Below the pieces are notes generated by a model. It did no database searches. It had not been told where the DNA came from and worked only from the letters and a program-made list of their open reading frames with translations. Position numbers and translations under genes: made by a program. Positions 1-64,000 of a DNA stretch of 64,000 bases are shown here, one piece after another. Source of the DNA: a virus (taxonomy: Duplodnaviria; Heunggongvirae; Uroviricota; Caudoviricetes); IMG/VR virus record IMGVR_UViG_3300044591_001876, positions 11,134 through 75,133 of that record; one strand, given 5' to 3'. Every line of letters begins with the position of its first letter. Positions within the stretch are counted from its first letter, which is position 1.

Positions 1-34
1 TGAGAGTAAAATAGCAGCAACTTCTGCTCAGGAC

Positions 35-1795
35 ATGGAGTTCCAGCAAATGTCTGCTTACGAGCAGAATGACATACCACAAGCAGAAACTGGCGGTATT
101 ATTTCTGGTCCTGACAGTGGGTATCTTGCCAAACTTCATGGCAACGAAATGGTCATTCCATTAGATAATAATTATACACAAGGAGAACCTAGTGCTATTG
201 ATGGGAAGGTTAGACCTAAACCACAACAGCCTATTGCCACTCCAAAAAGTATTGAATCAATGCCCAAGTATGAAATGGGCACCAGTAAAATTGTTAATAA
301 TTATCCTAAGTATGAAATGGGGAATAGCACAGTAAATTCTGCTCCCATAACGTCTAAGTTTGGATTTAATACTACTCAAAACATTGTTGGTAATGCTGGA
401 GGAGGAACTACCGAAAGTTCTAAATTAACTCAATCAATGGTTGATGTGATGTCGTTACCAATGATGGCTGCTGGAGGTACATTACTTTCGGCAACTACAA
501 AGTATATGCAAAGTTTGGGTGGGGAAGGAGCAAATATAAACCCCGAAATAGAAAGAGTATCGAGACCTATTGCCAACGTATTTGGATTGCCTCCAACAAT
601 AGTAAGTGCTGCTAAGGGAAGCACTTCAAGAAGAGCTGTTGGGGAGGAAGAACAAAAAGAAGACGGCGAATCCAAGAAAGATTTATTTGCTAAACTCACT
701 GATGGGTTTGGTAAGTTACTTGAAAAACTTGGTAATAGTATTAATAATAGACCAACAGATACTACTACAGATGATGACACAACAGGAAACGGTCCAGGTG
801 GAAGTGGTCAAGATTTTGCCACATTAGCAACTATTGCTGCTCTAGAATCTGGGTCTGCTCAAGGACAAGCTGATGTTGCTCAATCTGTATATAATAGATT
901 GGGAGATACTGGTCAAATGTATGGGAAATCTATTACAGAAATTTTAACTAGAGATAATCAATATCAAGTAGCTTTTAAAGATCCGAATGCTAGTAGTGGC
1001 GAGGGAGCAAAAGTGGCAGATGTATTTAAGAATATTAAAAACGAGGATGATGCTGCAAAAGCAATCATGTATTATTATTCTAAACGAGGTAGACCAGTAA
1101 CTGAAGAACAGGCAAGACAAATGTATCGCTCATCTGCTAAAGCAATTTCTGATGCTAAATTGAGAGAAAATGCTGCTAGACATGTTGGCGGCAGAACTGA
1201 ATTTTTGGGTAGAGGATTAGGGGGAGCTGGATCTGTTTCTAGAGGCGGTGGATCAGATAATGATTTTTTTGCTGCTTATGGATCTAGAACACAGATGGCT
1301 AGAGGAGCACAAGCAGCGCCATCTGGATTATTTAATGCTCCCTCACCTTCTCAATCAGCACCTCCAACACCAGCACAACTTGGTCAAGCAATAACGAGTA
1401 ATTATGGTCTTAAAGTTGGTCAAGAAAGACAATTCACCCACCCAGAATATGGAACAATAAAAGCACATAAAACAGCAACTGGATTTGATTTTTATGATGG
1501 TCCTACAAAACTAGATATGTCTAAACCACAAGGTAAAGCAATTGTGGAATATTTTAAATCTACTAACGGTGGGCAACAAATATCTCCACCACAAGCAGGA
1601 CAACAGATATCTTCTCTTTCAACTTCATCTTCAAAATCTTCTGGTGGAGGAATAACTGTATTAAATACAGGTGGTGGGCAACAAATTGCTTCTGCTGGTT
1701 CGAGTCCTCAACCATCTGCTGATGGTGGGGTAGAATCTGGTAGAAATCCTACTCAAGATTTCTTTAGTAATTCATTCTCGTTAGGTGTAGGATAA
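35..1795 (+). CDS. Tail/baseplate-associated protein with C-terminal SleB-like (Hydrolase_2) cell-wall hydrolase domain; frame is open to window start, so likely 5'-truncated
   Basis: 586-aa ORF; no in-frame stop between nt 2 and ATG 35; C-terminal segment ALESGSAQGQADVAQSVYNRL...QYQVAF resembles SleB/Hydrolase_2 core (E.GE..GQ.AVA.VI.NR...QFS); followed by structural genes. Confidence 0.5.
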   Translation: MEFQQMSAYEQNDIPQAETGGIISGPDSGYLAKLHGNEMVIPLDNNYTQGEPSAIDGKVRPKPQQPIATPKSIESMPKYEMGTSKIVNNYPKYEMGNSTVNSAPITSKFGFNTTQNIVGNAGGGTTESSKLTQSMVDVMSLPMMAAGGTLLSATTKYMQSLGGEGANINPEIERVSRPIANVFGLPPTIVSAAKGSTSRRAVGEEEQKEDGESKKDLFAKLTDGFGKLLEKLGNSINNRPTDTTTDDDTTGNGPGGSGQDFATLATIAALESGSAQGQADVAQSVYNRLGDTGQMYGKSITEILTRDNQYQVAFKDPNASSGEGAKVADVFKNIKNEDDAAKAIMYYYSKRGRPVTEEQARQMYRSSAKAISDAKLRENAARHVGGRTEFLGRGLGGAGSVSRGGGSDNDFFAAYGSRTQMARGAQAAPSGLFNAPSPSQSAPPTPAQLGQAITSNYGLKVGQERQFTHPEYGTIKAHKTATGFDFYDGPTKLDMSKPQGKAIVEYFKSTNGGQQISPPQAGQQISSLSTSSSKSSGGGITVLNTGGGQQIASAGSSPQPSADGGVESGRNPTQDFFSNSFSLGVG

Positions 1796-3207
1796 TGTCA
1801 GATAATTTAAAACCTTATGCTTCTAGTTTTCAATTAAAAAGTGTTGTTATATACCGAGTAAAATCAAGTGAGTCATATGATATTACTGATTTAGTTCAGC
1901 GTTTTGATTACTTCGAAAGCATTACATCTCCTGTCATATCTGGCACGTTAGTTATGGTAGATTCGGGATCTAATTTAATATCATCACTACCTATCCAGGG
2001 AACTGAGCGTGTTGTAATTAATCTGATTGCTCCAAACAATGAACAGCATGAGTATGACTTGAGAGTTTATAAAATTGGTAGTAGATTTGGAGCAGAAAGA
2101 TTCCAAACGTATACCTTAGGTTTGATTTCTCAAGAAGGACTTCTCAACGAAGGGATCCGAGTTACGAAAACCTTGAGTGGCAAATCTAATAAAATTGTGA
2201 GTGACTTGCTAAAAGATTATTTAAAAACAGATAAAGATTTGGAAGTGGAAACTACTAAATTTAATATCATTTTTAATGCCGGAAAAAAATCTCCGTTTGC
2301 TATCATCAATAGTATTCAATCAAAATCTGTTTCCGATTCTAGTACATCTAAAGTAACAGAAAGTAAAAAATCTTCTAAGTCATCTCCTTCTGATAATAAA
2401 ACTGTATCTTCTTTAAAACCAGTTGATAGTTCTGACTACGGCAGTGTAACTGGTAGTGCTGGTTATTTTTTCTTTGAAAACAAGGATGGGTATGTGTTTA
2501 AATCAATTGATACTCTATGTTCTGGTGTTAATTCTGCTGGAACTTATTTTCAAGAACCAATTGATGTAAACTCTCCTCCAGATAAAAAGATATTATCAAT
2601 TGATTTTTTAAATGAGATTGATATTCTAACTAAATTAAGAACAGGAGCATTCTCTTCAGTAATTTGTTACTACAACTTCAGCACTGGAGCATATGAAGAG
2701 TATACTTATTCACTAGACAAAGCTTACGATAGTATGAAACATATGGGATCCCAAAAAGGATTGCCTTATGGTCAAAAAGAATTATCTAAGTATCCTACTC
2801 GTGTTATGAGTATGATATTAGATCACGAAACATGGTTTGATGGTGAAGAAGCTGCTTCCCCAGAAAAAAGAGATGGTGAAAATGGAGCAACTCAATTTCC
2901 TGATTATCAAAAATTTTACATGGCACAATCTATATCAAGATTGAATTCATTAACAAATCAAAAAGTAAAAATAAAACTTAACGGATCACCAGCAATTAAA
3001 GTTGGAGATGTAATTGACATCATGATTCCTAATCAGGTAACACAGCAACAAAAGATAGTTGAAAAATATGATCCAGAACATAGCGGAACGTATTTAATTT
3101 CTGAGGTTAATCATGTATTTAATCCTAAGCAGAGAAGATGCTATACGTTCTTAACTTTAATTAGAGATTCATATGGCATGAAAGATTATGCCTCCAAAAC
3201 ACAATAA
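1795..3207 (+). CDS. Virion structural protein (baseplate-associated?), hypothetical
   Basis: 470-aa ORF, ATGA overlap with upstream gene, in structural gene block; no recognisable motif. Confidence 0.5.
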   Translation: MSDNLKPYASSFQLKSVVIYRVKSSESYDITDLVQRFDYFESITSPVISGTLVMVDSGSNLISSLPIQGTERVVINLIAPNNEQHEYDLRVYKIGSRFGAERFQTYTLGLISQEGLLNEGIRVTKTLSGKSNKIVSDLLKDYLKTDKDLEVETTKFNIIFNAGKKSPFAIINSIQSKSVSDSSTSKVTESKKSSKSSPSDNKTVSSLKPVDSSDYGSVTGSAGYFFFENKDGYVFKSIDTLCSGVNSAGTYFQEPIDVNSPPDKKILSIDFLNEIDILTKLRTGAFSSVICYYNFSTGAYEEYTYSLDKAYDSMKHMGSQKGLPYGQKELSKYPTRVMSMILDHETWFDGEEAASPEKRDGENGATQFPDYQKFYMAQSISRLNSLTNQKVKIKLNGSPAIKVGDVIDIMIPNQVTQQQKIVEKYDPEHSGTYLISEVNHVFNPKQRRCYTFLTLIRDSYGMKDYASKTQ

Positions 3208-3210
3208 ATA
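3203..3210 (+). promoter_or_regulatory. T4-type late promoter (AATAAATA)
   Basis: NATAAATA octamer 20 nt upstream of ATG 3231; second TATAAAT at 3214. Confidence 0.5.
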
Positions 3211-3230
3211 GTATATAAATTCAGTGTGAT

Positions 3231-6200
3231 ATGGATCCCGTATTATCCTCGCTATTTCCAGTAAATCAGATAGGATCGGATGGATTCAACTGGTGGATTG
3301 GTCAGGTTGAATCAAATAAGCATGATGATCCTAAAAATTCTGGTAGGTATCGTGTAAGAATTGTTGGTCAGCATCTAAAAGATTGTGATGCTACACCAAC
3401 AACCGAATTGCCTTGGGCAAACGTAATGATGCCAGTCACCGCTCCCTTTACTGACGGTGGTGTTACTGGTGCTTCGGTTGATTTGAGACAAGGTAACTGG
3501 GTGATTGGCTTTTACATGGATGCTGATAAGCAGAAGCCAATTATCATGGGATCTATTGGTCATACTGCTGGATCTACATTAATTAAAAATTATGAAAAAG
3601 ATCCCAATCCAGGTGGCACATGTAAATCATTCACCACCTATTTTGATCCAGAAAGAAATCCATATAAGCATGAGCCTCTACCTGAAGGAAAGAAATCGGA
3701 AGGTAATACGGAGAAAGATGATTCGGAGTACACAAAACCTGGACAAGCTGGAGTAATTGCTGCTGCTATTCCTGGACAAGCTCCTGCTAGTTTCTATGCT
3801 TTGTTTGCTGAGAATACATCAACTAATCCAACTGGTTCTAAACTTTGTGTTGAAATTGCTAATCCAAAATGTGGTTCTGAATCTGATTTGTCTGGTGGAT
3901 TAAAAAATATTTTATCAGAAATGCTTGCTGCTAACCAACAATCTGGTGGGCAACTTGGCGACTATTATGTGAGTCAAATCAATGGAGAATTAGATAACTA
4001 TACAAATGTTGCTAGAGGCTATGTTAATAAAGCAACTAGATTAGTTTCTAGTTTTGTGTCTAGAGCAAAGGGCGAGATAATAAAAGTTGTTAGACAAGGC
4101 ATAGATGGCTTGGTTGACTTAGCATTAACTGTGGACGTTGCTACTACAGATGCCCTAGGCAATGTTAATACCGGACCAGTTGCTCCCGACCTAGGAGTTG
4201 AACCTTTTACACCAATTACTAAAAAAGAAAGTAGATTAAAGCCAGTCATTGATACAATCAATGAAGTTCTTGATGATTTGGGTTGTAGTATTGCTGATTT
4301 TACTGATAGGCTAGCATCTTGGTTGACTGATTTACTTTTAGAAATTTTTATGGAGGCATTCAATGCCGCCACTTGTTTGATTGATGCTGTAATTGAATCT
4401 ATTATTAGTGAAATATTAAATGGTCTTGAAGAAATTTTATCTGTAGTTTTAGGACCACTACAAGATTTCTTAAGTATCTTAGCTGCCCCATTAAACATTA
4501 TTGGATCGGCTATAAGTGCTGTCTTTGATTTGCTAGGTATTTCTTGTGATGGTCCGAATGCTGAGTGTGAAAAAGTTTCAAAGGAGTGTACTGACTGTGG
4601 TTCTGAAGACACTGAAGATTGGCTTGATAAATTACTCAAACAAATTGAAGATGGTCCTTTGGCAGGAACTTCTGTTTGTGCCGAATCAAAAGAATCGCCA
4701 GCTGATGAAGAAACAGGCATCGTATTTGTTGGGGGCATCTTTCAACCTCCAGGAGATGTACCAACAGATGCTTCTCCTACAAGTTTGGAAAAAGTTTTTG
4801 CCTACAAATCAAATGATCTTCAAGTAGTTGAAGGACAAGATGCTGTTTTTACTATTATAAGAGAAGGAAATACTTTACTTTCTTCTAGTATAAAATATCA
4901 AGTTGTTAATTTATCTGCTACAGAAGGAGTGGATTTTATTAAGCCAAATACTGGAGGGACAATTGGGTTTGCTCCTGGCGAGTATCAAAAAACAATAACA
5001 TTTAAAACTCTTGCTGATGATGTTGATGAAGGCATAGAAAAATTTGCTATTAGATTATCAGAATCTGTTACCCCAGAGGGATCAAGAACTATATTTCCTG
5101 ACGGAACAATTTTTGAATGTGAAATTTTAAATTATGATTTAAATTCTATACAACCTCCTGTGGGAGGATTTGATTTTGAGGCACCTAATGGTTTGACTCC
5201 TGCTACAACATCTATAATCAAACCACCATCAAATTTTGTTACAACACCAGTAACAACTTTGACTCCAGTGAACAATATTATTCCTACTGTGCCATTGTAT
5301 ACAGTAATACCAGAGAAAACATTTTATTATGAGGGCACGGAAATAGTATTCAATATTTTTACTAAAAATGTAAAAGATAATACTGAATTAAATTATACTA
5401 TTTTTGGTGATGTTGTTGCTGCTGATATTGTTGGTGGTCAACTTACAGGATCATTTATTGTTGTGGATAACAAAGCAACTGTTAAAATTACAACAACAAC
5501 AGACAATGATTTAGTTGGTGAAATTGTAAATGATGATGGAACTATATCAACAGAAAACATACCAGACCCAACAGAAAGATTAATCTTTGGCATTGATGAT
5601 ACAAATGTTTTCGCTAGTGTTTCTATATTGGGTGATGATATTCCAGTAGAACCATACTATTTTGTAGAAGCTGATAAGAATGTTTATGCTGAGGGAGAAA
5701 CGATAGTTTATACAATAACATCCTATAATGTTCCCAACAATACGGTAGTTACATACGAACTTTCTGGACCAGGCATTACAGAAACTGATATTATCGAGTA
5801 TGAATTATCTGGCACGTTTACTGTAGTTGATAATAAAGCTACAGTAAACGTACAGTTAACGGCAGATTCTGATATAGAACAGTCGGAACTATTAATCTTC
5901 ACCATTACTGGTGTTGATAATGGAGATTTTACTACGGTAATAATTGAGCCAGATAAAACAATTCAAGATCCTGTGGGCACTGTTGTTACCCCAACATTCT
6001 TTGTTCAATCTGATAAAATTGAATATGAGGAAGGAGAAACAGCAGAATTTACTATCACCACAACTAATGTTCCTAATGGAACTAAATTACAATATGTTTT
6101 GTATGGTCCTTCGTTAAAATCATCTGATATTATTAATGGTGTACTGTTTGATACGTTTGTTGTTTATAATAACACAGCAAAAATTTATATTGGTATTAAT

Positions 6201-6869
6201 AAAGACTTAGAAATTGAAAGCAATGAAGTGATCACTTTTGTTATCAATGGGACTGGAGCTTCGGCACAAATTATTGTGTTGGGAGAAATCGTTGAACCTC
6301 CTGTTGTGGTTCCTGATGTTATTAAACCTTGTATAACATCTCCATCAGCTGGTGTTCCTGTCACGAATGAATCTGGGGCAATCGTTAGCATACCAATTAT
6401 TGATAGAGGGTGTCCGTATCAAAAACCACCTAGAGTAATCATACGTGGGAAAGGATATGGAGCTTCTGCTATTGCTTTGTTGGATGAAAACGGATATGTG
6501 AGTGAAGTAAGAGTGACAAGAACTGGCAGAGGATATGTAAAAAATACTTCTGTTAATCAAAACTTAACCTGTGTCATTGATTCATATACATTATTGAATC
6601 CAGGTAGAGGGTATACTTCAGAACCAGAAGTATACATTGACGGTCAACTTGGAATTGCTAGAGCAAGAATAAATGATCTCGGATATGTTTTTAGTGTAGA
6701 AGTTCTCGACAGAACAAAAACCTTTAAGGATATTCCTAGTATTATAATTAGAGGTGGCGGTGGTGCTGGTGCTAGAGTATTACCTAGTTTAAATTGCCTA
6801 GATAAGGTAGAACTTGAAACCAAAGGCTATGCCAAAATTGGAACAGGTAAATATATTGATTGCCCATAA
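3231..6869 (+). CDS. Baseplate central spike/hub protein, gp5-like N-terminal OB-fold domain fused to Calx-beta domain, three tandem Ig-like repeats and C-terminal Gly/Arg-rich repeats
   Basis: N-term FNWWIGQVE..GRYRVRIVGQH..LPWANVMMP..GNWVIGFYMDADKQKPIIMGSIG matches T4 gp5 OB-domain pattern; EGQDAVFTIIREG..DDVDEGIEKFAIRLSE = Calx-beta signature; three ~100-aa repeats (YEGTEIVFNIF../YAEGETIVYTIT../YEEGETAEFTIT..). Confidence 0.55.
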   Translation: MDPVLSSLFPVNQIGSDGFNWWIGQVESNKHDDPKNSGRYRVRIVGQHLKDCDATPTTELPWANVMMPVTAPFTDGGVTGASVDLRQGNWVIGFYMDADKQKPIIMGSIGHTAGSTLIKNYEKDPNPGGTCKSFTTYFDPERNPYKHEPLPEGKKSEGNTEKDDSEYTKPGQAGVIAAAIPGQAPASFYALFAENTSTNPTGSKLCVEIANPKCGSESDLSGGLKNILSEMLAANQQSGGQLGDYYVSQINGELDNYTNVARGYVNKATRLVSSFVSRAKGEIIKVVRQGIDGLVDLALTVDVATTDALGNVNTGPVAPDLGVEPFTPITKKESRLKPVIDTINEVLDDLGCSIADFTDRLASWLTDLLLEIFMEAFNAATCLIDAVIESIISEILNGLEEILSVVLGPLQDFLSILAAPLNIIGSAISAVFDLLGISCDGPNAECEKVSKECTDCGSEDTEDWLDKLLKQIEDGPLAGTSVCAESKESPADEETGIVFVGGIFQPPGDVPTDASPTSLEKVFAYKSNDLQVVEGQDAVFTIIREGNTLLSSSIKYQVVNLSATEGVDFIKPNTGGTIGFAPGEYQKTITFKTLADDVDEGIEKFAIRLSESVTPEGSRTIFPDGTIFECEILNYDLNSIQPPVGGFDFEAPNGLTPATTSIIKPPSNFVTTPVTTLTPVNNIIPTVPLYTVIPEKTFYYEGTEIVFNIFTKNVKDNTELNYTIFGDVVAADIVGGQLTGSFIVVDNKATVKITTTTDNDLVGEIVNDDGTISTENIPDPTERLIFGIDDTNVFASVSILGDDIPVEPYYFVEADKNVYAEGETIVYTITSYNVPNNTVVTYELSGPGITETDIIEYELSGTFTVVDNKATVNVQLTADSDIEQSELLIFTITGVDNGDFTTVIIEPDKTIQDPVGTVVTPTFFVQSDKIEYEEGETAEFTITTTNVPNGTKLQYVLYGPSLKSSDIINGVLFDTFVVYNNTAKIYIGINKDLEIESNEVITFVINGTGASAQIIVLGEIVEPPVVVPDVIKPCITSPSAGVPVTNESGAIVSIPIIDRGCPYQKPPRVIIRGKGYGASAIALLDENGYVSEVRVTRTGRGYVKNTSVNQNLTCVIDSYTLLNPGRGYTSEPEVYIDGQLGIARARINDLGYVFSVEVLDRTKTFKDIPSIIIRGGGGAGARVLPSLNCLDKVELETKGYAKIGTGKYIDCP

Positions 6870-8065
6870 TGTCTGTAACTAACAAACCCGCTTCAAATCC
6901 AGATGTAACAAAAGGAACTGTTCCTAATGCTGATGGAGATCTTTCTTTTAAATATGGCGAAGGTCCAATACCAGATTATTCTTATCTGTTAGGCAAATGG
7001 ACTCTTACTACGTATACATTTCCTGAAGATGGATCTTCTGGCTTTGCTATAACTGATGGTAAATCAGCATTCCACATAGACAATCAGGGAAACATAATCT
7101 TTGGCACTGGGTCTCCATCTCAAAGTGGATGTGGTGGCAAACTGATTATGAAATCAGAAGCACAACTACAAAAAACAGGATCTGTTTCAATTGAAGTTCA
7201 AGGAAGACCAGACGACGGTTCTGTAAAAAAGGAAACGAATGCTACTGGAGGCATAAGTGAAACTAAACTGCCTGCTTACTCGCTAAAAGTATATGGAGAT
7301 GTGTTAATTGAATGTATTGGTGGTGAAGCAGTTATAAAAGGAGAAAACATTACCTTAAATGCTGCTAGCACACTTAATTTAAATTCAGGAAAAGATATTA
7401 ATCTCACGGCAGGTAAAGAGGGTGGTAGAATTAATATGTTTGGTGGAACTTTTTCACTCAATACTAGCTTCTTTGAAAAAAATCTGAGTGGTGGTGAATA
7501 CTCCAAGGGAGCAGGCGAAGTACAAATAGAACAGTACAACCCAAATGCTTCAACATCTGTTTCAACACCAGGAAGTGTTAATTATACAGTCAATGGTAAT
7601 TATGATCTCGGAGTTACTGGAGACTATAAACAAATTGTTAATAAGAATTATTCATTGAGCGTTGATTTAGATTATGCTAGAGAAGTTAAAGGAAATGCCT
7701 CAGAAAAAACTGTAGGTAAACAGAAAACATCAATAACTGGAACAAAAATTCGTGAGTCATCACAACAAGAGTCATATGTGTTAGAAGTAGGAGCAAATCC
7801 AACACCAGAAATAGCTGCTTATAAGGTATCTAGTGGCGGCAAAGTTGAAATGAGTACCACCACAGGTGGATTTAAATTTGAGGCTGCTGCTCAAGTAAGC
7901 ACCATGACACTTGACGAAAAATCTTTCAAGGTAAATGTTGGTAAAGAATTGGGTGTGCTTGAGATGTCTGAAACGAAAGCAGAATTTTCTTATGGAAAGA
8001 CATCAAAAATTACACTGGAGCCAGCTAAAATTTCTGTGGTGGCGACACAAATTTACCTAAATTGA
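6869..8065 (+). CDS. Virion structural protein, hypothetical
   Basis: ORF track starts at TTG 6860; first ATG 6869 overlaps upstream stop (TAATG); ~399 aa, Ser/Thr/Gly-rich beta-type composition. Confidence 0.5.
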   Translation: MSVTNKPASNPDVTKGTVPNADGDLSFKYGEGPIPDYSYLLGKWTLTTYTFPEDGSSGFAITDGKSAFHIDNQGNIIFGTGSPSQSGCGGKLIMKSEAQLQKTGSVSIEVQGRPDDGSVKKETNATGGISETKLPAYSLKVYGDVLIECIGGEAVIKGENITLNAASTLNLNSGKDINLTAGKEGGRINMFGGTFSLNTSFFEKNLSGGEYSKGAGEVQIEQYNPNASTSVSTPGSVNYTVNGNYDLGVTGDYKQIVNKNYSLSVDLDYAREVKGNASEKTVGKQKTSITGTKIRESSQQESYVLEVGANPTPEIAAYKVSSGGKVEMSTTTGGFKFEAAAQVSTMTLDEKSFKVNVGKELGVLEMSETKAEFSYGKTSKITLEPAKISVVATQIYLN

Positions 8066-8085
8066 AATTGGAAAACTGAAACCAG

Positions 8086-8132
8086 GAAATCAGCAAAAAA
8101 TTCTCTGGTAAAAAATCACTCAAAAAGTCGAG
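8086..8132 (+). promoter_or_regulatory. Conserved intergenic element copy A (GAAATCnGnAAAAAATTCnCnGGTAAAAAATCnnCAAAAAGTnGAG)
   Basis: Near-identical to 10321-10367; both lie immediately upstream of a small ORF. Confidence 0.4.
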
Positions 8133-8133
8133 C

Positions 8134-8141
8134 AATAAATA
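8134..8141 (+). promoter_or_regulatory. T4-type late promoter (AATAAATA)
   Basis: NATAAATA 22 nt upstream of ATG 8163. Confidence 0.45.
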
Positions 8142-8162
8142 CCAATAACATTGAGGTGTATT

Positions 8163-8483
8163 ATGTTATCTACCCAGTATCGTCTTCGCTTAGAATCTAT
8201 TTGTCAAAAAATTGTTGCTGGACAAACAGTAGAATTATCTGAAATGATATGGGCAGAAAAATTAGCAAAATCAAATAGAAGTGCTGCCACTATACTTAGA
8301 CAAGCAAGACGTACTGCTAATAATCCAGATATGGTTGAGGGAGATATGGATGATTTTTTGAATCAACTTGATATTGGTGGCACTGGTCACGAATCTAAAG
8401 GTATTACTGGATTTGATAGTATTGATGAGATTGTTGACTGGTTTCGCCAAGACAAACCAGAAGACTGGAGACAGCGTGACTAG
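8163..8483 (+). CDS. Hypothetical protein
   Basis: 106-aa ORF from ATG 8163 (track lists 8151); GAGGTG RBS 6 nt upstream. Confidence 0.45.
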   Translation: MLSTQYRLRLESICQKIVAGQTVELSEMIWAEKLAKSNRSAATILRQARRTANNPDMVEGDMDDFLNQLDIGGTGHESKGITGFDSIDEIVDWFRQDKPEDWRQRD

Positions 8484-8484
8484 T

Positions 8485-8525
8485 GGCACAGGGGGGTTGA
8501 CAGACCAGCTTAAAGCTGCTATTAT
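8485..8525 (+). promoter_or_regulatory. Sigma70-like early promoter with upstream GGCACAGGGGGG element
   Basis: TTGACA 8497-8502, 17-nt spacer, TATTAT 8520-8525; same GGCACAGGGGG-TTGAC architecture recurs at 35590, 45872, 53297, 57984, 63153. Confidence 0.5.
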
Positions 8526-8551
8526 ACATACATACACGGGTCGAGGAAACA

Positions 8552-8683
8552 ATGAAAGTTCCAAATTGGCAACACCACAGCAAAAAAGAACAGAAGCGTA
8601 CCCTCAAGCCCCAAGCATTGAGAGCTGCCAGAAAGCGTAGGCAGGCACTGAAAAACCTCTTGACAGCAACGGGACGAATATGA
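8552..8683 (+). CDS. Small basic peptide (43 aa), hypothetical
   Basis: ATG 8552 preceded by GAGGA RBS; MKVPNWQHHSKKEQKRTLKPQ...; below ORF-track cutoff. Confidence 0.2.
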   Translation: MKVPNWQHHSKKEQKRTLKPQALRAARKRRQALKNLLTATGRI

Positions 8684-8707
8684 TACCATAGATTGGTATC
8701 AATTCAA

Positions 8708-8795
8708 GCGAGTGAGACTTGGTAGTCAGAGGAGTCTTATAAACTCTTTCCGCCAGATTAGCGGCTTTGAGGTGGTTCGAATCCACCCACTCGTA
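8708..8795 (+). tRNA. tRNA-like gene, 88 nt, class-II-like long variable region; anticodon ambiguous (loop reads CUUAUAA)
   Basis: 7-bp acceptor GCGAGTG/CACTCGT (G1-U72), perfect T-arm GGTGG-TTCGAAT-CCACC; anticodon stem GGAGT/ACTCT; D-arm atypical so isotype not assignable by eye. Confidence 0.4.
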
Positions 8796-8799
8796 CCTT

Positions 8800-8872
8800 G
8801 CTCCTTTAGCAATCTGGCGAATGCACCGAACTCATAATTCGGCTAAGGTGGGTTCGATCCCCTCAAGGAGCA
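8800..8872 (+). tRNA. tRNA-Met/fMet/Ile2 (anticodon CAU)
   Basis: Acceptor GCTCCTT/AAGGAGC, anticodon stem CCGAA/TTCGG with loop CTCATAA, T-arm GTGGG-TTCGATC-CCCTC, 73 nt. Confidence 0.7.
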
Positions 8873-8916
8873 CTTGACAATCTGAGCAAAACCTGCTACA
8901 ATTGTCACATACACAT

Positions 8917-8989
8917 GCCCGTGTAGTCCAACGGCAGAGACAGGGGACTTAAAATCCCTCCAGTGTCGGTTCGAATCCGACCACGGGTA
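8917..8989 (+). tRNA. tRNA with anticodon UAA (Leu-UUA decoder?) but class-I (5-nt variable loop) architecture
   Basis: Acceptor GCCCGTG/CACGGGT, anticodon stem GGGGA/TCCCT with loop CTTAAAA, variable CCAGT, T-arm GTCGG-TTCGAAT-CCGAC, 73 nt. Confidence 0.6.
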
Positions 8990-9020
8990 TTCCACTAAAT
9001 AAAACGAGTGGAAAAAAGTA

Positions 9021-9287
9021 ATGAAATACACACTTTCTCAATCATATTGCTTTTATATGGGCGAGGTAGTTCGTATGTATTTCATACAGGGTATGCCATA
9101 TACCTTTGACGAACTTCCTGCCCTCATACAAGACCATCCTTCTGTCCAAACTGAAGCCCTATCTAATAGGGATTTTGATGATGAAGACATGTTTATTTGG
9201 TCTAATTATTTGATGATGGAAGAGGCTCATCCGCTAATGTTTGAATTGGAATTTGAAAATCCTGAGTTACTACCTAAAGATGATTAA
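9021..9287 (+). CDS. Hypothetical protein (88 aa)
   Basis: ORF after tRNA cluster; stop overlaps cpeT start. Confidence 0.4.
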   Translation: MKYTLSQSYCFYMGEVVRMYFIQGMPYTFDELPALIQDHPSVQTEALSNRDFDDEDMFIWSNYLMMEEAHPLMFELEFENPELLPKDD

Positions 9288-9804
9288 AGAATTTTTTAGA
9301 TTAATCGAAGGACGATTCGAAAACAAAATCCAAGCATTTTCTAACCCAAGCAAGTATGCCTTTATTAGGGTAACCCATGTGAACTTGGGTGGTGGTTTGA
9401 TTTATGGAGAACAAGCATACAATTATCAGTTAAACAAACCTTATCGTCAGTTTGTTCTTCAGCCCAAAGAAGAAAACGGACAAATTCATATCTATAATTA
9501 TGAATTGATTGATAAAGAAAACTATACTGGTTTTAAAAGGCTTGACGAAATCGACCAGGATGTGCTAAAATTAAAAAGTGGTTGTGACGTGTTCATGACT
9601 CCCAAAAACAATTCCTTCGTGGGTGGTATCCAGGGATGTAATTGTATGGTAGACTGGAATGGTCGTCAAACCTACCTCCAAAACGAAATTGAGATAACAC
9701 CAACTCATTATTACGTTATGGATCGTGGATTCTGTGCTGAACATAAGCATCAGCTTTGGGGTTCTAAATACGGTAGGTTTGAATTTGTTAGAATGCCTGA
9801 GTAG
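9280..9804 (+). CDS. cpeT: Phycobilin lyase CpeT/CpcT family (cyanophage auxiliary metabolic gene)
   Basis: Start taken at ATG 9280 (track lists 9241); IEGRFENKIQAFSNPSKYAFIRVTH...GGGLIYGEQAY...PYRQFVL matches CpcT/CpeT (DUF1001) signature. Confidence 0.7.
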   Translation: MIKEFFRLIEGRFENKIQAFSNPSKYAFIRVTHVNLGGGLIYGEQAYNYQLNKPYRQFVLQPKEENGQIHIYNYELIDKENYTGFKRLDEIDQDVLKLKSGCDVFMTPKNNSFVGGIQGCNCMVDWNGRQTYLQNEIEITPTHYYVMDRGFCAEHKHQLWGSKYGRFEFVRMPE

Positions 9805-9868
9805 CTCAGCTGGATAGAGCAACGGTTTTGTAAACCGTAGGTCGTCGGTTCAAGTCCGACCTTAGGCT
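9795..9868 (+). tRNA. tRNA-Thr (anticodon UGU)
   Basis: Acceptor GCCTGAG/CTTAGGC, D-arm GCTC-AGCTGGATA-GAGC, anticodon stem ACGGT/ACCGT with loop TTTGTAA, T-arm GTCGG-TTCAAGT-CCGAC; overlaps last 10 nt of cpeT. Confidence 0.8.
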
Positions 9869-9961
9869 CTCGCTTTCACATGGACTGGAAATATCTGGTC
9901 GTAGTGATAGCGTTCAATGTAGGAACCAAAACCTCTCCTTGGTCTTAGTATTCTGTGTCCA

Positions 9962-9998
9962 AGTGAAGTAAAGAGGGGGGCTTAAGGTGATGCTCCCC
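9962..9998 (+). other. Strong G6/C6 hairpin (GAGGGGGG-14 nt loop-CCCCCCTC) in non-coding tRNA-cluster spacer
   Basis: 8-bp perfect inverted repeat; no T-run after it on either strand. Confidence 0.4.
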
Positions 9999-10054
9999 CC
10001 TCCTACCACAACTTCTGGTAGTCTATTGGTAAGGACGGGTGGACAACACACATG

Positions 10055-10084
10055 GAAACTAGGTTCGATTCCTAGACAGAGGAA
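10055..10084 (+). pseudogene. tRNA-like T-arm/acceptor 3' remnant (possible degenerate tRNA)
   Basis: CTAGG-TTCGATT-CCTAG perfect T-arm, but no complementary 5' acceptor or anticodon arm found within 90 nt upstream. Confidence 0.25.
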
Positions 10085-10201
10085 ATAAGGTAAGGAAAGT
10101 AAAAGGAGCATGGGAACCGTATGGAGATACCGCACCTGCCTTGTTAACACCCCTCAAGCCTATCTCGGGACGCCGAATGATGCTCAAACAGAGGGGTCAC
10201 T

Positions 10202-10281
10202 GCCCAAGTGGTGAAATTGGTATACACGCATGACTTAGGATCATGTGCTTCGGCGTGGAGGTTCGAGTCCTCTCTTGGGCA
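10202..10281 (+). tRNA. tRNA-Leu (anticodon UAG), class II
   Basis: Acceptor GCCCAAG/CTTGGGC perfect, D-arm GTG-AAATTGGTATA-CAC, anticodon stem CATGA/TCATG with loop CTTAGGA, 11-nt variable arm, T-arm GGAGG-TTCGAGT-CCTCT. Confidence 0.75.
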
Positions 10282-10282
10282 C

Positions 10283-10302
10283 TTCGGATTACAAATCCGA
10301 AA
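10283..10302 (+). other. 8-bp hairpin (TTCGGATT-ACAA-AATCCGAA) just after tRNA-Leu
   Basis: Perfect inverted repeat; followed by A-run rather than T-run, so not a classical terminator. Confidence 0.3.
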
Positions 10303-10320
10303 TTCAAAAACTAAATACAT

Positions 10321-10367
10321 GAAATCGGGAAAAAAATTCCCGGTAAAAAATCGTCAAAAAAGTTGAG
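10321..10367 (+). promoter_or_regulatory. Conserved intergenic element copy B
   Basis: ~85% identical to 8086-8132; GTTGAGGG end doubles as RBS for the 47-aa ORF at 10376. Confidence 0.4.
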
Positions 10368-10375
10368 GGTAAAAA

Positions 10376-10519
10376 ATGAGCTTACTTTCTAAGAAAGACC
10401 ATGAAATGGTCATCGAGGCACTAGAAACCCTAATCCAAACAAAGGAGGAATCTGACGATAAATTTGAATACTATAATTTACTTAATTGGGTAAAATTGAA
10501 GCAAAAAGACAAATTCTGA
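10376..10519 (+). CDS. Small acidic protein (47 aa), hypothetical
   Basis: ATG 10376 with GAGGG RBS; MSLLSKKDHEMVIEALETLIQTKEE...; below ORF-track cutoff. Confidence 0.3.
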   Translation: MSLLSKKDHEMVIEALETLIQTKEESDDKFEYYNLLNWVKLKQKDKF

Positions 10520-10526
10520 CTTAATC

Positions 10527-10943
10527 ATGTCACTTCTTGAAATTCTATTCAATGAAAAATCTGAAATAGCTGTACAAACCAGAGTTTGTAGGTATTGTAA
10601 AAAAGAAAAACCATTAACTAAAGATTTCTATCACAGAAATCATTCTACCCAAAATGGTTTTAGATATGAATGTAAAGAATGTAGAAAACCGGGAGGTGTT
10701 AAAGACCCTTCAGCTTCTAAGAAATTGAAGAAAAAATATAATCTAAAAACACCACTCCTAGGCACTCCTTGTGCTTGTTGTGGAAAAACTGATCAACTGC
10801 TGGTTTGTGATCATATTCATGGAACTGAAACCATTCGTGGTTTTATTTGTGATAATTGTAATGTTGGTATTGGGAGACTTGGTGATAGTATTGAAGGCGT
10901 AAAAAAGGCACTTAATTATCTTGAGGGAAATTATTTGACATAA
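10527..10943 (+). CDS. Endonuclease VII-like HNH nuclease with N-terminal Cys4 zinc ribbon (possible homing/mobile endonuclease)
   Basis: CACCGKTDQLLVCDHIHGTETIRGFICDNCNVGIGRL matches Endonuclease_7 motif (C.CG..L.VDHDH.TG.vRG.LC..CN..lG); N-term CRYCKKEKPLTKDFY...GFRYECKEC Zn ribbon; sits inside tRNA cluster. Confidence 0.65.
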   Translation: MSLLEILFNEKSEIAVQTRVCRYCKKEKPLTKDFYHRNHSTQNGFRYECKECRKPGGVKDPSASKKLKKKYNLKTPLLGTPCACCGKTDQLLVCDHIHGTETIRGFICDNCNVGIGRLGDSIEGVKKALNYLEGNYLT

Positions 10944-10946
10944 CAA

Positions 10947-11018
10947 TGGAGTGTAGCTCAGTGGTAGAGCGGTCGGCTGTTAACCGATTGGTCGTAGGTT
11001 CGAATCCCACCACTCCAG
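10947..11018 (+). tRNA. tRNA-Asn (anticodon GUU)
   Basis: Acceptor TGGAGTG/CACTCCA perfect, D-arm GCTC-AGTGGTA-GAGC, anticodon stem GTCGG/CCGAT with loop CTGTTAA, T-loop TTCGAAT; starts 4 nt after nuclease stop. Confidence 0.75.
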
Positions 11019-11021
11019 TTT

Positions 11022-11104
11022 GGGTAGGTGTCCGAGTGGTTTAAGGAACCTGACTGTAAATCAGGCGGCTCTGTCCAACGTTGGTTCAAATCCAACCCTG
11101 CCCA
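11022..11104 (+). tRNA. tRNA-Tyr (anticodon GUA), class II
   Basis: Acceptor GGGTAGG/CCTGCCC (one G-U), anticodon stem CCTGA/TCAGG with loop CTGTAAA, 14-nt variable arm, T-arm GTTGG-TTCAAAT-CCAAC. Confidence 0.75.
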
Positions 11105-11144
11105 TTGGCGATACTGCCAAACCAGAATCCCTTCCGTGTGCTTT

Positions 11145-11174
11145 AAAACCTCTCCTTCGGGAGGGGTTTTATTG
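11145..11174 (+). terminator. Rho-independent terminator closing the tRNA cluster
   Basis: AAAACCTCTCC-TTCG-GGAGGGGTTTT: 11-bp stem with UUCG tetraloop followed by T-run. Confidence 0.7.
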
Positions 11175-11182
11175 TATAAATA
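11175..11182 (+). promoter_or_regulatory. T4-type late promoter (TATAAATA, exact consensus)
   Basis: TATAAATA 36 nt upstream of ATG 11219 of the giant ORF. Confidence 0.6.
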
Positions 11183-11218
11183 CTCGTAAGAAGAAAGCAC
11201 ACATAGGTCTGGGTAATT

Positions 11219-14200
11219 ATGGCTCTTACAAGACTTGATAATCTGTATTCAAGCAAAACTGGTAAATATCTATATGTTTCTCCAGACGATTTTAATGCTA
11301 CTGATGAATTAGATAATAGAGGTAATTCTCCTCTACGTCCATTCAAAACAATTCAAAGAGCCTTTATTGAAGTAGCAAGATATTCGTATCTTCCTGGTCA
11401 AGATAACGATAGATTTGACCAGTTTAGCATCATGTTGATGCCTGGCGATCACTACATTGACAACAGACCTGGATTAATTGAAGTTGATCGTGGCGAAAAG
11501 CAACGCTATTTTGATGCCAAAGAACTTATTATTGCAAATAGACAAGAAATTATTGATAGAGCATTTGGCGAAATTGCCATCGAATATGATGAAGCTGCCT
11601 GGGGTACTGATTGGGTAGTTCCTGGCGATCCTATTAATAGCGATTTGAACAGAGGATTTGACTCATACCGTCTGATTCAAAAAAATCGTCAAGAAATTGT
11701 TGACGGTGCTTTTGCTCAAATTGCTATTACACACCCGACTTTTACAAATCCAAATTCAGCTAAATGCCAGCGTGATATTGGATATTTTGTTGATGCAGTA
11801 TCTTTGGATGTATTGCTAGGTGGTGGAAATCGTTATACACGTAAGTTTTTACAAAATTATTTTAATAATTCTGGAACTGCTTGGATCGATAATGGTCTTC
11901 AGGGAGAAGAAGCAGAATCTACTACAGCATTTAATAAAGCCAGAGATTTGATGAAGGCTGCTGTAGCGAATCAGCTAACATTTAAAGATCTGACACTCAC
12001 TATTGATCCTCTTACTGGTTCGAATACAACTGTTAATTCATGTGCTAACATTCAAACTACAATTGCCACTCTTACAGCAATTGTCACAGATGTAATTAAT
12101 GATGGCAATTTAGAATATCTTCCTGAAGAGACTATCGAAACAATCGGTCTTGGTGAATCTAAGTGTAAAAGAGATATTGGTTATATTGTTGATGCTGTTG
12201 CTGCTGACCTCGCTAATGGCGGAAATGCCAATATTGTGGCTGCTGCCAAATCATATTTTACAAAAGAAGGTCTTCCTATTTCGAATGGTCTTTTAGGAGA
12301 AGAAGCACAATCTGTTATTGCTTTTAATGCTGCTAAAGTAATGATGAAAAAAGCTGTAACCAATCAGCTTTATTCTAAAGATCTGAATATTCTTTCTGGT
12401 CCAGCTGTTTATAATTCTGGTGGTCCAGTAGTTCCAAATCTACCATCAGGTAATGTTGCCACTTGTGTCGATGTTCAAGCAACTATTGATACTTTAATCG
12501 GTATTATAACGACTGCTATTTCTGATGGAGACATCACAAGTCTTGCTAATGTTCAAATTACAGGAGACATTCCTGTATTTAATTACAACAGAGCACTTGA
12601 AGAGTGGCAAGACAACTCAATTCTTGATCTTAGCAATCCAGATAACGTTCTATACAAATTTAACGCTTCTACTGGTGGTGCTATCGTTCCTAGAGGTTGT
12701 TCTCTAATCGGTTATGATCTTCGTAGAACAATTGTACGTCCTCTCTATGTACCCGATCCTGCTGACGGAACACAAGAAAGAACTTCGATCTTTAATCTAA
12801 CTGGTGGTTGCTATATTTGGCAGTTTACTATTAAAGATGGTGATCTTTCTGAGAATTCTCCTTTATATGACAACAACGATAAAGTAGGTAAGGTTTATTT
12901 CCAAAAGGGTAACAATACTCAATTAGCAATTCCTGAGTATTCTCACCACAAGATTACTATCATGACTTATGCCGATCTAGATGATCTAGATCTGTATTAC
13001 AATAAAGTCGCTACTGCTTTCGCTTTATTCCAACCAACAATTGATGATGGTGATTTAGAAGCATTACCACAAGAAAATAGAATTGTTGGTCCTCTTTCTG
13101 ACACTAGAAGTATTGTAAATATTCGTCTTAAGCAGTCAACAAATCCATCCAGAACTACGATTGTAGCTACTACTAAAATTGCTCATGGATATTTTGTAAA
13201 CCAGTATGTTGCTATTGTAGATAACGGTCTTAATGATCTACTAAATGGTACTTTTAAAGTAACTGCTGTTGATCAAGAAGATCCAAGAATATTTGAGTAT
13301 CAAGTTGCTACTACACCAGCAATTTTAGGTCTTGATATTAATGAAAACGGATACAGCAATTCAACAACTCCATCATTAAATCTTAGCGCCAGAGCACAAG
13401 CAGAAATTGACTCCGTAGAATCTGCTTCGCCATACGTATTCAACTGCTCGATTAGATCCACCTGGGGTCAGTGTGGTATGTGGGCGGATGGATCTAAGGC
13501 AACTGGATTCAAGTCGATGGTTGTTGCCCAGTATACGGGTGTTTCTCTACAAAGAGATGATAGAGCGTTTATTCGCTATGATGAATTTAGTAATACTTGG
13601 AATCAGGCGTCACTTGTAGATGCTTTTGCTACAATTCCTTATCACAGCAAAGGTGATGCTTACTGGAAAGATGACTGGAGAAACTTCCACATTCGTGCTT
13701 CAGATGATGCTTTCATTCAGTGTGTTTCGGTATTCGCTGTAGGCTTCTTTGATCACTTCTTAATGGAATCTGGTGGTGACATGTCCATCACCAACTCCAA
13801 CTCCAACTTCGGTAACACTTCACTTCATGCTGTAGGATTTAAAGGATTCTCATTCAACCAGGATAAGGGTGGTTATATTACTGATATTATTCCTGTAAAG
13901 GAGATTGATGACAGTGCTTTTAACGAAGTAGAACTAAAGTACTATTCAATTGCTTTACAAGTATCAAAAGATGTAGCCAATCAAACCAAACTTTATTATG
14001 GTAGCGATGATTCCTATGATCCATTTGATAGACCATCTACATCAATTAGTGGATATAGACTAGGTGCTAAAACAGATGAAAAGATTTATCTTAAGTTAAA
14101 ATCACCTGCCGGAACTACGGAAGAATACTTCTCTTCAGTTACACCAAACGGATTTAAAAAGTATACTGTTTCGTTAGAAACTTTAAATCCAGATGGTATT

Positions 14201-17200
14201 TCAATTGATAATAGAGCACAGGATGCTTCAAATATCATTGAAACTAATAAAACATTCATTCAGCAAGAAGCATACGGATATATCACACAAAAGTATCCAA
14301 ATCTTCTAACAAATACTAACATCGAAATTTCTACATGTGAAAGAGACATTGGTTATTTTGTTGATGCTGTAATTCAAGATTTACGTCTTGGTGGCAATAT
14401 TAACACTATTCAAGCTGCCGAAGGTTATTATATTGGCGGTCAATTAGCATACATTTCTAATGAATTAAACGAAACAATAGAAGCTCTTGATTACGTCAAG
14501 AATCTTTGTATTTCGACGATGAGAAATTATGATTATCTCATCAGAAATTGTGTAACGACACAGGGTTCTGCTATTGTCGATATTGGTGACACAAGTGGAA
14601 TCTTGATTGGAATGAAAGTAACCCAGTATGATTACAATCTAATTAATTTTACTGATGGTAAATTGAATCCTGGTGCTACACCAGTACAGTTAAACCCAGT
14701 TATTCCTAATAACGTATATGTTAAGAAAATTATTGATGCTAACAGAATTGAGCTAGGTAATCTTGGCAGTAAATTAGAACAAGGTTTGTCTGTCCCAGCA
14801 AACTTAAATTCTTCTTCTGCTTATCTATACTTTGAATTACCAAAAACAACATCAATTGTAGATAGCGATTCTAATCTTGTTGGTTCTTGGGCAGCGACTC
14901 CAGCTAAAAAAGATAATACTTTAATACAAGATACCAGCACTTGGGGTCCTACTGCTGGCAATGGCTATCCTGAGTGTTCTGGTGTTGCTACTATTATTCA
15001 GGAGTATTTTGTAAATATATTCTTGATTCTTAATCAAGGTTTAACTCCTCTTGGCGGTAAAGAAGTTGATGCTTCCAATTTAATTCTTGCTAATAAGAAT
15101 TTAATCGCTGAGGAAGCAGTTGATAGAATGCTTATTGCTAACCCAGGATTTGTAGTTCCTGGTGGCAATCAACAATGTACTGATGACGTTAAATTAATTA
15201 TTGATGCTATTGCTTATAATATTAAGTACGGCGGTAATAGTAGAGTTTATGATGCTGCTAGAGTATATGTACTTCAGCCTAATTTACTTAATGGAGAAAG
15301 AACTCAGGCTGTTCAAGTTTATACTCAAGTAAGAGATCTTGCTATCCAGGCAATGAGAAATCAGGTGATTACTATTCAAGGTGATCACAATTTAACTCAG
15401 TACATCGATAATACTGTTATTGGTGATCTTTCTGGTCAAGCTGGAGTCTATGATTCAGCTAATGATTGTGCTGATATTGCTAGCACAATTACTACATTTA
15501 ATGGTATTATTACTGGAGCTATTGGTACTGACGCTGATCCAGGTGATCTTGTTGGAATTACCAGAACTGAACCAGAATTTAATAATGTAACTCGTGTAGA
15601 ACCAGTTGTCGATACTGCTAATCTTGCTTCTAGAGCAACACTATTCACTGTTAATGTTGGTGGTGGTACTTCAAACCCACACAATTTTGAAACAGGAACT
15701 GCTGTTCGTCTTGTTCCTAAAGCAAGAGAAAGTACGAATCCAGATAAGAGAGTTATTCGTCTCCCAAGAGGATTCCAAACTAACACAGTTTATTATGTAA
15801 TTGCTCCAGGAAGAAGCACTTCACCAGAAGATTATTCTGATGAAACAACATATCCAAACACGTTTGGTCCTGATGAATCTACCAAGATCATGCTTGCTAG
15901 GACTAAAGAAAATGCTGCTGCTGGTATTTACATCTATTCGTCAGAAACAGATTCTGTAGACGAAGAAGTAGAAATTGAACTTCAGCAGTATGTTCTTGAT
16001 GAAACTTATGATCTACATCAATACCTATGTAACTTTATTACTGGTCAAACTGATGTAATTCAGACAGATGTACCACACGTTTTTGATGTCCCTTCTACAT
16101 TAAATACAGTACATAAAGTTTTCTTTAGATCATTTGGTGATCCTAGTGAATCAGAATTGCCACAAATTACTAGCGGTGGCATAACAGAGCCAATTGATAC
16201 TAACACATATTACTATGCTAGATTTGTTACACCAAAAACTTTCGCTCTTTTCTATACTCCAACTGAAGCAATTTCTGGTACTCCTAGAATCACTTTTACT
16301 GCTGGATTTGGTAAGAATTTCTATGTATTCTCGGATAAGAGAGAAAGCCCAGTAAAATTTGATGCTACTTTAGTAAATGCTGATACTACTACTGGTCAAT
16401 GGTATATTAACACCAAGAATGAAATTAGCAATCAATTTAATATTATTAGAAGAATTCAAGAACTTGGCGATACCTTAAAAGATGCTAGAAGTAAGAACAC
16501 TTTCTACAGAAGACTTAGAGATAATAGAACAGCTCAAGACAGAATTTATCGTTTAAGATATGTAATTCCTGAGTATGCTCAAGGTGTTCGTGATCCTCTC
16601 AATGGATTTGTTCTTAAAGCAAGAACTGACGAAACAAGAAGACTTCTCCCACAAAAAATTGTTTTAGCTCCTGTTGCTGTTGGATCTCCTAATCTTGCTT
16701 ATTTTGAAATTCAATTACAGCAACCAACTGGCGGAACAATCGCCCAGCAATTAGGATTACCTAAATCTCAGTTAGATCTTAATTTTGAATATGATCCATA
16801 CAACATTAATCAAGTAAAAGTAATTGATAGTGATAAAACACAAAGTAAAGTATCATTTAGCATTCAATCTGCTAGACAAGTTAATGTAAATGGAACAAAT
16901 CTTATTGAGTTAACTGTATTTGATTACGGAATTACCAACGATCAGTTGAGAAATGAGAAATTCACTACGGTCAAAATTGATGCTCCTCAAGGGGGAACTT
17001 TCCGATTTAATACATTAAACAGTGTATCAAATAATAGAATTACTTGGTCTGGTTTTTCTGCTGGTTCTGGCTACCTACAAGGTTACTTTAATGTAGATGG
17101 AACTGATGAACATTACTTAATCATCAAAAATATTGATGATAATAAGAGAATTGAGTATAATTCACTTATTGATACTGTATTCACTCAACCTGTTCTTGAC

Positions 17201-20200
17201 ATTGATGGAGAACCAGTATTTGATGGTGATGGAAATGCCGTATTGATTTTTGCTTTTCTACAAGCCAAAGAAAACAGCGTAGGAAGTGTAAACAATTCAT
17301 TAAGTAAATCTGATAGAAAAGATTATCTATACAGCATTAAGGATTCTAATGTTCTTACAATAACTCCTGGTGATATTATTGAAGATGATGACAGCACTCA
17401 ATATAGAGTTATATCAGTTGAGGATGCTGGTCAAATTGAAGATTCTTTCTACATCTTTGATATTGATGAAATCCAAAGACGTATTCCTAATCAGCAAGCT
17501 GGTATTTACTACCTAACTTGCCTTAAAGGTAATATCTCGCCATTCCCAACTGGACCTGGAGTTGGTACTAACTTTAGAAACTTTAAGTTTAGTCAGCCAA
17601 TTTCTCAACTGTATCCATTAGATTATAAGAATGATCCTCTGTGGTTCCAGGTAAGAGCAGATGGTTCTAGAGATACTTCTATTGTAGACGTTCCTCCAAC
17701 CATTTGTGCTGCTGATAACTTTGTTCATGGTTTAGTAACAACTAACGATTCTAAGAACAGTGAAACTAAAGAAGTTGTTTTAGATTTTATTAATAATCCT
17801 GCTTTAAACAGATATGATTACGTAGTTAATCCTATTGCTGCTCAAGCAGGAAATGCTACTTCTGGTTCTGAGGATAGATTAATTCCTATCTCTGGTGATT
17901 CTCCATACCCAACTGAAGGTAGACTATATGTAGAACTTCGTAGACCATCTATTGCTCGTTCTGGCAACCACACCTTCGAATATCTAGGTTTTGGTCCTGG
18001 TAACTACTCAACTGGTTTCCCACTAAGACAAGAAGTTGTTCTTTCCGATATTCAGGATTTCTATGCTCAATCTAAGAAAGAAGATGGTGGTATTGTATTC
18101 TATACTGGTCTAAACTCCAACGGTGACCTTTATATTGGTAACCGTAAAATTAATGCTATTACTGGTGAAGAGACATATTTAGAAAGGGCTCAATTAATTT
18201 CATCCGATGATGAAACAGATGATTTGGGTGGTCTAGTTACTACGTTCGAACTCCCTGTTGTATTTGAAAAAGATATTACTGTAGATGGCAATGCTAACTT
18301 TAATAATCCAGTAACAATTAATGTAGAACCATCTGAACCATTTGCTCTAACTGTTGTATCTAATTTAAATTCTTCCGCTGGTGAAGATGTAACATTAGAT
18401 AGTGCCACGTTTGCTTTAAGTGACATTCCTTCGGAAGGTAATATTGTATTGAGTAAAAATAATATTTACTCTGCCATATTTACTTTAAATCCACGAGGTA
18501 ACACTGCTTTAAGTGGTCAAAATTACAGCATTAGAACTCATGTAAACCAAACAAACGGCAATATTCCTTCCAATTACACTCCAAATCAAGAATTAAGCAC
18601 TCTTGGATTGAATGTAACATTTGGATCTGCTTCTCCTACTCCAGGTGATATTCTTCTAAAAGGAGCCCAAGTAGACAAAACTGGATCACTTGGATGGATT
18701 TACAGTAATTTCTATGATTTAATTACATCCAATGTATTCACTGTAACTGCTTTAGGTTCAAATATTGTTCAGTTTACACTTCAGGTAGGCGTAACAAATA
18801 GTCAAATTGGTATTACTCAAGGTTCTAAATTAAAAATTGGTGGATTTACTGGAAGATATGCTAATTTAAATGGTCTTAGAACTGTTGGCACTGTCACCAC
18901 AAATACATTCCAAGTAATCTCGCCGTTTATTATTTCCACCAGTGTCGATGATCCTACTATCATTCCAGCTGGATGGAGTATTGAAATTTCTAGAAATTCC
19001 TGGAAAGAATTTGGTGTTCTTGGAGCGGAAACTTTAAGAACAAATACACAAAATTATGGAGATTTTAAACTTGGTATTAATACTCTTGCTAGAGCAAAAC
19101 ATGGCACTGACGGAGATCAATTAACTGGTTTTGTTTCTCAAGCAGTCGATCCTAGAGCTAATCTAGATATCGTTGGTAATGCCTTTATTAGTGGCAGAAC
19201 TTTAAGTACTTCTCCAAACAACTTTATTAACAATCCTCTATTATCAAATAGAACATTTAATAAAGTTGATCATGCTTTTATTGTTGGATTTGATCCAAAA
19301 ACAAATGCTCCTCAAGATGAAGTTGTTCTAAGAGTTGCTTCCACAACTATAGGAACTGCTTCAAATGCTGGTGGAAGAATTGGTATCAACACCACGTTAT
19401 CTGAGTTGGATAGAAACTTTGTTGTTAAAGGTAACGCTAGAATTACTAATGATCTTAAGTTAGAATCTAATCTAGCAATTAACGGTGGATCATTAACAAC
19501 TACAAGTACATCGTTTAATATTCTTGATACTATTGCCACAGATGTAAACGCTTTCAGTGTTGCTGAAGAGTTAAACATTGCTAATATTACTAATGAAAAT
19601 CAATTAATCAACATTGGTAATGTATCAAACACTCAAGAATTTAACATTGGTAGATTTGTTCAAACTAGCCAGTTGTGGATTCATAGTAACTCTACTAATT
19701 CTTTAGTCGATATTGGTACTGTAAGTGAATCTAGTGCTAATACTAGTATTATTAGAATGGGTGGTGCTTTTGGAAAACTTAGTAACGTAGAAAGCTTATT
19801 TAAAATCAGGAACCGTTATACTGAAATTGATGGTAATCTATCAATCGGTACTTACAATCCACCAGGAACAGGTTTCTCGGAATTCCAAACTAATTCTAGA
19901 GAAGTTGAAATGTTCAGCAGAAACATTTCAACACTTGATTTTGCTACATCAGTAACAAGATTAAACATTGGTGGTGCTGGTGGTTTCACCACAATCAATA
20001 ATACTCTGGTAGTGAAAAATGCTGCTGAGGTTAATGGTGATATTACATTAATTGGTGGATTGAACGCTGGAGCGTTTACGGTAAGGAGAGGTTCTTTCGG
20101 AACTCCAACTACTATACATGTAAGAGGAAATATTGATCTCCTAAACGTCGATATTTTCAAAAAAGTAATCATCCAAAGAACTATTGATACTCAAGGATTA

Positions 20201-21733
20201 TCATTCTGGGGAGGAACGACATATCAAGTTGATCCATCAAATGCCGAAGAATATTTCCTACCTATTGGGGAGCAAAGTTTCAACGAGTTTGGTATTGGTG
20301 ATTATGTTTTAATTGATCGTTCTGTACAAGTTACTGGTCAAGATACTGTATCTTCTCCTGTTGGAGAGCAATATAGTGAATTAGTACAGGTTATTGAACT
20401 TACTAATCTAAACGATATTTCTGATTTACCACTTAGAGTTAAAGTAAAGCGAGCTAGAAATGCTCTTACTGGCGAAGGTTTGATGATATCTGGTCCTAAT
20501 GTTGGATCCAGCACAGGTGTTTATCGTTATCTTAGAACTGATCACCCAGATAATGCTGTTCTTGTAAAATATACTTTAGCAAATGATGTAAGTTATATTG
20601 ATGAAGTAAGTGGATTGAATAATCCTGGTTCGGGAACAGTTCAAACAATTGCTACTGGTGTATTCAGCGGATCTGTAATTCCTGGCGATATTCTGAGATT
20701 TAGTGATAGTGAATTAGCTAATGTTAATGCTATTAATCAGACAACTAATCAACTTTTCAGAATTAATGATGGCGGCAACCCAGCGAATACTGTGTTCCAA
20801 GTTGATTCTACAACTGGTAATACAATTATAGCAGGAACTTTAGATTTAAATAAAACCTTCACACTTATTGGATCTTCAACAACAAATCAAGATAGATTTG
20901 TAATTACTAATGGCACTTCTCAAAGATTTGCTGTTGATAGTGCTACTGGCAACACATGTATTTTTGGAAATCTTGGTGTTGGTGGTTCGACTTGTGATAG
21001 ATTTAAAGTTGATGGCGCTACATCAAATACCACTTTACGTGGTGGAAATCTATTAATTACTGACAACAATCCTGTTGATGATGGTGATGGTGGATTAGTA
21101 TTTGGTCAGAAACTATTCTTACAAAATACTACAGGAAATCTGACTATTTCTGGAACGTTAACTACTGAAGGATCTGGTACTAGCACTTTTGCTGGTGATG
21201 TTAAAATTAACGGCGGTGATTTAACAGTTAATAAGATTGTTAGTGATGGTGATGGTGGAACATTAGAGCAAAAATTATTTGAAATTGGCAATGATGGATC
21301 TATGGATTTTGCTGGAGTAAATGGATTCTTTACTCCATCGGGTGCTAGAAAATGGGTATACGTTGGTGGTGGCGAAGATGTCATCGAGGGGGTTGCTAAT
21401 GTGAATTATTTCCTTTCTCCTTCTGCTGACACCATCTTCAAACTTCCACAAAATCCAACGACTGGTGATATGATTAGAGTAGTAGATGTTGGTGGAAATC
21501 TAACTTATAATATCTCATTGAGATTTAGAGCACCTTCGACTGTTCGTGTTCAGGGAGACAATACAAACTCTGGACAAGGACCAGCTATCGGGTCTACATA
21601 TAATGGTGGTGAACTTGTAGTACAATCTCCAAATGCTGCTCTCGGATTAATTTACATTGGTCCATTAAATTATGATGGTACTACTACTGGGGCTCCTCCA
21701 TCACAACAAGGTTGGTGGTTAATGGAAATCTAA
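11219..21733 (+). CDS. Giant virion structural protein (3504 aa), putative fiber/host-recognition protein with four N-terminal Cys-containing repeats
   Basis: Single uninterrupted ORF; late promoter; four copies of C.RDIGY.VDAV..DL..GGN......A..Y motif between aa ~180 and 1330; beta-rich, T/N/G/S-rich composition typical of fibers. Confidence 0.7.
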   Translation: MALTRLDNLYSSKTGKYLYVSPDDFNATDELDNRGNSPLRPFKTIQRAFIEVARYSYLPGQDNDRFDQFSIMLMPGDHYIDNRPGLIEVDRGEKQRYFDAKELIIANRQEIIDRAFGEIAIEYDEAAWGTDWVVPGDPINSDLNRGFDSYRLIQKNRQEIVDGAFAQIAITHPTFTNPNSAKCQRDIGYFVDAVSLDVLLGGGNRYTRKFLQNYFNNSGTAWIDNGLQGEEAESTTAFNKARDLMKAAVANQLTFKDLTLTIDPLTGSNTTVNSCANIQTTIATLTAIVTDVINDGNLEYLPEETIETIGLGESKCKRDIGYIVDAVAADLANGGNANIVAAAKSYFTKEGLPISNGLLGEEAQSVIAFNAAKVMMKKAVTNQLYSKDLNILSGPAVYNSGGPVVPNLPSGNVATCVDVQATIDTLIGIITTAISDGDITSLANVQITGDIPVFNYNRALEEWQDNSILDLSNPDNVLYKFNASTGGAIVPRGCSLIGYDLRRTIVRPLYVPDPADGTQERTSIFNLTGGCYIWQFTIKDGDLSENSPLYDNNDKVGKVYFQKGNNTQLAIPEYSHHKITIMTYADLDDLDLYYNKVATAFALFQPTIDDGDLEALPQENRIVGPLSDTRSIVNIRLKQSTNPSRTTIVATTKIAHGYFVNQYVAIVDNGLNDLLNGTFKVTAVDQEDPRIFEYQVATTPAILGLDINENGYSNSTTPSLNLSARAQAEIDSVESASPYVFNCSIRSTWGQCGMWADGSKATGFKSMVVAQYTGVSLQRDDRAFIRYDEFSNTWNQASLVDAFATIPYHSKGDAYWKDDWRNFHIRASDDAFIQCVSVFAVGFFDHFLMESGGDMSITNSNSNFGNTSLHAVGFKGFSFNQDKGGYITDIIPVKEIDDSAFNEVELKYYSIALQVSKDVANQTKLYYGSDDSYDPFDRPSTSISGYRLGAKTDEKIYLKLKSPAGTTEEYFSSVTPNGFKKYTVSLETLNPDGISIDNRAQDASNIIETNKTFIQQEAYGYITQKYPNLLTNTNIEISTCERDIGYFVDAVIQDLRLGGNINTIQAAEGYYIGGQLAYISNELNETIEALDYVKNLCISTMRNYDYLIRNCVTTQGSAIVDIGDTSGILIGMKVTQYDYNLINFTDGKLNPGATPVQLNPVIPNNVYVKKIIDANRIELGNLGSKLEQGLSVPANLNSSSAYLYFELPKTTSIVDSDSNLVGSWAATPAKKDNTLIQDTSTWGPTAGNGYPECSGVATIIQEYFVNIFLILNQGLTPLGGKEVDASNLILANKNLIAEEAVDRMLIANPGFVVPGGNQQCTDDVKLIIDAIAYNIKYGGNSRVYDAARVYVLQPNLLNGERTQAVQVYTQVRDLAIQAMRNQVITIQGDHNLTQYIDNTVIGDLSGQAGVYDSANDCADIASTITTFNGIITGAIGTDADPGDLVGITRTEPEFNNVTRVEPVVDTANLASRATLFTVNVGGGTSNPHNFETGTAVRLVPKARESTNPDKRVIRLPRGFQTNTVYYVIAPGRSTSPEDYSDETTYPNTFGPDESTKIMLARTKENAAAGIYIYSSETDSVDEEVEIELQQYVLDETYDLHQYLCNFITGQTDVIQTDVPHVFDVPSTLNTVHKVFFRSFGDPSESELPQITSGGITEPIDTNTYYYARFVTPKTFALFYTPTEAISGTPRITFTAGFGKNFYVFSDKRESPVKFDATLVNADTTTGQWYINTKNEISNQFNIIRRIQELGDTLKDARSKNTFYRRLRDNRTAQDRIYRLRYVIPEYAQGVRDPLNGFVLKARTDETRRLLPQKIVLAPVAVGSPNLAYFEIQLQQPTGGTIAQQLGLPKSQLDLNFEYDPYNINQVKVIDSDKTQSKVSFSIQSARQVNVNGTNLIELTVFDYGITNDQLRNEKFTTVKIDAPQGGTFRFNTLNSVSNNRITWSGFSAGSGYLQGYFNVDGTDEHYLIIKNIDDNKRIEYNSLIDTVFTQPVLDIDGEPVFDGDGNAVLIFAFLQAKENSVGSVNNSLSKSDRKDYLYSIKDSNVLTITPGDIIEDDDSTQYRVISVEDAGQIEDSFYIFDIDEIQRRIPNQQAGIYYLTCLKGNISPFPTGPGVGTNFRNFKFSQPISQLYPLDYKNDPLWFQVRADGSRDTSIVDVPPTICAADNFVHGLVTTNDSKNSETKEVVLDFINNPALNRYDYVVNPIAAQAGNATSGSEDRLIPISGDSPYPTEGRLYVELRRPSIARSGNHTFEYLGFGPGNYSTGFPLRQEVVLSDIQDFYAQSKKEDGGIVFYTGLNSNGDLYIGNRKINAITGEETYLERAQLISSDDETDDLGGLVTTFELPVVFEKDITVDGNANFNNPVTINVEPSEPFALTVVSNLNSSAGEDVTLDSATFALSDIPSEGNIVLSKNNIYSAIFTLNPRGNTALSGQNYSIRTHVNQTNGNIPSNYTPNQELSTLGLNVTFGSASPTPGDILLKGAQVDKTGSLGWIYSNFYDLITSNVFTVTALGSNIVQFTLQVGVTNSQIGITQGSKLKIGGFTGRYANLNGLRTVGTVTTNTFQVISPFIISTSVDDPTIIPAGWSIEISRNSWKEFGVLGAETLRTNTQNYGDFKLGINTLARAKHGTDGDQLTGFVSQAVDPRANLDIVGNAFISGRTLSTSPNNFINNPLLSNRTFNKVDHAFIVGFDPKTNAPQDEVVLRVASTTIGTASNAGGRIGINTTLSELDRNFVVKGNARITNDLKLESNLAINGGSLTTTSTSFNILDTIATDVNAFSVAEELNIANITNENQLINIGNVSNTQEFNIGRFVQTSQLWIHSNSTNSLVDIGTVSESSANTSIIRMGGAFGKLSNVESLFKIRNRYTEIDGNLSIGTYNPPGTGFSEFQTNSREVEMFSRNISTLDFATSVTRLNIGGAGGFTTINNTLVVKNAAEVNGDITLIGGLNAGAFTVRRGSFGTPTTIHVRGNIDLLNVDIFKKVIIQRTIDTQGLSFWGGTTYQVDPSNAEEYFLPIGEQSFNEFGIGDYVLIDRSVQVTGQDTVSSPVGEQYSELVQVIELTNLNDISDLPLRVKVKRARNALTGEGLMISGPNVGSSTGVYRYLRTDHPDNAVLVKYTLANDVSYIDEVSGLNNPGSGTVQTIATGVFSGSVIPGDILRFSDSELANVNAINQTTNQLFRINDGGNPANTVFQVDSTTGNTIIAGTLDLNKTFTLIGSSTTNQDRFVITNGTSQRFAVDSATGNTCIFGNLGVGGSTCDRFKVDGATSNTTLRGGNLLITDNNPVDDGDGGLVFGQKLFLQNTTGNLTISGTLTTEGSGTSTFAGDVKINGGDLTVNKIVSDGDGGTLEQKLFEIGNDGSMDFAGVNGFFTPSGARKWVYVGGGEDVIEGVANVNYFLSPSADTIFKLPQNPTTGDMIRVVDVGGNLTYNISLRFRAPSTVRVQGDNTNSGQGPAIGSTYNGGELVVQSPNAALGLIYIGPLNYDGTTTGAPPSQQGWWLMEI

Positions 21734-21734
21734 G

Positions 21735-23345
21735 ATGCCGAAAAATTACAACGCTGTAAGAACACAAAAGGCATTACCAATTGGATCGGTAATGCCTTGG
21801 ACTGGGGTATTAACTAGAATCCCCAAGGGGTGGCTATTGTGTAATGGTGCTGAAGTTAGAGCCGATGAATATCCTTTGTTAGCTAGAATTCTCAAGGATA
21901 GTTATGGTGGTACTGGTTTCGATGGTTCTTTTCCAGATTATGAGGGAACTTTTAGATTGCCTGCCGTAAATCAAAAAACTCTTGCTGATATAGGACCAGA
22001 ACATTTTAATGCTAACGCTAGTATAGCACCATCATCTATTGATGATATTTCTGCTGGAAATGTTGTCATTCAATATCTTGGAGATGAAGGAGATTTGGGT
22101 CCTCCAACAACTGTTTTTGCTACTACAGATATTAATTTTACCTACACTCCAGATCCAGACGGATTTATTGCTGCTTATACTACTTCTGGATCTGGAATTG
22201 CTACTGGCTCCACACAAGTATTTAAAAATATCTCTGCTACTGGAGGTACTGGAACAGGAGCATTATTTACTGTAATTGTTGCTAGTGACGGAACATATTC
22301 TGTAGCTATTAAAAATAAAGGACAAGGTTATACACAAGGAAATATTTTAACCATAAGTGGAGCTAATATAGGTGGCGGAGGTAATGCTATAGTAACGGTT
22401 GATTCTATAGGTAATTCTTATTTTCAAGGAACTGTTGAAGGGCAAACATTTATTGGTGGGTTTGATGTTCGTTCTGTGTATGTAGTCCCAAGAAAATTGG
22501 GAAGAGATCACATGCCACAGCACGTACACCCAGGATCTTATGAAACGATTAATAAAAATGATTCTGATACAGTTCCTGGTACTGGTGTGGGAGTTTGGGA
22601 CAATCCCCAAATATTTTTAGCTCAAACATATGAGCAAACTAATGGAGACCCTAATGAATTTTGTTTTCCATTAAATCAAAATCCTGACGGTCCTTTAAGT
22701 AGTAATGGTGTTGCCAATTATTGGGGAGATCAAACTGGTCTTAATAGTAATGAAGCAACGGTTGGTTCTTCGAGTAGTCCTTTCCAACAAGGGTATGGAA
22801 AATACGCTCTAGCTGTTATTGGTGGAACAAAACCACCTAGAACACACATACCTATTCAAACTAGTGCCGCTGCTCACGGTGTGGGCAAAACTTGGTTTAC
22901 GTCAGCAAAAAAATTAAGAACTAGATCATCAGGTGAAACAGAAACTTCTGATTTAACTAATATTAGAACTACTGGTAGATTAAATGTAAATAGTTTTGTA
23001 CCATTTTCTGATGAAACAGCTCCAATTAAACAACCAAATTACGATTCGGGGGGCAACGGAAGCGATCAAGCAGATAATTTTAAAAAGACGCTTTATAATA
23101 CTGCCGCTGTTAGTTTTACAGTTACAGCTAAAGCTGACGCTAGTGTAAATGATGTTATTGAAACTCATGACCACGAAAGTGAATTTTTAGTTACTTATGA
23201 TCCAGGTAATTTAAATATTAGAGATTTTATTTCTGTTAATTGTCAGCCAAATGTTATTCCTGATAATGTACCAGAAGCTTTACAAATCGCTTTCACATTA
23301 ACTTCGCCATCATTATCCATAACAAATTTAATTAGGGCATATTAA
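21735..23345 (+). CDS. Tail fiber protein with N-terminal phage tail-collar domain
   Basis: MPWTGVLTRIPKGWLLCNGAEVRADEYPLLARILKDSYGG matches Phage_tail_collar (PKGWLxCDG...YP.L...G..YG) signature; 2 nt after giant ORF stop. Confidence 0.65.
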   Translation: MPKNYNAVRTQKALPIGSVMPWTGVLTRIPKGWLLCNGAEVRADEYPLLARILKDSYGGTGFDGSFPDYEGTFRLPAVNQKTLADIGPEHFNANASIAPSSIDDISAGNVVIQYLGDEGDLGPPTTVFATTDINFTYTPDPDGFIAAYTTSGSGIATGSTQVFKNISATGGTGTGALFTVIVASDGTYSVAIKNKGQGYTQGNILTISGANIGGGGNAIVTVDSIGNSYFQGTVEGQTFIGGFDVRSVYVVPRKLGRDHMPQHVHPGSYETINKNDSDTVPGTGVGVWDNPQIFLAQTYEQTNGDPNEFCFPLNQNPDGPLSSNGVANYWGDQTGLNSNEATVGSSSSPFQQGYGKYALAVIGGTKPPRTHIPIQTSAAAHGVGKTWFTSAKKLRTRSSGETETSDLTNIRTTGRLNVNSFVPFSDETAPIKQPNYDSGGNGSDQADNFKKTLYNTAAVSFTVTAKADASVNDVIETHDHESEFLVTYDPGNLNIRDFISVNCQPNVIPDNVPEALQIAFTLTSPSLSITNLIRAY

Positions 23346-23346
23346 C

Positions 23347-24225
23347 ATGGCAAAATATTACACTAGAGAAAAAGCAAAATATGGTGGTATTACAGGCATC
23401 ATAATGCCCTTTATGGTTAAATTGCCTGATGTTAATATTCCCGATCAATCTACTTGGAAAACTTTATTACCTGCTGGCTATTTGAGATGTGATGGCAGCA
23501 TTCTTTCTGCTGAGGTTTATCCTGGTCTTGCTGCTATTTTAGGAACAGGACAAAATTCTAAATTTGCTAAAAATCCAGATGTTCTTACAAGTAATCAATT
23601 TCAACTTCCGGATTTAGGATCAAAATATGTTAGATGTGCTAATTCAACTGGTCAATATCTTAATCTAACATTGGATCAAGATCCATCAATTACTAAAGTT
23701 GGAGCGGAAACAATAGTACAATCATTGGTTGGAGATTCGGTAACAATTAGATATGGGGGAAGTTTTGAAGTTATTGGTCAAGAAAATTCTTTTGGTGGAA
23801 ACCCTCTATACAAAACTTCTACTGGGTTTGTTTTGAATTCTCCATTAACAGAAGAAAATTTTCAAGCTCACGGTCACGATGCCGATGTTGGGGTGTTTAC
23901 GTATTTGGGTAATTGGACAGATACTTCATATGTTCAAAATAGAGGTAGTAGAGGCGGAAATGATTCACAAACTGAAGGATCTAATAATGTTGTTCCTTTA
24001 GATGGTCCCGAAGGATCTACATTTACAATAAATCATACTCATGGTATTAATTTACCTGGATCAACGGAATTAAAAGATAATACAACACTAAAATATCAAT
24101 TTTTTAATACTGACATTGCTGCTGATGGTCTAGAAAGTGAAGTCATTATTACTACTGAAAATGTTAAAAAATTGGACACTGCTATATCACCTTACATGTT
24201 AGTAGAATTTATTATCAAGATATAA
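23347..24225 (+). CDS. Tail fiber protein with tail-collar domain
   Basis: LPAGYLRCDGSILSAEVYPGLAAILG...QLPDLGSKYVRC collar motif; 292 aa. Confidence 0.6.
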   Translation: MAKYYTREKAKYGGITGIIMPFMVKLPDVNIPDQSTWKTLLPAGYLRCDGSILSAEVYPGLAAILGTGQNSKFAKNPDVLTSNQFQLPDLGSKYVRCANSTGQYLNLTLDQDPSITKVGAETIVQSLVGDSVTIRYGGSFEVIGQENSFGGNPLYKTSTGFVLNSPLTEENFQAHGHDADVGVFTYLGNWTDTSYVQNRGSRGGNDSQTEGSNNVVPLDGPEGSTFTINHTHGINLPGSTELKDNTTLKYQFFNTDIAADGLESEVIITTENVKKLDTAISPYMLVEFIIKI

Positions 24226-24229
24226 AAAT

Positions 24230-25663
24230 ATGCCCAGTCAAGATTTTACTAGTTCGACATCTTGGACAGCACCCTTTGCTTGTAGAAATGTAACTGCTAC
24301 AGCTATCGGTGGTGGTGGATCTGGCTATAAAGATAGAACTGATAATCAAGATGGTGGTGGCGGCGGCGGCGGTGGATTTGCTAGATCTACGAGATCAGTA
24401 GCTGGCGGAACCGTTGTATCCATAACTGTTGGATCTGGTGGTAATCAGCCAGGAAATAATAATTCCAACAACGGCGGAACTACTATAATTAGTGGTGGAC
24501 CATTAGGTGTAACTGCTACTGGGGGGAGAGGAGGCACTGACGGGCAAGGTGGAAATGGTGGTAGTGGATCTGGAGATGAAACTGGTGGTGGACAAGATGG
24601 AACAAAAGATTCCGACAATAACACTACTGGCGGCGAAGGTGGTGGAGCAGGAAGACCAGGAGGTAATTCTGGACGCTGTGGTAATTCTCTGGGGGGACAA
24701 GGAACAAATTTAGATGGGTCTCAGGCAGGATGTACTGGTGGTAAAAGGGGAGGTAATTATGGAGCTGGTGGAGCTGGTAATACTAATGGAGGTGAGGCAG
24801 GCGCTGGCGCTAATGGAGCTGCTCGATTAGTATGGGATTTTCATCCACCACAAATAAATTCATTTACTGCTAGTACTCAAACTAATCCAGTTCCAGGAAC
24901 ATTAAGTAGTACTATAACACTAACTTGGAGCACTACTTATGCTAGCAGTGTAACAATTGATCAAGGAGTTGGTGGAGTTGCTGTTAATTCTGGTGGGTTC
25001 TCAGTTAATACTGGTCTTCAATCTGTCGCTGGATCTAATTCTCCAGCACAAAGAACTTATACAATAACAGCCACTGGTCCTGGAGGAACTGTCACCGCCA
25101 CTGCTACTGCTAGTGTTTATAATGATGGTACTCCAAATGATTACTCCGTACCAAGTCAAACAAATTTAGAACCAAGTACATTAACCAGCATTTCGATTGG
25201 AACAATTACTGGCATAGATGTTACAATTAATGCCCAAGGTGGTCCTGGTGTACAAGTATCAACTAATAATTCTTCTTGGGCTGGATCTGTTTTTGTATCT
25301 AATAACAATCCTTTATTTGTTAGAGCTGTTTCTCCCCCATTCAATACTGATCCATCTGGGTTAACTAATTCTTCTAGTTTTTATGTTGATGTGGGTCCCA
25401 TTCGAAGATTTTTTACCTTAACAACTAGAGCGCCTGATGTCAACGAGACATTTAATTACCCAAATGAAGATGATAGAGTTCCTTTTCCTGATATAGATAC
25501 TATACCCGATCCAGCTGAACCTTATATTATATCTAACACATTAACTGTTGATGATATTGAAATACCTGTAGAAATTAAAACTAATAATTCTAATGTACAA
25601 ATTAGAAAAAAAACTCCTGGCTCATCTGCTTGGGGCGAATGGATCGATATAAGGAGTATTTAA
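24230..25663 (+). CDS. Tail fiber paralog 1: Gly-rich variable N-terminus + conserved C-terminal module
   Basis: N-term ~200 aa ~50% Gly (GGGGGGGG runs); C-terminal ~270 aa closely similar to C-termini of ORFs 25664 and 26969 (…FNTDPSGLTNSS.FYVD.GP.R..FT.TTRAPDV.ETFN…DDIEIPVE.K…W..W.D.RSI). Confidence 0.6.
   Translation: MPSQDFTSSTSWTAPFACRNVTATAIGGGGSGYKDRTDNQDGGGGGGGGFARSTRSVAGGTVVSITVGSGGNQPGNNNSNNGGTTIISGGPLGVTATGGRGGTDGQGGNGGSGSGDETGGGQDGTKDSDNNTTGGEGGGAGRPGGNSGRCGNSLGGQGTNLDGSQAGCTGGKRGGNYGAGGAGNTNGGEAGAGANGAARLVWDFHPPQINSFTASTQTNPVPGTLSSTITLTWSTTYASSVTIDQGVGGVAVNSGGFSVNTGLQSVAGSNSPAQRTYTITATGPGGTVTATATASVYNDGTPNDYSVPSQTNLEPSTLTSISIGTITGIDVTINAQGGPGVQVSTNNSSWAGSVFVSNNNPLFVRAVSPPFNTDPSGLTNSSSFYVDVGPIRRFFTLTTRAPDVNETFNYPNEDDRVPFPDIDTIPDPAEPYIISNTLTVDDIEIPVEIKTNNSNVQIRKKTPGSSAWGEWIDIRSI
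24848..25663 (+). repeat. Conserved C-terminal-module repeat, copy 1 (~0.8 kb)
   Basis: Protein-level identity ~60-75% with copies at 26135-26968 and 27698-28528; long identical nt stretches visible (e.g. TTTAACACAGATCCTTCTGGTTTAACTAA). Confidence 0.6.
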
Positions 25664-26968
25664 ATGCCGTTACCTCCAGCAGTATCAGTAAATTGGACTA
25701 CATCTCAAGTTGGTGTTGGCGCTCCTTTTGGATGGAATATATCAAATAGTGGAAACACTATAAGATTTGATGTACAGGATTCTGCTAATTGTGGCGGTCC
25801 TAATGGTAATGTTCAAAATGGTGTTGCTACAGCAGTATTGAGTGCTCAAGCAAGATTTAATATGACTGTTTCGTTAACTGGTCTGGGAGAAAGTCAAGAT
25901 CCTGGATTTGAAAATATGAGTTTGAGATTCAATGGAGCCGAAATAATTAGAGCAACATCTCCAGGTGGACAACAAGGTTGTGCTGTAGGAAGACCAGTAA
26001 ATCAAACAATAGTAGTTCCTGGCCCATATTTTCTAGCTAAAAATAGCACTAATTCTTTTCAATTAAATTTTAGCACGACAGACTCTTTATTCCACGTTGG
26101 TTGTTTTTATCAATGTAATTTGACTTTTACCTTATTAGATCCTCCAGAAATTTTTGAATTTTATGCTGATCCAAATCCACAAACTAGTGGTATTTTAGGT
26201 GTACCATCAGCAAATACAGCATTTTTTTGGAATACTTTTGGGGCACAAACATTAAACATTAATCAAGGAGTTGGCGAACTTTCTTCGATTGCTGGATCAA
26301 CTGGAACAGTTAACACTGGTCTTCAATCTATCACAGGATCAGTTTCGCCAGCAACTAAAACTTATACACTAACAGCAGCAAATAGTGCTGGCACAACGAC
26401 TGCTCAAACTACAGTATCAGTATATAATGATAATACTCCAACTGGGTTCAGTATACCAAATCAAAATAATGTAGAACCAAATAGTCCTGTAATTATACAA
26501 ACATCAGCAATTGAAGGAATAGACATGATAACTGTTGCTAGTGGTGGTCCAGGTGTTCAAGTTTCTACCAACGGCGTTAATTATGCTAATACAACTACTA
26601 TAAGTAACAATCAACAATTATACGTAAAAGTTTTTTCTTTACCATTTAACACAGATCCTTCTGGTTTAACTAACTCTACTCAGTATTATGTTGATGTTGG
26701 ACCAACTAGATCAACTTTTACAGTGACAACAAGAGCACCAGATGTTAATGAAACCTTCAATTACCCAAATGAAGATGATAGATTACCATCTCCAGATATT
26801 GATACAATACCTGGAACACCAGATTCATATATAACATCGGATACTTTAACGGTTGATGATATTGAAATACCAGTTGAAGTTAAAGTTAGTAATCCAAATG
26901 TTCAAGTGAGAATAAAACCTTCTGGTTCTACTAATTGGAATAATTGGCAAGATGTAAGGAGTATATAA
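25664..26968 (+). CDS. Tail fiber paralog 2: Cys-containing N-terminus + conserved C-terminal module
   Basis: Shares C-terminal ~275 aa with flanking paralogs; N-terminus non-Gly-rich, unique. Confidence 0.6.
   Translation: MPLPPAVSVNWTTSQVGVGAPFGWNISNSGNTIRFDVQDSANCGGPNGNVQNGVATAVLSAQARFNMTVSLTGLGESQDPGFENMSLRFNGAEIIRATSPGGQQGCAVGRPVNQTIVVPGPYFLAKNSTNSFQLNFSTTDSLFHVGCFYQCNLTFTLLDPPEIFEFYADPNPQTSGILGVPSANTAFFWNTFGAQTLNINQGVGELSSIAGSTGTVNTGLQSITGSVSPATKTYTLTAANSAGTTTAQTTVSVYNDNTPTGFSIPNQNNVEPNSPVIIQTSAIEGIDMITVASGGPGVQVSTNGVNYANTTTISNNQQLYVKVFSLPFNTDPSGLTNSTQYYVDVGPTRSTFTVTTRAPDVNETFNYPNEDDRLPSPDIDTIPGTPDSYITSDTLTVDDIEIPVEVKVSNPNVQVRIKPSGSTNWNNWQDVRSI
26135..26968 (+). repeat. Conserved C-terminal-module repeat, copy 2
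   Basis: See copy 1. Confidence 0.6.
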
Positions 26969-28528
26969 ATGGCATCATCAACTTTTAGTGCTACCTACAC
27001 ATCTAGCCAAACTATATCTATTCCAGCAAATGCTACCAACATTTCTATTCAAGTTGCTGCTGCTAGGGGTGGATCTGGTGGTTATGATGCCAATACTCCT
27101 GGGGGAACTTATGGAGCTGGTAGATTCGGAACATTTAATATACAACCATCATTTGTTGCTAGAAATTTACAATTTAATATTGGTACGATTGGTGGCGATG
27201 GAACGAGTAGCCAAGGTAGTGCTCCTGGTGGCGGTGGGGGTGGTGGTGTTGCTTCTGGTGGAACAGGTGGTCGTGCTGGTCCACAGGGATCTTCTGGAGG
27301 TGGCGGTGGCGGTGGCGGAGCCACTGGTGTTTATGATAGTTATTCTGGTTCTTGGATCATTGTTGCTGGTGGCGGCGGCGGTGGCGGTGGAGCAGCATAC
27401 CCAGGCGTTAATGGTTTAATAGGTGATGTTGCTCTTAATTGGGTAGGTTCTGTTTCTCCAATCAGTAACGGTGGTGGTGGTGGTAATTGTCCTAGTGATG
27501 GATCTGGTGGTGGTGGAGGCGGAGGTGGTGCTAGCGGAGGAGGTGGAGGATATAATGGTTTTGACGTGAGTGTTGGAAACGTCAATGCTAGGGGTGGATA
27601 CGGTGGTGGTAGCGGATATAACACTACATACGCTTCATTAACTTCATCAAATATTAATAATGGTAACGGATATATTTTTATTCAATACACTTTATTAACT
27701 CCAGAAATTAATAATTTTTCGGCAAATCCAAATCCACAAACTAGTGGATCTGATGGTATTCAAAATTATGACACTACATTAAGTTGGAATACATCAGATA
27801 CAACATCTGTTTCTATAAGTAATATTGGTGTGGTTGGTTCTAGTGGTTCTGCTAGTATTACAAATTTACCTCAATCAACAGTTGGTTCGTCTTCTCCTGC
27901 CACGAGATCTTATACATTAACTGCTTGTGCTGGATCTAATTGTGTCAATCAAACTATAACCGTTGAAGTTTTTAATGATAATACACCAGATAATTATAGT
28001 ATTTCTAATCAAAGTAATTTAGAACCAAATACTTTAACGACTACCAGTACAACAACTATAACTGGAATTGATATGCAAACTATAGTATCTGCTGGACCAG
28101 GAGTTCAAGTTTCTAATAATAGCGTAAATTGGTCTGGATCTGTTTTGGTATCAAATAATAACGTAATTTTTGCTAGAGCTTCGTCTCCTCCATTTAATAC
28201 AGATCCTTCTGGTTTAACTAATTCTTCACAGTTTTACATTGATATTGGTCCAGTTAGAAGATTTTTTACACTGACAACAAGAGCACCAGATGTCAGTGAA
28301 ACGTTTAATTTTTCTAATAAAGATGATAAAGTTCCTTATCCAGATATAGACACTATAACAACTCCTCCAGACAATCCAGCGGAACAATATATTAGTTCGA
28401 ATACTTTAAGTGTCGATGATATTGAAATACCAGTTGAAATTAAAACCAATAATTCAAATATACAGATTAGAGTAAAACGAGCTGGAGCTAGCAGTTGGGA
28501 AAATTGGCAAGATACTAGATCAATATAA
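26969..28528 (+). CDS. Tail fiber paralog 3: highly Gly-rich N-terminus + conserved C-terminal module
   Basis: N-term 240 aa with G8-G10 runs encoded by (GGN)n tracts; C-terminal module as in paralogs 1-2. Confidence 0.6.
   Translation: MASSTFSATYTSSQTISIPANATNISIQVAAARGGSGGYDANTPGGTYGAGRFGTFNIQPSFVARNLQFNIGTIGGDGTSSQGSAPGGGGGGGVASGGTGGRAGPQGSSGGGGGGGGATGVYDSYSGSWIIVAGGGGGGGGAAYPGVNGLIGDVALNWVGSVSPISNGGGGGNCPSDGSGGGGGGGGASGGGGGYNGFDVSVGNVNARGGYGGGSGYNTTYASLTSSNINNGNGYIFIQYTLLTPEINNFSANPNPQTSGSDGIQNYDTTLSWNTSDTTSVSISNIGVVGSSGSASITNLPQSTVGSSSPATRSYTLTACAGSNCVNQTITVEVFNDNTPDNYSISNQSNLEPNTLTTTSTTTITGIDMQTIVSAGPGVQVSNNSVNWSGSVLVSNNNVIFARASSPPFNTDPSGLTNSSQFYIDIGPVRRFFTLTTRAPDVSETFNFSNKDDKVPYPDIDTITTPPDNPAEQYISSNTLSVDDIEIPVEIKTNNSNIQIRVKRAGASSWENWQDTRSI
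27225..27560 (+). repeat. (GGN)n simple-sequence tracts encoding polyglycine
   Basis: Runs such as GGTGGCGGTGGGGGTGGTGGTG, GGAGGTGGCGGTGGCGGTGGCGGA, GGTGGCGGCGGCGGTGGCGGTGGA; similar tracts at 24355-24380, 30690-30710, 30940-31040, 31160-31200. Confidence 0.7.
27698..28528 (+). repeat. Conserved C-terminal-module repeat, copy 3
   Basis: See copy 1. Confidence 0.6.
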
Positions 28529-28550
28529 ATACAAAAAATAAGGTGATGAT

Positions 28551-28727
28551 ATGAAAAAGACATTTGTAGATGCCCCCAACATGTCTCCGAAAGAAGAGTA
28601 CTATCGCTCACAAATTATTTCTGTAAATAACATTAAAGAAAACGAAAAATTAGAAATTAAAGCATCGGAACCAATTCAAGTTAGAATTAATGGGGGACCA
28701 TGGCAAGATATAAGACCACTACAGTGA
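28551..28727 (+). CDS. 58-aa mini-ORF resembling the extreme C-terminus of the fiber paralogs
   Basis: ATG 28551 with AAGGTGA RBS; ...KLEIKASEPIQVRINGGPWQDIRPLQ parallels ...EIPVEIKTNNSNVQIRVK..W.NWQD.RSI; below ORF-track cutoff. Confidence 0.4.
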   Translation: MKKTFVDAPNMSPKEEYYRSQIISVNNIKENEKLEIKASEPIQVRINGGPWQDIRPLQ

Positions 28728-28735
28728 ATATAAAT
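28728..28735 (+). promoter_or_regulatory. T4-type late promoter (TATAAATA exact)
   Basis: 29 nt upstream of ATG 28765. Confidence 0.55.
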
Positions 28736-28764
28736 AAAGAATAGCGGATATTGTCATAAAATAA

Positions 28765-31700
28765 ATGCCATTTAGTAGTACGCCAGTATATGTTGGGCTT
28801 GGAGATCAAGTAGAAGTTAGATACCCAACACCATCAACTTGGAATACAAAAGTATCAGTTAACGTTCAAATTGGAACTGGTTCTGATCCTGATGGCATTA
28901 TTTTTGGTACGAGAATACCAGATTCGAGACCAGATAGTTTTAGCTTTAACGATCAACAAGCATTTATTAACACAAGTACCACAACAGTACTTACAACAAT
29001 TGAAAGATCTACTACATATTATTCAAATGAAATTTTAGTTAATGGAATTGAAATTGAAATTCCTGCTGTAGTAACGGTTACTACTAGTGGTCCGAAAGGA
29101 ACTACGACAGGAGCAAATGCCGCTGCTGCTTTTAGAATAGATCGTGGTGGTTCTATAGGTCCTTGGATTACGTCAGGAACTGTACGTCAAGGCGATAAGA
29201 TCAGATTACGATTAACCACCGAAAATTGGTATACTACAACAACTAATGTAACCCTCAGACTTTCAGATGAAACGTGGGGAACAAATGTAGGGCAACCTAG
29301 TGCTGTAGTAAGTGATACTTGGTCTGTTACTACACGAGCACAAGATCAACTTGTAAATTCTTGGCAGTTTACTGATTTTGTTGATGTTATTGCTACAGAA
29401 TTTGGTACATACAAAACACAAAATATACCCATCACTGGCATTGATTCTGATGCTGTTTTAAGAGCTACATCTACTGGTAATGTACAGATTTCTAAAGATA
29501 ATTCAACTTGGTCTCAATCTGTAACTGGTCTTGTTTTAAACAATACATTATATACACGAATTGCTATTGGATCTACGTATACAACTAAAACATCTGGATC
29601 CGTAACTATTTTTTCAAATGATGCTGATACTTTAACTGGCGGTTACGAAAATAACGATGCTGGAACTTATGGGTCTGGAACTTTTCAAGTAATACAAGCA
29701 ATTGGAACTGTAACAGATAACTGGTATGTTTGGACAGAAGTAGATAGATATCCAAATACTGTTTCTTTATCTCCTATTTTTACTCCATCCGATGATGGAA
29801 CAATTGATAATGTTGTAGTTAGTTCTACAAATACTTTTAATGCTGCTGAACCAGACAGAACTTATTTTACCAATTTCAATATTTCTGGATTGGGTACAGA
29901 ATATCCAAGCAATACATATGCTGAAGCAGCAACCCCAATTAATCCTTCGTATCTTTCTAGTTCACTACCGTTAAATACTACTCCAACTTCAAATCAAACT
30001 GTACAAGTTCTTTGTTCTGTAACTAGTGGTGATGCTCAAATTAGAAAGAATAATACAGGAACTTGGGTACAACAATTATATGTTCAAAATGGCGATCAAG
30101 TAAATTTAAGATTAACTGCTTCTCCCAATTTCAATACTACAAAAACTAGTTCAATTAGAATATCTGGTCCTCCATCAGCTGGTCCTAATGGGAACCCCAC
30201 GGCAGGTCCAACAACACCTACATTTGCTGATAAAGTAGATACAATTACTTTAAAAACACGACTTTCTAGAAGCACTCCATATCCATTCAGAGCTAGAGAT
30301 AATTATACCGCTTTGCCTGGACAAACATATATTGTAACCATACCAATTGCTGGTCTTGATGTAGCTACCACAGCACAAGCAGTAGATGCCGAATCAACTG
30401 TAGGAGCAAATGTACAAGTAAGTGTAGATAACGTAACATTTGCTAAAACTGTTACTGTTCCTGCTACTGCTGAAGTAGTATATGTAAGAGCAACTGCTTC
30501 AAATACTCAAGGTAATGTTGTTAGTGCTGCTTATAGAATTGGAAGCACTACTGATGTTTGGAAAATACAAACACAAATAGAAGACAATATTTATGCTAGT
30601 TACAGTGGTGGTGTTGGTGCTAGTGGGTCTTTTGTTGAATATAATCTCCCAGCTTATGTACAGCAATTATCTTTTGTAATGTATGGTGGTGGTGGCGGAA
30701 ATGGTGGTGATGATGCCCCAAATAGTTTTGGTGGAAGGGGTGGTTTTAGTACAATATTAAAGGGTGTAATTAATTTACCTCAAGAAGTGTTGAATGATGA
30801 CAATTTAAGAAATCTAAAAATATATACAGGAAATTCTGGTAGATTTGGTGTAAATTTCTTGAGTGGTGCTCAAGGTGGAGCTGGTGGTTGGGGTTATGCT
30901 ATTGGTGGTGATGGTGGTAATGCTGGTCCTAGCGATAAATCAGGTGGAGGAGGCGGAGGCGGTGGTGCTTCCGCTATTACATTAGGGGATGGAACTTTAC
31001 TTGTTATGGCTGGAGGTGGTGGCGGCGGTGCTGGTGCTGGTAATGACACTACGCTTCAACAAACAAATCAAAATGGCAACTATACAGGAATAACTACATT
31101 AAGAACATCTTTAAATGGATTGAATTTTAATGGTTCTGATGGTCAATCTAATCTCACCGATGGTGGTGGTGGAGGCGGTGGTGGTGGTGGCTTTGGAGCT
31201 GGTGGAATAATTCCGCCAAACAAAGTTGATGAAAGTGGTGTTGTAATCCAAACAACTGATTTAGATGCTATTGGTGGCACAACTGGAGATCTTTATTATA
31301 ATTCAAATTACGCCACAATAACAGAAACAACTGGTTTAAATTTGGGTGCTGGACCACAAGAGTTTGGCTATGTAATGTTAACTTATTCTCCGCAGGACAT
31401 TACACCAGAACCATTTTTCTTCCCTGAAGTAGATAATGCTTCTCCTGCTACTCAATACACTTCAGAAAAAGTTCAAATTTTTGGAATCACTGGTGGAGTT
31501 ATATCTACATTGATTGGTAATAATGCCCAAGTTAGAACTTGTAATCCAAATGATCCAAATACCTGTGGAGCATGGGGACAATCAGCAATTATTTTCAATG
31601 AAGGATATGTTCAAGTCAGATTTACAACTGGCAATGATTATTTTACGACTTACAGAGCAAACGTTACGATTGGTAATGTAACTTCATTCTTTAATGTAAA

Positions 31701-34233
31701 TACTGGCGAACCCCCAGATAATAATCCAGCGCCATTTACAATACCAAATAAAATAGATCAAGCAGTTAATACTTTAATTGAAAGTGATATTGTGTATGTG
31801 TCTGGGATTAACATACCAGTAAATATAACTGCTAGCAATGGAGCACAAATTTCTATTTGTACTCCATCTGGGACATGTGATACCTACCAAAATTCTCCTA
31901 GACAAATATCGAACGGTCAGGGCTTTAAGGTTAGATTGTTATCATCACCAGATAATTTAACATCTGTTTTTACTGACGTAGCTATAGGAACTGGTCCATC
32001 AGTTGAGTGGGAAGTTAGAACAATTAAAAGTTTTGATACTTCGCCAATCGGTTTTATTTTCACTGATTTATCTAATGTTCCGCTCAATACTCTCGTAAAT
32101 AGTAACACCAGAACAATACAGGGTATTGATACATCTATTGTTGCTACTGTGACTGGTGGAGCTTCTGTAATATTAAATGCCAATACAGCAAATCCAATAC
32201 TTCCTGTCGGAAATACAACCACATTCACTGTAAGCAATCTTGATAGTATTCAATTACGATATACGACTAGCGGTATAAATGGAGATCCAAAACAATTTAT
32301 TGTAACTGTTGGAACTTATAGCACTACATGGACAGTCACAAACGAAGGGCAGTTAGGAACAACACCAACACCATTTTTATTCACGCCAGTACTTGCTACT
32401 GGTCCTGGTACATTTACTGATTCTGAAATTATCACAATTAGTGGTCTGGGTCAAACAGTAAGTATATTTTCTACTGGTGGTGGATTAATTAGTATCAATG
32501 GTGGTAGTTTTCAATTGTTGACTGCCTCTAATCCAGGAACTGTTAGTAATGGTAATACAATTAGAGTTAGATTAAAATCAAGTGAAATAGAAGCATTTTC
32601 TCTTTCTACCAATATATACGTTGGTTCATTTAATACCCCATTCTCGGTAATTACCCCTGGACCAGAGCCAGAACCTGTATTTGGGCAGTATTACAGCAGT
32701 CCTTTTGTAATTAAGGTATTAGGTTCCGATCAAATTAAATTTAATACTAAATTTGATGGCATGGCAATTGGATCAATTATGCCTGTATTTAAAGATAATA
32801 CCCAAGTAGATGAATGGGGAATTTCTGAGGATAAATTGAATGGTAAAGCCAACTCTAGATTTCCTGGGTGGATTTATTGTGATGGTAGATTTGTTTCACC
32901 ACAAGATTATCCACTTCTTTATCAAGTAATTGGAAATACTTTCGGGGCAAATCTTGCTGGGGAATTTAGAGTTCCTGACATGAGAAATAGAAAACTTCTC
33001 GGAACAGGAAACGTAGATAACCAATCACCATCTTCGCCAATTGTCACACCAGAATATGGTCCAGCAAAACAAAGTGGAAATGGTTCTGCTTTTATTCCAG
33101 GATCTTTTGGTGGAATGTGGTACATTGACACTATTGCCGATCCTGGTATAGATGAATTGGAACAAGTAGAAACCCCAGCAACTGGACAACCAGCTCAAGA
33201 TAGTCAATTTTTTGCTGTTGCTCAAATTATCACAACTGGTTATTCTGAAGTATCAGATACAATCGAATTTGCTGTTAGTGGACAAGTATCTGGTCAGGTT
33301 TCTTTAAAAGAAACTAAACTTTTTGATGTTCCATTCCACCAGCATAATCTTATTACTGGACAAGCTGATTTAGGTAGTGTTAAAGGAAGAGTTGGGTGGG
33401 GAAGTCCTGGTGGTGCCCCTAGTGGAGTTGATATAGGACAAAAAGGCGGAAATTCAGCATCTCCTCCTCTAGAAGGAACGGCAACTATTAATCTGTGGGG
33501 ATATCATACTGGGAATCAATATCAATTGCTGAGCGATCCTTCAAATAGTGATGAAAGCGCCAACACTCTTAGAACAACTAATTCAATTGCTACATATGGT
33601 ACTGTTTGGGGTAAAAAAATCGGAGAATATGGTTTATGTCTCCCTCCAGGAAAACAAGGAAACTTCTTAAATCCTAATACAGATCCTGGACCAACTCAGG
33701 ATGAATATCAATGTATTGAGTTTTTACAAATATTTGATACGTCTTGTGGTAGCCCTACTACTGCCGAAATTCATAATTCAATTACTATTAGACAGCCAAA
33801 CTCAGCAATATTTGGTGAAATTTATAATTACGTAGATAATAATGCTTTGCCAGCAGACACAGTTTCTGGCAATAATTTAAGATGGATTGGAGCTGTAACT
33901 ATTCCTAGAAGATTTATTAGCGTTTCTAAGTTTTCTCCTTCAACAAAACTTTCCCATTCCCATTATCTTTCGTTGTCTGCTATAACTAATACTAATACCG
34001 TATTTTCTTATGGTAATAGTATTGGGGGCGGAACATCGTTTGGTGGGGCACCTACCAATTCTTCAGTTTCTGTCGTATTTACTGCTGCTCAAGTTGGACT
34101 TGAAGTTTTCCCAGGAACATTTACTTTAGGTTTAGGAAAACAGTTGATACCGTCGCCAGCATTCTCTCCAAATGATTTGGTGCCACTTGTTACACCTTAT
34201 ACTAAAGTTAGATGGGTAATCAAAGCATATTAA
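28765..34233 (+). CDS. Large tail fiber protein (1822 aa) with central Gly-rich region and C-terminal tail-collar domain
   Basis: RFPGWIYCDGRFVSPQDYPLLYQVIGNTFG..FRVPDMRNRKLLG collar motif near aa 1370; internal GGGGGGGG runs similar to paralog 3 N-terminus. Confidence 0.65.
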   Translation: MPFSSTPVYVGLGDQVEVRYPTPSTWNTKVSVNVQIGTGSDPDGIIFGTRIPDSRPDSFSFNDQQAFINTSTTTVLTTIERSTTYYSNEILVNGIEIEIPAVVTVTTSGPKGTTTGANAAAAFRIDRGGSIGPWITSGTVRQGDKIRLRLTTENWYTTTTNVTLRLSDETWGTNVGQPSAVVSDTWSVTTRAQDQLVNSWQFTDFVDVIATEFGTYKTQNIPITGIDSDAVLRATSTGNVQISKDNSTWSQSVTGLVLNNTLYTRIAIGSTYTTKTSGSVTIFSNDADTLTGGYENNDAGTYGSGTFQVIQAIGTVTDNWYVWTEVDRYPNTVSLSPIFTPSDDGTIDNVVVSSTNTFNAAEPDRTYFTNFNISGLGTEYPSNTYAEAATPINPSYLSSSLPLNTTPTSNQTVQVLCSVTSGDAQIRKNNTGTWVQQLYVQNGDQVNLRLTASPNFNTTKTSSIRISGPPSAGPNGNPTAGPTTPTFADKVDTITLKTRLSRSTPYPFRARDNYTALPGQTYIVTIPIAGLDVATTAQAVDAESTVGANVQVSVDNVTFAKTVTVPATAEVVYVRATASNTQGNVVSAAYRIGSTTDVWKIQTQIEDNIYASYSGGVGASGSFVEYNLPAYVQQLSFVMYGGGGGNGGDDAPNSFGGRGGFSTILKGVINLPQEVLNDDNLRNLKIYTGNSGRFGVNFLSGAQGGAGGWGYAIGGDGGNAGPSDKSGGGGGGGGASAITLGDGTLLVMAGGGGGGAGAGNDTTLQQTNQNGNYTGITTLRTSLNGLNFNGSDGQSNLTDGGGGGGGGGGFGAGGIIPPNKVDESGVVIQTTDLDAIGGTTGDLYYNSNYATITETTGLNLGAGPQEFGYVMLTYSPQDITPEPFFFPEVDNASPATQYTSEKVQIFGITGGVISTLIGNNAQVRTCNPNDPNTCGAWGQSAIIFNEGYVQVRFTTGNDYFTTYRANVTIGNVTSFFNVNTGEPPDNNPAPFTIPNKIDQAVNTLIESDIVYVSGINIPVNITASNGAQISICTPSGTCDTYQNSPRQISNGQGFKVRLLSSPDNLTSVFTDVAIGTGPSVEWEVRTIKSFDTSPIGFIFTDLSNVPLNTLVNSNTRTIQGIDTSIVATVTGGASVILNANTANPILPVGNTTTFTVSNLDSIQLRYTTSGINGDPKQFIVTVGTYSTTWTVTNEGQLGTTPTPFLFTPVLATGPGTFTDSEIITISGLGQTVSIFSTGGGLISINGGSFQLLTASNPGTVSNGNTIRVRLKSSEIEAFSLSTNIYVGSFNTPFSVITPGPEPEPVFGQYYSSPFVIKVLGSDQIKFNTKFDGMAIGSIMPVFKDNTQVDEWGISEDKLNGKANSRFPGWIYCDGRFVSPQDYPLLYQVIGNTFGANLAGEFRVPDMRNRKLLGTGNVDNQSPSSPIVTPEYGPAKQSGNGSAFIPGSFGGMWYIDTIADPGIDELEQVETPATGQPAQDSQFFAVAQIITTGYSEVSDTIEFAVSGQVSGQVSLKETKLFDVPFHQHNLITGQADLGSVKGRVGWGSPGGAPSGVDIGQKGGNSASPPLEGTATINLWGYHTGNQYQLLSDPSNSDESANTLRTTNSIATYGTVWGKKIGEYGLCLPPGKQGNFLNPNTDPGPTQDEYQCIEFLQIFDTSCGSPTTAEIHNSITIRQPNSAIFGEIYNYVDNNALPADTVSGNNLRWIGAVTIPRRFISVSKFSPSTKLSHSHYLSLSAITNTNTVFSYGNSIGGGTSFGGAPTNSSVSVVFTAAQVGLEVFPGTFTLGLGKQLIPSPAFSPNDLVPLVTPYTKVRWVIKAY

Positions 34234-34241
34234 AATAAATA
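34234..34241 (+). promoter_or_regulatory. T4-type late promoter (AATAAATA)
   Basis: 17 nt upstream of ATG 34259. Confidence 0.45.
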
Positions 34242-34258
34242 CTAAAAAAACTACAGCA

Positions 34259-35200
34259 ATGGGAAAATTAAATTTTAATCCTGACGATTTTGTATTTGAA
34301 AAGTTGCCTTCTCCTGATGAGAAAAAAACAATTCTTGAGTATGATGCAAAAAACAGATTAATTCTTCTAAGAACTAAAGACGAAACTGGTAATTATGTTT
34401 ACAACAGTGTAGTAATTAGTTCGGCAATCAATGAAAATATTTTAAAAAATATTCCTGATGAGTGGTCAAATGACAACGATAGAATTATTTTGTTCGCCAT
34501 CTACGAAAATGGTGATTATATAATTGAAAAGGAAAAATTGAAATATGATTTTTCTACAAAAAATACTAGATGGATTCAATATACATCTGACTTCTTAACT
34601 ATAGAACAAGCAAAAGAATTATATAATATTCTGAATGCTGCTATCACTATCGACACGGAAGTAAAAAATTATAATGCTACTAAAGAGTATTTGGAATTAT
34701 CTAAAACTGCTTATTATCTTTCCGAATTCAATAAAAAAAATGATCATTTTATTGAGGAATTGTTGAGAGGAACTGATCATAAGGTTCTCCCAGATGCTCC
34801 AGAACTTTTTGAAAATGAAAAGGAAATGTGGATTACGTGGAGAAATAAACTTCGTGATTTGGATAAAATCCGTGATGATTTTGAAACTGATTTAGATTAT
34901 ATAATTTGGATTGAGGAAATGAAATGGCCCATAAGACCAGATCAATACTATTCAAAGTATTCTAATTTAGAAGAGGAATATTTAAGTACTCCAGATCAAT
35001 TTGTAAATAATCCACAATTTTTGAATCTTAAATCATCTTCCGATTCAACAATGGAAGTTACAAAATTTGCTGAAATGATTAGAACGTATGAAGTATCTGG
35101 GTTTGAAATTAACCCAACAACATCAAAACTTGTGGCCAAATATAATTTAATTAAAGATATCGAAGAGTTTAAAACTATTAAAATGAAGGAGATGGAATGA
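34259..35200 (+). CDS. Hypothetical protein (313 aa), late-expressed
   Basis: ORF with late promoter; K/E/D/N-rich; no recognisable motif. Confidence 0.5.
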   Translation: MGKLNFNPDDFVFEKLPSPDEKKTILEYDAKNRLILLRTKDETGNYVYNSVVISSAINENILKNIPDEWSNDNDRIILFAIYENGDYIIEKEKLKYDFSTKNTRWIQYTSDFLTIEQAKELYNILNAAITIDTEVKNYNATKEYLELSKTAYYLSEFNKKNDHFIEELLRGTDHKVLPDAPELFENEKEMWITWRNKLRDLDKIRDDFETDLDYIIWIEEMKWPIRPDQYYSKYSNLEEEYLSTPDQFVNNPQFLNLKSSSDSTMEVTKFAEMIRTYEVSGFEINPTTSKLVAKYNLIKDIEEFKTIKMKEME

Positions 35201-35586
35201 TGATAACTAGAGATTTTTTAGAGTGGATTGAATACTATACAGAAACTCAGAAAAAAACGATGATGATTCTGAGAACTGTTGGACCAGACAATGTAACGGA
35301 CACGGAAAAAGCAAATCAAATTTATTCAGCATATTATCAAAATCTACAGCCAGAATCACCTGAGTTATTTGACAAACTATTGTATAATGAATTTACATTT
35401 GTGGAATTTGATACCGAAGAGCAAGCATATCTATTTGCCACTGAGAATTTTCCAATGAATCGAGATGGCGATCCTGATTATTTTGTTCAGGTTGTGGTAT
35501 TTTCGAACGGTAATTTGGCTTACTCGAACGATAATCTACGATCATTTTCTGACAGAATACCGCCCCCAGTTCAGCCACCTGCTTAA
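35197..35586 (+). CDS. Hypothetical protein (129 aa)
   Basis: ATGA overlap with upstream gene. Confidence 0.5.
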   Translation: MMITRDFLEWIEYYTETQKKTMMILRTVGPDNVTDTEKANQIYSAYYQNLQPESPELFDKLLYNEFTFVEFDTEEQAYLFATENFPMNRDGDPDYFVQVVVFSNGNLAYSNDNLRSFSDRIPPPVQPPA

Positions 35587-35593
35587 TTGGCAC

Positions 35594-35629
35594 AAGGGGG
35601 TTGACTGCCCTCTTTTTTTGTGCCATACT
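35594..35629 (+). terminator. Composite element: G5/C-run hairpin + T7 terminator whose loop is the -35 TTGACT of a sigma70-like promoter
   Basis: cacaaGGGGG-TTGACTG-CCCTC-TTTTTTT, then 17-nt spacer to CATACT (35624-35629). Confidence 0.55.
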
Positions 35630-35651
35630 ATCTTTATTGAAACGCTTCGCC

Positions 35652-36878
35652 ATGAAACTCCGCCCTCAACAAGAGCAGAGCATTGCCGCCATGATCAAGC
35701 ACCAGTTTGGGCAGATCATTGCTCCCACTGGAGCTGGCAAGACTCTCATCATGATTTATGATGCTATTCGTCGAATGAACGAATCTAGCAGACCACTGAC
35801 CATTGTTGTGTGTGCTCCTCGTATTCTCCTGGCAGAGCAGCTGTCCAGCGAGTTTCTTGAGCACATTGATTTTGCCAATATTCTTCACGTTCATAGCGGC
35901 GAGACTCATCACAAAAGCACCACCAAGCCCGATGTGATTGCTGCTTGGGATGAAGTTGTAGATAATCATAAACTCATTTTTACTACCTATAATTCTCTTC
36001 GTCGTGTTAACGAGTCAGAAATCAATATCGATGTTGCTTATTTTGATGAAGCCCACAATAGCACTCGTGTAGATTTCTTTGACTCTGTGGCATCCTGTAA
36101 TGCTACCAACTATTATTATTTCACTGCTACTCCTAAGCATCGTCGTTCTTCGCTTGGCACTGGCATGAACAACAGCATGGTATTCGGTCAGATTATTTCT
36201 AACATTTCAGCTCCAGAACTTGTAGAGCAAGGCAATATTCTTCGTCCTACCATTCAGATTCATGAAGTTGATTATGAGCGTCAGAAAGGTCTCACTGCTG
36301 CTGACAACGACGCCAGCACCCTGATCGACATGATCGACGGACTGGACTCTAGGAACGCCCAGAAGGTGCTTGTGGCTGCTCCCAGCAGCAAGATCCTCTG
36401 GCAAATGCTGTCGAGCACCAAGGTGCTCTCAGACCTCGCTGAGCGAGGCTTTGATGTTCTTCATATTACCAGCAAGTTTGGTGCTTATGTCAACCAAACC
36501 AAAGTTGATCGTGAGACTTTCTTCGACACTTTCAATTCTTGGGGTCAAGATCCTAACCGTAAGTTTATTATCTTCCACTACAGTATTCTGTCCGAAGGCA
36601 TCAACGTTCATGGTCTGACTCACACCATCTTGCTTCGTAACCTGCCGATTGTGGAAATGGCACAGACCATCGGGCGTGTGATCCGTCTTAACAAAGACGA
36701 CGCTAGGGACGTTGAGTGTGGTAAAATCGAGGCAGGAAACTTCGCTATGTACCGAAAGCCCACTGGGTTCGTCACCGTTCCCGTCTTCAAGAACTACGGC
36801 AAGAAAACCCAGCGTCGTCTGGAAGAAGTCGTAAACACCATTTTTGTTCAAGGTCAACCCGCCATTGATGTACGATGA
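35652..36878 (+). CDS. SF2 DEAH-box helicase (UvsW/ResIII-like core)
   Basis: Start taken at ATG 35652 (track uses TTG 35601); motif I APTGAGKT, II FDEAHNS, III FTATP, VI QTIGRVIR (same as T4 UvsW motif VI); GC ~50-60%. Confidence 0.7.
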   Translation: MKLRPQQEQSIAAMIKHQFGQIIAPTGAGKTLIMIYDAIRRMNESSRPLTIVVCAPRILLAEQLSSEFLEHIDFANILHVHSGETHHKSTTKPDVIAAWDEVVDNHKLIFTTYNSLRRVNESEINIDVAYFDEAHNSTRVDFFDSVASCNATNYYYFTATPKHRRSSLGTGMNNSMVFGQIISNISAPELVEQGNILRPTIQIHEVDYERQKGLTAADNDASTLIDMIDGLDSRNAQKVLVAAPSSKILWQMLSSTKVLSDLAERGFDVLHITSKFGAYVNQTKVDRETFFDTFNSWGQDPNRKFIIFHYSILSEGINVHGLTHTILLRNLPIVEMAQTIGRVIRLNKDDARDVECGKIEAGNFAMYRKPTGFVTVPVFKNYGKKTQRRLEEVVNTIFVQGQPAIDVR

Positions 36879-37861
36879 CACTCAAACGATCAATTGATTA
36901 CAAGGATCAACTACTCACTTTCAAACAACTTGAGGGTGTAGTTGCTCGTAAAGACATTATCACTGGTCCTGCTGAAGCTATTGTTGCTCAAGCAAAGATC
37001 AATGATTTTTCCTGGGAATCTGCTGTTCAAACATATTCGAAGTTCACGAAAGAAGAACAAGCAGACATTCGTAAGTCTGGACAGCAATTGCTGGCTGGAT
37101 ACTATGATCCCCTCACAAATACCATAGGTTCTCCTGGTTCTAACCCCACAGAAGCCAGGGGTATCATGATTACCCAAATGTATCTCAATCAGGATCGTTG
37201 CTGTGCTTATAGTGGCGACGGTCCATATCATATTTTAGATTTTCAGGTAGAACACATTGATCCTATTGCTGGTGATCATCCAGAAAATATTGTACTTGTC
37301 CTTGCTAACATCAACGAGAACAAGAAGCAATCTGCTCAAAATTTTATTCAACGTTGTGAACGTCGATATGAAATGGGAGAGCTTGAATATACTATCTGGT
37401 ATAAGTCTATGAAAGACGCTGTGAAGCGTAATCATAAGATGAAAGCGGAGATTCTTTCTATGAGTGAGCATGAATTGTGTCAGTATTGGCTCACTCGTAC
37501 CACACCCAAATACGACAAATATGTGTGGCGTAACATTGGGATGTCTTCGCTGAGTGAATTCCGTATCCTCAAGGGTTCTGGAATCAAGCGAGCTGGTGGC
37601 ACTCAGGGGAACTACGTGGACATCCTCAACACTATCGCTGCCGAGCACCTGTTCGGAAATCCTGACGTAGCACGAGACATCTACGAGTGTGCTAGAATGT
37701 TCAGGAGCAATTTTCTCAATGGACGGATTCAGCGTGAGGAATATGCCATGTTTAACATGGAGATTATAGAGTTGTCAGATCACATCAATCCAGGTTATAA
37801 TAGAGAAAAGTTTTACAACAACATCGTTCGGAACAACTATTCATGGCCTCATCTAAACTGA
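36875..37861 (+). CDS. HNH-motif nuclease domain protein (328 aa)
   Basis: CCAYSGDGPYHILDFQVEHIDPIAGDHPENIVLVLANINENKKQS = C..Y.G....h...vEHI.P...G..h..N....N...K HNH signature; ATGA overlap with helicase stop. Confidence 0.6.
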   Translation: MTLKRSIDYKDQLLTFKQLEGVVARKDIITGPAEAIVAQAKINDFSWESAVQTYSKFTKEEQADIRKSGQQLLAGYYDPLTNTIGSPGSNPTEARGIMITQMYLNQDRCCAYSGDGPYHILDFQVEHIDPIAGDHPENIVLVLANINENKKQSAQNFIQRCERRYEMGELEYTIWYKSMKDAVKRNHKMKAEILSMSEHELCQYWLTRTTPKYDKYVWRNIGMSSLSEFRILKGSGIKRAGGTQGNYVDILNTIAAEHLFGNPDVARDIYECARMFRSNFLNGRIQREEYAMFNMEIIELSDHINPGYNREKFYNNIVRNNYSWPHLN

Positions 37862-38700
37862 CCAACCATTCCCTGTACCGCTACGCTGGCGGTAAAAATA
37901 GGATGAAAAATGAGATTATCGACATTATCAAGGATGTTTATCCTGGTGTCGATTATGTTGTTTCTCCTTTTCTTGGCGGCGGTTCGGTTGAGATGCTGCT
38001 TGCCTCTCAAGGCATTCAAGTACAGGCATACGATATTTTTCGTTCCCTTGCCGATTTTTGGGAAATACTGACTACCGAAGGTGGCAACCGATTGGCGGAT
38101 GAAGTCACTAAACATTATCCGTTGATTGATAGTGATCATTATAAATCTTTTCTGCCATTAATGGATAGTGAAGATAAATTTACCCGTGCCTGGGCATTCT
38201 ATATTGCTATCAAGGGATCTTATTCTGGAAAGATTGGATGCTCCACTGTACGCTCTAGGGCAGAATTTCGCTTGGTTGGTGTGGAAAAGCTTAGGAAATT
38301 CAATAATCCCAACTTTAGTTTCAACTATGGCAGTTGTTTCGACACCATTCCCCAGCATGTAGATGATTTCATGTATTTGGATCCACCGTACTACGAAACT
38401 GTCAGCCATTATTATGGTAAGGATGGTGAACTACATAAGACGTTCGACCATGAAGAGTTTGCCGAGATTCTTAAATCTCATCGTGGCGGCTTTGTAATGT
38501 CCTACGATAACAGCGAAAGTGTTCAAAACCTTTATAAGGATTGGACTGAGTTTCGATACTTGACTTTCCCGTATCAAATGTCTGGCACTAAGCGGTATGA
38601 GAAAACGGAACTCATCATCGTTAAATATCCAGAAAATCCCAAACCAAAACCCAAAAGTATACTAGAAACGTTTTTAACACAGGAGAATGTAAATGTATGA
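37843..38700 (+). CDS. dam: Dam-like N6-adenine DNA methyltransferase (D12 class)
   Basis: N-terminal YRYAGGK (Dam xWAGGK), FLGGGSV (FxGxG SAM motif), YLDPPY (DPPY catalytic motif); 19-nt overlap with HNH gene. Confidence 0.75.
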   Translation: MASSKLTNHSLYRYAGGKNRMKNEIIDIIKDVYPGVDYVVSPFLGGGSVEMLLASQGIQVQAYDIFRSLADFWEILTTEGGNRLADEVTKHYPLIDSDHYKSFLPLMDSEDKFTRAWAFYIAIKGSYSGKIGCSTVRSRAEFRLVGVEKLRKFNNPNFSFNYGSCFDTIPQHVDDFMYLDPPYYETVSHYYGKDGELHKTFDHEEFAEILKSHRGGFVMSYDNSESVQNLYKDWTEFRYLTFPYQMSGTKRYEKTELIIVKYPENPKPKPKSILETFLTQENVNV

Positions 38701-38893
38701 AACCCTCACAGAATTCGAACGAGCACTCGCTCGTTTTGGTGATAAAGTTGGACTCATTGCCGGACTTGAAATTGCGGATAAAATCTCTCCAGAAGATGCT
38801 TATCAACAAATCAAGGAACTTTACAAAGAACTTAAGAGCCTCCGTAAACAAGAAAAATCTAGTTGGCAACAACTCGACTACGACAACAAGTAG
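38693..38893 (+). CDS. Small helical acidic/basic protein (66 aa), fourth gene of the cassette
   Basis: ATGTATGA overlap with dam stop. Confidence 0.45.
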   Translation: MYETLTEFERALARFGDKVGLIAGLEIADKISPEDAYQQIKELYKELKSLRKQEKSSWQQLDYDNK

Positions 38894-39035
38894 AGTTTGT
38901 TCACGTTGTGAAATTGAAAAACCATTAGATAAAGATCATTATCAAGTTGTAAAATCTTTTAGGTCGGGATTTTCTTATTATTGTAATGATTGCTCTATCG
39001 AAATGAGAAAGACCTCACCAGGAAATAAGAAATAA
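38886..39035 (+). pseudogene. Start-less remnant of an Endo VII-like nuclease N-terminal Zn ribbon
   Basis: VCSRCEIEKPLDKDHYQVVKSFRSGFSYYCNDCS parallels VCRYCKKEKPLTKDFYHRNHSTQNGFRYECKEC of ORF 10527; no ATG, no catalytic domain, frame differs from the 66-aa ORF. Confidence 0.4.
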
Positions 39036-39053
39036 ATAGTAAAAAACATTCAA

Positions 39054-39485
39054 ATGACGCTTATAGAAGCCTTACAAAAATTAAAATCTTTTTCCGAAGA
39101 TTTGTATTCTATTATTAATGGATACAATTATACTGGATATGATAAATTTTTGGAAAAGTATTCTTTGTCTATTTCAACTCAATTAAAAGCTATACTTCGT
39201 TCCATAGAAGTTAATGATCAGTTTACATTTAAATATGCTATCACCAATATTAGTAGTAAATTAAACAAAATTTATTATATTGGAGAATTGAATCAAATTT
39301 TTGTATCTAATGATATAAAATATTTTGATATGAATCAAGCTATGGAATGGTGTGATGATAATTGGTCTAATATGTCTGAATATATTAACGACATAGAAAT
39401 AGAAATTATTACGTGTATGGAAAATTATGAAAACATTTTTCAATACATGAATCAAAAATTTGCTGCTCGTTTTTACAATAGATAA
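39054..39485 (+). CDS. Hypothetical protein (143 aa), AT-rich
   Basis: ORF; AT-rich codon usage unlike neighbours. Confidence 0.5.
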   Translation: MTLIEALQKLKSFSEDLYSIINGYNYTGYDKFLEKYSLSISTQLKAILRSIEVNDQFTFKYAITNISSKLNKIYYIGELNQIFVSNDIKYFDMNQAMEWCDDNWSNMSEYINDIEIEIITCMENYENIFQYMNQKFAARFYNR

Positions 39486-39486
39486 C

Positions 39487-39747
39487 ATGACTTTATACTA
39501 CTACGCCATATTTGCTTTCTTTGCTATCATTGCTTATATGATGGTAGTAGATAAAAACGTCGTCATATTTATTGACTTGATGTTTCGCTATGCTGGGGTT
39601 CAACTCAAGCGAGCATGGTGGATTGTCAGATTTCACCCAATCAACCCAATCCCACGCTGGACTCTCAAATGGAGAGTCGAGAGGATGACCAGGCAACTGG
39701 AAAAAGATCTTAAGATCAACACAAAGGGCTTGACGGACCCCGACTGA
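39487..39747 (+). CDS. Small membrane protein
   Basis: ATG 39487; N-terminal hydrophobic segment LYYYAIFAFFAIIAYMMVV. Confidence 0.4.
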   Translation: MTLYYYAIFAFFAIIAYMMVVDKNVVIFIDLMFRYAGVQLKRAWWIVRFHPINPIPRWTLKWRVERMTRQLEKDLKINTKGLTDPD

Positions 39748-39780
39748 GCTGCTACCATACAACCATCAACGAATTTCGCC

Positions 39781-39963
39781 ATGACCAAGTACGACAAACT
39801 TATGGACGCTATTAAAGATCACCTGTATGGTTACTATATCAGTGGTCAGCAGAATGATGGTTGGGATGAATCAGATGCTCAGGAGAGTGCTCATGCTATT
39901 CTCAAAGCAGTTGAAGAGTATCAATCTTCTCCTCTAGCAAAAAGTTGGAGGGCATCTGATTAA
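39781..39963 (+). CDS. Hypothetical protein (60 aa)
   Basis: ORF. Confidence 0.4.
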   Translation: MTKYDKLMDAIKDHLYGYYISGQQNDGWDESDAQESAHAILKAVEEYQSSPLAKSWRASD

Positions 39964-40112
39964 TGTCACATTTAAAAGTGATGAATCTCCTCAATTCATT
40001 GGCATCAGCTAAACAAATTTTGGGTGAGATGGGAGAGTATGACGATTATGACTTGGTGGAGCTTCTCGAAATGAAATACGAGAAGATCTACGTCCAACTA
40101 TCCAAAAACTGA
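39963..40112 (+). CDS. Hypothetical small protein (49 aa)
   Basis: TAATG overlap; below track cutoff. Confidence 0.3.
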   Translation: MSHLKVMNLLNSLASAKQILGEMGEYDDYDLVELLEMKYEKIYVQLSKN

Positions 40113-40124
40113 CTTTACTTTATC

Positions 40125-40352
40125 ATGGACATCCGTATTCACAACAAGTCTGGCGACTACGTTTCTATTGAAGATTATATTCAAGAAATGGAAAGCACCA
40201 TCATTACTCTTCAGGCAACCATTGTTCAGCTTGAGTATCAAATGAAGACTCACACTCCAGCGGAACCCAAGGAAGCTCCCAAAACTGATTACGAAAAACT
40301 CAAAGAAGAAATTCTTGAAGAAGTAAACCTTGTTATTTCAGATCTACTATGA
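40125..40352 (+). CDS. Hypothetical protein (75 aa)
   Basis: ORF. Confidence 0.45.
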   Translation: MDIRIHNKSGDYVSIEDYIQEMESTIITLQATIVQLEYQMKTHTPAEPKEAPKTDYEKLKEEILEEVNLVISDLL

Positions 40353-40735
40353 CATTTTCAGAACCTGTTCTTGGCACTGCCACTAAAAAAATTAAACTCA
40401 ATTGGTGGGAATATTGGATTGGTCACTGTTGGATGACTGGATGGCAAAGTATTGGTGGAGCATTTCGTATCTGGTCAGATTTGATGACAGATAACTTTGC
40501 TGATTATGCTCTACCTAGGACTGTAGAAGATCCATTTGAAGAATGTCGTGATTGGTTCTGGGTATCTCTTGGCGAAGATAACACTTATCCCCGAGAGTTT
40601 CTTGAGTATCTACAACAGATGGTGGATGACATTGAGACAGGTAAAGAAGAACTGATTCCACTGGACGAAGATTTCTTTGAACGCTTGAAAGAACTTGTTG
40701 CTGATGTTGATTTAGAAGAGGATGATTTACGATAA
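40349..40735 (+). CDS. Hypothetical protein (128 aa), Trp-rich N-terminus, acidic C-terminus
   Basis: ATGA overlap. Confidence 0.5.
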   Translation: MTFSEPVLGTATKKIKLNWWEYWIGHCWMTGWQSIGGAFRIWSDLMTDNFADYALPRTVEDPFEECRDWFWVSLGEDNTYPREFLEYLQQMVDDIETGKEELIPLDEDFFERLKELVADVDLEEDDLR

Positions 40736-41219
40736 CGACAAGCTAAACGAAATTTACCACGCCACTTGGCCAAATTTAGGATGGGCAAAACGTATGACTG
40801 AACACAATCTCCCTGTGCCTGATGATATGTGCTGGGTTAATCTCACCAAAGAAGAAATAGAAGAACTTCGTAGTAAAAAACACACACTCACCGAATATGG
40901 TAGAGAACAATTGAGAAAACTTATGACACACGAAGAAATGCTTGATGAAGCAGAGCGTCGTGAGAAAAGCAATCGTGTTCTTCAAAGATATAATGATTAC
41001 TACAATATGGAATGTGCTGGACTTCCTCACGGCACACCCATCACACCAGAACATCAACAAATGATTACATTCCAATCTATGATTGATGCTCTACGTTGTG
41101 AGAACCTCAACCGTGAGTATAATGAGATTGCCATTTCTGATATTGAGGATTTGATTCAACGACTTGATGAACAAGCAACTAAGTTTCTACAACGAGTGAG
41201 AGAGAATAATGACCGATAA
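40722..41219 (+). CDS. Hypothetical protein (165 aa)
   Basis: ORF, overlapping start. Confidence 0.5.
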   Translation: MIYDNDKLNEIYHATWPNLGWAKRMTEHNLPVPDDMCWVNLTKEEIEELRSKKHTLTEYGREQLRKLMTHEEMLDEAERREKSNRVLQRYNDYYNMECAGLPHGTPITPEHQQMITFQSMIDALRCENLNREYNEIAISDIEDLIQRLDEQATKFLQRVRENNDR

Positions 41220-41595
41220 AGAAAAAGAAGTATTGGAAATTGCCAGAAAGTTTATGGATGAACATCACGAAGCAATGGCAGAACTTGCTGAGATTGAACG
41301 TAAAGAGTTTTATCGTTTCTTTGCAGTTGATTACTGTGCCACTGGTGAAGGACGATCTATTTGGTTGAAGATTTGTCGCAACTATCAATCATATGATGGC
41401 AAAGACCGTGAGAAAGAAAAGTGGGAAAAGTTTGTTGGTCATGAATACTATCTTCAATGTTCGGAAGAACAAACTGAAGAAGAGTTCTTTAAACGCTATG
41501 ACAATCTAATTCCAGAACGTGTTAGAATCATGGTTGAGAAACGTGATCAACCAATCTTTACTTGGGAAACACATTATCATTTTAACTATTCATGA
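41209..41595 (+). CDS. Hypothetical protein (128 aa)
   Basis: ORF. Confidence 0.5.
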   Translation: MTDKEKEVLEIARKFMDEHHEAMAELAEIERKEFYRFFAVDYCATGEGRSIWLKICRNYQSYDGKDREKEKWEKFVGHEYYLQCSEEQTEEEFFKRYDNLIPERVRIMVEKRDQPIFTWETHYHFNYS

Positions 41596-41789
41596 CTGAC
41601 AAAGAACTTCACAACCCAGACGAGTTTTTGCTTGACAATATCAAATCCTACCATTATGAGGTGATGGATGAAGGCGAGCATGTATGGATGGCATTCTATT
41701 TTGAGAATGGTAACACAGGACACTTGAATATTTTCAGGAATAATGGTAAAATCAACACTCGTTATGAGGAATGGGTCAATGACTCTTGA
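41592..41789 (+). CDS. Hypothetical protein (65 aa)
   Basis: ATGA overlap. Confidence 0.4.
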   Translation: MTDKELHNPDEFLLDNIKSYHYEVMDEGEHVWMAFYFENGNTGHLNIFRNNGKINTRYEEWVNDS

Positions 41790-42066
41790 GATCAACGCTA
41801 ACCAACCAGCATTCTCTATCGATGTGGAAGAACTGTTTGATGTGATTACAAACATCGTAGCACATCCACACACTGTTATCACTTTCCACGACAAACAACG
41901 AGCAGCAAAAATCTTCCTCGCTCTTCAAGATTATGTGAGTAATCACGTTCAAGGACAGGAAGGTTTTGGTCACTTTGTAATGTCAGAACCTGCCCTTGAT
42001 TTTGATACCTTTGTGGAGAATAACTTCAATGAAAAAGAACTGGAACAAATTCATAGCATGGGTTGA
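41779..42066 (+). CDS. Hypothetical protein (95 aa)
   Basis: ATG 41779 overlapping upstream stop. Confidence 0.4.
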   Translation: MTLEINANQPAFSIDVEELFDVITNIVAHPHTVITFHDKQRAAKIFLALQDYVSNHVQGQEGFGHFVMSEPALDFDTFVENNFNEKELEQIHSMG

Positions 42067-42250
42067 AGATGCTTATTGGGCATGTGGCAATGTAATTCAT
42101 TTTCGTACTGACATCTACGAAACTAAAATAGATTACTGTGCCTTTTGGGAAGAAATAAACTGTGGGTGGTATCAAATGTATATCTATCCATATGATGATT
42201 GGTATAATCCTACCATATCAAAAGAACGTAAACTGAGGTTAAATCAATGA
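42029..42250 (+). CDS. Hypothetical protein (73 aa), Trp/Tyr-rich
   Basis: ATG 42029. Confidence 0.35.
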   Translation: MKKNWNKFIAWVEDAYWACGNVIHFRTDIYETKIDYCAFWEEINCGWYQMYIYPYDDWYNPTISKERKLRLNQ

Positions 42251-42432
42251 AAGTACCGACTAAATCTGAACTCGTTCACCTGAAAATTCAGGCAGCAATG
42301 AGAGAAAACATTTTTGAAGAAGATCAAATGAAATACCTTGGTATTCGTGAAGGCGAGCACTGGTATCTTGTTGGCGGAAAGCATGAAGTTCCAGTATCAT
42401 GTATTGAAGATTTTGAGATGAACCACCAATGA
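42247..42432 (+). CDS. Hypothetical protein (61 aa)
   Basis: ATGA overlap. Confidence 0.4.
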   Translation: MKVPTKSELVHLKIQAAMRENIFEEDQMKYLGIREGEHWYLVGGKHEVPVSCIEDFEMNHQ

Positions 42433-42635
42433 CACAAAGAGCACAACAATTAATGGACGCCATCTGGAATGAGCGTAACACATGGGCGGACAGCGAGCAA
42501 AAACTCGTTGCCGCCATTATTCGTAAGACGATGGAACATGTGAGAACCATGACAGCACAGAAGATGAACAACTTGACAGTGCTGGATAAGGGTGATATGA
42601 TGACGCTATCCAAAGAAGTGGAGAATCTCCCATGA
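42429..42635 (+). CDS. Hypothetical protein (68 aa)
   Basis: ATGA overlap. Confidence 0.4.
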   Translation: MTQRAQQLMDAIWNERNTWADSEQKLVAAIIRKTMEHVRTMTAQKMNNLTVLDKGDMMTLSKEVENLP

Positions 42636-42901
42636 AACTGTTTGACTATTTCCATCAATACGATTACGGTCACGAGTGGTATTTGAATGTATTTTGTACC
42701 AGAGTGTTTAATTTGTTTCAATTTAACTTAGATTGGTCTGATTGGGGCTGTAGACCCATTTTTCTTTTGAATATTTTAGGGGAAAGTTTGTTTGGGTTTA
42801 ATATTTCTGTATACAGGTTTTCATTTTCTTTTGATTTCCTTGCTTATCGTCAACGTGATTTAAATTGGTATCGTGATGAACCTTCCAGCGGTCTTAAATA
42901 A
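42632..42901 (+). CDS. Hypothetical Trp/Tyr/Phe-rich protein (89 aa)
   Basis: ATGA overlap; aromatic-rich like next ORF. Confidence 0.3.
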   Translation: MKLFDYFHQYDYGHEWYLNVFCTRVFNLFQFNLDWSDWGCRPIFLLNILGESLFGFNISVYRFSFSFDFLAYRQRDLNWYRDEPSSGLK

Positions 42902-43241
42902 ATGGATTATCGGATTTAAACCGATTAAGTATACAATTTTTTGGTATTGGTATCGTCTTATCAATCATGATAACTGGCGTATGGATGACCACCAACGATA
43001 TGCTGATTTCTGGTTGAATCTCAATCATGGTTGGGATCATATGAATTATGTTCATAAATTTGAAGAATACTGGGGTAAAGGTTCTTATCCACCAGAACGT
43101 ATCATAGTATCAGAAGAAACATATGATGCTTTGATTGAACGTATTAATGCTCCCCCAGATCCAAAAGTTCAAGAAAGATTTCGTGAAATATTAAACAAAA
43201 AAGCACCCTGGGACGATGACTATGAACAACCCACTACTTGA
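42873..43241 (+). CDS. Hypothetical Trp-rich protein (122 aa)
   Basis: ORF. Confidence 0.4.
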   Translation: MMNLPAVLNKWIIGFKPIKYTIFWYWYRLINHDNWRMDDHQRYADFWLNLNHGWDHMNYVHKFEEYWGKGSYPPERIIVSEETYDALIERINAPPDPKVQERFREILNKKAPWDDDYEQPTT

Positions 43242-43740
43242 TAAATTTGATGAAATATACGGAAAATCTAAGGTAGAAACTGAGAAAGAAACTAAGGAAG
43301 AACCTGTAGATAAAAGAAAAGAAATTCTTGAAGAAGCAGAAGAAGAATTTGATAGAATCATAGGCGGTAACATCCCATTTACTATATCAAATACTCCTAT
43401 TAATTCTATTTCCGCCCCAGCAAAAGGAACACTTTCTATTAACGGTGGGGGTGAACTAACAGTATTTGATGGTAGCAATAATGTTGTGATACCTACAGGA
43501 ACTGTAAGTAATGGTTCTTTACACATGGATGGTAGTTGGGTGACGCCAAATACCATAACATCTCATGTTGTCAAACACAAGATGTTTACTATGGATCCTC
43601 AAAATGAAATGGAAGAACAATTTTGTAGAGTTCTTCGTGATGTTACCGATAAAAGAGCAATTATAACAGGATTGACTGTTAATTCTGACGGTGGCGGAAG
43701 ATTAAATTACTCTATTGAAATCGCTGGGACATATCCGTAA
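43216..43740 (+). CDS. Hypothetical protein (174 aa)
   Basis: ORF. Confidence 0.45.
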   Translation: MTMNNPLLDKFDEIYGKSKVETEKETKEEPVDKRKEILEEAEEEFDRIIGGNIPFTISNTPINSISAPAKGTLSINGGGELTVFDGSNNVVIPTGTVSNGSLHMDGSWVTPNTITSHVVKHKMFTMDPQNEMEEQFCRVLRDVTDKRAIITGLTVNSDGGGRLNYSIEIAGTYP

Positions 43741-43753
43741 AACTTATCAGTGC

Positions 43754-43782
43754 TTGACAGACCACGATCACCCTGTTATTTT
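43754..43782 (+). promoter_or_regulatory. Sigma70-like promoter upstream of RNA-repair genes
   Basis: TTGACA 43754-43759, 17-nt spacer, TATTTT 43777-43782. Confidence 0.35.
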
Positions 43783-43802
43783 AATTGAAATTAATCAAGA
43801 CC

Positions 43803-44972
43803 ATGAACTACGATTTTCCTGAAATTAATCATATTGACGATGTGATTCCTCACATTGAAGATCTCCCTGAGTTCAAGGTGATGGTCAAGGATTGGTACAC
43901 TGTCATCAATTATATGGTGGCGTTTGATGAAACGTTTTCGCTTGTTCGTGAGCGTAGTCACCACAATATGAAGATTCGTCGTGAGTGTCGTGGTCTGATC
44001 TTTGATACTGAAACTGGCAATCTTATTTCTCGCCCATACCATAAGTTTTTCAATGTTGGCGAGCGTGAAGAAACTGCTATCAACAAAGTTAATCTGTATG
44101 AACCTCATGTGGTTCTGGAGAAACTTGATGGTTCTATGATCCGTCCGATTCCTACAAAAGAAGGTTTTCGTCTTGCTACCAAAGCAGGTGTTACTGATGT
44201 AGCAATGAATGCTGAGGTGTTTATTGCTGACAAACCAGAATATGCTAAGTTTATCCGTTCCTCTATTGCTTGTGGGATGACCCCCATTTTTGAATGGGTC
44301 TCTAGAAAAAATCGTATTGTAGTTGATTACCCAGAAGATAATTTAATTCTTACTGCTGTTAGGGACAATCTAAGTGGAACTTACCTCCACCATTCAGTCA
44401 TTGTTGAAACTGGCAAAAACTACAATATTCCTGTTGTAAAATCACTTGCTGGACTTGCTGTTCAAAACATTGATTTGTTTGTCAATCAGGTTCGGGAATG
44501 GGATGATGGTGAAGGTATTGTGCTACGATTTAATAGTGGGCACATGGTTAAAGTGAAAGCAGATGAGTATGTGCTTCGTCACAAATCCAAGGAGCAGATC
44601 AGTCAGGAGAAAAACGTTCTCCAGACCATCCTAAGTGACTCTGTGGACGACGTTGTGCCCCTGCTCACCCCTGACGACGCCACCCGCCTTAAAGCGTTCC
44701 AGAACGCCTTCTGGCTATCTGTAGACGATCTTGCCAGCGAGATGGCAGACATGTATAATGCTGGTAACATCATGTATCCAGAGAAAAAGGATTTCGCTAC
44801 CAAGTACGTACAACGTATGATTCTACCGATTCACGCTCCTATCATGTATGCTATGAAAGGTGGTAAGGGTTCCCGTGCTACCATTATAGATATGATCAGC
44901 AAGTCGCTAACGACTCAAACTAAAATTGAACAAAATCGCTGGTTGTGGGGGCATCTGAAATGGAATGTGTAA
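43803..44972 (+). CDS. rnlA: RNA ligase 1 (T4 RnlA-like)
   Basis: Start at ATG 43803 (track uses TTG 43785); ECRGLIFD / HKFFNV / EKLDGSM align with T4 Rnl1 ECRGIMFE / EKFFNL / TKEDGSL (KxDG ligase motif I). Confidence 0.7.
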   Translation: MNYDFPEINHIDDVIPHIEDLPEFKVMVKDWYTVINYMVAFDETFSLVRERSHHNMKIRRECRGLIFDTETGNLISRPYHKFFNVGEREETAINKVNLYEPHVVLEKLDGSMIRPIPTKEGFRLATKAGVTDVAMNAEVFIADKPEYAKFIRSSIACGMTPIFEWVSRKNRIVVDYPEDNLILTAVRDNLSGTYLHHSVIVETGKNYNIPVVKSLAGLAVQNIDLFVNQVREWDDGEGIVLRFNSGHMVKVKADEYVLRHKSKEQISQEKNVLQTILSDSVDDVVPLLTPDDATRLKAFQNAFWLSVDDLASEMADMYNAGNIMYPEKKDFATKYVQRMILPIHAPIMYAMKGGKGSRATIIDMISKSLTTQTKIEQNRWLWGHLKWNV

Positions 44973-45469
44973 TGCTGTGTGGTATACCAACGTCAGGTAA
45001 ATCTACCTTCGTTGAACGTCTTCTCAAGACAGATTATTGGAAAAATTGTGTAGTGCTGTCCACAGATTACTACATTGATTACTACACCAAGAAATTTGGG
45101 AAGACATACAACGAAGTGTTTGATGAATACATTGACGAAGCAACCAAAAGCATGAACAAATGCTTGGCACATGCTATCGAAAATGAGAAGCACATCATCT
45201 GGGATCAAACCAATCTTGGTGTGAAAGCACGAAGAAAGAAACTGAATAAACTCCCGTCACATTGTCACAGAGGAGCAATCTATTTTGAAGTTCCTTTGGA
45301 AGAAGCAATGGAACGTAATGAACACCGTGAAGGTAAGTTCATTCCAAAAAGCATTCTTCATAGAATGTATCACCAATTTGAAATTCCCACTGTAGCAGAA
45401 GGATTTGATTATGTCGAATGTGGAACTGAAGAAATGCTTCGTCTTCGATCTCGATGGCACTATTTGTGA
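44960..45469 (+). CDS. pnk: Polynucleotide 5'-kinase (P-loop), T4 Pnkp N-domain-like, encoded as separate gene
   Basis: Walker A GIPTSGKST near N-terminus; ATG 44960 or 44972 (track uses GTG 44945); overlaps rnlA stop. Confidence 0.65.
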   Translation: MECVMLCGIPTSGKSTFVERLLKTDYWKNCVVLSTDYYIDYYTKKFGKTYNEVFDEYIDEATKSMNKCLAHAIENEKHIIWDQTNLGVKARRKKLNKLPSHCHRGAIYFEVPLEEAMERNEHREGKFIPKSILHRMYHQFEIPTVAEGFDYVECGTEEMLRLRSRWHYL

Positions 45470-45872
45470 TGTTCGTCACCGAAGACAATATGTAGCAACG
45501 AAACCCCGTAACTGGGATGCTTGGAATGCTGGTCTGGTAAATGATACACCTAATGTAGCAGTACAAAAAGTATTTCAAGCACTTCGTAATGATCAGGAAG
45601 TTGACTTGATTATTGTTTCTGGTCGCTCAGATGACTATAAAGAACAAACTATCAAGTGGTTGACTGACAACGAAATCTTCTACGATGAGATTTATATGAG
45701 AAAGTATAAGGATCATCGTGATGATGCGGTTGTCAAAAATGAGATTGCGGATGAGATTGAGAAGACACACAAAATTCTTGGTGTGTTTGATGATCGCCAG
45801 CGTGTTGTCAACATGTGGATTGAGCGTGGCATCTGGGTGTTTGATGTTGGACAAGGCAAGGGACAGTTTTGA
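45411..45872 (+). CDS. Polynucleotide 3'-phosphatase (HAD family), T4 Pnkp C-domain-like, separate overlapping-frame gene
   Basis: DLDGT HAD motif I (FVFDLDGTICDV) at aa 10-14; ATG 45411 (track uses TTG 45405); 59-nt overlap with kinase gene in another frame. Confidence 0.65.
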   Translation: MSNVELKKCFVFDLDGTICDVRHRRQYVATKPRNWDAWNAGLVNDTPNVAVQKVFQALRNDQEVDLIIVSGRSDDYKEQTIKWLTDNEIFYDEIYMRKYKDHRDDAVVKNEIADEIEKTHKILGVFDDRQRVVNMWIERGIWVFDVGQGKGQF

Positions 45873-45907
45873 AACTGACACAAGAGGGTTGACACCCTCT
45901 TTTTTAT
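45873..45907 (+). terminator. Composite terminator/promoter: AGAGGG-TTGACA-CCCTCT-TTTTTAT hairpin with -35 in loop, 17-nt spacer, TATACT
   Basis: 6-bp perfect stem, loop = TTGACA (45879-45884), T-run, -10 TATACT 45902-45907. Confidence 0.6.
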
Positions 45908-45940
45908 GGTCTATACTGACTTCAGTTCAAACAAAAAAAC

Positions 45941-46141
45941 ATGTCCAGTTCTTCCTCTTCCTCCAGCGGTATCGGTTTCCCTGGTCTGCTGACTGTTCTG
46001 TTTGTTGGTCTGAAACTTACTGGCCACATTACTTGGCCATGGGTGTGGGTGCTGTCGCCGTTGTGGATTAGTGCTCTTATCTTTCTTTGTGCTGTTGCCA
46101 CTATCGTGATTGTTGGTGTTATTACTGGTGCTTTCAAATGA
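45941..46141 (+). CDS. Small membrane protein (66 aa) with poly-Ser N-terminus
   Basis: MSSSSSSSSGIGFPGLLTVLFVGLKL... two hydrophobic helices. Confidence 0.45.
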   Translation: MSSSSSSSSGIGFPGLLTVLFVGLKLTGHITWPWVWVLSPLWISALIFLCAVATIVIVGVITGAFK

Positions 46142-46317
46142 TTGAAGCAATTGAAACCGCAATCTACGAAGGAAAAATCCTCTGTGGATTTTCTACTCGT
46201 GAAGAATGTAAAACCTTTATCAAAGAAAAATACCCAGATATTGACCCCTTTGATGTTGAGTTGAAAACTCAATATCTTACTTATAACAAACCTTATAATG
46301 GTGGAGTGCCCCGATGA
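46138..46317 (+). CDS. Hypothetical protein (59 aa)
   Basis: ATGA overlap. Confidence 0.4.
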   Translation: MIEAIETAIYEGKILCGFSTREECKTFIKEKYPDIDPFDVELKTQYLTYNKPYNGGVPR

Positions 46318-46456
46318 GAAGTTTTTTTGAGGAATATGTTGCTATTCCACTTGGCATTCTGATGTTGATTTTTATTGCTCCAACTGCGGTGCTTGGTGGA
46401 CTGAAACTTGCCGCAACTTTAGTTGATATGACTCCTGCTTGTGAGGTGAGCAAATG
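46314..46456 (+). CDS. Small membrane protein (47 aa)
   Basis: ATGA overlap; hydrophobic IPLGILMLIFIAPTAVLGGL. Confidence 0.3.
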
Positions 46457-46636
46457 AAACCAAAGTATCATGTGATTCTTGAATTAGCAATCGAGCAGGG
46501 TGTTCAACGTGGTTGGCGTCTTGCTCACAAACATGTAGAAAATCCTGAAGAGCATGTAATCATTGATCGTATCAATGATGCTGTGATGTCTGCTATTACT
46601 GATTACTTTACCTTTGAAGATTCTGATTTCGTATGA
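46454..46636 (+). CDS. Hypothetical protein (60 aa)
   Basis: ORF. Confidence 0.4.
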   Translation: MKPKYHVILELAIEQGVQRGWRLAHKHVENPEEHVIIDRINDAVMSAITDYFTFEDSDFV

Positions 46637-47676
46637 ACACCGTCCGTAAACTTGCTTCCATTAAACCTATTACTTACATCAAACCCATTGAAGGTGCTGA
46701 TGCTATTGAGTGTGCTATCGTGGATGGTGGTTGGCCAGTAGTGGTCAAGAAAGGTGAGTATAAAGTTGGTGATATTGCTATCTACCTTGAGATTGATAGT
46801 TGGGTGCCTCATGAACTTGCTCCATTCCTCAGTAAGGGTCAAGAACCCCGTGAGTATAATGGTGTGAAGGGTGAACGTCTCAAAACTGTTAAACTTCGTG
46901 GTCAAGTAAGTCAGGGTCTTTTGCTGCCGATTGAACTTACTTTCTGGCGTGATATTGGCACCGACCTTACCGAATCGCTGGGTATTCAGAAGTGGGAACC
47001 GCCCATCCCTGCTCAACTTCAGGGAACGATGAAGGGTAACTTCCCCCACTTCATTCCTAAAACTGACCAGGAGCGTTGCCAAAACCTTCGTAAAGACATC
47101 TTTGAGGAGCACGAAGGTGAAACCTATGAAGTAACTCTCAAACTTGATGGTAGCAGCACCACCATTTATATCAAAGATGGTGAGATTGGTGTGTGTTCTC
47201 GGAACATTGACCTTAAGGAAACTGAGGGTAATAGTTTCTGGAAAGCAGCACGGGAACAGAACATCATTGAACCTTTGCTTGAACTGAGCAAAGAGAAAGG
47301 TGAAGAGTATGCCATTCAAGGTGAGTTGATTGGTGAGGGTATTCAGGGTAATCCCGAGAAACTCAAAGGTCAGCGTTTCTACCTGTTTGACATCTACAGC
47401 ATCACTGAAGGTCGTTATTTTGAACCATTTGAGCGTTATACCGTTCTTGACCAACTGAGGATGCTTGGTGCTGATGTGGAGCATGTTCCTATCATTGACC
47501 AACACGTTTTTGTTACCCAACAATACGAAACCATTGACGACCTTCTTAACTTTGCCGAAGGTCCATCGCTGAACCCACAGACCAAACGTGAAGGTATCGT
47601 ATTCAAATCGTGGGATAGTGATTTCACTTTCAAAGCGATTGCTAACTCGTATCTCCTAAAGCATAAAGACCGATGA
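46633..47676 (+). CDS. ATP-dependent RNA ligase, N-terminal OB-like domain + nucleotidyltransferase (DraRnl/Rnl5-like)
   Basis: KLDGSSTTIYIKDGEIGVCSRN = ligase motif I KxDG; 347 aa; N-terminal ~100-aa domain precedes NTase as in DRB0094-family RNA ligases. Confidence 0.65.
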   Translation: MNTVRKLASIKPITYIKPIEGADAIECAIVDGGWPVVVKKGEYKVGDIAIYLEIDSWVPHELAPFLSKGQEPREYNGVKGERLKTVKLRGQVSQGLLLPIELTFWRDIGTDLTESLGIQKWEPPIPAQLQGTMKGNFPHFIPKTDQERCQNLRKDIFEEHEGETYEVTLKLDGSSTTIYIKDGEIGVCSRNIDLKETEGNSFWKAAREQNIIEPLLELSKEKGEEYAIQGELIGEGIQGNPEKLKGQRFYLFDIYSITEGRYFEPFERYTVLDQLRMLGADVEHVPIIDQHVFVTQQYETIDDLLNFAEGPSLNPQTKREGIVFKSWDSDFTFKAIANSYLLKHKDR

Positions 47677-47954
47677 ATGAAGAAGAACTCCCAGTATCAA
47701 ACGAATTCATTACATTTGTAAGAATTCAACTTGACCACGAACAAAAGCAACAACTCAATCGTTTCCTCAATCTCCATTATCTAGGTGATGTAAATTGTAA
47801 TGAGTATGATGAGAACTTCAAACTTGTTCCCAAATACCCAGAGAAAGAAACACAAGAGTTCAAAGATGCTATGTGGAGAGCAGGTATGTGTGTAGATTAT
47901 CAAGTCAAAGTAGTGTATGATGTGAATGGTGGTTGTAAATTGGAGTTGCTATGA
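47673..47954 (+). CDS. Hypothetical protein (93 aa)
   Basis: ATGA overlap. Confidence 0.45.
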   Translation: MNEEELPVSNEFITFVRIQLDHEQKQQLNRFLNLHYLGDVNCNEYDENFKLVPKYPEKETQEFKDAMWRAGMCVDYQVKVVYDVNGGCKLELL

Positions 47955-48220
47955 AGTTATTTCAATACGATAAAAAAGTTTGGGGTGATGGTGAAACCTC
48001 TCATACTTGGCAGTTTGTTATTCTCAAAAATCGTTCATTCCTGTGGATGAATTATGAAAATCCTACCGCTCATCATTGGTCTTCTGGTGGATTTCATATC
48101 ACACTTTCTTTTCTTGCCAGTTCTCTTTTTGGTGTAGAACTTAATAACGACAAACAATCTCTTGCTTTTGAATTTTTCACAGAATACTTTGAGGGGTGGG
48201 ATGATGACTTATCGTGCTGA
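47951..48220 (+). CDS. Hypothetical protein (89 aa)
   Basis: ATGA overlap. Confidence 0.4.
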   Translation: MKLFQYDKKVWGDGETSHTWQFVILKNRSFLWMNYENPTAHHWSSGGFHITLSFLASSLFGVELNNDKQSLAFEFFTEYFEGWDDDLSC

Positions 48221-48401
48221 AGAAATCTGGGAAGCATTCTGTGGGGAGCTTATTGTAGCACCCACAGAGGATATGAGACAGGCACTTGCTACTTCTATTA
48301 GAGTAATTGCCGAACGAATGTATACTGATTTGGGTGAACTACAACACCCGTCCACTGTTCTTGAAGAAATTGCTGATGAGGTGGATGAGAACTATGACTG
48401 A
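48207..48401 (+). CDS. Small protein, paralog A (MMTYRAEEIWEAFCGELIVAPTEDMRQALATSIRVI...)
   Basis: ~50% identical to ORF 48770. Confidence 0.4.
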   Translation, partial: TYRAEEIWEAFCGELIVAPTEDMRQALATSIRVIAERMYTDLGELQHPSTVLEEIADEVDENYD

Positions 48402-48564
48402 AAGAGCAAAAAGAATTATGAAAGCATACGAAGCAGAGGATACATACAACTTTCCAAATGATGGAGTTGCTGCTGCTCTCCGTAAGGTTGTAGAAGAACT
48501 CAAGTATATCGGTATTACTGAAAAGAACATCCTTGAACTTGCTGATGAATTGGAGGCACTCTAA
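48398..48564 (+). CDS. Hypothetical protein (55 aa)
   Basis: ATGA overlap; ends ...LEAL. Confidence 0.35.
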
Positions 48565-48773
48565 TGATTTTAGATGAAGAAATCCGTGAACTTGCTAACA
48601 CCTATGGGTTTGATAGACACATATGTAAAACAACACACGACATTTACTGGGAATGTGATGAAAAAGACTTCTTGAAGTTTGCCCAAAAAATCTATCAAAT
48701 GGGTTATGATGATGGTTGCTACGAAACATCTTATTCTACTGGATACACTGGACTTTTTGGGGAACCACAATGA
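48564..48773 (+). CDS. Hypothetical Cys-containing protein (69 aa)
   Basis: ORF. Confidence 0.4.
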   Translation: MILDEEIRELANTYGFDRHICKTTHDIYWECDEKDFLKFAQKIYQMGYDDGCYETSYSTGYTGLFGEPQ

Positions 48774-48979
48774 TGACTAACACAGCACACCAAATCTGGG
48801 AAACATTCAAAGCAGAATTGATTGTAGAACCTACAGATGATATGAAACAAGCATTAGCATCTTCTATTCGTGTGATTTCTTCTCTCATTCATAGAGATGG
48901 AGTGCTTGCAAATGAACCTTGGCTTACTCATACTGCTCAAGAACTAAATGAAATCTCTTATGATGTGGAGGCACTATGA
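48770..48979 (+). CDS. Small protein, paralog B (MMTNTAHQIWETFKAELIVEPTDDMKQALASSIRVI...)
   Basis: Paralog of 48207. Confidence 0.4.
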   Translation: MMTNTAHQIWETFKAELIVEPTDDMKQALASSIRVISSLIHRDGVLANEPWLTHTAQELNEISYDVEAL

Positions 48980-49143
48980 AACTCTACCGATACAAGAAAG
49001 ACGGACACCTTTATACTCTCTATGAGCAGTTAAGACCATTCTATAATCTTGTAGCAGTTCCTTATTTTCCCAATCAAGGTATTCTTGCTAAAAGTAAGAG
49101 GAGTATTTCTATGAATGACTTTATTGTGGTTGCTGAACGATGA
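48976..49143 (+). CDS. Hypothetical protein (55 aa)
   Basis: ATGA overlap; below track cutoff. Confidence 0.3.
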   Translation: MKLYRYKKDGHLYTLYEQLRPFYNLVAVPYFPNQGILAKSKRSISMNDFIVVAER

Positions 49144-49274
49144 CTGAACCAACCGACGAACAACTTGATGAACTCTGGGATGAGATCGGGGGGTATTACA
49201 ATCTTTATCCCGAAGTTAGAAATACTATTCGTGAAGCACTCAATCGTTGGGGAAATGTGGAGGCACTGGAATGA
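49140..49274 (+). CDS. Hypothetical protein (44 aa)
   Basis: ATGA overlap both ends; ends ...VEALE. Confidence 0.3.
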   Translation: MTEPTDEQLDELWDEIGGYYNLYPEVRNTIREALNRWGNVEALE

Positions 49275-49474
49275 TTGAACTCCTCAAAACTCCAATAAGA
49301 TATGTGATAGATACTCAAAATAAAAAAATTTCTCTTCATCGAGAGGAAGACTTTGAAGTATTATCTTTCAATACCACTGATGAGTTTATACATGCTCTAA
49401 CATCTATTCGCAAAACAAACAACATTATCTGGTATGTAATTCCACCAGGATTGATTGAGGGTCCTCACAAATGA
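49271..49474 (+). CDS. Hypothetical protein (67 aa)
   Basis: ATGA overlap. Confidence 0.4.
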   Translation: MIELLKTPIRYVIDTQNKKISLHREEDFEVLSFNTTDEFIHALTSIRKTNNIIWYVIPPGLIEGPHK

Positions 49475-49650
49475 ACAAAGTTAAATTCGTAACGATCGCC
49501 CGCACAATTGATCCTAAGACACGTATTCATTATCTTGATGCTGTTGATGAGAATGGATACCACTGGTCTGCGCAAATGGAAACTGGTGTAGAGCCTTGGA
49601 TTACATACAAAGAAATTTGGAAAAAAGACCCACAGCAACCTTATGACTGA
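49471..49650 (+). CDS. Hypothetical protein (59 aa)
   Basis: ATGA overlap. Confidence 0.3.
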   Translation: MNKVKFVTIARTIDPKTRIHYLDAVDENGYHWSAQMETGVEPWITYKEIWKKDPQQPYD

Positions 49651-49858
49651 CCTCGAAAAACTATTAGAAAAACATAGTAGACGCCCACCATCGTTGTGGA
49701 ATGTGATGAGACATGAGTTGGGATACTCTATTGATATGTGCGATGAGATTGTGTCTGCTGTTGAAGAATGGTTGCCACCAGAACATCCCACGAATGACTA
49801 TCAATGGAATAAATGTGTTAGAATGATTCGTGAGAAACTTTGGGATCAACCAGAATGA
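49643..49858 (+). CDS. Hypothetical protein (71 aa)
   Basis: ORF. Confidence 0.4.
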   Translation: MTDLEKLLEKHSRRPPSLWNVMRHELGYSIDMCDEIVSAVEEWLPPEHPTNDYQWNKCVRMIREKLWDQPE

Positions 49859-50049
49859 CTAAAGAACAAATTGAAATCTTACGATCACTCATCCGTGGTG
49901 AGATTGAAGCAGCACTGATGAATGAAAATGGGTATCGTTTTGCTTTTGAGCAAGAGCAATCAAATGATCAAGGATGGGAAACCTTCATAGATAGTTTCAC
50001 ACGACTTAGAATGACAACAACAGGAGGTGATTCAGTTGGGAATGTTTGA
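49840..50049 (+). CDS. Hypothetical protein (69 aa)
   Basis: ORF. Confidence 0.4.
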   Translation: MGSTRMTKEQIEILRSLIRGEIEAALMNENGYRFAFEQEQSNDQGWETFIDSFTRLRMTTTGGDSVGNV

Positions 50050-50458
50050 CTATTTCCGATCATCGTATGATCTTGGAGAACCATTTACTGAAACTGTGTG
50101 TCAATCCAAAACATTTCATGAACACTACAGGGGATCTCTCGATCTATACTGGTTAGATCCATCGGGACGCCTGTGGGTTGTTGATGAAACTGACATATCC
50201 GACATGGTAGAATCTGATACTGCCTTCCTTGGCTTTGACTGGGTGCCAAACGGCAACCATGGCAAGGTTACACCTTGTCGGATCTCCAGAACTGTGGTAG
50301 TATACCCAGAGCAGTACAAAGGTCGGTGGGAAGACTGGCCCGAGTGCTCTCTCACTTTTTTCAATGGCAAATTACAACATTATGAAACAAGACCAAGACC
50401 TTTTCCCTCACAGCGGATTTCCAGTTCGTCTGGAGTATCAAGATGGCAAGGAACATAG
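50027..50458 (+). CDS. Hypothetical protein (143 aa)
   Basis: ORF; 3' end overlaps next gene. Confidence 0.35.
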   Translation: MIQLGMFDYFRSSYDLGEPFTETVCQSKTFHEHYRGSLDLYWLDPSGRLWVVDETDISDMVESDTAFLGFDWVPNGNHGKVTPCRISRTVVVYPEQYKGRWEDWPECSLTFFNGKLQHYETRPRPFPSQRISSSSGVSRWQGT

Positions 50459-50759
50459 AATCTGTTGGTTTCAATGCCAAAACCATCTGGAAAAGCATTT
50501 GACACGGTACAAGATCAAGGCAAAGGATGCTACCATTCATTACCAAGATCCTACTCTTGCTGTGCCACTTCCTGTAGTGGATAAGGAAGAACCTGTAGAA
50601 ACTCCGAAGAAACGTGGCAGGAAGCCCAAACAACAACTATTCTCTTCACTAGAACAATTCTTTGAACCAAATGAAAAAACTGTGGCACCTGTGGGCACTA
50701 GCACTGGGGGAGAAAGCACACAAAAAAGACGACGTGGCCGACCGAGTAGCAATCGTTAG
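50382..50759 (+). CDS. DNA-binding protein with two AT-hook motifs
   Basis: PKKRGRKPK and RRRGRPSS (GRP cores) in C-terminal third. Confidence 0.45.
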   Translation: MKQDQDLFPHSGFPVRLEYQDGKEHRICWFQCQNHLEKHLTRYKIKAKDATIHYQDPTLAVPLPVVDKEEPVETPKKRGRKPKQQLFSSLEQFFEPNEKTVAPVGTSTGGESTQKRRRGRPSSNR

Positions 50760-50866
50760 GACAATTATATTTGTTACATATTTTGTGACAAATGCTTTTA
50801 TCATTGCTGGAGTAGTTCGCCATTGGAACGATGCTCCAGCACAAATTATTATTGAAGGAGTACCAG

Positions 50867-51088
50867 ATGAGCAACCAGCAAGAACAAATTTTTTATGATG
50901 AAGGAGCATTTTATCTGAAGAAAACTCCATATGGACTTTGGCACTCTTTTGGCAAAGATGAGAAACCTATCATTACATCTCTCACAGAGGAACAATGTGT
51001 TAATGCTACTCGATGCTATCTTAAATGGTTGCAAGAAGGATTTCCCGAAGCACAAAAACACGAAGGAGTAGTAGGTGGAAAACTCTAA
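50867..51088 (+). CDS. Hypothetical protein (73 aa)
   Basis: ATG 50867 with GAAGGAG RBS. Confidence 0.45.
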   Translation: MSNQQEQIFYDEGAFYLKKTPYGLWHSFGKDEKPIITSLTEEQCVNATRCYLKWLQEGFPEAQKHEGVVGGKL

Positions 51089-51235
51089 ATATCCATATCA
51101 TGTGTTGGATCCAACGACACCCTGGTATGATTGGCTATGCTACTGCGAAATTTGTCATCAGTTACAAGTTGTGAACCAGCCAAAACTTGGTCGGTTTATA
51201 CGCTATCGTGAGTACCTTAAAGAAGTTGGAATTCT

Positions 51236-51748
51236 ATGAACATCTTTGTCACATCACCATGGCCAGCAGAATCTGCTTTGTGTCTTCCTGACAAACATAT
51301 TGTCAAGATGCCATTAGAATGCTGTCAAATGCTTTCGATAGTAGCATCTAAGTGGTATCACAATTATGGTCCTCTTCATAAATCCGATGCCACTCCCTAT
51401 GCTACAGAAAAGGGGGCATTCCGTAATCATCCATGTACACAATGGGCGGCAGAGTCTATCCATAATGCCTATTGGCTGATTAAACATGGAATGAATCTAT
51501 GTGATGAATTTGAACTTCGTTATGGAAAACCACATTCATGTTATTTTACTCTTTTGGAAGCATATTACCTGTTTCCCAAGGGCAAAATTACAGAAGTAAC
51601 ACCATTTGCCCGTGCTATGCCAGATGAATTTAAACTTGACACAAGCATTGACACTTTTACTGCTTACAAGATGTATATTTCGTCCAAACCTTGGGTTGCA
51701 TCTAATTATCTTCGTATGCCAGAACGTAAGCCCGAGTGGGTAGCATAA
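51236..51748 (+). CDS. Hypothetical protein (170 aa), Cys/His-containing
   Basis: ORF. Confidence 0.5.
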   Translation: MNIFVTSPWPAESALCLPDKHIVKMPLECCQMLSIVASKWYHNYGPLHKSDATPYATEKGAFRNHPCTQWAAESIHNAYWLIKHGMNLCDEFELRYGKPHSCYFTLLEAYYLFPKGKITEVTPFARAMPDEFKLDTSIDTFTAYKMYISSKPWVASNYLRMPERKPEWVA

Positions 51749-51750
51749 TT

Positions 51751-51930
51751 ATGTCTGAATATAATTTTGAATATGAATCTTTACAGGATAGAATCAGCTA
51801 TCTTGAGAATGAGGTGGAGCGTCTCAAGTCGGAACTGATTGAGACAGATAATACCATCTACGAGATCCTGAACAGGCTTGACACCCTGGATGGAATGACG
51901 TATAATAGCGAGAGATTCAAATGGAGATGA
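51751..51930 (+). CDS. Hypothetical coiled-coil protein (59 aa)
   Basis: ATG 51751 (track uses GTG 51736). Confidence 0.4.
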   Translation: MSEYNFEYESLQDRISYLENEVERLKSELIETDNTIYEILNRLDTLDGMTYNSERFKWR

Positions 51931-52274
51931 CCATGACCACATACAAAGATGTCTGGGACACGATGAATGAGCTTGACATGATGACATCCAAAATTGGATA
52001 TATCAAAACAAGCATTGATACTGCTCTTGAAGCAATTGACAATCGGGATTATCAAAAAGCAGAATCTTTGATGTTTATGTGTTCTGAATTTGTTGAGTAT
52101 TATCTTCAAGATTACGATACCAAATTTCAACGTGCTTGGGCAACAACCACCGCTGTTGGCAAAGAACTTGATGACGTGAGGGCAAAACTCTCTCGCCTTG
52201 AAAATCCAGACAATCCTCACTACACAGAAGAAGAAATGGAAGCAATGACCAACGAAATCGAAATTGAGCAATGA
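51921..52274 (+). CDS. Hypothetical protein (117 aa)
   Basis: ORF. Confidence 0.45.
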   Translation: MEMTMTTYKDVWDTMNELDMMTSKIGYIKTSIDTALEAIDNRDYQKAESLMFMCSEFVEYYLQDYDTKFQRAWATTTAVGKELDDVRAKLSRLENPDNPHYTEEEMEAMTNEIEIEQ

Positions 52275-52543
52275 AACAAATACATTTGTTTGTACAAGAA
52301 GGGTGTCGTCCCTGTCTGTATGCCGAAACACAACTAAAAAAAGTTGAAGGCTGGGAGAATGTGATTACTATTACGAATGCCAAAGAGAATGGCGAATGGT
52401 CTCAGTTTGCCAAAGATTGTGGTGTTGAAGCAACACCAACGCTTGTGGCGTTGATCGATGGCAACATTGTTGCTCGTATGGCTGGATCACAACATATGAC
52501 TAGTACATTCTGGGAAACTACAATTTATAATCATGGAAAGTAA
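52271..52543 (+). CDS. Thioredoxin/glutaredoxin-like protein (CxxC)
   Basis: EGCRPC active-site-like CxxC at aa 11-14 and downstream ATPTLV (cis-Pro region); 90 aa. Confidence 0.55.
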   Translation: MKQIHLFVQEGCRPCLYAETQLKKVEGWENVITITNAKENGEWSQFAKDCGVEATPTLVALIDGNIVARMAGSQHMTSTFWETTIYNHGK

Positions 52544-52808
52544 TGATCTTTTTGTGTGTCAGTGTGGTGAGATAGATCATCAACTGGTGCTATCATTTGA
52601 TGCTGGTCCAGATTTCAATGATACTATTTGGTTTCATGTACATCTGTCTGACCTTGGCATTTTGAATCGTATCAAATATGCTTTCTTATACATATTTGGT
52701 AAAAAATCTAGGTATGGTGGCGGAGCATTTGCTGAGGTTCTACTAGACAAACAAACAACTAAAGAATTTATTGATACATTAACTAAACACTACGAGGTAA
52801 TGAAGTAA
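52533..52808 (+). CDS. Hypothetical protein (91 aa)
   Basis: ORF. Confidence 0.4.
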   Translation: MESNDLFVCQCGEIDHQLVLSFDAGPDFNDTIWFHVHLSDLGILNRIKYAFLYIFGKKSRYGGGAFAEVLLDKQTTKEFIDTLTKHYEVMK

Positions 52809-53026
52809 TGGCACTGTCCGAATCTGTAGCAACCAGTTTAAAAGAAGCTGAAGCATCGCTTCGTAATGCTCTTGCTTATGCTGCTCGCCAAGAACGTCCG
52901 CTTGTGTGTAAAACCATCTCTGCTATGATTGGGGACATTGATTCTCTCATGAAAATTGATGAGTTCATCGACAAGCTAGAAGAGCGTATGGATGGTGGCA
53001 AGGGCATGTTTGGTCCCTTTACATAA
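52808..53026 (+). CDS. Hypothetical protein (72 aa)
   Basis: ORF. Confidence 0.4.
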   Translation: MALSESVATSLKEAEASLRNALAYAARQERPLVCKTISAMIGDIDSLMKIDEFIDKLEERMDGGKGMFGPFT

Positions 53027-53118
53027 CTTCACACAAATATAAAAACATTATAAAGGCATCAATACATTTCGATTAAATAGATGTATAATGTGTTGAAACG
53101 CTGACACAAGAGGTAACC

Positions 53119-53283
53119 ATGACTCTCCCAAAACAACCAAATAGTAGTCTCAACAATGAAGAATGGAATGAGATGGTTGCCTTAAGGAACGCCATTCATG
53201 ACCTTCCCCAGTCAGTTTCTCCAGAAAAAATGGAACAATTTACAGCGTATCTTGTGAGAAGCATCCGAGAAAATGGTGGGTGA
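53119..53283 (+). CDS. Hypothetical protein (54 aa)
   Basis: ATG 53119 with AGAGG RBS, extended -10 TGTATAAT at 53082-53089. Confidence 0.3.
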   Translation: MTLPKQPNSSLNNEEWNEMVALRNAIHDLPQSVSPEKMEQFTAYLVRSIRENGG

Positions 53284-53302
53284 CAGTTGAGCAAGTGGCA
53301 CA

Positions 53303-53337
53303 GGGGGCTTGACGCCCCCTTTGTTTTGCCCTATATT
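53303..53337 (+). terminator. Composite terminator/promoter: GGGGGC-TTGAC-GCCCCC-TTTGTTTT, 17-nt spacer, TATATT
   Basis: 6-bp G/C stem with -35 TTGACG (53309-53314) in loop; -10 53332-53337. Confidence 0.55.
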
Positions 53338-53361
53338 AAGTGAGTCAACAACAGAGGACCA

Positions 53362-53818
53362 CATGGCAACCCGCTCACGAATCGGCATCATGCTTCCCGA
53401 CGAATCTGTGCTCTCGGTGTACCACCACTGGGATGGCTACCCAGAGTGGCTTGGTCGTATTCTCAAGACCCACTACAACAGCCGTGAGAAAGCGTCTGAA
53501 CTGATCGACGGCGGTGATATGAGTTCCTGCTGGACTGAAGATCGTTGGACTACTGAAACCATTCAGTTGAATCCTTATGTTTCTGAAGCAAATACTTCTA
53601 CGAAAGAAGTAGAATACGGTCCTCAGTATTATTCTCAGCGTGGCGATGATTGCCCCCCTCGGCATGATGACAACAAGTATGATTATCTTGCCGATGGCGA
53701 GGAGTATGCTTACCTGTTCACTCTCGATGGCGAGTGGATCTGCTATGATCGCCACCAGTTTGAAGAGAACACTATGCCCACCATTGCTGAGATTCCTTCG
53801 GGAGCACTGGCAGTCTGA
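53362..53818 (+). CDS. Hypothetical protein (152 aa)
   Basis: ATG 53362 with AGAGGA RBS (track uses TTG 53309 inside the promoter). Confidence 0.5.
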
Positions 53819-54227
53819 CAACTGGCACACACCACCCCACAACGGGGTGGTTTCACCCCTATAATGAGTAGGTACTCAAGCAAACGACATGGTTACTGAC
53901 ACCACCCAAGACGCTCAGATCCGCCACACCATCCGAATGGCAGTGCTGGACATGGATCTCCGTCTGCTCCAGCGTATTGCCTACGAGGTTCGTTGTGAAG
54001 AGATGGGTATTCACCCTGATACTTGGCAACTGTTCCCCATTGAAGACTGATTGTAAACCTTATTATTTTATTACCATGAGCAAGCAACTTCTGATCTCCA
54101 TGCTTCGTAAAGGCGCCAACGGTCAAGAAATTCTCAACATTCTTGACGTTATTGCCAGTGATACTGTGACAGAAGACAACAGCGAATCTTTCGCTGCTCC
54201 TACCCTCGACGAAATTTCTTTCTGATT

Positions 54228-54512
54228 ATGATTTCTCTTCCCGTGATCGACCAACCAATCGTTGAAGATACGAATGATAATCTTCACATTGATCAGAATG
54301 ATCTTAACATTACACTGACTTATACTGAGCATGAAATGCTCTGTGATGTATTGCTTCAAGCAGTTGAAATTATTAGTTTTGCTTGTCCTTATGGGTATTT
54401 TGATTTGCCCATGGACAGCGAACTGATTCAACGATTCTCTACCATTGAGAATCTTCGTGAACGCTTCAATCATGCCTGGTCCGATCGCTTTAACAACAAT
54501 GAAATTCACTGA
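54228..54512 (+). CDS. Hypothetical protein (94 aa)
   Basis: ORF. Confidence 0.4.
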   Translation: MISLPVIDQPIVEDTNDNLHIDQNDLNITLTYTEHEMLCDVLLQAVEIISFACPYGYFDLPMDSELIQRFSTIENLRERFNHAWSDRFNNNEIH

Positions 54513-54774
54513 TCTTGACTTCCAACCCCATCCCACCTATGCTACTGATGGGGTTCAAGCAAAGCACATCTTTCCCAATGGTTATGGTGTGAGTGTGGTA
54601 CGATTTCCTGGATCCTATGGTTATTCTCAGGATCTGTATGAAGTAGCAGTCATCAAAGGTACGGTAGATGACTTTGAACTGTGCTATGATACTCCCATCA
54701 CTGAGGATGTTCTTGGTCATCGTGATGAGCAAGATGTAGAAATCATTATGGAAGAGGTTGCTGCTTTGACATGA
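54499..54774 (+). CDS. Hypothetical protein (91 aa)
   Basis: ATG 54499 overlapping upstream stop. Confidence 0.4.
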   Translation: MKFTDLDFQPHPTYATDGVQAKHIFPNGYGVSVVRFPGSYGYSQDLYEVAVIKGTVDDFELCYDTPITEDVLGHRDEQDVEIIMEEVAALT

Positions 54775-54932
54775 TTGCTCGTATTCTTGGTACTGGAGCA
54801 GGTGTATTTCTCATCCTGCTGATTCTATTGTCGAGGGGCATTCCAGTATTATTCTTTATGAAGATGCTGCCCCTCGTTCTTCTTCTTATCGTAGCAGCAG
54901 CGTTAATCTACGCGGGTGTTACTTCTGACTAA
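54771..54932 (+). CDS. Small membrane protein (53 aa)
   Basis: ATGA overlap; two hydrophobic helices. Confidence 0.3.
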   Translation: MIARILGTGAGVFLILLILLSRGIPVLFFMKMLPLVLLLIVAAALIYAGVTSD

Positions 54933-54959
54933 TTCTTGTTCTTTACTCCCTAACTAACT

Positions 54960-55778
54960 ATGTCTACTGGCAAAATTGTTCTTGGTGCTGGCGGTGTTCT
55001 GCTCGCTCTCGTGCTCACTGCTGGTCAATTCACCACCATCAACACTGGCGAAAATGGTCTCTATGTGGGATTTGATGGTCAGGTGAAGAATGAAGTGCTG
55101 ACTCCTGGTATTAAATACGATGGTTTCGGTTCTATCAAAGTCTTCAACACTCGTAAGATTACTGTTCAATCAGATAACCTGACTCCTAAGACTAAAGACA
55201 ACACCATCATGAAAGATATGGATGTTGTGGTTACTTATAGTCTGTCTCCCACTTCGCTGTATGATTTCTATACTGCTTATGACATGAGTAATCATGGTGT
55301 CAGTGAGAATGGACAGATTGAACTGATGGCAAGTTTCATCAAGCGTCTGATTACGTCTGCTGTGAATCAATCGGTTGACGAATATCCTGCTCTGGATGTA
55401 AACAGCAGTCTGGATAAGATTCAGGATACTATCAAACAGAATTTGATTCTTGCTCTGGATAAGAACAATTTGGGTGGTAAGATTGACATTGAATCTGTTG
55501 TGGTTGTGAAGGCAGATCTTCCCGAGGATCTGGTTGCTGCTGTGAACCGTGTGGTGACTGCTCAATCTGCTGAGAAAGAACAGATTGTGAAGAACCGTAC
55601 TGCTGAACTGAAATCGAACGAGAACAAATCTCTTGCTTCGACTATCACTCCGTCCTATCTTGAGTATCAGCGTAATGAGATTCTCCGTGAAGCAATGAAG
55701 AATGGTAGCATCCAAAAGATGATTATCGTGAACGGTGCTAAGATGGACATTCTGCCTGGTGGTTTCGACGGTAAGTGA
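54960..55778 (+). CDS. SPFH/band-7 (prohibitin-like) domain membrane protein
   Basis: N-terminal TM helix, then INTGENGLYVGFDGQV...LTPGIKYDGFGSIKVFNTRKITV...DMDVVVTYSL pattern typical of SPFH domain. Confidence 0.5.
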   Translation: MSTGKIVLGAGGVLLALVLTAGQFTTINTGENGLYVGFDGQVKNEVLTPGIKYDGFGSIKVFNTRKITVQSDNLTPKTKDNTIMKDMDVVVTYSLSPTSLYDFYTAYDMSNHGVSENGQIELMASFIKRLITSAVNQSVDEYPALDVNSSLDKIQDTIKQNLILALDKNNLGGKIDIESVVVVKADLPEDLVAAVNRVVTAQSAEKEQIVKNRTAELKSNENKSLASTITPSYLEYQRNEILREAMKNGSIQKMIIVNGAKMDILPGGFDGK

Positions 55779-55779
55779 T

Positions 55780-55947
55780 TATGATTGAACTCCTCGCCAG
55801 TGCTCTTATTGCTTCCAGCAATCAATCCGAGCAAATTAACAAATTCTGTGCTTATGTAGTGGGTATCCCATATGCTAGTGATAACTTCACTGACGAGGAA
55901 TGGGAAAGGTTTAAATACTGTAGAGAACGATTAGGATATGATAACTA
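55780..55947 (+). CDS. Hypothetical protein (55 aa)
   Basis: Below track cutoff. Confidence 0.3.
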
Positions 55948-56147
55948 AAGATGGATATGCTACGGTCCCCTGGGGGGACCGTTTTGTTTTAATACACAAT
56001 GGCTTTCAGCTCAGTGATCACAAGACAGATGAGCAAGCAATTGAAGCACTCAAGAAACATAGGGAGAAAAACAAACCGAAGCCACCCAAACGTGCCAGTA
56101 AGAAAACTGGCACACGCTCCAAGTCAAAGGGTAAAATTGACTTATAA
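55938..56147 (+). CDS. Hypothetical protein with Lys-rich tail (69 aa)
   Basis: ORF. Confidence 0.4.
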   Translation: MITKDGYATVPWGDRFVLIHNGFQLSDHKTDEQAIEALKKHREKNKPKPPKRASKKTGTRSKSKGKIDL

Positions 56148-56169
56148 TACATGTAGTTGAGGAACCACT

Positions 56170-56313
56170 ATGTACAACGTCACAGAAAATCAAGTCAATG
56201 AAGCAGTTGAACTTGTATTCGACACACTTCAATTAGAACCTAATTTGGCAAGCGATTTTCATAGATTACTTGTTGATTGGTTGGATGTCAATAATGTAGA
56301 AATTATCGAATAA
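56170..56313 (+). CDS. Hypothetical acidic protein (47 aa)
   Basis: GAGGA RBS. Confidence 0.3.
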   Translation: MYNVTENQVNEAVELVFDTLQLEPNLASDFHRLLVDWLDVNNVEIIE

Positions 56314-56314
56314 A

Positions 56315-56322
56315 AATAAATA
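56315..56322 (+). promoter_or_regulatory. T4-type late promoter (AATAAATA) inside the early-gene region
   Basis: 20 nt upstream of ATG 56343. Confidence 0.45.
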
Positions 56323-56342
56323 GTTGGAAATGGTAGCATAAA

Positions 56343-57965
56343 ATGTCAGCAACTACTTCCATAGAAAGTTTACAGTGCTTCGCATTTGCTTATTATGCTA
56401 TAAATCCAACTATTACTAATGTTCACCAACAAAATTGGTATGATATATTTGATATAACACAATTATCTCAACAAGAAATAAAAAACAAATCTAATTTATT
56501 GAGATCTACATATGGCAATCATTTGAGTTCAACGTTTAGTTCAAACATATTTGAAAATGTATTGAACCAATATGGAAGCACATTAACAGCTACAGGAAAA
56601 GTTAGCATTAGTGAATATGTTAAGAAAGTATATCTTGTTGCCAAGAAAGTTGCTGCCACTTCTTTATTAGATAAGTGGTCACAATACGTGTTTCTTGATC
56701 AATCAGATTCTTTCACTACACTGGTTAAAAATACTGCTTTACAAAGAATCGCTTCAGCATTTGATATGCTAGGCAAAGATGATTTACTTTCCCCAGTAGA
56801 TATGTTTGCCGTAAAGAAAACTAAAATTACTACAATTCTTACTGATTTCAACAAGCATATAATTAATGCTACCGATGAACAATTGCTAGCAAATACTATT
56901 TGGGGTAAAACTGGCAAGAATACATATAGAACTTTATCAAACAAGTATTTCAAATCAAAATCTATGATTGGAATATCATTGAAATTACCTGAAGCGATTA
57001 CTGGATCAGGAATAATAAAAATTGTTGGTACTGAAAATGTTGATTCATCTCTTCTTGGTTTTGTAGATCCATATACAAAATTGATTGCTGCTATGTTAGC
57101 ACATCCAACACAAACAAAAAAATTAATTGAGGACGTTATTGATATTGAATTTGATAATTTTAGAATAACACCTGATTTATTATCATGGGAGTACCCCATT
57201 ACGTTTAGATATAAAGATGTTGTAGATCCCAGAACAGGATTAGAATTACACAAACAAAATCTTCGATTTAAATTGATGACATGGAGCAGTCAAGGATTTA
57301 ATGCTTCGTGGTATAAAGGACAAGAAGCACCAGGAAATTGGACTGGTGGAGCCACAACTATTCCTATTGGCGAACTATTTGTTAGATACAATGAATATTC
57401 TGGAATTTTAAATGAATTGGTTAAATTAAGAAGAGCAGCATTTTTCTATGCTATTCATGGATCTACTAAAGATCCCTCATCAATAATACCTAAAAATTTG
57501 AAGTCTGAATATGAGAAGGCATTAAATGATGTGGAAAAGAAAATGATACTCACATCAGACAAAAGAGCCAACGTGGGCGAAGCAAAGAATTTGATAACGT
57601 TTTTGGAGGCATATTCTCCATCTTCCAACAAATATCATGTTTATCAGGAACATCTCATATTAAGTACAACAAGACCTATGAGAAATTCATCTAGGATTGT
57701 AACTAAAGATCCTAAGAGATTGAATGCTCACTACATTGCTTGTCAATGTGCTTGGTTTTTGTTTAGAGGTGGTCCTTCAATGCACAAATATCTCAAACAA
57801 AGAATGTTCTTATCATTGTTTGGTTTAATTACTAAGAGTGGATACAAAATCTTTCAAGGTAATGAGAACACTGTTATGGAAGATTACCTCCAGAAATCAT
57901 TCAAGAAAAACAAGAAGAATTTTGTAGCATACTTCAATGCTGCTCCCCACATCGTATTGTCATAG
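56343..57965 (+). CDS. Late-expressed AT-rich protein (540 aa), possibly structural
   Basis: Late promoter; AT-rich like structural block; no motif. Confidence 0.55.
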   Translation: MSATTSIESLQCFAFAYYAINPTITNVHQQNWYDIFDITQLSQQEIKNKSNLLRSTYGNHLSSTFSSNIFENVLNQYGSTLTATGKVSISEYVKKVYLVAKKVAATSLLDKWSQYVFLDQSDSFTTLVKNTALQRIASAFDMLGKDDLLSPVDMFAVKKTKITTILTDFNKHIINATDEQLLANTIWGKTGKNTYRTLSNKYFKSKSMIGISLKLPEAITGSGIIKIVGTENVDSSLLGFVDPYTKLIAAMLAHPTQTKKLIEDVIDIEFDNFRITPDLLSWEYPITFRYKDVVDPRTGLELHKQNLRFKLMTWSSQGFNASWYKGQEAPGNWTGGATTIPIGELFVRYNEYSGILNELVKLRRAAFFYAIHGSTKDPSSIIPKNLKSEYEKALNDVEKKMILTSDKRANVGEAKNLITFLEAYSPSSNKYHVYQEHLILSTTRPMRNSSRIVTKDPKRLNAHYIACQCAWFLFRGGPSMHKYLKQRMFLSLFGLITKSGYKIFQGNENTVMEDYLQKSFKKNKKNFVAYFNAAPHIVLS

Positions 57966-57984
57966 ACACCACACAAACCGTCAC

Positions 57985-58018
57985 GGGGGCTTGACCAGCC
58001 CCTTTTTCATGCTATGAT
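57985..58018 (+). terminator. Composite terminator/promoter: GGGGGC-TTGACCA-GCCCC-TTTTT, 16-nt spacer, TATGAT
   Basis: -35 TTGACC 57991-57996; -10 58013-58018. Confidence 0.5.
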
Positions 58019-58043
58019 ACGAGGGTAGTCAAGGGAGACCCCC

Positions 58044-58235
58044 ATGAGCACCACCACTAAGAAGCCCTATCCCCTGGGCATTGACAACCCCATGATCATT
58101 CGTGCTAGGATTGGTACGAGCAAGTGGGAGATCATTGATCGTGAGACTCGCCACTGCCTTGGTGTCTACCCCAATGAGTTTACTGCCTACGATGCTCGAC
58201 GTGCCATGCTACGTTACGCTGGTTACGATGCCTGA
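58044..58235 (+). CDS. Hypothetical protein (63 aa)
   Basis: ORF. Confidence 0.4.
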   Translation: MSTTTKKPYPLGIDNPMIIRARIGTSKWEIIDRETRHCLGVYPNEFTAYDARRAMLRYAGYDA

Positions 58236-58329
58236 GCACAGTGGGACAGTTCTGAAAGTGGCACACTGACCACCACAGATCCGTCCCACACACCCTATAA
58301 TTACAGAGTAATCAACGGAGCACCTTCCC

Positions 58330-58734
58330 ATGAACACCACACTCACCGCTGAGAAAATCGAAGATTACGCTGTGATGCTGTGTGATGCCCTCTACATGAA
58401 CCTGAAGAATCAGCAGATTCGCTCTCACCAGCGTTCGATTCGTGAAGAAATCAACATGGATTACCATGCTCAAAAGATCGAAGAAATCAAAAATCATGGT
58501 CCCAGTGTCGAATTCTATTTTCGTCGTGGTCGTAAGTATCTGAAACTGATCATGAAGGATTCTGGTGGACAGCAACATGTTCATGCTTTCATTGATCGTA
58601 ACAACGGTGAAGTATTCAAACCAGCATCATGGTCTGGTCCAGCAAAAGATGTACGTTTCAATTTGACACTGGAGCAATCCCGTGAGTGGTTGTATGAACA
58701 TGCTGATTGGGCAGGAGGTTATCTGTACAAATGA
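58330..58734 (+). CDS. Hypothetical protein (134 aa)
   Basis: ORF. Confidence 0.45.
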   Translation: MNTTLTAEKIEDYAVMLCDALYMNLKNQQIRSHQRSIREEINMDYHAQKIEEIKNHGPSVEFYFRRGRKYLKLIMKDSGGQQHVHAFIDRNNGEVFKPASWSGPAKDVRFNLTLEQSREWLYEHADWAGGYLYK

Positions 58735-58877
58735 AAACAACTTACGCTTTTTTGGCAGTTGTAGCCATTCTCGGCTACAACGCCTTTCTCATCAAACGTG
58801 ACACCCAATTGTTCAAAGCATATGATACAATATGCCAAGAACAACCACACCACCCAAATTGTAAGTATTCCAAATGA
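58731..58877 (+). CDS. Small membrane/secreted protein (48 aa)
   Basis: ATGA overlap; hydrophobic N-terminus. Confidence 0.3.
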   Translation: MKTTYAFLAVVAILGYNAFLIKRDTQLFKAYDTICQEQPHHPNCKYSK

Positions 58878-58977
58878 TTGAAGAAGAAACACCAATTGAT
58901 GATCTGTTCATGATGGCACTCGAAGAGAAGGCTGCGGAACTTGAAATCACTGTTGATTACTACATTGCTGAGTTTTT

Positions 58978-59235
58978 ATGATTCGAGTATCCGTTAGAGA
59001 TCTTACACATTGTCCTGAATGCGGAACTAATTGGGTTACTTCCGCAATACCTGAGGAACGGCGAGAGCATTACTCTTGGCCATACTTCTTTTCCCGTATT
59101 AATGCTTGTTACAATATAGAAACAGATCGTACAGAATACTATCAATGTCCTGATTGTAAACATACATTCCCACGATTTGGTCCTGATGTCAAGACATACG
59201 AGGTTGACAAAACCGAGTATGCTACATATACTTGA
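58978..59235 (+). CDS. Zinc-ribbon protein (85 aa)
   Basis: CPECG...CPDCKH paired CxxC. Confidence 0.4.
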   Translation: MIRVSVRDLTHCPECGTNWVTSAIPEERREHYSWPYFFSRINACYNIETDRTEYYQCPDCKHTFPRFGPDVKTYEVDKTEYATYT

Positions 59236-59398
59236 TTAGTTTTTTACTTACTCCATATGACTGTTAGCATCGAACAAGCAAACGCTATCATCAAAGAACT
59301 TCGTGAAGTAAACAGTGCTCTTCAGAAAGAAAATGAGTTTCTTCGTGATGAGCTTGAAGAATTGAAGTTCGAACTGTCCTGTGAAATAGACAAAGAGT

Positions 59399-59662
59399 AT
59401 GATGTCTGATCTTATTATTGACTTTGATAATCATCTCAAGCATGGTCATGTATATCTTGTAGAAGTTGCTTTGCCATTACAAGATGCTCCCGAAGATGTA
59501 CCCAATTGTATCACTGCTGATGTGTATGTGATAGCAAATAATTCACATCAAGCATTGTATATTGTTAATTCTATGTACCCTGATAATGATGGAGCAACTA
59601 CAGGAGAAGAACCAATTACAGAGTACGAGTATGCTGCCCGTAGGAACAGAAGTGTATTATAA
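59399..59662 (+). CDS. Hypothetical protein (87 aa)
   Basis: ORF. Confidence 0.4.
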   Translation: MMSDLIIDFDNHLKHGHVYLVEVALPLQDAPEDVPNCITADVYVIANNSHQALYIVNSMYPDNDGATTGEEPITEYEYAARRNRSVL

Positions 59663-59822
59663 TAACATGTATGGTCATGTACGATTTGTATGTGAGAAAT
59701 ATATGACCATCTGTGTTAAAGAATTTCCAACAGAACCAGTACGGGATGTATGTTTGATCGTGTATCCCGACAGATATGATAAAGTTGAACTTGTAAGAGG
59801 AAACCATTCACACGAATTATGA
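59631..59822 (+). CDS. Hypothetical protein (63 aa)
   Basis: ATG 59631. Confidence 0.35.
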   Translation: MLPVGTEVYYNNMYGHVRFVCEKYMTICVKEFPTEPVRDVCLIVYPDRYDKVELVRGNHSHEL

Positions 59823-59988
59823 CTTATTTTTCTGATTTTGAACATGTGGATTACCTGGATGATTACAACGCCAGGCAGAATATCCTACAGGATATAGAAA
59901 ATGTCTATTTGAAGGACACTATCGAAACTGTCCCAAATGACTTATTAGATGAGTTTGATTTCTGTAACATCAACTGAACACATCAACA

Positions 59989-60276
59989 ATGAGCAAGTTT
60001 CAATCGACTGTCTCCACAGTAGCAGCATTGGCTAGTATTTTTGCTGCTGGTGCTGCTGGATATAAACTGGCACAGAATCAGCCAGAATACAAACCAGAAG
60101 AACCACAGCCTGCCATTGAACAGAAATTAACTCAATTGGAGCAGAAGCTAGAAGAAAAGCTCACCACACCCCTCCAGCAGCCCCAGCAGCAGGCTCCTGT
60201 TGTACCACAGCTGCCACCCACGCCACAAGTGCCCCCAGCTCCTCCAGAGTCCCCTACACAAGAGGTAACACCATGA
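59989..60276 (+). CDS. Membrane-anchored Pro/Gln-rich protein (95 aa)
   Basis: N-terminal TM helix then QQPQQQAPVVPQLPPTPQVPPAPP. Confidence 0.45.
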   Translation: MSKFQSTVSTVAALASIFAAGAAGYKLAQNQPEYKPEEPQPAIEQKLTQLEQKLEEKLTTPLQQPQQQAPVVPQLPPTPQVPPAPPESPTQEVTP

Positions 60277-60533
60277 AAATGAGAATTATTCGAAGGCCAT
60301 CGTTAACAAACAATCCTGATATTCACTGGTATCATGCTCAAGTACGACGATTTGGTATTTGGGTAGAATGTCGTGATGATTTGTTCATGATGTTGAAGTA
60401 TACGAGTGAGATGATGTCACAATCACATGATACTAGTCTCGAACGTGTGGAGCGTTTCGTAGAATATGCCATGAGGAAGGAAGATATGTTCCCTAAATCA
60501 AAGAACATTGTCCTCAAAGAGTATGAAACCTGA
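60273..60533 (+). CDS. Hypothetical protein (86 aa)
   Basis: ATGA overlap. Confidence 0.4.
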   Translation: MKMRIIRRPSLTNNPDIHWYHAQVRRFGIWVECRDDLFMMLKYTSEMMSQSHDTSLERVERFVEYAMRKEDMFPKSKNIVLKEYET

Positions 60534-60744
60534 TGTAAAAGCAAGAATCATATCATCTATTCTTGTAATCACAGCGTATTACATTACCATGTACCATGAC
60601 ACTGTAACAGGTGCCAAGTTATACATGGTAGCCAATGCCCTAGCACTTCCGTATATGATACGGAATAAGTGTTGGGATGTTGTGGCTCTACTCTCTTTCC
60701 TGATCCTTGTGGGTCTCCCCAAGGTGTTGACATCCACCAACTGA
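60508..60744 (+). CDS. Small membrane protein (78 aa)
   Basis: Two hydrophobic helices. Confidence 0.35.
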   Translation: MSSKSMKPDVKARIISSILVITAYYITMYHDTVTGAKLYMVANALALPYMIRNKCWDVVALLSFLILVGLPKVLTSTN

Positions 60745-60778
60745 TCTGCTACACTGTTCTCATACATCACTGAAAATC

Positions 60779-61000
60779 ATGGAACACGACGAAATGTACT
60801 TTGTAATCGAAGGCAAAGCCATCACACTCGATGAGATGGGTGCCGCTGTAATCTGTAATGTCAACCAAGATGGTCAAGTTGACTGGGATTCTTTTGATCT
60901 GATTGATTGGATGGATCTCTCTCCTGATCAGTATCAATTGTACAAAGCAGTCGTTGACTTTCTTCAACAGCACACTCCTCACCCCATGTATGTCAAATGA
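60779..61000 (+). CDS. Hypothetical acidic protein (73 aa)
   Basis: ORF. Confidence 0.4.
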   Translation: MEHDEMYFVIEGKAITLDEMGAAVICNVNQDGQVDWDSFDLIDWMDLSPDQYQLYKAVVDFLQQHTPHPMYVK

Positions 61001-61233
61001 ACATAGTAGCAGATCACGTCAGGGAACTTGCCGAGTTAGTTCCTGTAACTCAAACTGAATACCAACCAATTCCAAAACAATCTCTCACACCAAAAGAACA
61101 GCAACTGTTCTGGAGGTATCATGGACATTTCCCAAATGACTTCGCCCGTGGAATAGCAGAATGTCTTCCTGAAAACTGTAAGTTTGTAACTTACGATCAT
61201 CTGTCAAATAGAGTTACGGTGGAGGTAGTATGA
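60997..61233 (+). CDS. Hypothetical protein (78 aa)
   Basis: ATGA overlap. Confidence 0.4.
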   Translation: MNIVADHVRELAELVPVTQTEYQPIPKQSLTPKEQQLFWRYHGHFPNDFARGIAECLPENCKFVTYDHLSNRVTVEVV

Positions 61234-61475
61234 CACCAGATCAAGAACAACGACAACAAGAAAGAGAGTATGAGTCTGTGTCTGAGCAATCAGACCAGAT
61301 TTTATTATACATGCAAGATCGCTTTCAAGAATTGATGTCTGAGAATCGTATGGATGATGCCATTGCCTTAGGTGATGAGTATATCGAATGGATTGGTCAG
61401 TATCCTGATGAAGTGTTCTTGTATTACAATGAGAAAGAACTGAAACAGGATTACAAGGAAAGAAAACGTAAATGA
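61230..61475 (+). CDS. Hypothetical protein (81 aa)
   Basis: ATGA overlap. Confidence 0.4.
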   Translation: MTPDQEQRQQEREYESVSEQSDQILLYMQDRFQELMSENRMDDAIALGDEYIEWIGQYPDEVFLYYNEKELKQDYKERKRK

Positions 61476-62050
61476 TACACACATTCACCCCAGAGTTTTT
61501 CTTTTATCATTCCATACCAAATCACCAACAACACAAGGAGATTATTCTTCCTAAACTAGAGAAGGATAAAGATCGTGCTTTTCGTGCTACTGCTAATGGT
61601 ACATGTATTACTACTAGTACACTGAGTAACTTTGATTTGTTTCATGAAGAGTTTGTACGAGAAGTGATCTGGAATCCATTTAATCAAATGTTAAGTGAGT
61701 TTGATATTCATTTGAATAAGATTAAATTGACGAATTCAAAGGTGAATGCTGTGTGGTGGAATTACTACGAACCAAATGAAATCTGTCATCCACATAGGCA
61801 TTATCAATCAGATTTCACAGGAATCTATCTTCTACATCTAGAAGAACCCAATCCAACAAGATTTCTACCAACGAATAATTCGTCAAATACTTATCCATTG
61901 TTCGATGGTATTGTATTGTCTGAACAATGTAAAGAAGGAGATGTATTAATCTTTCCAGGTAAGATTCTACATTGGACTGTACCTATCTCAACACCACGTT
62001 GGATTGTTGCTTTTGACATTAATGTGGGCAGCTATCACAAGAGTATTTGA
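61472..62050 (+). CDS. Possible cupin/2OG-Fe(II) oxygenase-like protein
   Basis: HPHRHYQSD...LHL then GKILHWTVP gives a weak H.D/H...H arrangement; not verified. Confidence 0.35.
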   Translation: MIHTFTPEFFFYHSIPNHQQHKEIILPKLEKDKDRAFRATANGTCITTSTLSNFDLFHEEFVREVIWNPFNQMLSEFDIHLNKIKLTNSKVNAVWWNYYEPNEICHPHRHYQSDFTGIYLLHLEEPNPTRFLPTNNSSNTYPLFDGIVLSEQCKEGDVLIFPGKILHWTVPISTPRWIVAFDINVGSYHKSI

Positions 62051-62322
62051 TTGTGCCACTGATTCAACTGGCACACACCACTCACCAACACCACTCAGCA
62101 GCCCCTACAATAAGCACAGTTCAAACAACTCACATGAACACCACTGTCACCATCACTCTCACTCCTGAGCAGCGTACAGCTCTTGCTGATGCTCTTTATA
62201 TTCGAGCAATGGATCTTCAAGCCAACGTTCATGGAACAGATCGTAATGTGGCAATGAATGAAGTTGCTGCTTGTTTGCTCGATCAAATGGATTATCCTGT
62301 ACATGAATGGATGAATGTATGA
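62047..62322 (+). CDS. Hypothetical protein (91 aa)
   Basis: ORF. Confidence 0.35.
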   Translation: MIVPLIQLAHTTHQHHSAAPTISTVQTTHMNTTVTITLTPEQRTALADALYIRAMDLQANVHGTDRNVAMNEVAACLLDQMDYPVHEWMNV

Positions 62323-62822
62323 TCAAAGCAGCAGTATTTTGTGGTAAAATCATTCCTGGTTACTATGTTTCCACCGATGGACGTGTATTCACTACTAGAA
62401 TCAGAATCAGAAACAAAGGAAAGATTACTCGGTTTGACAACACAGGACCAATGGTAGAAATGATACAAACAAGATGGAATAAAAAACAAGATTACCTATC
62501 TGTTCGCCTAGCAATACCATATGGATTATTACCCAATGATGAACACTACCAAAAGAAAAGAAAAAATTTAAATTGTACAACATATCAACGTAGAGTATAT
62601 GTTCATAGGTTAGTAATGGAAACATATAAACCAATAGAAAAGTATCCACCTGATAGATTGAAAACACATTGGAAAGAATTACCATCACCAGTCAAAGAGA
62701 TTATAAGTGAAATGATCTATGTTAATCATATGGATCATGTACAAACAAATAATCATGTAAGTAATCTTGAATGGGTAACACCACAAGAAAACTCTATTAG
62801 GGCAGCTACTTTCCGCAGGTAG
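62319..62822 (+). CDS. HNH homing endonuclease (HNH_3-like), AT-rich insertion
   Basis: VYVHRLVMETY...YVNHMDHVQTNNHVSNLEWVTPQENS = HNH_3 signature (HRlv..NH.D..k.NN...NLe..T..eN); markedly AT-rich vs flanks. Confidence 0.6.
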   Translation: MIKAAVFCGKIIPGYYVSTDGRVFTTRIRIRNKGKITRFDNTGPMVEMIQTRWNKKQDYLSVRLAIPYGLLPNDEHYQKKRKNLNCTTYQRRVYVHRLVMETYKPIEKYPPDRLKTHWKELPSPVKEIISEMIYVNHMDHVQTNNHVSNLEWVTPQENSIRAATFRR

Positions 62823-63152
62823 AGTATCCAGTGTATGACTGAGATGTTCTCAATGATACCTTTGAGTTTTCCACATACCTGTGGAAAAACCTGTGGAAAA
62901 CTAGTATATTAATAAATGTTTAAAAAAACATAGTTGAGTGTTTTGAATTGCTCACATAAGCTTTCGTTAATTGTTGCTGAAAGCATGGAAATGTACGGAG
63001 GTGTTGTTGTCTAAGCCCGCCACCACTCGAAAGTCAAGGATTTATGTGCCAGTTCTCCAAGTGTCACACAGGGGCTTGACAAATAGTTCTATATATGCTT
63101 CGAGCACCTCCAAGATAGTTTTCCACAACCCTGTGGAAAAACTCCTAGCCAC

Positions 63153-63192
63153 TTCGAGGACTGGCACAGGGGGTTGACAAGCCCAGAAAAAC
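63153..63192 (+). promoter_or_regulatory. Sigma70-like promoter with GGCACAGGGGG upstream element
   Basis: TTGACA 63164-63169, 17-nt spacer, TACACT 63187-63192. Confidence 0.45.
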
Positions 63193-63220
63193 CTGCTACA
63201 CTGTATTCATGAAGTTCGGA

Positions 63221-63300
63221 AATCTCAAAAATCGAGAAATCCCAAAAATCCAAAAAACTCAAAAACTTGAAATTTAAGGTTTTTGAGATTTTCCAAAAAC
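63221..63300 (+). repeat. Phased A-tract region (TCAAAAA x5) containing 9-bp inverted repeat CTCAAAAAC/GTTTTTGAG
   Basis: A5-6 tracts at ~63226, 63243, 63251, 63260, 63288 (8-17 bp spacing); hairpin 63254-63287. Confidence 0.4.
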
Positions 63301-63325
63301 TTCAAAGTTAAACTTTAACATTTAA

Positions 63326-63562
63326 TTGATGAACATGAAAACCATTAACAACATTGATTCTACTGCTATTAACACTGTAACACAAGATAGTGATAACCTT
63401 GTTACTATTACATTTAACAGTGGTAAGAGCTATAATTACCGTGATACCACTGGTAATTTTGTAAATACCGTTGAGAATGCTGTAGAAAACAACCAAAGTG
63501 TTGGTCGTTTGTTCAATCGAGCACTAAAAGAAGATCAAACTCTTCAACTAGTCACTGTTTGA
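63326..63562 (+). CDS. Hypothetical protein (78 aa), AT-rich
   Basis: ORF. Confidence 0.4.
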   Translation: MMNMKTINNIDSTAINTVTQDSDNLVTITFNSGKSYNYRDTTGNFVNTVENAVENNQSVGRLFNRALKEDQTLQLVTV

Positions 63563-63611
63563 ACAATAAATAACCCAAATACCACAACAACTGGAGTAAA
63601 TTGAGTTAAAA

Positions 63612-63772
63612 ATGGCAAAAACAAGTCGTAAGTACACAGATCCCGTTAAAGATCTGCCCCTTGAAGATGACTACGAGAATTTTGGATACGATATCCAAAA
63701 CGCTAAACGTTATTCCACAAGGAACAAACGCCAGACCAAATTCAAGGACTACGATGATTATGGTGAGTGAAT
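63612..63772 (+). CDS. Hypothetical basic protein (53 aa)
   Basis: ATG 63612; followed by strong terminator. Confidence 0.3.
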
Positions 63773-63783
63773 AAAATATTTCA

Positions 63784-63809
63784 AGGGGGGCATTAGCCCC
63801 TCTTTTTTT
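63784..63809 (+). terminator. Rho-independent terminator
   Basis: AGGGGGGC-ATTA-GCCCCTCT 8-bp stem followed by T7 run. Confidence 0.65.
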
Positions 63810-64000
63810 ATACACATCCACAAGGGCATTCATAGCACGTTTAGGTGCCCCTGCCTCTATGACACTGTGACACTTCGGCAAGTGGCATAGAGGGGCTTCC
63901 AGGGGGCTCTCAGGGGTGCCATACTATGTTCATCGGGGGAACACCCCGACCCACACTACTCAAAGGATCAAATGACCTCTCAGCAACTGCTCCAGACCGC

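Follow-up and report, generated by a model that had tools for sequence, protein, structure and literature searches.

What do three abutting genes with a common C-terminal part and different beginnings contribute to a marine cyanophage? The genes, here called A, B and C, lie in a 64,000-nucleotide stretch of DNA (the window) from IMG/VR virus record IMGVR_UViG_3300044591_001876. Much of the marine Synechococcus and Prochlorococcus falls to T4-like cyanophages, whose host-recognition apparatus is largely uncharacterised. These phages are without recognisable homologues of T4 gp34, gp35, gp37, gp10, gp11 and gp12, and structural proteins of unknown function may substitute for them (PMC2984593).

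We find that each of the three proteins consists of a variable N-terminal head, an Ig/FN3-like domain (D1), an Ig-like domain (D2) and a C-terminal tail of about 50-75 amino acids (Table 1). We propose, with a probability of roughly 0.6, that A, B and C are modular virion-attached adaptors or adhesins with a C-terminal tail anchor and alternative receptor-binding heads.

Table 1. Features of the array and its neighbours, in window positions.
Feature	Positions	Strand	Residues	Evidence
Two tail-collar-domain genes	21735-24225	+	536 and 292 aa	Pfam Collar; phrog_4591 'short tail fiber protein', phrog_4714 'tail collar protein'
Gene A	24230-25663	+	477 aa	ORF
A, Gly-rich head	24230-24841		1-204	
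A, Ig/FN3-like D1	24842-25117		205-296	
A, Ig-like D2	25118-25432		297-401	
A, C-terminal tail	25433-25660		402-477	
Gene B	25664-26968	+	434 aa	
B, four-Cys all-beta head	25664-26140		1-159	
B, D1	26141-26422		160-253	
B, D2	26423-26737		254-358	
B, tail	26738-26965		359-434	
Gene C	26969-28528	+	519 aa	ORF
C, hyper-Gly-rich head	26969-27697		1-243	
C, D1	27698-27970		244-334	
C, D2	27971-28285		335-439	
C, tail	28286-28525		440-519	
Tail-only mini-gene, MKKTFVDAPNMSPKEEYYRSQIISVNNIKENEKLEIKASEPIQVRINGGPWQDIRPLQ	28551-28727	+	58 aa	ORF; tail HMM E 3.7e-4
Long-fibre protein	28765-34233	+	1822 aa	Pfam Collar; phrog_4924 'short tail fiber protein'
Fibre, N-terminal half-domain	28765-28917		1-51	
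Fibre, D2-type Ig-like repeats (~8-9)				
Fibre, Gly-rich segment	30622-31197		~620-811	
Fibre, collar domain			1367-1409	
Fibre, gp12-like C-terminal part				
Tail (fibre) assembly chaperone gene	34259-35200	+		phrog_4697 'tail assembly chaperone', E 2.1e-40

The array and its shared C-terminal module

The three plus-strand ORFs lie exactly where the sequence-only reading had placed them (the limits of the gene A sub-domains were taken from HMMs). The common C-terminal module of about 275 amino acids that it had described is also present: its three copies (273-280 amino acids) share 52-58% amino acid identity in BLASTP, with E values of 1e-80 to 1e-97. The module is made of two Ig/FN3-like domains and a tail of about 75 amino acids. 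Identity among A, B and C climbs toward the C-terminus, from 40-46% in D1 to 56-68% in D2 and 63-75% in the tail. The junction between head and stalk is sharp, with almost every family member beginning the module at HMM position 1-5, and this bears out the modular layout that had been claimed.

At the nucleotide level, the repeat appears as three-copy families with a spacing of 1305/1548-1560 nt, and the paralogy of A, B and C is far beyond chance. The copies had been said to share identical nucleotide stretches. The repeat is real, but the modules are just 64-65% identical in nucleotide sequence and their longest exact runs span 17-24 nt. Identity reaches 70-87% across the last ~120 codons, and conserved residues use the same codon in only 55-65% of cases. 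The overall nucleotide identity, the short exact runs and the extent of codon sharing indicate that A, B and C are old paralogues.

An AlphaFold model of gene A residues 195-477, run as a monomer, has a pLDDT of 92.7 and predicts ordinary globular Ig-like domains, not an intertwined shaft. A PDB sequence search with the profile of the shared module returned no match. The genes had been described as tail-fibre paralogues. As modelled, their common part is two Ig/FN3-like beads and a tail and not a trimeric fibre shaft, so they would not be classical tail fibres. Their polarity is also reversed relative to that of a classical tail fibre or tailspike: the N-terminus is variable and the C-terminus conserved.

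At the A-to-B junction (25645-25666, plus strand), gene A ends with codons for R-S-I (AGG AGT ATT) and then TAA, and the Shine-Dalgarno-like AAGGAG that they form lies some 9 nt ahead of the following ATG. The B-to-C junction (26950-26971) is built in the same way. Gene C has no abutting gene and ends in AGA TCA ATA instead. Judging from this layout, A, B and C may be co-transcribed and translationally coupled. Comparison with a 95%-identical relative (contig L002) revealed purifying selection, with synonymous/non-synonymous differences of 28/5 in A, 38/10 in B and 79/25 in C. The selection covers heads as well as stalks.

Heads and their exchange

The N-termini had been called entirely different. 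The head of B is indeed unrelated to the other two, but hhalign shows homology between the head of A and that of C (E 2.2e-7, probability 93.5%). Profile methods were used for the Gly-rich heads because BLASTP between them fails as a result of composition correction. For Pfam Gly_rich_2 (PF21722), where the cut-off is 24.3 bits, the head of A scores 40.7-44.5 bits and that of C falls below the threshold (7.1 bits, E 6.7). A family profile built for the C-type head matches seven ALK chain sequences in the PDB (E 8e-6 to 2e-5, profile positions 26-241) and also LTK (E 0.0086). At the level of sequence profiles, the heads of A and C are relatives of the ALK/LTK-type glycine-rich ligand-binding domain.

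In cyanophage Pam3 gp24 and in S16 gp38, the glycine-rich fold forms the distal receptor-recognition tip (PMC9608196). Pam3 gp24, gp38 of Salmonella phage S16 and the TNF-like plus glycine-rich domain of ALK/LTK appear to belong to the same superfamily as the A and C heads. The two phage tip proteins attach through their N-terminus and carry the Gly-rich head at the C-terminus, whereas A and C have the head N-terminal and the presumed anchor C-terminal. Unlike those of Pam3 gp24 and S16 gp38, the heads of A and C also sit on two Ig-like beads.

The head of B had been singled out as containing cysteines, and its four Cys are kept in all B-type homologues. As a query it returned only two extra homologues, and searches gave no assignable function for it. 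Across the family, at least 12 head classes occur on the same module. Nine family members carry a SUEL lectin head (PF02140; 39.3 bits in P0042 against a cut-off of 31.4), which is found in none of the window's A, B and C. A 'PA14 domain-containing protein' of S-RIM44 is, by name, among the structural neighbours.

In a tree of the modules, window plus L006 and L016 plus L018 each had bootstrap support of 100/100, and the hyper-Gly or N4 head types came out as monophyletic in 0/100. The modules group by genome lineage and not by head type, which points to head swapping or concerted evolution. Either head shuffling or gene conversion would be expected to produce clustering by lineage, and to that extent the proposal that the array was built by recombination between its repeats stands. 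Comparison with L002, however, gave no sign of recent gene conversion: alleles at sites that differ between the two contigs match a paralogue about equally in both. The sole asymmetry concerned gene C, where 27 alleles from the window and 12 from L002 match paralogue B, and was treated as weak. With exact runs of at most 24 nt, the copies offer little substrate for ongoing homologous recombination.

A conserved slot, the tail motif and the long fibre

The trio is no specialty of this phage. It represents the local version of a slot that is conserved across T4-like cyanophages and corresponds to p223-p225 of Synechococcus phage S-PM2 (T4-like gene clusters 737-739), which are annotated 'virion structural protein'. 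The same slot holds two to four such genes in each of S-PM2, S-CAM1, Sf-FR1 and about 12 metagenomic phages (IMG/VR loci, L-numbers). Further counterparts are S-CAM1 gp23-25, Sf-FR1 gp22-25 and PHROG 2155. In S-PM2 (p221-p228), S-CAM1, Sf-FR1 and the window, the order runs from gp12-like or collar genes through the array to a long collar-domain fibre and a chaperone. The two collar genes upstream, ordered as S-PM2 p221 and p222, fix the slot of the array, and the chaperone gene, the counterpart of p228, closes the fibre module. An array size of three is commonest (window, S-PM2, S-CAM1, Sf-FR1, L011, L012, L016, L018 and L020). The trio is not fixed and identical among relatives, since about 12 related loci and the three isolates have arrays of two to four genes with different heads.

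S-PM2 p223-p225 have ~320 C-terminal amino acids in common (47-50% identity over 311-345 amino acids) and different heads, as in the window. The paralogues of S-CAM1 likewise have C-terminal modules that are 37-55% identical, and their heads differ. A tail HMM (D3) built from the window family matches the very ends of S-PM2 p223-225 and S-CAM1 gp23-25 at E 1.5e-6 to 4.2e-5 (1e-6 to 1e-4 for the S-PM2-type array as a whole), and positions 1149-1192 of the 1193 in PHROG 2155 match gene B residues 385-434. Head-type counterparts of gene C (hyper-Gly) are S-PM2 p225 and Sf-FR1 gp25. Ig-like D1 repeats also occur in the S-PM2-type array, but the middle of the S-PM2 module differs, with 2-3 D1-type repeats and another domain where the window has D2. 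The B head type is missing from this array, and identity between window and S-PM2-type modules, a cross-lineage comparison, is just ~30-40%.

The family comprises more than 200 proteins. A tblastn search with the whole module reached Sf-FR1 only; it took profiles, and searches with just the tail, to find the wider family. When the locus was searched against phage isolates at the nucleotide level, glycine-codon-rich patches were the only matches, and no close cultured relative of this phage was found. In the literature searched, no published account of such an architecture turned up, nor any of PF21722 in phages. A variant neighbourhood in L031 proved to be a gene-calling artefact, its DNA being identical to that of the window. 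Cyanophage S-TIM4, for which experimental-evolution and proteomics data are available (PMC6224464), gives no support, since the region in which its mutations abound is another module.

The array has a fourth member, head-less and stalk-less, that the sequence-only reading overlooked. This tail-only ORF is also predicted by independent gene callers, with AAGGTGA lying 7 nt upstream of it and TATAAATA at 28524. Homologues of 58-63 amino acids occupy the same position in L006, L007, L008, L010, L015, L019 and Sf-FR1. Such a gene is present in at least eight loci and absent from S-PM2 and S-CAM1. In a library of 1.84 billion proteins, tail-only proteins of 41-64 amino acids form about 8-10 clusters. 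The tail motif (...DIxIPVEIK..P.QVR....W...R.I) ends no more than 6 amino acids from the C-terminus in 90 of 105 representative clusters, on proteins that range from 41 to 1690 amino acids.

The long fibre encoded downstream holds 8-9 copies of the module's D2 domain (D2 HMM, full-sequence E 1.6e-23). Its N-terminus aligns with D2 columns 52-105, that is, with the second half of D2 (hhalign E 3.5e-5), and was the best-conserved part of the protein in 10/10 orthologue comparisons. The fibre had also been said to reuse the Gly-rich segment. Residues ~620-811 do align end to end with Gly_rich_2, but at E 0.05 (14 bits) the match lies below the Pfam threshold. When alignments were read by eye, which is not a tool result, the tail appeared to include one strand overlapping the fibre N-terminus.

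A model for attachment and its alternatives

If A, B and C are virion-attached adaptors, every member would dock through its tail, a shared plug, at a single site on the tail apparatus, and the two Ig-like domains would act as a spacer. The heads would project outward and recognise different ligands on the host surface, giving several specificities per virion or population, and head exchange at the head/D1 junction would create new ones. Gene conversion may keep co-resident stalks alike, or else the stalks may co-evolve with a shared docking partner. In the most speculative step, the role of partner may fall to fibre residues 1-51, a D2-like second half that the tail would complete in trans. 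The 58-amino-acid tail-only protein would be a head-less cap or placeholder for the fibre site.

CBA120/Det7-like and K1-5-like phages have branched tailspike sets with shared N-terminal anchors, variable distal domains and trimeric beta-helix tailspikes. Their adjacent receptor-binding protein genes, each with a conserved attachment part and a variable binding part, and the broadening or shifting of host range by module exchange can be likened to the array. The array differs in that its conserved part is C-terminal, is made of Ig-like domains and a short tail, and is accompanied by a head-less member.

The docking step can be extended into a tentative and rather doubtful idea, in which the ~50-amino-acid tail is a universal trans-complementing plug. 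Fibre residues 1-51 would be the second half of a D2 domain, and the missing half would come from the tail of A, B or C or of the 58-amino-acid protein. The result would be a split-domain plug-and-socket across T4-like cyanophages that allows receptor-binding heads to be mixed on a single fibre and could evolve by head swapping. Should the fibre be a homotrimer, it would offer three sockets, filled combinatorially by headed adaptors or the head-less cap. In chaperone-usher pilus subunits, an incomplete Ig-like fold is completed by a segment of another chain (donor-strand or fold complementation); for a fibre N-terminus that would be the second half of D2, this is an analogy only. By hypothesis, the tail would correspond to the first half of D2, and its alignment with that half was not significant (hhalign E 0.14-0.17, and 0.04-0.06 after the mini-genes and isolate tails were added). 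In a single-chain model computed from a deep alignment without a partner, the tail has a pLDDT of 81-92. This confident prediction suggests that, instead of docking in trans, the tail may fold back onto D2.

The same observations bear on other assignments. A, B and C might co-assemble through their Ig-Ig-tail stalks into a heterotrimeric, three-headed complex, such as a pseudo-trimeric tip or side fibre, whose heads cooperate instead of competing for one site. The prevalence of arrays of three would fit, as would the abutting genes, where Shine-Dalgarno-like sequences in the last codons of the preceding gene suggest equimolar synthesis. Co-resident stalks are also more alike than stalks with the same head type in other lineages, as expected if stalks touch. 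We nevertheless consider this complex unlikely: arrays range from two to four genes, one kind of member is tail only, the tail is carried by proteins of such different lengths (41-1690 amino acids), and the modelled monomer has ordinary globular Ig-like domains in place of an intertwined shaft.

T4 Hoc is a string of Ig-like domains anchored by a capsid-binding domain at its C-terminus, a design that the tandem Ig/FN3-like domains and C-terminal anchor of A, B and C resemble. The proteins might then decorate the capsid, neck or sheath, with C-terminally held Ig-like domains serving non-specific adherence to mucus, particles or cell surfaces and not host range; the BFVD neighbours include, by name, an S-SCSM1 'Outer capsid protein' and a 'Decorating protein'. 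In every phage examined, however, the genes lie within the tail-fibre module, flanked on one side by the collar genes and on the other by the long fibre and chaperone. The D2 domain is also in the fibre itself, the A and C heads have homologues among known receptor-binding domains of fibre tips, and neither Pfam nor PHROG gave a Hoc match, which makes such decoration very unlikely in our view. We regard a non-structural role as extremely improbable. Although the chaperone gene is nearby and an assembly role is conceivable for the tail-only protein, reading A, B and C as assembly factors or as late secreted or decoy proteins, with a module for folding or export instead of attachment, conflicts with the annotation of homologues in several isolates as virion structural proteins. 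Their size and multi-domain, adhesin-like build speak otherwise, as does the purifying selection on heads and stalks.

Read as an array of virion-attached adaptors, this locus of a marine cyanophage probably encodes several predicted host-recognition heads that can be mounted on the same attachment site. It amounts to a parts list of exchangeable heads (glycine-rich ALK/gp38-type, lectin, PA14 and others), a common stalk, a strictly C-terminal tail and a head-less member. If the heads set adsorption, the array would explain host-range differences among closely related cyanophages. Head type would then be a metagenomic marker of specificity, and the head/D1 boundary would be a natural swap junction for phage engineers. 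If the split-domain docking is true, it would represent a new way to attach receptor-binding proteins to a fibre.

An old array of Ig-bead proteins

A T4-like cyanomyovirus, for which we found no close cultured relative among phage isolates, carries genes A, B and C in its tail-fibre module. The C-terminal 273-280 residues of the three products are paralogous (52-58% identity; BLASTP E 1e-80 to 1e-97), and the array contains three-copy nucleotide repeat families with spacings of 1305 and 1548-1560 nt. These data confirm the paralogous C-terminal module in three consecutive genes that a sequence-only reading had proposed. The same reading described identical nucleotide stretches, which overstates the likeness. 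In a codon-aware alignment, the modules share 64-65% nucleotide identity (70-87% over the final ~120 codons), exact runs between them reach 17-24 nt at most, and the same codon is used at only 55-65% of conserved residues. The low identity, short exact runs and differing codons mark the module copies as old.

Amino-acid identity among the three proteins climbs towards the C-terminus, from 40-46% in D1 through 56-68% in D2 to 63-75% in the tail. Modelled confidently with AlphaFold (pLDDT 92.7; alignment of 114 sequences), residues 195-477 of A are predicted to form two beta-sandwich domains, the Ig/FN3-like D1 and the Ig-like D2, followed by the ~78-residue tail, in which regular secondary structure is nearly absent. 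D2 also occurs in 8-9 copies within the downstream fibre (E 1.6e-23). Judged by sequence and predicted fold, A, B and C are Ig-bead adaptors with a putative C-terminal anchor and not the classical tail fibres they were initially taken for.

Where A meets B and B meets C, the terminal R-S-I codons are AGG AGT ATT/ATA followed by TAA, which creates a Shine-Dalgarno-like AAGGAG ~9 nt 5' of the next ATG. C has no abutting gene and encodes R-S-I as AGA TCA ATA. Because AAGGAG lies inside the last codons of the preceding gene, translation of A, B and C is probably coupled. T4-type late-promoter-like sequences occur further downstream. The 3504-aa ORF directly 5' of the collar genes is the positional counterpart of giant genes called 'tail protein' or 'short tail fiber protein' in Sf-FR1, S-CAM1 and S-PM2.

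Coordinates of the array, its neighbours and compared loci (window positions unless another source is named)
Feature	Position	Strand	Length	Remarks
ORF	11219-21733	+	3504 aa	directly 5' of collar genes
Two tail-collar-domain genes			536 and 292 aa	5' of A
A, B, C	24230-28528	+	477, 434, 519 aa	abutting ORFs
A-to-B junction	25645-25666
B-to-C junction	26950-26971
Late-promoter-like TATAAATA	28524			just 5' of mini-gene, overlapping C stop codon
Mini-gene	28551-28727	+	58 aa	own ribosome-binding site; in supposed C-fibre intergenic gap
Late-promoter-like TATAAATA	28729			just 5' of fibre gene
Fibre	28765-34233	+	1822 aa	3' of C; collar domain, gp12-like
Late-promoter-like AATAAATA	34234			directly after fibre stop codon, 5' of chaperone gene
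Tail assembly chaperone				3' of fibre
SfFR1_23 and SfFR1_24 (Sf-FR1, L001, PV340855)	9929-11837		304 and 333 aa	SfFR1_23 Gly-rich
First array member, L020	2922-4121			module HMM positions 4-49 plus 114-283
First array member, L021	5621-6427			module HMM positions 4-143 only

Diverse heads on a shared stalk

The head of A belongs to the Pfam family Gly_rich_2, with scores of 40.7-44.5 bits (cut-off 24.3). The head of C falls below the threshold of that family, yet it is homologous to the head of A (hhalign E 2.2e-7). When compared with the PDB, a profile of C-type proteins matched the extracellular glycine-rich ligand-binding domain of ALK (seven chain sequences, E 8e-6 to 2e-5) and LTK (E 0.0086), with the whole head covered. 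The distal part of fibre gp24 in myocyanophage Pam3, which recognises the host, has the same combination of TNF-like and glycine-rich folds and is reported to resemble the S16 gp38 adhesin as well as the ALK domain (PMC9608196). Since the A and C heads are homologous, the N-termini are not 'entirely different', as had been claimed: these two are divergent members of one superfamily, and the description holds for B, whose head is unrelated. P0122, a 181-aa protein from a 202-kb JGI contig, is a standalone homologue of the B head, 48% identical across 94% of it, and stops exactly at the head/D1 boundary. This end point identifies the B head as an autonomous unit, which another large contig of phage size thus encodes as a small protein on its own.

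A module profile search recovered at least 227 metagenomic proteins, nearly all with the module at the C-terminal end and starting at HMM position 1-5. By their N-terminal parts, these proteins divide into at least 12 unrelated classes, including hyper-Gly (42), Gly_rich_2 (19), B-type (11), SUEL lectin (9; confirmed by a score of 39.3 bits, cut-off 31.4) and several smaller ones. IMG/VR contigs carry abutting arrays of 2-4 genes, most commonly 3, 5' of an orthologous fibre. Nucleotide repeats are present in the array, and relatives vary in their arrays rather than sharing an identical fixed trio. One family member, P0001 (547 aa; 3.9-kb JGI contig), lacks a head and has ~2.5 tandem D1-D2 copies before a final tail. 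The first array members of L020 and L021 have truncated or degenerate modules and may be decaying paralogues.

In a neighbour-joining tree of 32 modules from 12 loci, modules cluster by genome lineage (window with L006, 100/100 bootstrap; L016 with L018, 100/100), and head type does not group them (monophyly 0/100 for hyper-Gly and 0/100 for N4-headed modules). This pattern fits movement of heads onto resident stalks, the Ig part of the module. It equally fits homogenisation of co-resident stalks, which may proceed by conversion or by co-evolution with a shared partner. Comparison with L002 (IMGVR_UViG_3300044642_000842), a 95.4%-identical, colinear IMG/VR contig, revealed no recent conversion tract among A, B and C. 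Purifying selection acts on each of the three in this comparison, with synonymous/non-synonymous differences of 28/5 (A), 38/10 (B) and 79/25 (C). Divergence across window 14842-35660 (20.8 kb, no net length difference) is mosaic: per 300 nt it is 0-2% between 14.8 and 19.3 kb, ~10% between 22.3 and 23.2 kb and 11-13% in parts of C, with a maximum of 14.7% at 33.4-33.7 kb, near the fibre C-terminal end.

The tail and a head-less fourth member

A tail profile searched against 1.84 billion representative proteins matched 105 clusters at E <= 1e-3. In 90 of the 105, the end of the match falls within 6 residues of the C-terminus; proteins in these 90 clusters are 41-1690 aa long, and ~8-10 of the clusters are tail-only. 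The tail is thus a strictly terminal, highly conserved and autonomously encoded element, as expected of a docking peptide.

The mini-gene product consists of the tail motif common to A, B and C and nothing else (tail HMM E 3.7e-4). The gene is also predicted by independent gene callers, and ORFs of 58-63 aa matching the tail HMM are found at the equivalent place in Sf-FR1 (SfFR1_27) and at least six other distinct loci. The gene is a head-less fourth member of the array, overlooked previously.

Residues 1-51 are the most conserved part of the fibre in 10/10 orthologue comparisons and align to D2 columns 52-105, its second half (hhalign E 3.5e-5), as if the fibre started mid-domain; they are a candidate socket for the tail. 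In such split-domain docking, the tail would supply the half-domain that the fibre N-terminus completes. The tail aligns with the first half of D2 in the right register, but the similarity is not significant (hhalign E 0.04-0.17), and we therefore keep this mode of docking as a hypothesis that we think rather unlikely. Three giant proteins (P0123, 4386 aa; P0200, 1505 aa; P0129, 1697 aa) carry up to 32-34 internal copies of the second tail half (profile positions ~31-60), which would fit a relationship between the tail and an Ig-like repeat.

The same slot in cultured phages

S-PM2 has the same gene order as the window: gp12-like p221, collar p222, p223-p225, fibre p226 and chaperone p228. The products of p223, p224 and p225, annotated as 'virion structural proteins', have ~320 C-terminal residues in common (47-50% identity), differ in their heads and terminate in the same tail motif as the window genes. 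S-CAM1 gp23-25 follow the same pattern. Synechococcus phage Sf-FR1 has three array genes, one of them divided into two ORFs in the record. In relatives, a single gene of 634-650 aa takes the place of these ORFs, SfFR1_23 and SfFR1_24, which match residues 1-306 and 318-650 of the L017 protein at 69% and 80% identity. The split is due to a frameshift, pseudogenisation or sequencing error.

The array is an old feature kept among cyanomyoviruses, with members already annotated as structural proteins. After correction of the protein type, the age of the array and the number of its members, the comparative evidence broadly supports the module-shuffling, host-recognition locus proposed from the sequence.

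What the first reader, a model, noticed from the sequence alone, without database searches (positions are those of the whole stretch)
35594..38893. GC-rich, translationally coupled helicase - HNH nuclease - Dam methyltransferase - small protein cassette
Four genes are chained by ATGA/overlapping stop-starts. They are an SF2 DEAH helicase (motifs I, II, III, VI), a 328-aa protein with a clear HNH nuclease motif, a D12-class N6A methyltransferase (xAGGK, FxGxG, DPPY) and a 66-aa protein. The block is ~50-60% GC against ~35% in the adjacent fiber genes. It is bounded upstream by a terminator/promoter hairpin and downstream by a decayed Endo VII-like remnant. Together these signs suggest a horizontally acquired island. 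A helicase, nuclease and methylase together fit a restriction-modification-like, exclusion or anti-restriction module rather than three unrelated housekeeping genes. The helicase shares the QTIGRV(I/L)R motif VI with T4 UvsW, so a plain recombination helicase is the alternative reading.
Basis: partly seen in the sequence, partly recalled or inferred. Interest (0 to 1): 0.75.

Follow-up and report, generated by a model that had tools for sequence, protein, structure and literature searches.

The report
Phage nuclease-methylase pair purging YGCR sites
Two of the four flagged genes, an unnamed HNH nuclease and a methyltransferase, form a restriction-modification-like insert in a T4-like cyanophage, and every genome carrying this nuclease family has lost about 90% of its YGCR sites, which predicts an apparently undescribed cutting specificity.

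Summary
The four overlapping ORFs exist, but they are not one acquired island, and the block is 43% GC, not 50-60%. The helicase and the 66-aa DUF7219 gene are conserved cyanomyovirus neighbours: about 430 phage records have the helicase, and close relatives join the two genes by a 7-nt spacer. The real insert is 36875-38700. It holds a 328-aa HNH nuclease of a rare family, named "hypothetical protein" in every public copy, and a D12-family methyltransferase. The methyltransferase's closest characterised relative is M.CbeI, an m4C enzyme acting on GGCC, not Dam.

The pair occurs in at least three helicase clades interspersed with pair-less relatives. It also occurs without the helicase, in a viral contig's row of restriction-modification pairs.

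New result: carriers have 0.78 YGCR (TGCA, CGCA/TGCG, CGCG) sites per kb, against 6.1 per kb in non-carriers. The purge includes synonymous changes. It recurs in two unrelated genomic contexts of the nuclease family, one of which lacks any nearby methyltransferase.

Best reading, confidence about 0.6: a phage-borne type II-like system whose nuclease cuts YGCR. It would attack host or rival-phage DNA, with self-protection by methylation plus site purging. A conserved internal promoter-like element precedes the methyltransferase. There is no biochemical evidence yet.

The parts
35594..35629 (+). Terminator-like hairpin with T-run (35594-35614) overlapping a promoter-like TTGACT-17-CATACT (35601-35629), upstream of the helicase. 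It probably marks the transcription-unit boundary for helicase plus nuclease.
   Evidence: Consensus scan; sequence. Pattern match only; function not shown.
35649..36878 (+). SF2 DEAH helicase: a conserved cyanomyovirus gene ('T4-like GC 36'). It is a neighbour of the insert, not part of it. Its stop codon overlaps the nuclease ATG.
   Evidence: Pfam ResIII, DEAD and Helicase_C; phrog_16 at 224 bits; 428 full-length phage hits; synteny in Sf-FR1, Syn1 and S-PM2; present without the pair in L055-L067; T4 UvsW only 34 bits.
36875..37861 (+). 328-aa HNH-superfamily nuclease of a rare, unnamed, phage-only family: the predicted YGCR-specific endonuclease. Catalytic core is residues 110-149 (nt 37202-37321). 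A second invariant block, W218-Y247, has unknown role.
   Evidence: Family of about 42 clusters, no Pfam domain, all 'hypothetical protein'; invariant HNH residues; pLDDT 90.2 model with beta123-127, beta139-143, alpha144-150; only 73 proteins at E<=1e-3 among 1.84 billion representatives; 8 of 16 family members give weak HNH_4 hits; no relatives found in 185,579 species genomes; presence tracks the YGCR purge.
37772..37801 (+). Sigma-70-type promoter-like element TTGTCA-N18-TATAAT inside the 3' end of the nuclease gene, 41 nt upstream of the methyltransferase ATG. Inferred to be an independent promoter for the methyltransferase.
   Evidence: Best promoter match in the region, 11 of 12; both hexamers invariant in 12 of 12 carriers; TTGTCA in 20 of 20 and TATAAT in 18 of 20; highest third-codon-position identity in the gene (0.80 against a mean of 0.64, SD 0.05; catalytic core 0.67). 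Function inferred, not shown.
37843..38700 (+). 285-aa D12-family (alpha-class, DPPY) DNA methyltransferase, partner of the nuclease. It is not a Dam orthologue. The modified base is unknown (m4C or m6A), and the inferred target is YGCR.
   Evidence: Pfam D12 67.8 bits; best PADLOC hit is a Type II MTase, 115.7 bits; Dam models below cutoff; closest solved relative is M.CbeI (7M6B), E=1.3e-20, reported as an m4C GGCC enzyme with DPPY (PMC3425538; PMC8616854); adjacent to the nuclease in all informative carrier loci.
38693..38893 (+). 66-aa DUF7219 protein: a downstream neighbour that directly follows the helicase in close relatives lacking the insert. Not part of the insert.
   Evidence: Pfam DUF7219 72.7 bits; 51% identical to the gene after the Sf-FR1 helicase; follows the helicase directly in L054-L065.
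38697..39035 (+). 112-aa ORF in another frame overlapping the DUF7219 gene. Its C-terminal CxxC...CxxC part weakly resembles the endonuclease VII / HNH zinc region. It is a neighbour, conserved whether or not the insert is present.
   Evidence: PHROG 1035, 2255 and 4723 at E about 2e-4; tblastn conservation in carriers and non-carriers. Status as a gene or a remnant is unresolved.

Best explanation
Positions 36875-38700 hold a two-gene, restriction-modification-like insert in the spacer between two conserved cyanomyovirus genes.

The 328-aa protein is a sequence-specific HNH endonuclease. Its inferred target is the degenerate 4-bp palindrome YGCR (TGCA, CGCA/TGCG, CGCG).

The adjacent D12-family methyltransferase is inferred to modify the same sites on phage DNA. 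The inner cytosine is a plausible target, as in its characterised relatives M.CbeI and DmtB, but adenine is not excluded.

The nuclease is co-transcribed and translationally coupled with the upstream helicase. The methyltransferase appears to have its own conserved sigma-70-type promoter inside the nuclease gene.

During infection the nuclease would cut unprotected DNA. Host DNA, or co-infecting phages that lack the system and carry about one YGCR per 160 bp, would be targets. The carrier genome is protected twice over: by methylation and by having purged about 90% of its own sites.

SHOWN: gene content, insertion boundaries, family conservation, patchy distribution, recurrence of the pair outside the helicase context, and the association of the nuclease family with YGCR depletion.

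INFERRED: that the nuclease itself recognises YGCR, that the methyltransferase shares this target, the modified base, promoter function, and the biological role.
For: (1) Insert boundaries. In L055 the helicase stop is followed by TTAACAA and then the DUF7219 ATG; in the window the pair replaces exactly that spacer.

(2) Active nuclease. HNH catalytic residues are invariant across 24 sequences down to 42% identity and in the distant subfamily. The model shows a beta-beta-alpha topology. Remote relatives pass the Pfam HNH cutoff.

(3) Pairing. Nuclease followed by methyltransferase in all informative carrier loci, with overlapping or abutting reading frames at most junctions. The same pair (nuclease 30% identical, E=1e-29; methyltransferase 65% identical) sits in viral contig L015/L076 directly before an MvaI/BcnI-family nuclease with an N4/N6 methyltransferase, and a weak MunI-like ORF with a D12 methyltransferase.

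(4) YGCR purge.
- The window has 35 YGCR sites in 64 kb.
- TGCA O/E has a median of 0.10 in 28 carriers and 0.65 in 14 non-carriers, with complete separation and Mann-Whitney p=1.8e-7.
- An unbiased k-mer contrast ranks CGCA/TGCG, TGCA and CGCG first.
- In the NGCN table only YGCR differs: TGCA 0.10 vs 0.81, CGCA/TGCG 0.09 vs 0.93, CGCG 0.05 vs 0.23. RGCY is equal in both groups, and RGCR/YGCY are at or above 1.

(5) Phylogenetic control. Carriers form at least three helicase clades interspersed with non-carriers. Non-carriers with 83-89% identical helicases are not purged, while carriers with 56-62% identical helicases are. Both types occur in the same metagenomes.

(6) DNA-level selection. 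Carrier helicase genes have 0-1 YGCR sites and close non-carriers have 9-19. None of 33 aligned sites is kept in the window, and 16 differ only synonymously.

(7) Independent contexts. Contigs L072-L074 carry a solitary nuclease homologue and show 1.0 YGCR/kb against 15.9 RGCY/kb; TGCA and CGCA are the lowest of all 4-mers in L072. L076 has 1.16 YGCR/kb.

(8) Methyltransferase without nuclease. L013 has a 58% identical orthologue and is not YGCR-purged (11.2/kb).

(9) Methyltransferase relatives act on the inner C of an NGCN site (PMC3425538).

(10) Conserved internal promoter-like element.
Against: - There is no biochemical evidence; the specificity is inferred only from genome composition.
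- A 10-20-fold purge is stronger than expected if the methyltransferase protected the sites efficiently.
- An N6-adenine enzyme could not protect CGCG, and the modified base is unknown.
- The association could in principle come from a YGCR-specific restriction system in the hosts of carrier phages, since hosts are unknown.
- The independent contexts are short contigs (2.6-13 kb) with small counts. L075, with a 34% identical homologue, shows no clear purge.
- CGCG is only mildly depleted in L072 (5/13).
- L054 lacks the pair at this locus yet is partly purged; I explain this as a mosaic, but the pair could equally sit elsewhere in that genome.
- The window protein itself is below Pfam's HNH threshold, and no solved structure matches the whole fold.
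Confidence: 0.6

Rival explanations
1. Host-driven purge with a mobile passenger. The hosts of carrier phages have a YGCR-cutting restriction system, so these phages purge YGCR and carry a protective methyltransferase. The HNH protein is a free-standing homing endonuclease that mobilises the cassette into the helicase/DUF7219 spacer, not a restriction enzyme.
For: The insert sits precisely in an intergenic spacer between conserved genes, and its distribution among close relatives is patchy. Both are typical of free-standing homing endonuclease genes in T4-like phages (established knowledge). A 10-20-fold purge is typical of phages escaping host restriction. Mosaic L054 shows recombination between purged and unpurged genomes.
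Against: - Contigs with a solitary nuclease and no nearby methyltransferase are also purged.
- L013, with a methyltransferase orthologue but no nuclease, is not YGCR-purged.
- If the methyltransferase protected against a host enzyme, the purge would be redundant.
- The nuclease is conserved with invariant catalytic and non-catalytic blocks over 42-93% identity and always stays with its methyltransferase, unlike the usual decay of homing endonuclease genes.
- The pair sits in a row of restriction-modification cassettes in L076.
- Carriers and non-carriers share metagenomes.
- No YGCR enzyme was found in the literature search.
Confidence: 0.17
2. Methylation-driven purge. The methyltransferase marks YGCR, and host methylation-dependent (type IV) nucleases select against marked sites. 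The HNH protein has an unrelated role, for example repair, packaging or a virion-associated function.
For: Distant structural relatives are annotated as virion structural proteins in S-TIM5 and S-CBWM1. Type IV restriction of methylated phage DNA is well established (general knowledge).
Against: The purge occurs in L072-L074, where no methyltransferase is found within 8 kb. The purge follows the nuclease and not the methyltransferase clade (L013). Keeping a methyltransferase that is harmful to the phage across at least three clades at 72-96% identity would be hard to explain.
Confidence: 0.08
3. One reading: all four genes form one acquired helicase-nuclease-methylase-small-protein machine (type I/III-like or a defence helicase-nuclease system).
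For: The four genes overlap at start and stop codons. The helicase has weak partial hits to defence helicases (PbeA 46.8 bits, dnd restriction enzyme 30.9 bits). L013 also places a methyltransferase orthologue two genes after a helicase.
Against: - The helicase occurs in 428 phage records without the pair, and the DUF7219 gene follows it directly in Sf-FR1 and close relatives.
- The pair occurs without a helicase.
- The defence-family scores are far below family cutoffs (30.9 against 600).
- The helicase's GC content is intrinsic to the gene.
Confidence: 0.04

Closest known systems
Chlorovirus restriction-modification systems, e.g. R.CviJI/M.CviJI (RGCY; site cited from PMC3681635). Their role in host DNA degradation and the virion packaging of the nucleases are as described in bioRxiv 10.1101/2019.12.21.884833.
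   Same: A lytic virus carries a nuclease-methyltransferase pair with a very short, degenerate, frequently occurring site with a central GC. The pair is used offensively against non-self DNA. YGCR is the exact purine/pyrimidine mirror of CviJI's RGCY.
   Different: The host is a bacterium and the virus is a T4-like phage. The nuclease belongs to an unnamed HNH family with no detectable match to annotated restriction enzymes. The methyltransferase is D12-family. The carrier genome purges its own sites about 10-fold; I have not checked whether chloroviruses do this. No activity data exist here.
CbeI/M.CbeI of Caldicellulosiruptor bescii and DmtB of Anabaena (alpha-class, DPPY-containing m4C methyltransferases acting on GGCC; PMC3425538; structure 7M6B)
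   Same: These are the closest characterised relatives of the window methyltransferase (E=1.3e-20 over residues 11-263). All share the D12 fold, FxGxG and DPPY. All were annotated as adenine methylases. Their target is a 4-bp site with a central GC.
   Different: The HMMER alignment is gapped and imperfect (percent identity not computed). The inferred target is YGCR, not GGCC. The base modified here is unknown. The partner nuclease was not compared with CbeI.
Marseilleviridae restriction-modification system (mel_015/mel_016; bioRxiv 10.1101/2019.12.21.884833)
   Same: A virus-borne nuclease plus methyltransferase, present in some clades and absent in close relatives, and proposed to exclude co-infecting viruses that lack it. 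The nuclease has no recognisable domain in standard searches.
   Different: That system is GATC-specific with a CviAI-like nuclease, and it occurs in a eukaryotic virus. Here carriers are polyphyletic on the helicase tree and show an extreme site purge.
HNH-type type II restriction endonucleases (KpnI, MnlI, Hpy99I, PacI; recalled from memory, not tested here) and the Cas9 HNH domain
   Same: A beta-beta-alpha-metal catalytic core with a His general base and Asn ligands. The weak profile matches are to HNH_4 and to a Cas9 model.
   Different: There is no whole-protein similarity to any solved structure. The N- and C-terminal domains are novel. The core has E-H in place of the usual D-H, with no CxxC zinc sites.
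Free-standing homing endonucleases of T4-like phages (mobE / seg type; established knowledge)
   Same: Located between conserved genes, with presence/absence polymorphism among close relatives.
   Different: This nuclease is always paired with a methyltransferase, is strongly conserved, recurs in a restriction-modification row, and is associated with a genome-wide purge of a 4-bp motif and not with a single long target.

Membership tests
HNH (beta-beta-alpha-metal) nuclease superfamily | Catalytic His at the end of beta-strand 1, preceded by an acidic residue | tested here: met
   E126-H127 is invariant in 24 family members. The His is invariant, with D/E before it, in the distant subfamily.
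HNH (beta-beta-alpha-metal) nuclease superfamily | Asn/His metal ligands on strand 2 and the helix, with beta-beta-alpha topology | tested here: met
   N138, N145, N147 and N149 are invariant. The AlphaFold2 model (pLDDT 90.2) has beta123-127, beta139-143 and alpha144-150.
HNH (beta-beta-alpha-metal) nuclease superfamily | Score above the curated Pfam threshold | tested here: inconclusive
   Window protein: HNH_4 16.3 bits against a cutoff of 22. Remote relative P0185: HNH 23.1 bits against 21.4. 8 of 16 members give sub-threshold HNH_4 hits. No significant PDB fold match for the whole chain.
Type II restriction-modification system | Adjacent nuclease and methyltransferase genes that travel as a unit | tested here: met
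   The two are adjacent in all informative carrier loci. The same pair occurs in another viral contig among other restriction-modification pairs.
Type II restriction-modification system | Methyltransferase with SAM-binding and catalytic motifs | tested here: met
   Pfam D12 67.8 bits. FLGGG and DPPY are present. The best PADLOC hit is a Type II MTase at 115.7 bits.
Type II restriction-modification system | Sequence-specific cleavage by the nuclease at a defined site | not testable with these tools
   Indirect evidence only: an approximately 10-fold YGCR purge tracks the nuclease family in three genomic contexts.
Type II restriction-modification system | The methyltransferase modifies the same site and blocks cleavage | not testable with these tools
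   Inferred from adjacency and from relatives that modify the inner C of GGCC. The solitary nucleases in L072-L074 show that the methyltransferase is not always present nearby.
Dam (GATC N6-adenine methyltransferase) | Score above the curated family cutoff / orthology to T4 or E. coli Dam | tested here: not met
   TIGR00571: 53.6 bits against a cutoff of 114.85. NF008152: 18 against 441. T4 Dam E=0.054 and E. coli Dam E=0.89. Only about 31% identical to annotated cyanophage Dam genes, which lie elsewhere in those genomes.
T4 UvsW helicase (for the upstream helicase) | Orthologue-level similarity over the full length | tested here: not met
   T4 UvsW (2OCA) scores only 33.9 bits, E=1.5e-7. The protein matches phrog_16 and the cyanophage cluster 'T4-like GC 36'.
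Free-standing homing endonuclease | Intergenic position with patchy presence among close relatives | tested here: met
Free-standing homing endonuclease | Cleaves a long target in the endonuclease-less allele near its insertion site | not testable with these tools
   Not addressed. The genome-wide purge of a 4-bp motif and the constant methyltransferase partner argue for a short, frequent target instead.

The most novel reading that the evidence does not exclude
This would be a previously unrecognised family of phage 'offensive' endonucleases with a new 3-bp-equivalent specificity (YGCR, the mirror of CviJI's RGCY). Self-protection would rest mainly on evolutionary elimination of the target from the phage genome. 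Methylation would be an accessory layer that some lineages (L072-L074) dispense with. The system would let carrier cyanophages shred host DNA and the genomes of closely related co-infecting phages, and it would drive the observed carrier/non-carrier polymorphism within the same waters.
Probability: 0.35. Interest if true: 0.8.

Novelty: new variant of a known kind. Interest (0 to 1): 0.62.

Why it matters
- **A testable specificity.** If confirmed, an unannotated 'hypothetical protein' family gains a function and a concrete predicted specificity. YGCR is absent from the frequent-cutter prototypes listed in 2013 (PMC3681635) and from the text-searchable literature. Such an enzyme could be useful for near-random DNA fragmentation.
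- **Phage biology.** It would show that T4-like cyanophages, major agents of cyanobacterial mortality, carry restriction-modification-like weapons. It would also show that a phage genome can be reshaped about 10-fold at a 4-bp motif by a gene it carries.
- **A detection method.** Motif depletion contrasted between carriers and close non-carriers can assign specificities to unknown nucleases directly from metagenomes.
- **An annotation warning.** D12 'DNA adenine methylase' or 'Dam' labels in phage genomes can hide enzymes whose nearest characterised relatives methylate cytosine.

Tried and rejected
- **Megablast** of 35000-39500 against 50,697 phage records: no match. The 328-aa protein has no close homologue in any deposited phage genome, only a 31% partial hit in S-TIM5-type phages.
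- **BFVD** gave only larger uncharacterised cyanophage proteins.
- **Cellular genomes.** Two scans of 185,579 species genomes with close and distant family patterns found no relative. The scans are pattern-limited, so absence is not proven.
- **Alignment A5** was too diverse for a metagenome scan. A6 returned only five loci.
- **L013 neighbours.** I tested whether the 170-aa and 551-aa proteins in L013 are related to the nuclease; they are not.
- **PADLOC** gave no credible defence-system membership for the helicase or the nuclease.
- **GC-island reading** rejected.
- **GATC/Dam reading** rejected. GATC is not depleted (O/E 0.89), and the Dam models fall below cutoff.
- **Codon or amino-acid bias** as the cause of the purge rejected. 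TGCT, TGCC, AGCA and GGCA are over-represented, so neither TGC nor GCA is avoided as such, and half of the lost helicase sites are synonymous.
- **Environment** as a confounder considered. Carriers and non-carriers come from the same metagenomes (3300008108 and 3300010354).
- **Literature** searches for a YGCR enzyme or for cyanophage restriction-site avoidance found nothing relevant.

Full report
**1. What is at the coordinates**

The window is a T4-like cyanomyovirus. Its helicase has full-length homologues in 428 phage records, almost all Synechococcus or Prochlorococcus myoviruses, and a 1,822-aa fibre gene and a tail-chaperone-like gene lie upstream.

Four same-strand ORFs occupy 35649-38893, with 4-, 19- and 8-nt overlaps:
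- An SF2 DEAH helicase (ResIII 69 bits, DEAD 55 bits, Helicase_C 29 bits).
- A 328-aa protein with only a sub-threshold HNH_4 hit (16.3 bits against a cutoff of 22).
- A D12-family methyltransferase (67.8 bits).
- A 66-aa DUF7219 protein (72.7 bits).

An upstream hairpin with a T-run and a promoter-like site exist as consensus matches.

The GC claim is wrong. The block is 43.3% GC against 38.1% for the window, and 300-nt peaks reach 50% at most. Most of the excess is in the helicase gene (46.7%). That gene is just as GC-rich (45-48%) in relatives lacking the other genes, so the excess is intrinsic to a conserved gene. The nuclease and methyltransferase genes are 41-42% GC.

**2. The unit is two genes, not four**

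In Sf-FR1, Syn1 and S-PM2 the helicase ('T4-like GC 36') is followed directly by a roughly 60-aa gene. The Sf-FR1 copy is 51% identical to the window's DUF7219 protein.

Helicase-anchored viral contigs with 83-89% identical helicases (L055-L065, L067) lack both middle genes. In L055 the helicase stop is followed by TTAACAA and then the DUF7219 ATG. In the window the two genes at 36875-38700 replace exactly that spacer.

On a helicase tree, carriers fall into at least three clades interspersed with non-carriers. In every informative carrier locus the order chaperone-like, p129, helicase, nuclease, methyltransferase is kept. In the distant group the methyltransferase is 72-79% identical to the window's, the nuclease 43-47% and the helicase 56-62%.

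**3. The 328-aa protein**

It belongs to a family of about 42 clusters of roughly 330 aa, with no Pfam domain. Every public copy is named 'hypothetical protein'.

An exhaustive profile search of 1.84 billion representatives found only 73 proteins at E<=1e-3. Two pattern-limited scans of 185,579 bacterial and archaeal species genomes found none.

The motif C110-A-Y…G116…D122-F-Q-V-E126-H127…G133-D…N138…N145-x-N147-E-N149 is invariant. The His and an Asn remain invariant in the distant subfamily.

An AlphaFold2 model (pLDDT 90.2) places these residues on beta123-127, beta139-143 and alpha144-150, a beta-beta-alpha-metal arrangement. Some remote relatives pass the Pfam HNH cutoff, and 8 of 16 members give weak HNH_4 hits.

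The rest of the fold has no solved relative. In the viral structure library it matches only larger cyanophage proteins, including S-TIM5 and S-CBWM1 'virion structural proteins'. The S-TIM5 homologue sits beside a C5-cytosine methyltransferase.

**4. The methyltransferase is not Dam**

Dam models score far below their cutoffs. T4 Dam and E. coli Dam are barely detectable (E=0.054 and 0.89). The one strong solved match is 7M6B (E=1.3e-20).

7M6B is M.CbeI. It was annotated as a D12 adenine methylase but was shown to make N4-methylcytosine in GGCC despite its DPPY motif. Its cyanobacterial homologue DmtB methylates the inner C of GGCC (PMC3425538; PMC8616854). The base modified by the window enzyme therefore cannot be read from the motif.

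**5. The pair recurs as a unit without the helicase**

In viral contig L015/L016/L076, a 348-aa homologue of the nuclease (30% identity over 294 aa, E=1e-29, with the canonical 'VDH') directly precedes a 65%-identical methyltransferase. Next come an MvaI/BcnI-family nuclease (63 bits) with an N4/N6 methyltransferase, and then a weak MunI-like ORF with another D12 methyltransferase. L071, a TARA contig, repeats the pair.

**6. New observation: a YGCR purge that tracks the nuclease**

The window has 13 TGCA where 248 are expected.
- Across loci, TGCA O/E has a median of 0.10 (range 0-0.24) in 28 carriers and 0.65 (0.25-0.77) in 14 non-carriers. Separation is complete (Mann-Whitney p=1.8e-7; these points are not phylogenetically independent).
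- An unbiased contrast of all 4-, 5- and 6-mers ranks CGCA/TGCG, TGCA and CGCG first.
- With first-order Markov expectations, only YGCR differs among the 16 NGCN words: TGCA 0.10 vs 0.81, CGCA/TGCG 0.09 vs 0.93, CGCG 0.05 vs 0.23. RGCY words are equally depleted in both groups (0.23-0.47). RGCR and YGCY are at or above expectation, so neither TGC nor GCA is avoided in itself.
- Densities are 0.78 YGCR per kb in carriers, 0.55 in the window and 6.13 in non-carriers.
- Carrier helicase genes hold 0-1 sites and close non-carriers hold 9-19. Of 33 aligned sites the window keeps none, and 16 differ only synonymously.

**7. Controls**

- *Phylogeny.* Purging follows the pair and not helicase relatedness.
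- *Environment.* Carriers and non-carriers come from the same metagenomes.
- *Independent contexts.* Contigs L072-L074 carry a solitary homologue (27-29% identical to the window protein), with no recognisable methyltransferase within 8 kb. They have 1.0 YGCR per kb against 15.9 RGCY per kb, and TGCA and CGCA are the two lowest 4-mers in L072. L076 has 1.16 YGCR per kb.
- *Converse case.* L013/L014 carry a 58%-identical methyltransferase but no nuclease homologue. They have normal YGCR (11.2 per kb) but an almost complete RGCY purge: AGCT 0/36, AGCC/GGCT 1/38.
- *Exception.* L054 lacks the pair at this locus and is a mosaic, with 3.65 YGCR per kb left of nt 9050 and 0.12 per kb to the right.

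**8. Regulation**

The best promoter-like match in the region, TTGTCA-N18-TATAAT at 37772-37801, lies inside the nuclease gene, 41 nt upstream of the methyltransferase ATG. Both hexamers are invariant at the nucleotide level among nucleases that are only 43-47% identical as proteins. The 13-codon window starting at 37772 has the highest third-position conservation in the gene: 0.80, against a mean of 0.64 (SD 0.05) and 0.67 for the catalytic core. I infer an independent promoter for the methyltransferase, while the nuclease is coupled to the helicase by the ATGA overlap.

**9. Interpretation**

The most economical reading is a phage-borne type II-like restriction-modification module.
- The HNH nuclease recognises YGCR.
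- The methyltransferase modifies the same sites. The inner C is attractive because it is common to all four variants and is what the characterised relatives modify. However, m6A on one strand could protect everything except CGCG.
- Carrier genomes have additionally purged the site.

The role may be host DNA degradation, as described for chloroviruses, or exclusion of co-infecting relatives, as proposed for Marseilleviridae. Non-carriers in the same waters carry about one site per 160 bp, and the L054 mosaic shows that carrier-like and non-carrier-like genomes recombine.

None of this has been shown biochemically. The main rival is a host-imposed purge with the cassette as a passenger, or with the HNH protein as a homing endonuclease. 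It is disfavoured by the purged solitary-nuclease contigs and by the unpurged L013, which has the methyltransferase only. It is not excluded, because hosts are unknown and the independent contigs are short.

**10. Novelty**

Virus-borne restriction-modification systems and HNH restriction enzymes are both known kinds. What appears new:
- The nuclease family itself.
- The predicted YGCR specificity. No mention was found, and it is not among the frequent-cutter prototypes listed in PMC3681635.
- Its presence in T4-like cyanophages as an indel polymorphism.
- The strength of the self-purge, including lineages with no nearby methyltransferase.

Noticed in passing
whole window; loci L001-L070: RGCY words are depleted in all cyanomyovirus loci whether or not they carry the pair (AGCT O/E about 0.45, AGCC/GGCT 0.28, GGCC 0.25). 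CCGG (7/42), CGCG (1/19) and GCGC (11/28) are also low in the window. This suggests long-standing pressure from RGCY-type (CviJI-like) and other GC-rich 4-bp restriction activities in cyanobacterial hosts.
   Followed up: partly
L013:3090-5837 and L014: A different phage has the order helicase (43% identical), a 170-aa ORF, a 59-aa ORF, then a methyltransferase 58% identical to the window's. Its genome is almost free of RGCY (AGCT 0/36, AGCC+GGCT 1/38, GGCC 2/10) while YGCR is normal. The 170-aa protein has no detectable family and may be an unrecognised RGCY-specific nuclease.
   Followed up: partly
L054 (IMGVR_UViG_3300044609_000595), nt 1-17224: Mosaic contig. There is no nuclease-methyltransferase pair after the helicase, yet the 8 kb downstream of nt 9050 has 1 YGCR site (0.12 per kb) against 33 sites (3.65 per kb) upstream. 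This points to recombination between a purged and an unpurged genome, or to recent loss or relocation of the pair.
   Followed up: partly
L076 / L015 / L016 (IMGVR_UViG_3300002231_000332), L015:3937-9105: A viral contig carries three consecutive nuclease-methyltransferase pairs: the HNH family with a D12 methyltransferase; an MvaI/BcnI-like nuclease with an N4/N6 methyltransferase; and a weak MunI-like ORF with a D12 methyltransferase. GGCC (0/31) and ACGT (2/23) are purged in addition to YGCR.
   Followed up: partly
window 38697-39035 (+), overlapping 38693-38893 in another frame: A 112-aa ORF overlaps the DUF7219 gene out of frame. Its C-terminal CxxC…CxxC segment weakly matches endonuclease VII / HNH PHROGs (E about 2e-4). 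It is conserved in relatives with and without the insert. Whether it is a small zinc-ribbon gene with an internal start or a remnant is unresolved.
   Followed up: partly
window 39054-39485 (+): The real compositional outlier nearby is this 143-aa ORF, at 23.8% GC (GC3 19%). It has no family match and was detected by tblastn only in the window's closest relatives among the loci surveyed (L017/L049 100% identical; L020, L021, L050 and L051 45-47%). It looks more like a recent acquisition than the flagged block does.
   Followed up: no
BFVD hits; L012:3431-5089 (S-TIM5): Larger cyanophage proteins of 500-970 aa share the fold of the 328-aa nuclease at E from 2e-9 to 2e-5. They are annotated 'virion structural protein' (S-TIM5, S-CBWM1) or 'cytitidyltransferase' (ACG-2014f). 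The S-TIM5 copy lies beside a C5-cytosine methyltransferase, yet the S-TIM5 locus shows no YGCR purge. This hints that relatives of the nuclease may be packaged in virions.
   Followed up: partly
window 49409-49739 and 45725-46412: The 35 residual YGCR sites in the window are not evenly spread. Five fall within 49409-49739 and five within 45725-46412. These could be recently acquired or otherwise protected segments.
   Followed up: no

Follow-up and report, generated by a model that had tools for sequence, protein, structure and literature searches.

Probable PeSL-type cassettes combining a predicted terminator with the following promoter in a T4-like cyanomyovirus

In several gene gaps of an uncultured phage, a G-rich run, the pentamer TTGAC, a C-rich run and a T-run follow each other and lead to a -10-like hexamer. 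In the initial annotation of this DNA, the string was taken for an intrinsic terminator that carries the -35 hexamer of the next promoter within its loop. This raises the questions of whether the two signals are indeed superimposed, whether such an arrangement is novel, and what the conserved bases upstream of the hairpin represent. These questions are considered here for the window, i.e. the whole stretch of 64,000 nucleotides that was analysed, and for related phage DNA.

Composite elements and partial copies in the window

The window belongs to a T4-like cyanomyovirus. It possesses baseplate hub/lysozyme, tail and short tail fibre PHROG families, and also encodes a helicase, a Dam methylase, two RNA ligases and eight tRNAs, with all long ORFs on the + strand. 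The best tblastn matches are Synechococcus phages; the nearest isolate is Synechococcus phage Sf-FR1 (tail protein 51%, helicase 71%), and S-CAM1, S-CAM3, S-H9-2 and S-RIM44 score below it. A megablast search of 33-39 kb against isolated phages gave zero matches. An N4-like phage was suspected from a 3504-aa ORF, and was ruled out by the T4-like baseplate and tail genes and by the match of the giant ORF to a tail protein: the Sf-FR1 counterpart of identical length (10,515 nt) is annotated as tail protein, and Pfam revealed no polymerase domain in the ORF. An Rfam scan of the window at the gathering threshold identified tRNAs and no other RNA family.

Four full composites are found on the + strand, at 35594, 45882, 53302 and 57985, each consisting of a G-rich/C-rich hairpin with TTGAC in the loop and then a T-run. 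Their predicted parts are as follows.

35588..35629, + strand: full composite between ORF 35197-35586 and the helicase gene (ATG 35652); TGGCACA box 35588-35594; hairpin 35594-35614; -35 TTGACT 35601-35606 in the loop; T-run 35613-35619; extended -10 TG 35621-35622; -10 CATACT 35624-35629; fold -11.6 kcal/mol; sequence at 35594 AAGGGGG-TTGACTG-CCCTCTT-TTTTT-GTGC-CATACT
45876..45917, + strand: full composite between the ORF ending at 45872 and the ORF starting at 45941; TGACACA box 45876-45882; hairpin 45882-45901 (8 pairs, loop TGAC); -35 TTGACA 45889-45894; -10 TATACT 45912-45917; fold -10.9 kcal/mol, z = -3.7; sequence at 45882 AAGAGGGT-TGAC-ACCCTCTT-TTTT-ATGGTC-TATACT
53296..53337, + strand: full composite between ORF 53119-53283 and ORF 53363-53818; TGGCACA box 53296-53302; hairpin 53302-53320 (loop TTGAC); -35 TTGACG 53309-53314; -10 TATATT 53332-53337; fold -17.6 kcal/mol, z = -3.5; sequence at 53302 AGGGGGC-TTGAC-GCCCCCT-TTGTTTT-GCCC-TATATT
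57980..58018, + strand: full composite between ORF 56343-57965 and ORF 58044-58235; GTCAC box 57980-57984; hairpin 57985-58003 (loop TGACC); -35 TTGACC 57991-57996; -10 TATGAT 58013-58018 (16-nt spacer, TG before the -10); fold -12.0 kcal/mol, z = -2.4; sequence at 57985 GGGGGCT-TGACC-AGCCCCT-TTTT-CATGC-TATGAT

The composites fill gaps of 65-79 nt, each between + strand genes, and in all four cases the hairpin starts 8-20 nt past the upstream + strand stop codon. A generic terminator scan independently picks all four hairpins, which have stems of 7-8 pairs and loops of 4-7 nt, with RNA folds from -10.9 to -17.6 kcal/mol (z = -1.7 to -3.7). A generic promoter scan pairs the -35 TTGAC(A/T/G/C) with a -10 of CATACT, TATACT, TATATT or TATGAT over spacers of 17, 17, 17 and 16 nt, in agreement with the 16-17 nt originally described, and TG lies upstream of the -10 in two of the four. 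The hexamers are close to the sigma70 consensus, and the host and sigma specificity are suggested by the relatives of the phage. The distance from the start of the -35 to the next ATG is 51-54 nt, so that the leader would be about 16-20 nt long. We also noted that the Shine-Dalgarno sequence is weak or absent at 35652 and 45941.

The combination of TTGAC in a terminator loop with a -10 was observed four times, compared with none in 300 dinucleotide shuffles of the window, and TTGAC in a terminator loop alone had a mean of 0.007 in 300 such shuffles. Promoter-like sites with an upstream G-run number six, against a shuffle mean of 0.3 and a maximum of 3. Moreover, GGGGGTTGAC with at most one mismatch is present eight times in the window (1.98 expected), a number reached in none of 100 shuffles. 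Besides the full composites, four copies possess only parts of the design.

8484..8525, + strand: half element without terminator; TGGCACA-GGGGGG; -35 TTGACA 8497-8502; -10 TATTAT 8520-8525
39718..39758, + strand: weak half element, ACACAAAGGGC; -35 TTGACG 39730-39735; 17-nt spacer; -10 TACCAT 39753-39758 preceded by TGC
63066..63085, + strand: degraded copy, ACACAGGGGC-TTGACA (-35 at 63080); box and -35 only, no -10 at 16-18 nt
63162..63202, + strand: half element, TGGCACA-GGGGG; -35 TTGACA 63174-63179; -10 TACACT 63197-63202; no C/T-run

The copies at 8484/8485 and 63162/63163 have retained GGCACAGGGGG-TTGACA and a -10 at 17 nt, with no 3' arm or C/T-run, and none of the four terminator-less copies folds better than shuffles. 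The initial annotation named seven sites, whose sequences are as it described. The box followed by TTGACA without the C/T-run was recovered at its three terminator-less sites, but the one at 63066 is further reduced by its missing -10; the copy at 39718, which overlaps the end of ORF 39487-39747, was absent from its list. Seven of the eight copies lie within 35.6-63.2 kb, a region that runs from the edge of the helicase gene across the small + strand ORFs after it, and the 35588 element itself sits where the tail-fibre block gives way to the helicase gene and these small ORFs. The eighth copy, at 8484, is located after ORF 8163-8483, heading the tRNA cluster region. Orthologues were found for the copies at 8484 (locus L037) and 63162 (L036, position 272). 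Altogether, the 35-64 kb region has six strong + strand terminators; four of them carry the TTGAC loop and the other two are plain.

55962..55990, + strand: plain intrinsic terminator, no promoter; ACGGTCCCC-TGG-GGGGACCGT followed by TTTGTTTT
63783..63812, + strand: plain intrinsic terminator; AAGGGGGGC-ATTA-GCCCCTCTT followed by TTTTT; stem type as at 35594, loop without TTGAC

The plain terminator at 55962 indicates that stand-alone terminators are also used by this phage.

Conservation in metagenomic relatives and cultured phages

With the helicase protein as query, 22 loci were identified in viral metagenome contigs (69-100% amino-acid identity), and the composite is kept ~50 nt upstream of the helicase ATG in 20 of them. 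TTGAC and ATACT are invariant among these orthologues, while other positions drift and the farther upstream flanks are unrelated. The stems vary, including GGGGG/CCCCC, GGGGG/CCCTC, GGGGC/GCCCC and, in a shifted register, GGGGGC/GCTCCC, and some are weak (e.g. L007 and L010-L011). One locus (L012) has lost the 3' arm and kept the promoter, and two others (L008 and L017) possess a different promoter without a hairpin. A covariation count on this alignment gave 81% of cells paired, with a G-C to C-G exchange in three sequences; the score was matched by 20 of 500 shuffles and is weakly informative, and slid registers pair almost equally because the arms are homopolymer-like. For the 45876 composite, orthologues with differing stems (GGGGC/GCCCC, GGGGGG/CCCCC) are present in L044, L045, L046 and L076, and the last of these also carries an orthologue of the 53296 composite (L076, position 16433). 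Orthologues of the 57985 element could not be collected, since a search of viral contigs gave no relatives of the 540-aa protein encoded upstream of it (56343-57965).

A wider survey covered ~1.6 Mb, made up of the window and 123 loci of related phages. TTGAC is here the most common loop 5-mer, found in 36 of 374 terminator-like hairpins, and the next unrelated 5-mer, CTTCG, reaches 14. A -10 lies at 16-18 nt in 34 of the 37 distinct sites with TTGAC in a terminator loop, as compared with 17% of all TTGAC. The distance from the -35 to the assigned start codon in the relatives is 49-61 nt, mostly 51-52 nt. We also found the same design on unrelated stems, for instance with reversed polarity in L045 (CCCCCC-TTGACT-GGGGGG) and further in L069 and L104, and this recurrence points to selection on the architecture and not only to common descent. 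The placement in gene gaps, the frequent -10 and the rank of TTGAC among loop 5-mers thus support the original proposal of a putative intrinsic terminator with the -35 of the next sigma70-type promoter in its loop.

Two cultured Synechococcus phages, S-H9-1 and ACG-2014f, also possess cassettes near-identical to those of the window. Short BLAST matches in intergenic DNA were obtained with a 76-nt query from 53290, and 89 of the 117 records are Synechococcus phages. S-H9-1 has two cassettes, GTGGCACAGGGGGC-TTGCACT-GCCCCC-TTTTT-CATGC-CATAAT and AGGGGGT-TGACAC-ACCCCCT-TTTT-CATGC-CATAAT, and ACG-2014f has CTGGCACAGGGGGG-TTGGCGAA-CCCCC-TTTTTT-GTGC-TATAAT. Upstream of its helicase, S-H9-1 has kept the hairpin, the T-run and the -10, with the loop reading TTCG and no -35; at the same place in Sf-FR1 the promoter and the G-run are present and the hairpin is absent. 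These two states suggest that terminator and promoter are separable modules that have been superimposed repeatedly.

Relationship to PeSLs and a proposed mechanism

The closest known counterparts are the PeSLs (promoter-early stem-loops) of the T4-type phages RB49 and phi1, repeated intergenic cassettes with a consensus sigma70 promoter and a stem-loop that often consists of poly-G followed by poly-C (Arbiol et al. 2010, PMC2839356). Five subclasses were described, in which the stem-loop lies between the boxes, over the -35, over the -10, upstream or downstream, and lacZ assays revealed strong promoter activity as well as one stem-loop that lowered lacZ as much as rrnB T1 (PMC2839356). Recombination between PeSL copies generates indels and mini-circles (PMC2839356). 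PeSLs were later extended to T4/PST and KVP40/nt-1, together with degraded half copies (Comeau et al. 2014, PMC4122927). For cyanophages, the sole mention we found in the literature is that PeSLs are sparse, at low density, in S-PM2 (PMC4503421).

The cassettes described here share with PeSLs a T4-like myovirus genome and a repeated occurrence in intergenic DNA among small variable ORFs. Both have a near-consensus sigma70 promoter (TTGACA-N17-TAnnnT) and a poly-G/poly-C stem-loop of the terminator type, predicted in our case, and a stem-loop overlapping the -35 defines one PeSL subclass out of five. Degraded 'half' copies are likewise common to both, and so, it appears, are copies at borders where the gene content of relatives differs. 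In a comparable script run on the first 50 kb of RB49, some hairpins preceded the -35 or lay between the two boxes, and in a terminator-type hairpin the loop held the -10 hexamer; a promoter hexamer inside a terminator loop is hence already part of the PeSL family. The statement in the initial annotation that the architecture is unusual is therefore not supported, since it matches PeSL cassettes including the -35-overlap subclass. We consider it likely, judging from the sequences, that the elements are PeSL-type cassettes of a T4-like cyanomyovirus in which a Rho-independent terminator is overlapped with a strong early promoter of the host-sigma70 type.

There are also differences. The -35-in-loop form is dominant here, whereas the common classes in phi1 and RB49 have the stem-loop between -35 and -10 or over the -10, and the upstream region is GC-rich with a TGGCACA box instead of AT-rich as in PeSLs. 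The clade is Kyanoviridae-like cyanophage, while PeSLs were described from RB49/phi1, T4/PST and KVP40/nt-1. Recombination, mini-circles and promoter and terminator activity are experimental results for PeSLs, and the present cassettes are read from sequence and comparative evidence. Physical coupling of the signals of adjacent units appears not to be restricted to phages: a 2026 preprint claims promoter-terminator coupling to be widespread in bacteria (bioRxiv 10.64898/2026.08.19.745784), in that case on bacterial chromosomes and not in repeated phage cassettes.

The terminator would end transcripts arriving from the upstream + strand gene, and the overlapping promoter, probably recognized by the cyanobacterial group 1 sigma, would start the next gene. 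The hairpin would act in nascent RNA and the -35 in duplex DNA, so that both signals can share bases. Such sharing seems feasible, as hairpin formation puts no demand on the loop sequence and promoter function puts little on the spacer or on the bases just upstream of the -35: TTGAC would sit in the unconstrained loop, the 5' G-arm just upstream of the -35, and the 3' C-arm with the T-run at the start of the 17-nt spacer, over its first 12-14 nt, followed by the TG-extended -10. RNA from the upstream gene would fold the hairpin and be released in the T-run, within the spacer of the next promoter, and host polymerase with the primary sigma would initiate about 7 nt past the TG-extended -10. Each 65-79 nt gap may in this way insulate one transcription unit and restart the next with a leader of roughly 16-20 nt.

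Some gene modules move or are missing among the relatives. In 19 BLAST alignments from the helicase loci, similarity to the window sets in at 35584-35597, where the box has its 5' edge, and the DNA before it is unrelated in most of these loci. The ORF that precedes the 8484 copy (8163-8483) adjoins the homologue of 39483 in three relatives (L004, L005 and L007), and the block 36875-38700 is missing in several. This modular pattern fits PeSL-mediated exchange; however, the homology joints also coincide with gene ends, and recombination inside the element is hence not proven by the breakpoints.

The upstream box and alternative readings

The initial annotation had further described the CACAGGGGG block as conserved beyond what a stem needs and had suggested an UP-like or factor-binding element. 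Its conservation beyond the stem holds: 13 of 16 orthologous copies retain the box although their farther flank is unrelated, and it also occurs in marine isolates and in terminator-less copies of the window. A general role as an UP-like or factor site does not agree with its distribution. Among loci not selected by motif, 18 of 24 composites have CACA 4-14 nt ahead of TTGAC (75%; many of these are mutually orthologous and the counts are not independent), compared with 3 of 26 G-run promoters without terminator (12%) and 26 of 509 other promoter-like sites (5%), and the lack of the box at 95% of the latter argues against a general UP-like role. With motif-selected loci included, a G-run adjoins the -35 at 69 of 632 promoter-like sites versus 53 of 3100 other TTGAC. 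From these sequences, we interpret the TGGCACA-G5 box as a conserved core that marks a single cassette family, its copies being similar through descent or recombination. Duplication or recombination, the route proposed for PeSLs, would probably have spread the TGGCACA-G5-TTGAC block and maintained its uniformity, and the block probably also serves as a joint for the swapping of gene modules, which is consistent with the data.

Alternatively, the TGGCACA-G5 block could be a specific recognition site conserved for that function, either an upstream promoter element of cyanophages or the site of a transcription factor or recombinase. This would account for its persistence without the 3' arm at 8484, at 63162 and in many contigs found by an exact 17-mer, for its near identity in S-H9-1 and ACG-2014f, which belong to other genera and whose helicase is only about 58% identical, and for the enrichment of TGGCACA in the window (21 versus 8.4 expected). 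In addition, a recombination protein that might target the GGGG...CCCC motif was a speculation of Arbiol et al. (PMC2839356). We nevertheless regard such a site as unlikely, given that most candidate early promoters lack CACA, six strong promoter-like sites in the window have no box (8660, 8874, 43754, 51878, 59204 and 60727), and no partner half-site or dyad at a fixed spacing was seen. E. coli-type UP elements are A/T-rich, but the GC-rich box occupies their place here, the AT content at 13-60 nt upstream of the -35 being 0.50-0.54 versus 0.62 for the window. Moreover, GGCACA in several copies simply complements TGTGCC of the extended -10 region. That the (C/G)TGGCACA-G5 box, common to this uncultured clade and to cultured marine Synechococcus myoviruses of other genera, is a dedicated recognition site appears somewhat more doubtful still. 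Its reader might be a phage or host protein tuning termination or initiation, or a recombinase exchanging promoter-gene cassettes; if so, the elements would represent a site-specific system for shuffling modules, as opposed to passive homology.

Two known sites with similar letters were considered for the box and rejected. Sigma54 promoters (TGGCAC-N5-TTGC) have GG and GC dinucleotides exactly 10 nt apart; TGGCACAGGGGGTTGAC has TG where GC is expected and would give TTGA as its -12 element, and cyanobacteria are not known to have sigma54. A CRP-like dyad (TGTGA-N6-TCACA) has its upstream half-site only at 8484 and none at 35588, 53296 or 63162. A text search of the literature for the literal GGCACAGGGG yielded unrelated matches only.

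The hairpin might instead serve mainly as a stabiliser or processing signal of the RNA 3' end, or as a partial attenuator, with the promoter overlap as a by-product of compaction. The short stems of 5-8 pairs, their weakness in some orthologues, and the loss of the stem with retention of the promoter in L012 and Sf-FR1 are compatible with this, as is the term 'terminator/attenuator' used for PeSL stem-loops (PMC2839356), of which one nonetheless reduced lacZ to the same extent as rrnB T1. It seems improbable, however, since canonical T-runs directly follow GC-rich stems and all four hairpins pass a standard terminator scan. Rho is not known from cyanobacteria, and intrinsic signals would thus be the expected way of ending transcripts.

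It is far less probable that the inverted repeat is extruded by supercoiling as a DNA cruciform that places the -35 in a single-stranded loop and so switches the promoter, as in N4-type promoters. The virion RNA polymerase of phage N4 recognizes its early promoters in the form of a DNA hairpin that has a 5-7 bp stem and a 3-nt loop. These promoters resemble the cassettes in having a short GC-rich hairpin within the promoter region; the -35 lies exactly within the loop here, and a longer imperfect palindrome, GGCACAA...TTGTGCC, spans 35588-35625. However, arms of 5-8 bp with loops of 4-7 nt form cruciforms poorly, and the outer GGCACA/TGTGCC bases show no covariation among orthologues. In contrast to N4, the phage has no N4-type virion RNA polymerase (the 3504-aa ORF is without a polymerase domain), the loops hold a sigma70 -35, and the hairpin is followed by a constant T-run, which has no role in a cruciform and is diagnostic of terminators. 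Just as hard to credit is that the repeats are remnants of a mobile or recombining, miniature-repeat-like sequence with no role in transcription: they are multi-copy, located at module borders, degraded at 63066 and 39718, and share one core in differing gene contexts across contigs, but all copies lie on the coding strand at a fixed distance of 49-61 nt from the start codon, 34 of 37 have a -10, and among orthologues the TTGAC and -10 hexamers are invariant while other positions drift.

We therefore retain the PeSL-type cassette as the preferred reading. The feature is real, conserved and functional-looking in its sequence, and seems to be a clade-specific variant of PeSLs that reveals no new principle. 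It would offer a test case for terminating and initiating polymerases that share about 45 bp, and compact, insulated candidate parts for gene expression in the synthetic biology of cyanobacteria. For uncultured cyanophages it suggests a sequence rule by which early units and module borders may be recognized: G-arm, TTGAC loop, C-arm, T-run, TG-extended -10, ~51 nt and ATG. PeSL-type cassettes would thereby be extended to the cyanomyoviruses, an ecologically major group of phages.

Predicted terminators adjoining late-promoter-like motifs, and the giant ORF

Judging by their motifs, predicted terminators in the window adjoin T4-late-promoter-like sequences, and not early promoters alone. In the following feature, TATAAATA is the motif resembling the T4 late promoter:

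Window 11149-11182 (also 28524 and 28729): terminator CCTCTCC-TTCG-GGAGG with a T-run, then TATAAATA within 10 nt

The same order, a terminator and then CTAAATA, is found in the cultured Synechococcus phage S-H9-1 (L128, reverse strand, 34438). The site at 11149-11182 immediately precedes an ORF of 3504 aa (11219-21733), of which residues 1279-1384 match Pfam Phycobilisome-protein (E = 4.7e-11). The nearest isolate, Sf-FR1, has a gene of equal length (10,515 nt) whose annotation is tail protein; the similar S-H9-1 counterpart (10,296 nt) is annotated as tail fibre-like.

Promoter hexamers and inverted repeats

In RB49 the -10 hexamer occupies the loop of a hairpin of 12 pairs with a T-run after it, the -10 analogue of the window composites, in which the -35 lies in the loop:

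RB49 (L127), position 46800, reverse strand: TTGACA-tacaagggagattctc-TATAAT-gggagtctccctttt

Eight tRNA genes are clustered at 8708-11105 in the window, downstream of promoter-like sites at 8497 (a terminator-less copy of the composite), 8660 and 8874. The placement of inverted repeats at the latter two is similar to other positional subclasses of PeSLs (promoter-early stem-loops), and two of the tRNAs are ARAGORN calls that Rfam does not make at its gathering threshold:

8660-8700: sigma70-like promoter, inverted repeat GATACCA-TAGAT-TGGTATC over the -10
8874-8910: sigma70-like promoter, inverted repeat TTGACAAT...ATTGTCA spanning the -35 to the region past the -10
8708-8797: tRNA-Ile(tat), 90 nt
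10012-10083: tRNA-Leu(caa)

Several relatives carry two -35-like boxes on opposite strands with a G5 run between them, an arrangement that suggests divergent promoters with a common G-run:

Sf-FR1 (L126), ~19935-19960 (also L053, L056, L059 and L113): palindrome TTGTCAA-GGGGG-TTGACAA

An inverted GGGGGTTGACA lies immediately upstream of the helicase cassette (the counterpart of the window composite at 35588-35629) in L009-L012 and L014.

Variable genes and an ORF-free stretch

Gene content at 36875-38700 and 8163-8483 was compared with related contigs L004-L011 and L015. The former segment (a 328-aa ORF and a Dam methylase) is missing in several of them (L006-L008, L011 and L015), and the ORF at 8163-8483 has another genomic location in L004, L005 and L007, adjoining the homologue of 39483.

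No ORF is found in the 506 nt at 62823-63328 of the window, which contain a repeated palindrome:

62868-62893 and 63120-63143: TTTTCCACA-N3/4-TGTGGAAAA, two copies

Phased A-tracts (~63215-63300) lie downstream of the promoter at 63174, whose predicted transcription start coincides with ATG 63209, the start of a 22-codon ORF. The stretch 62823-63328 may represent an operator, origin or bent-DNA region.
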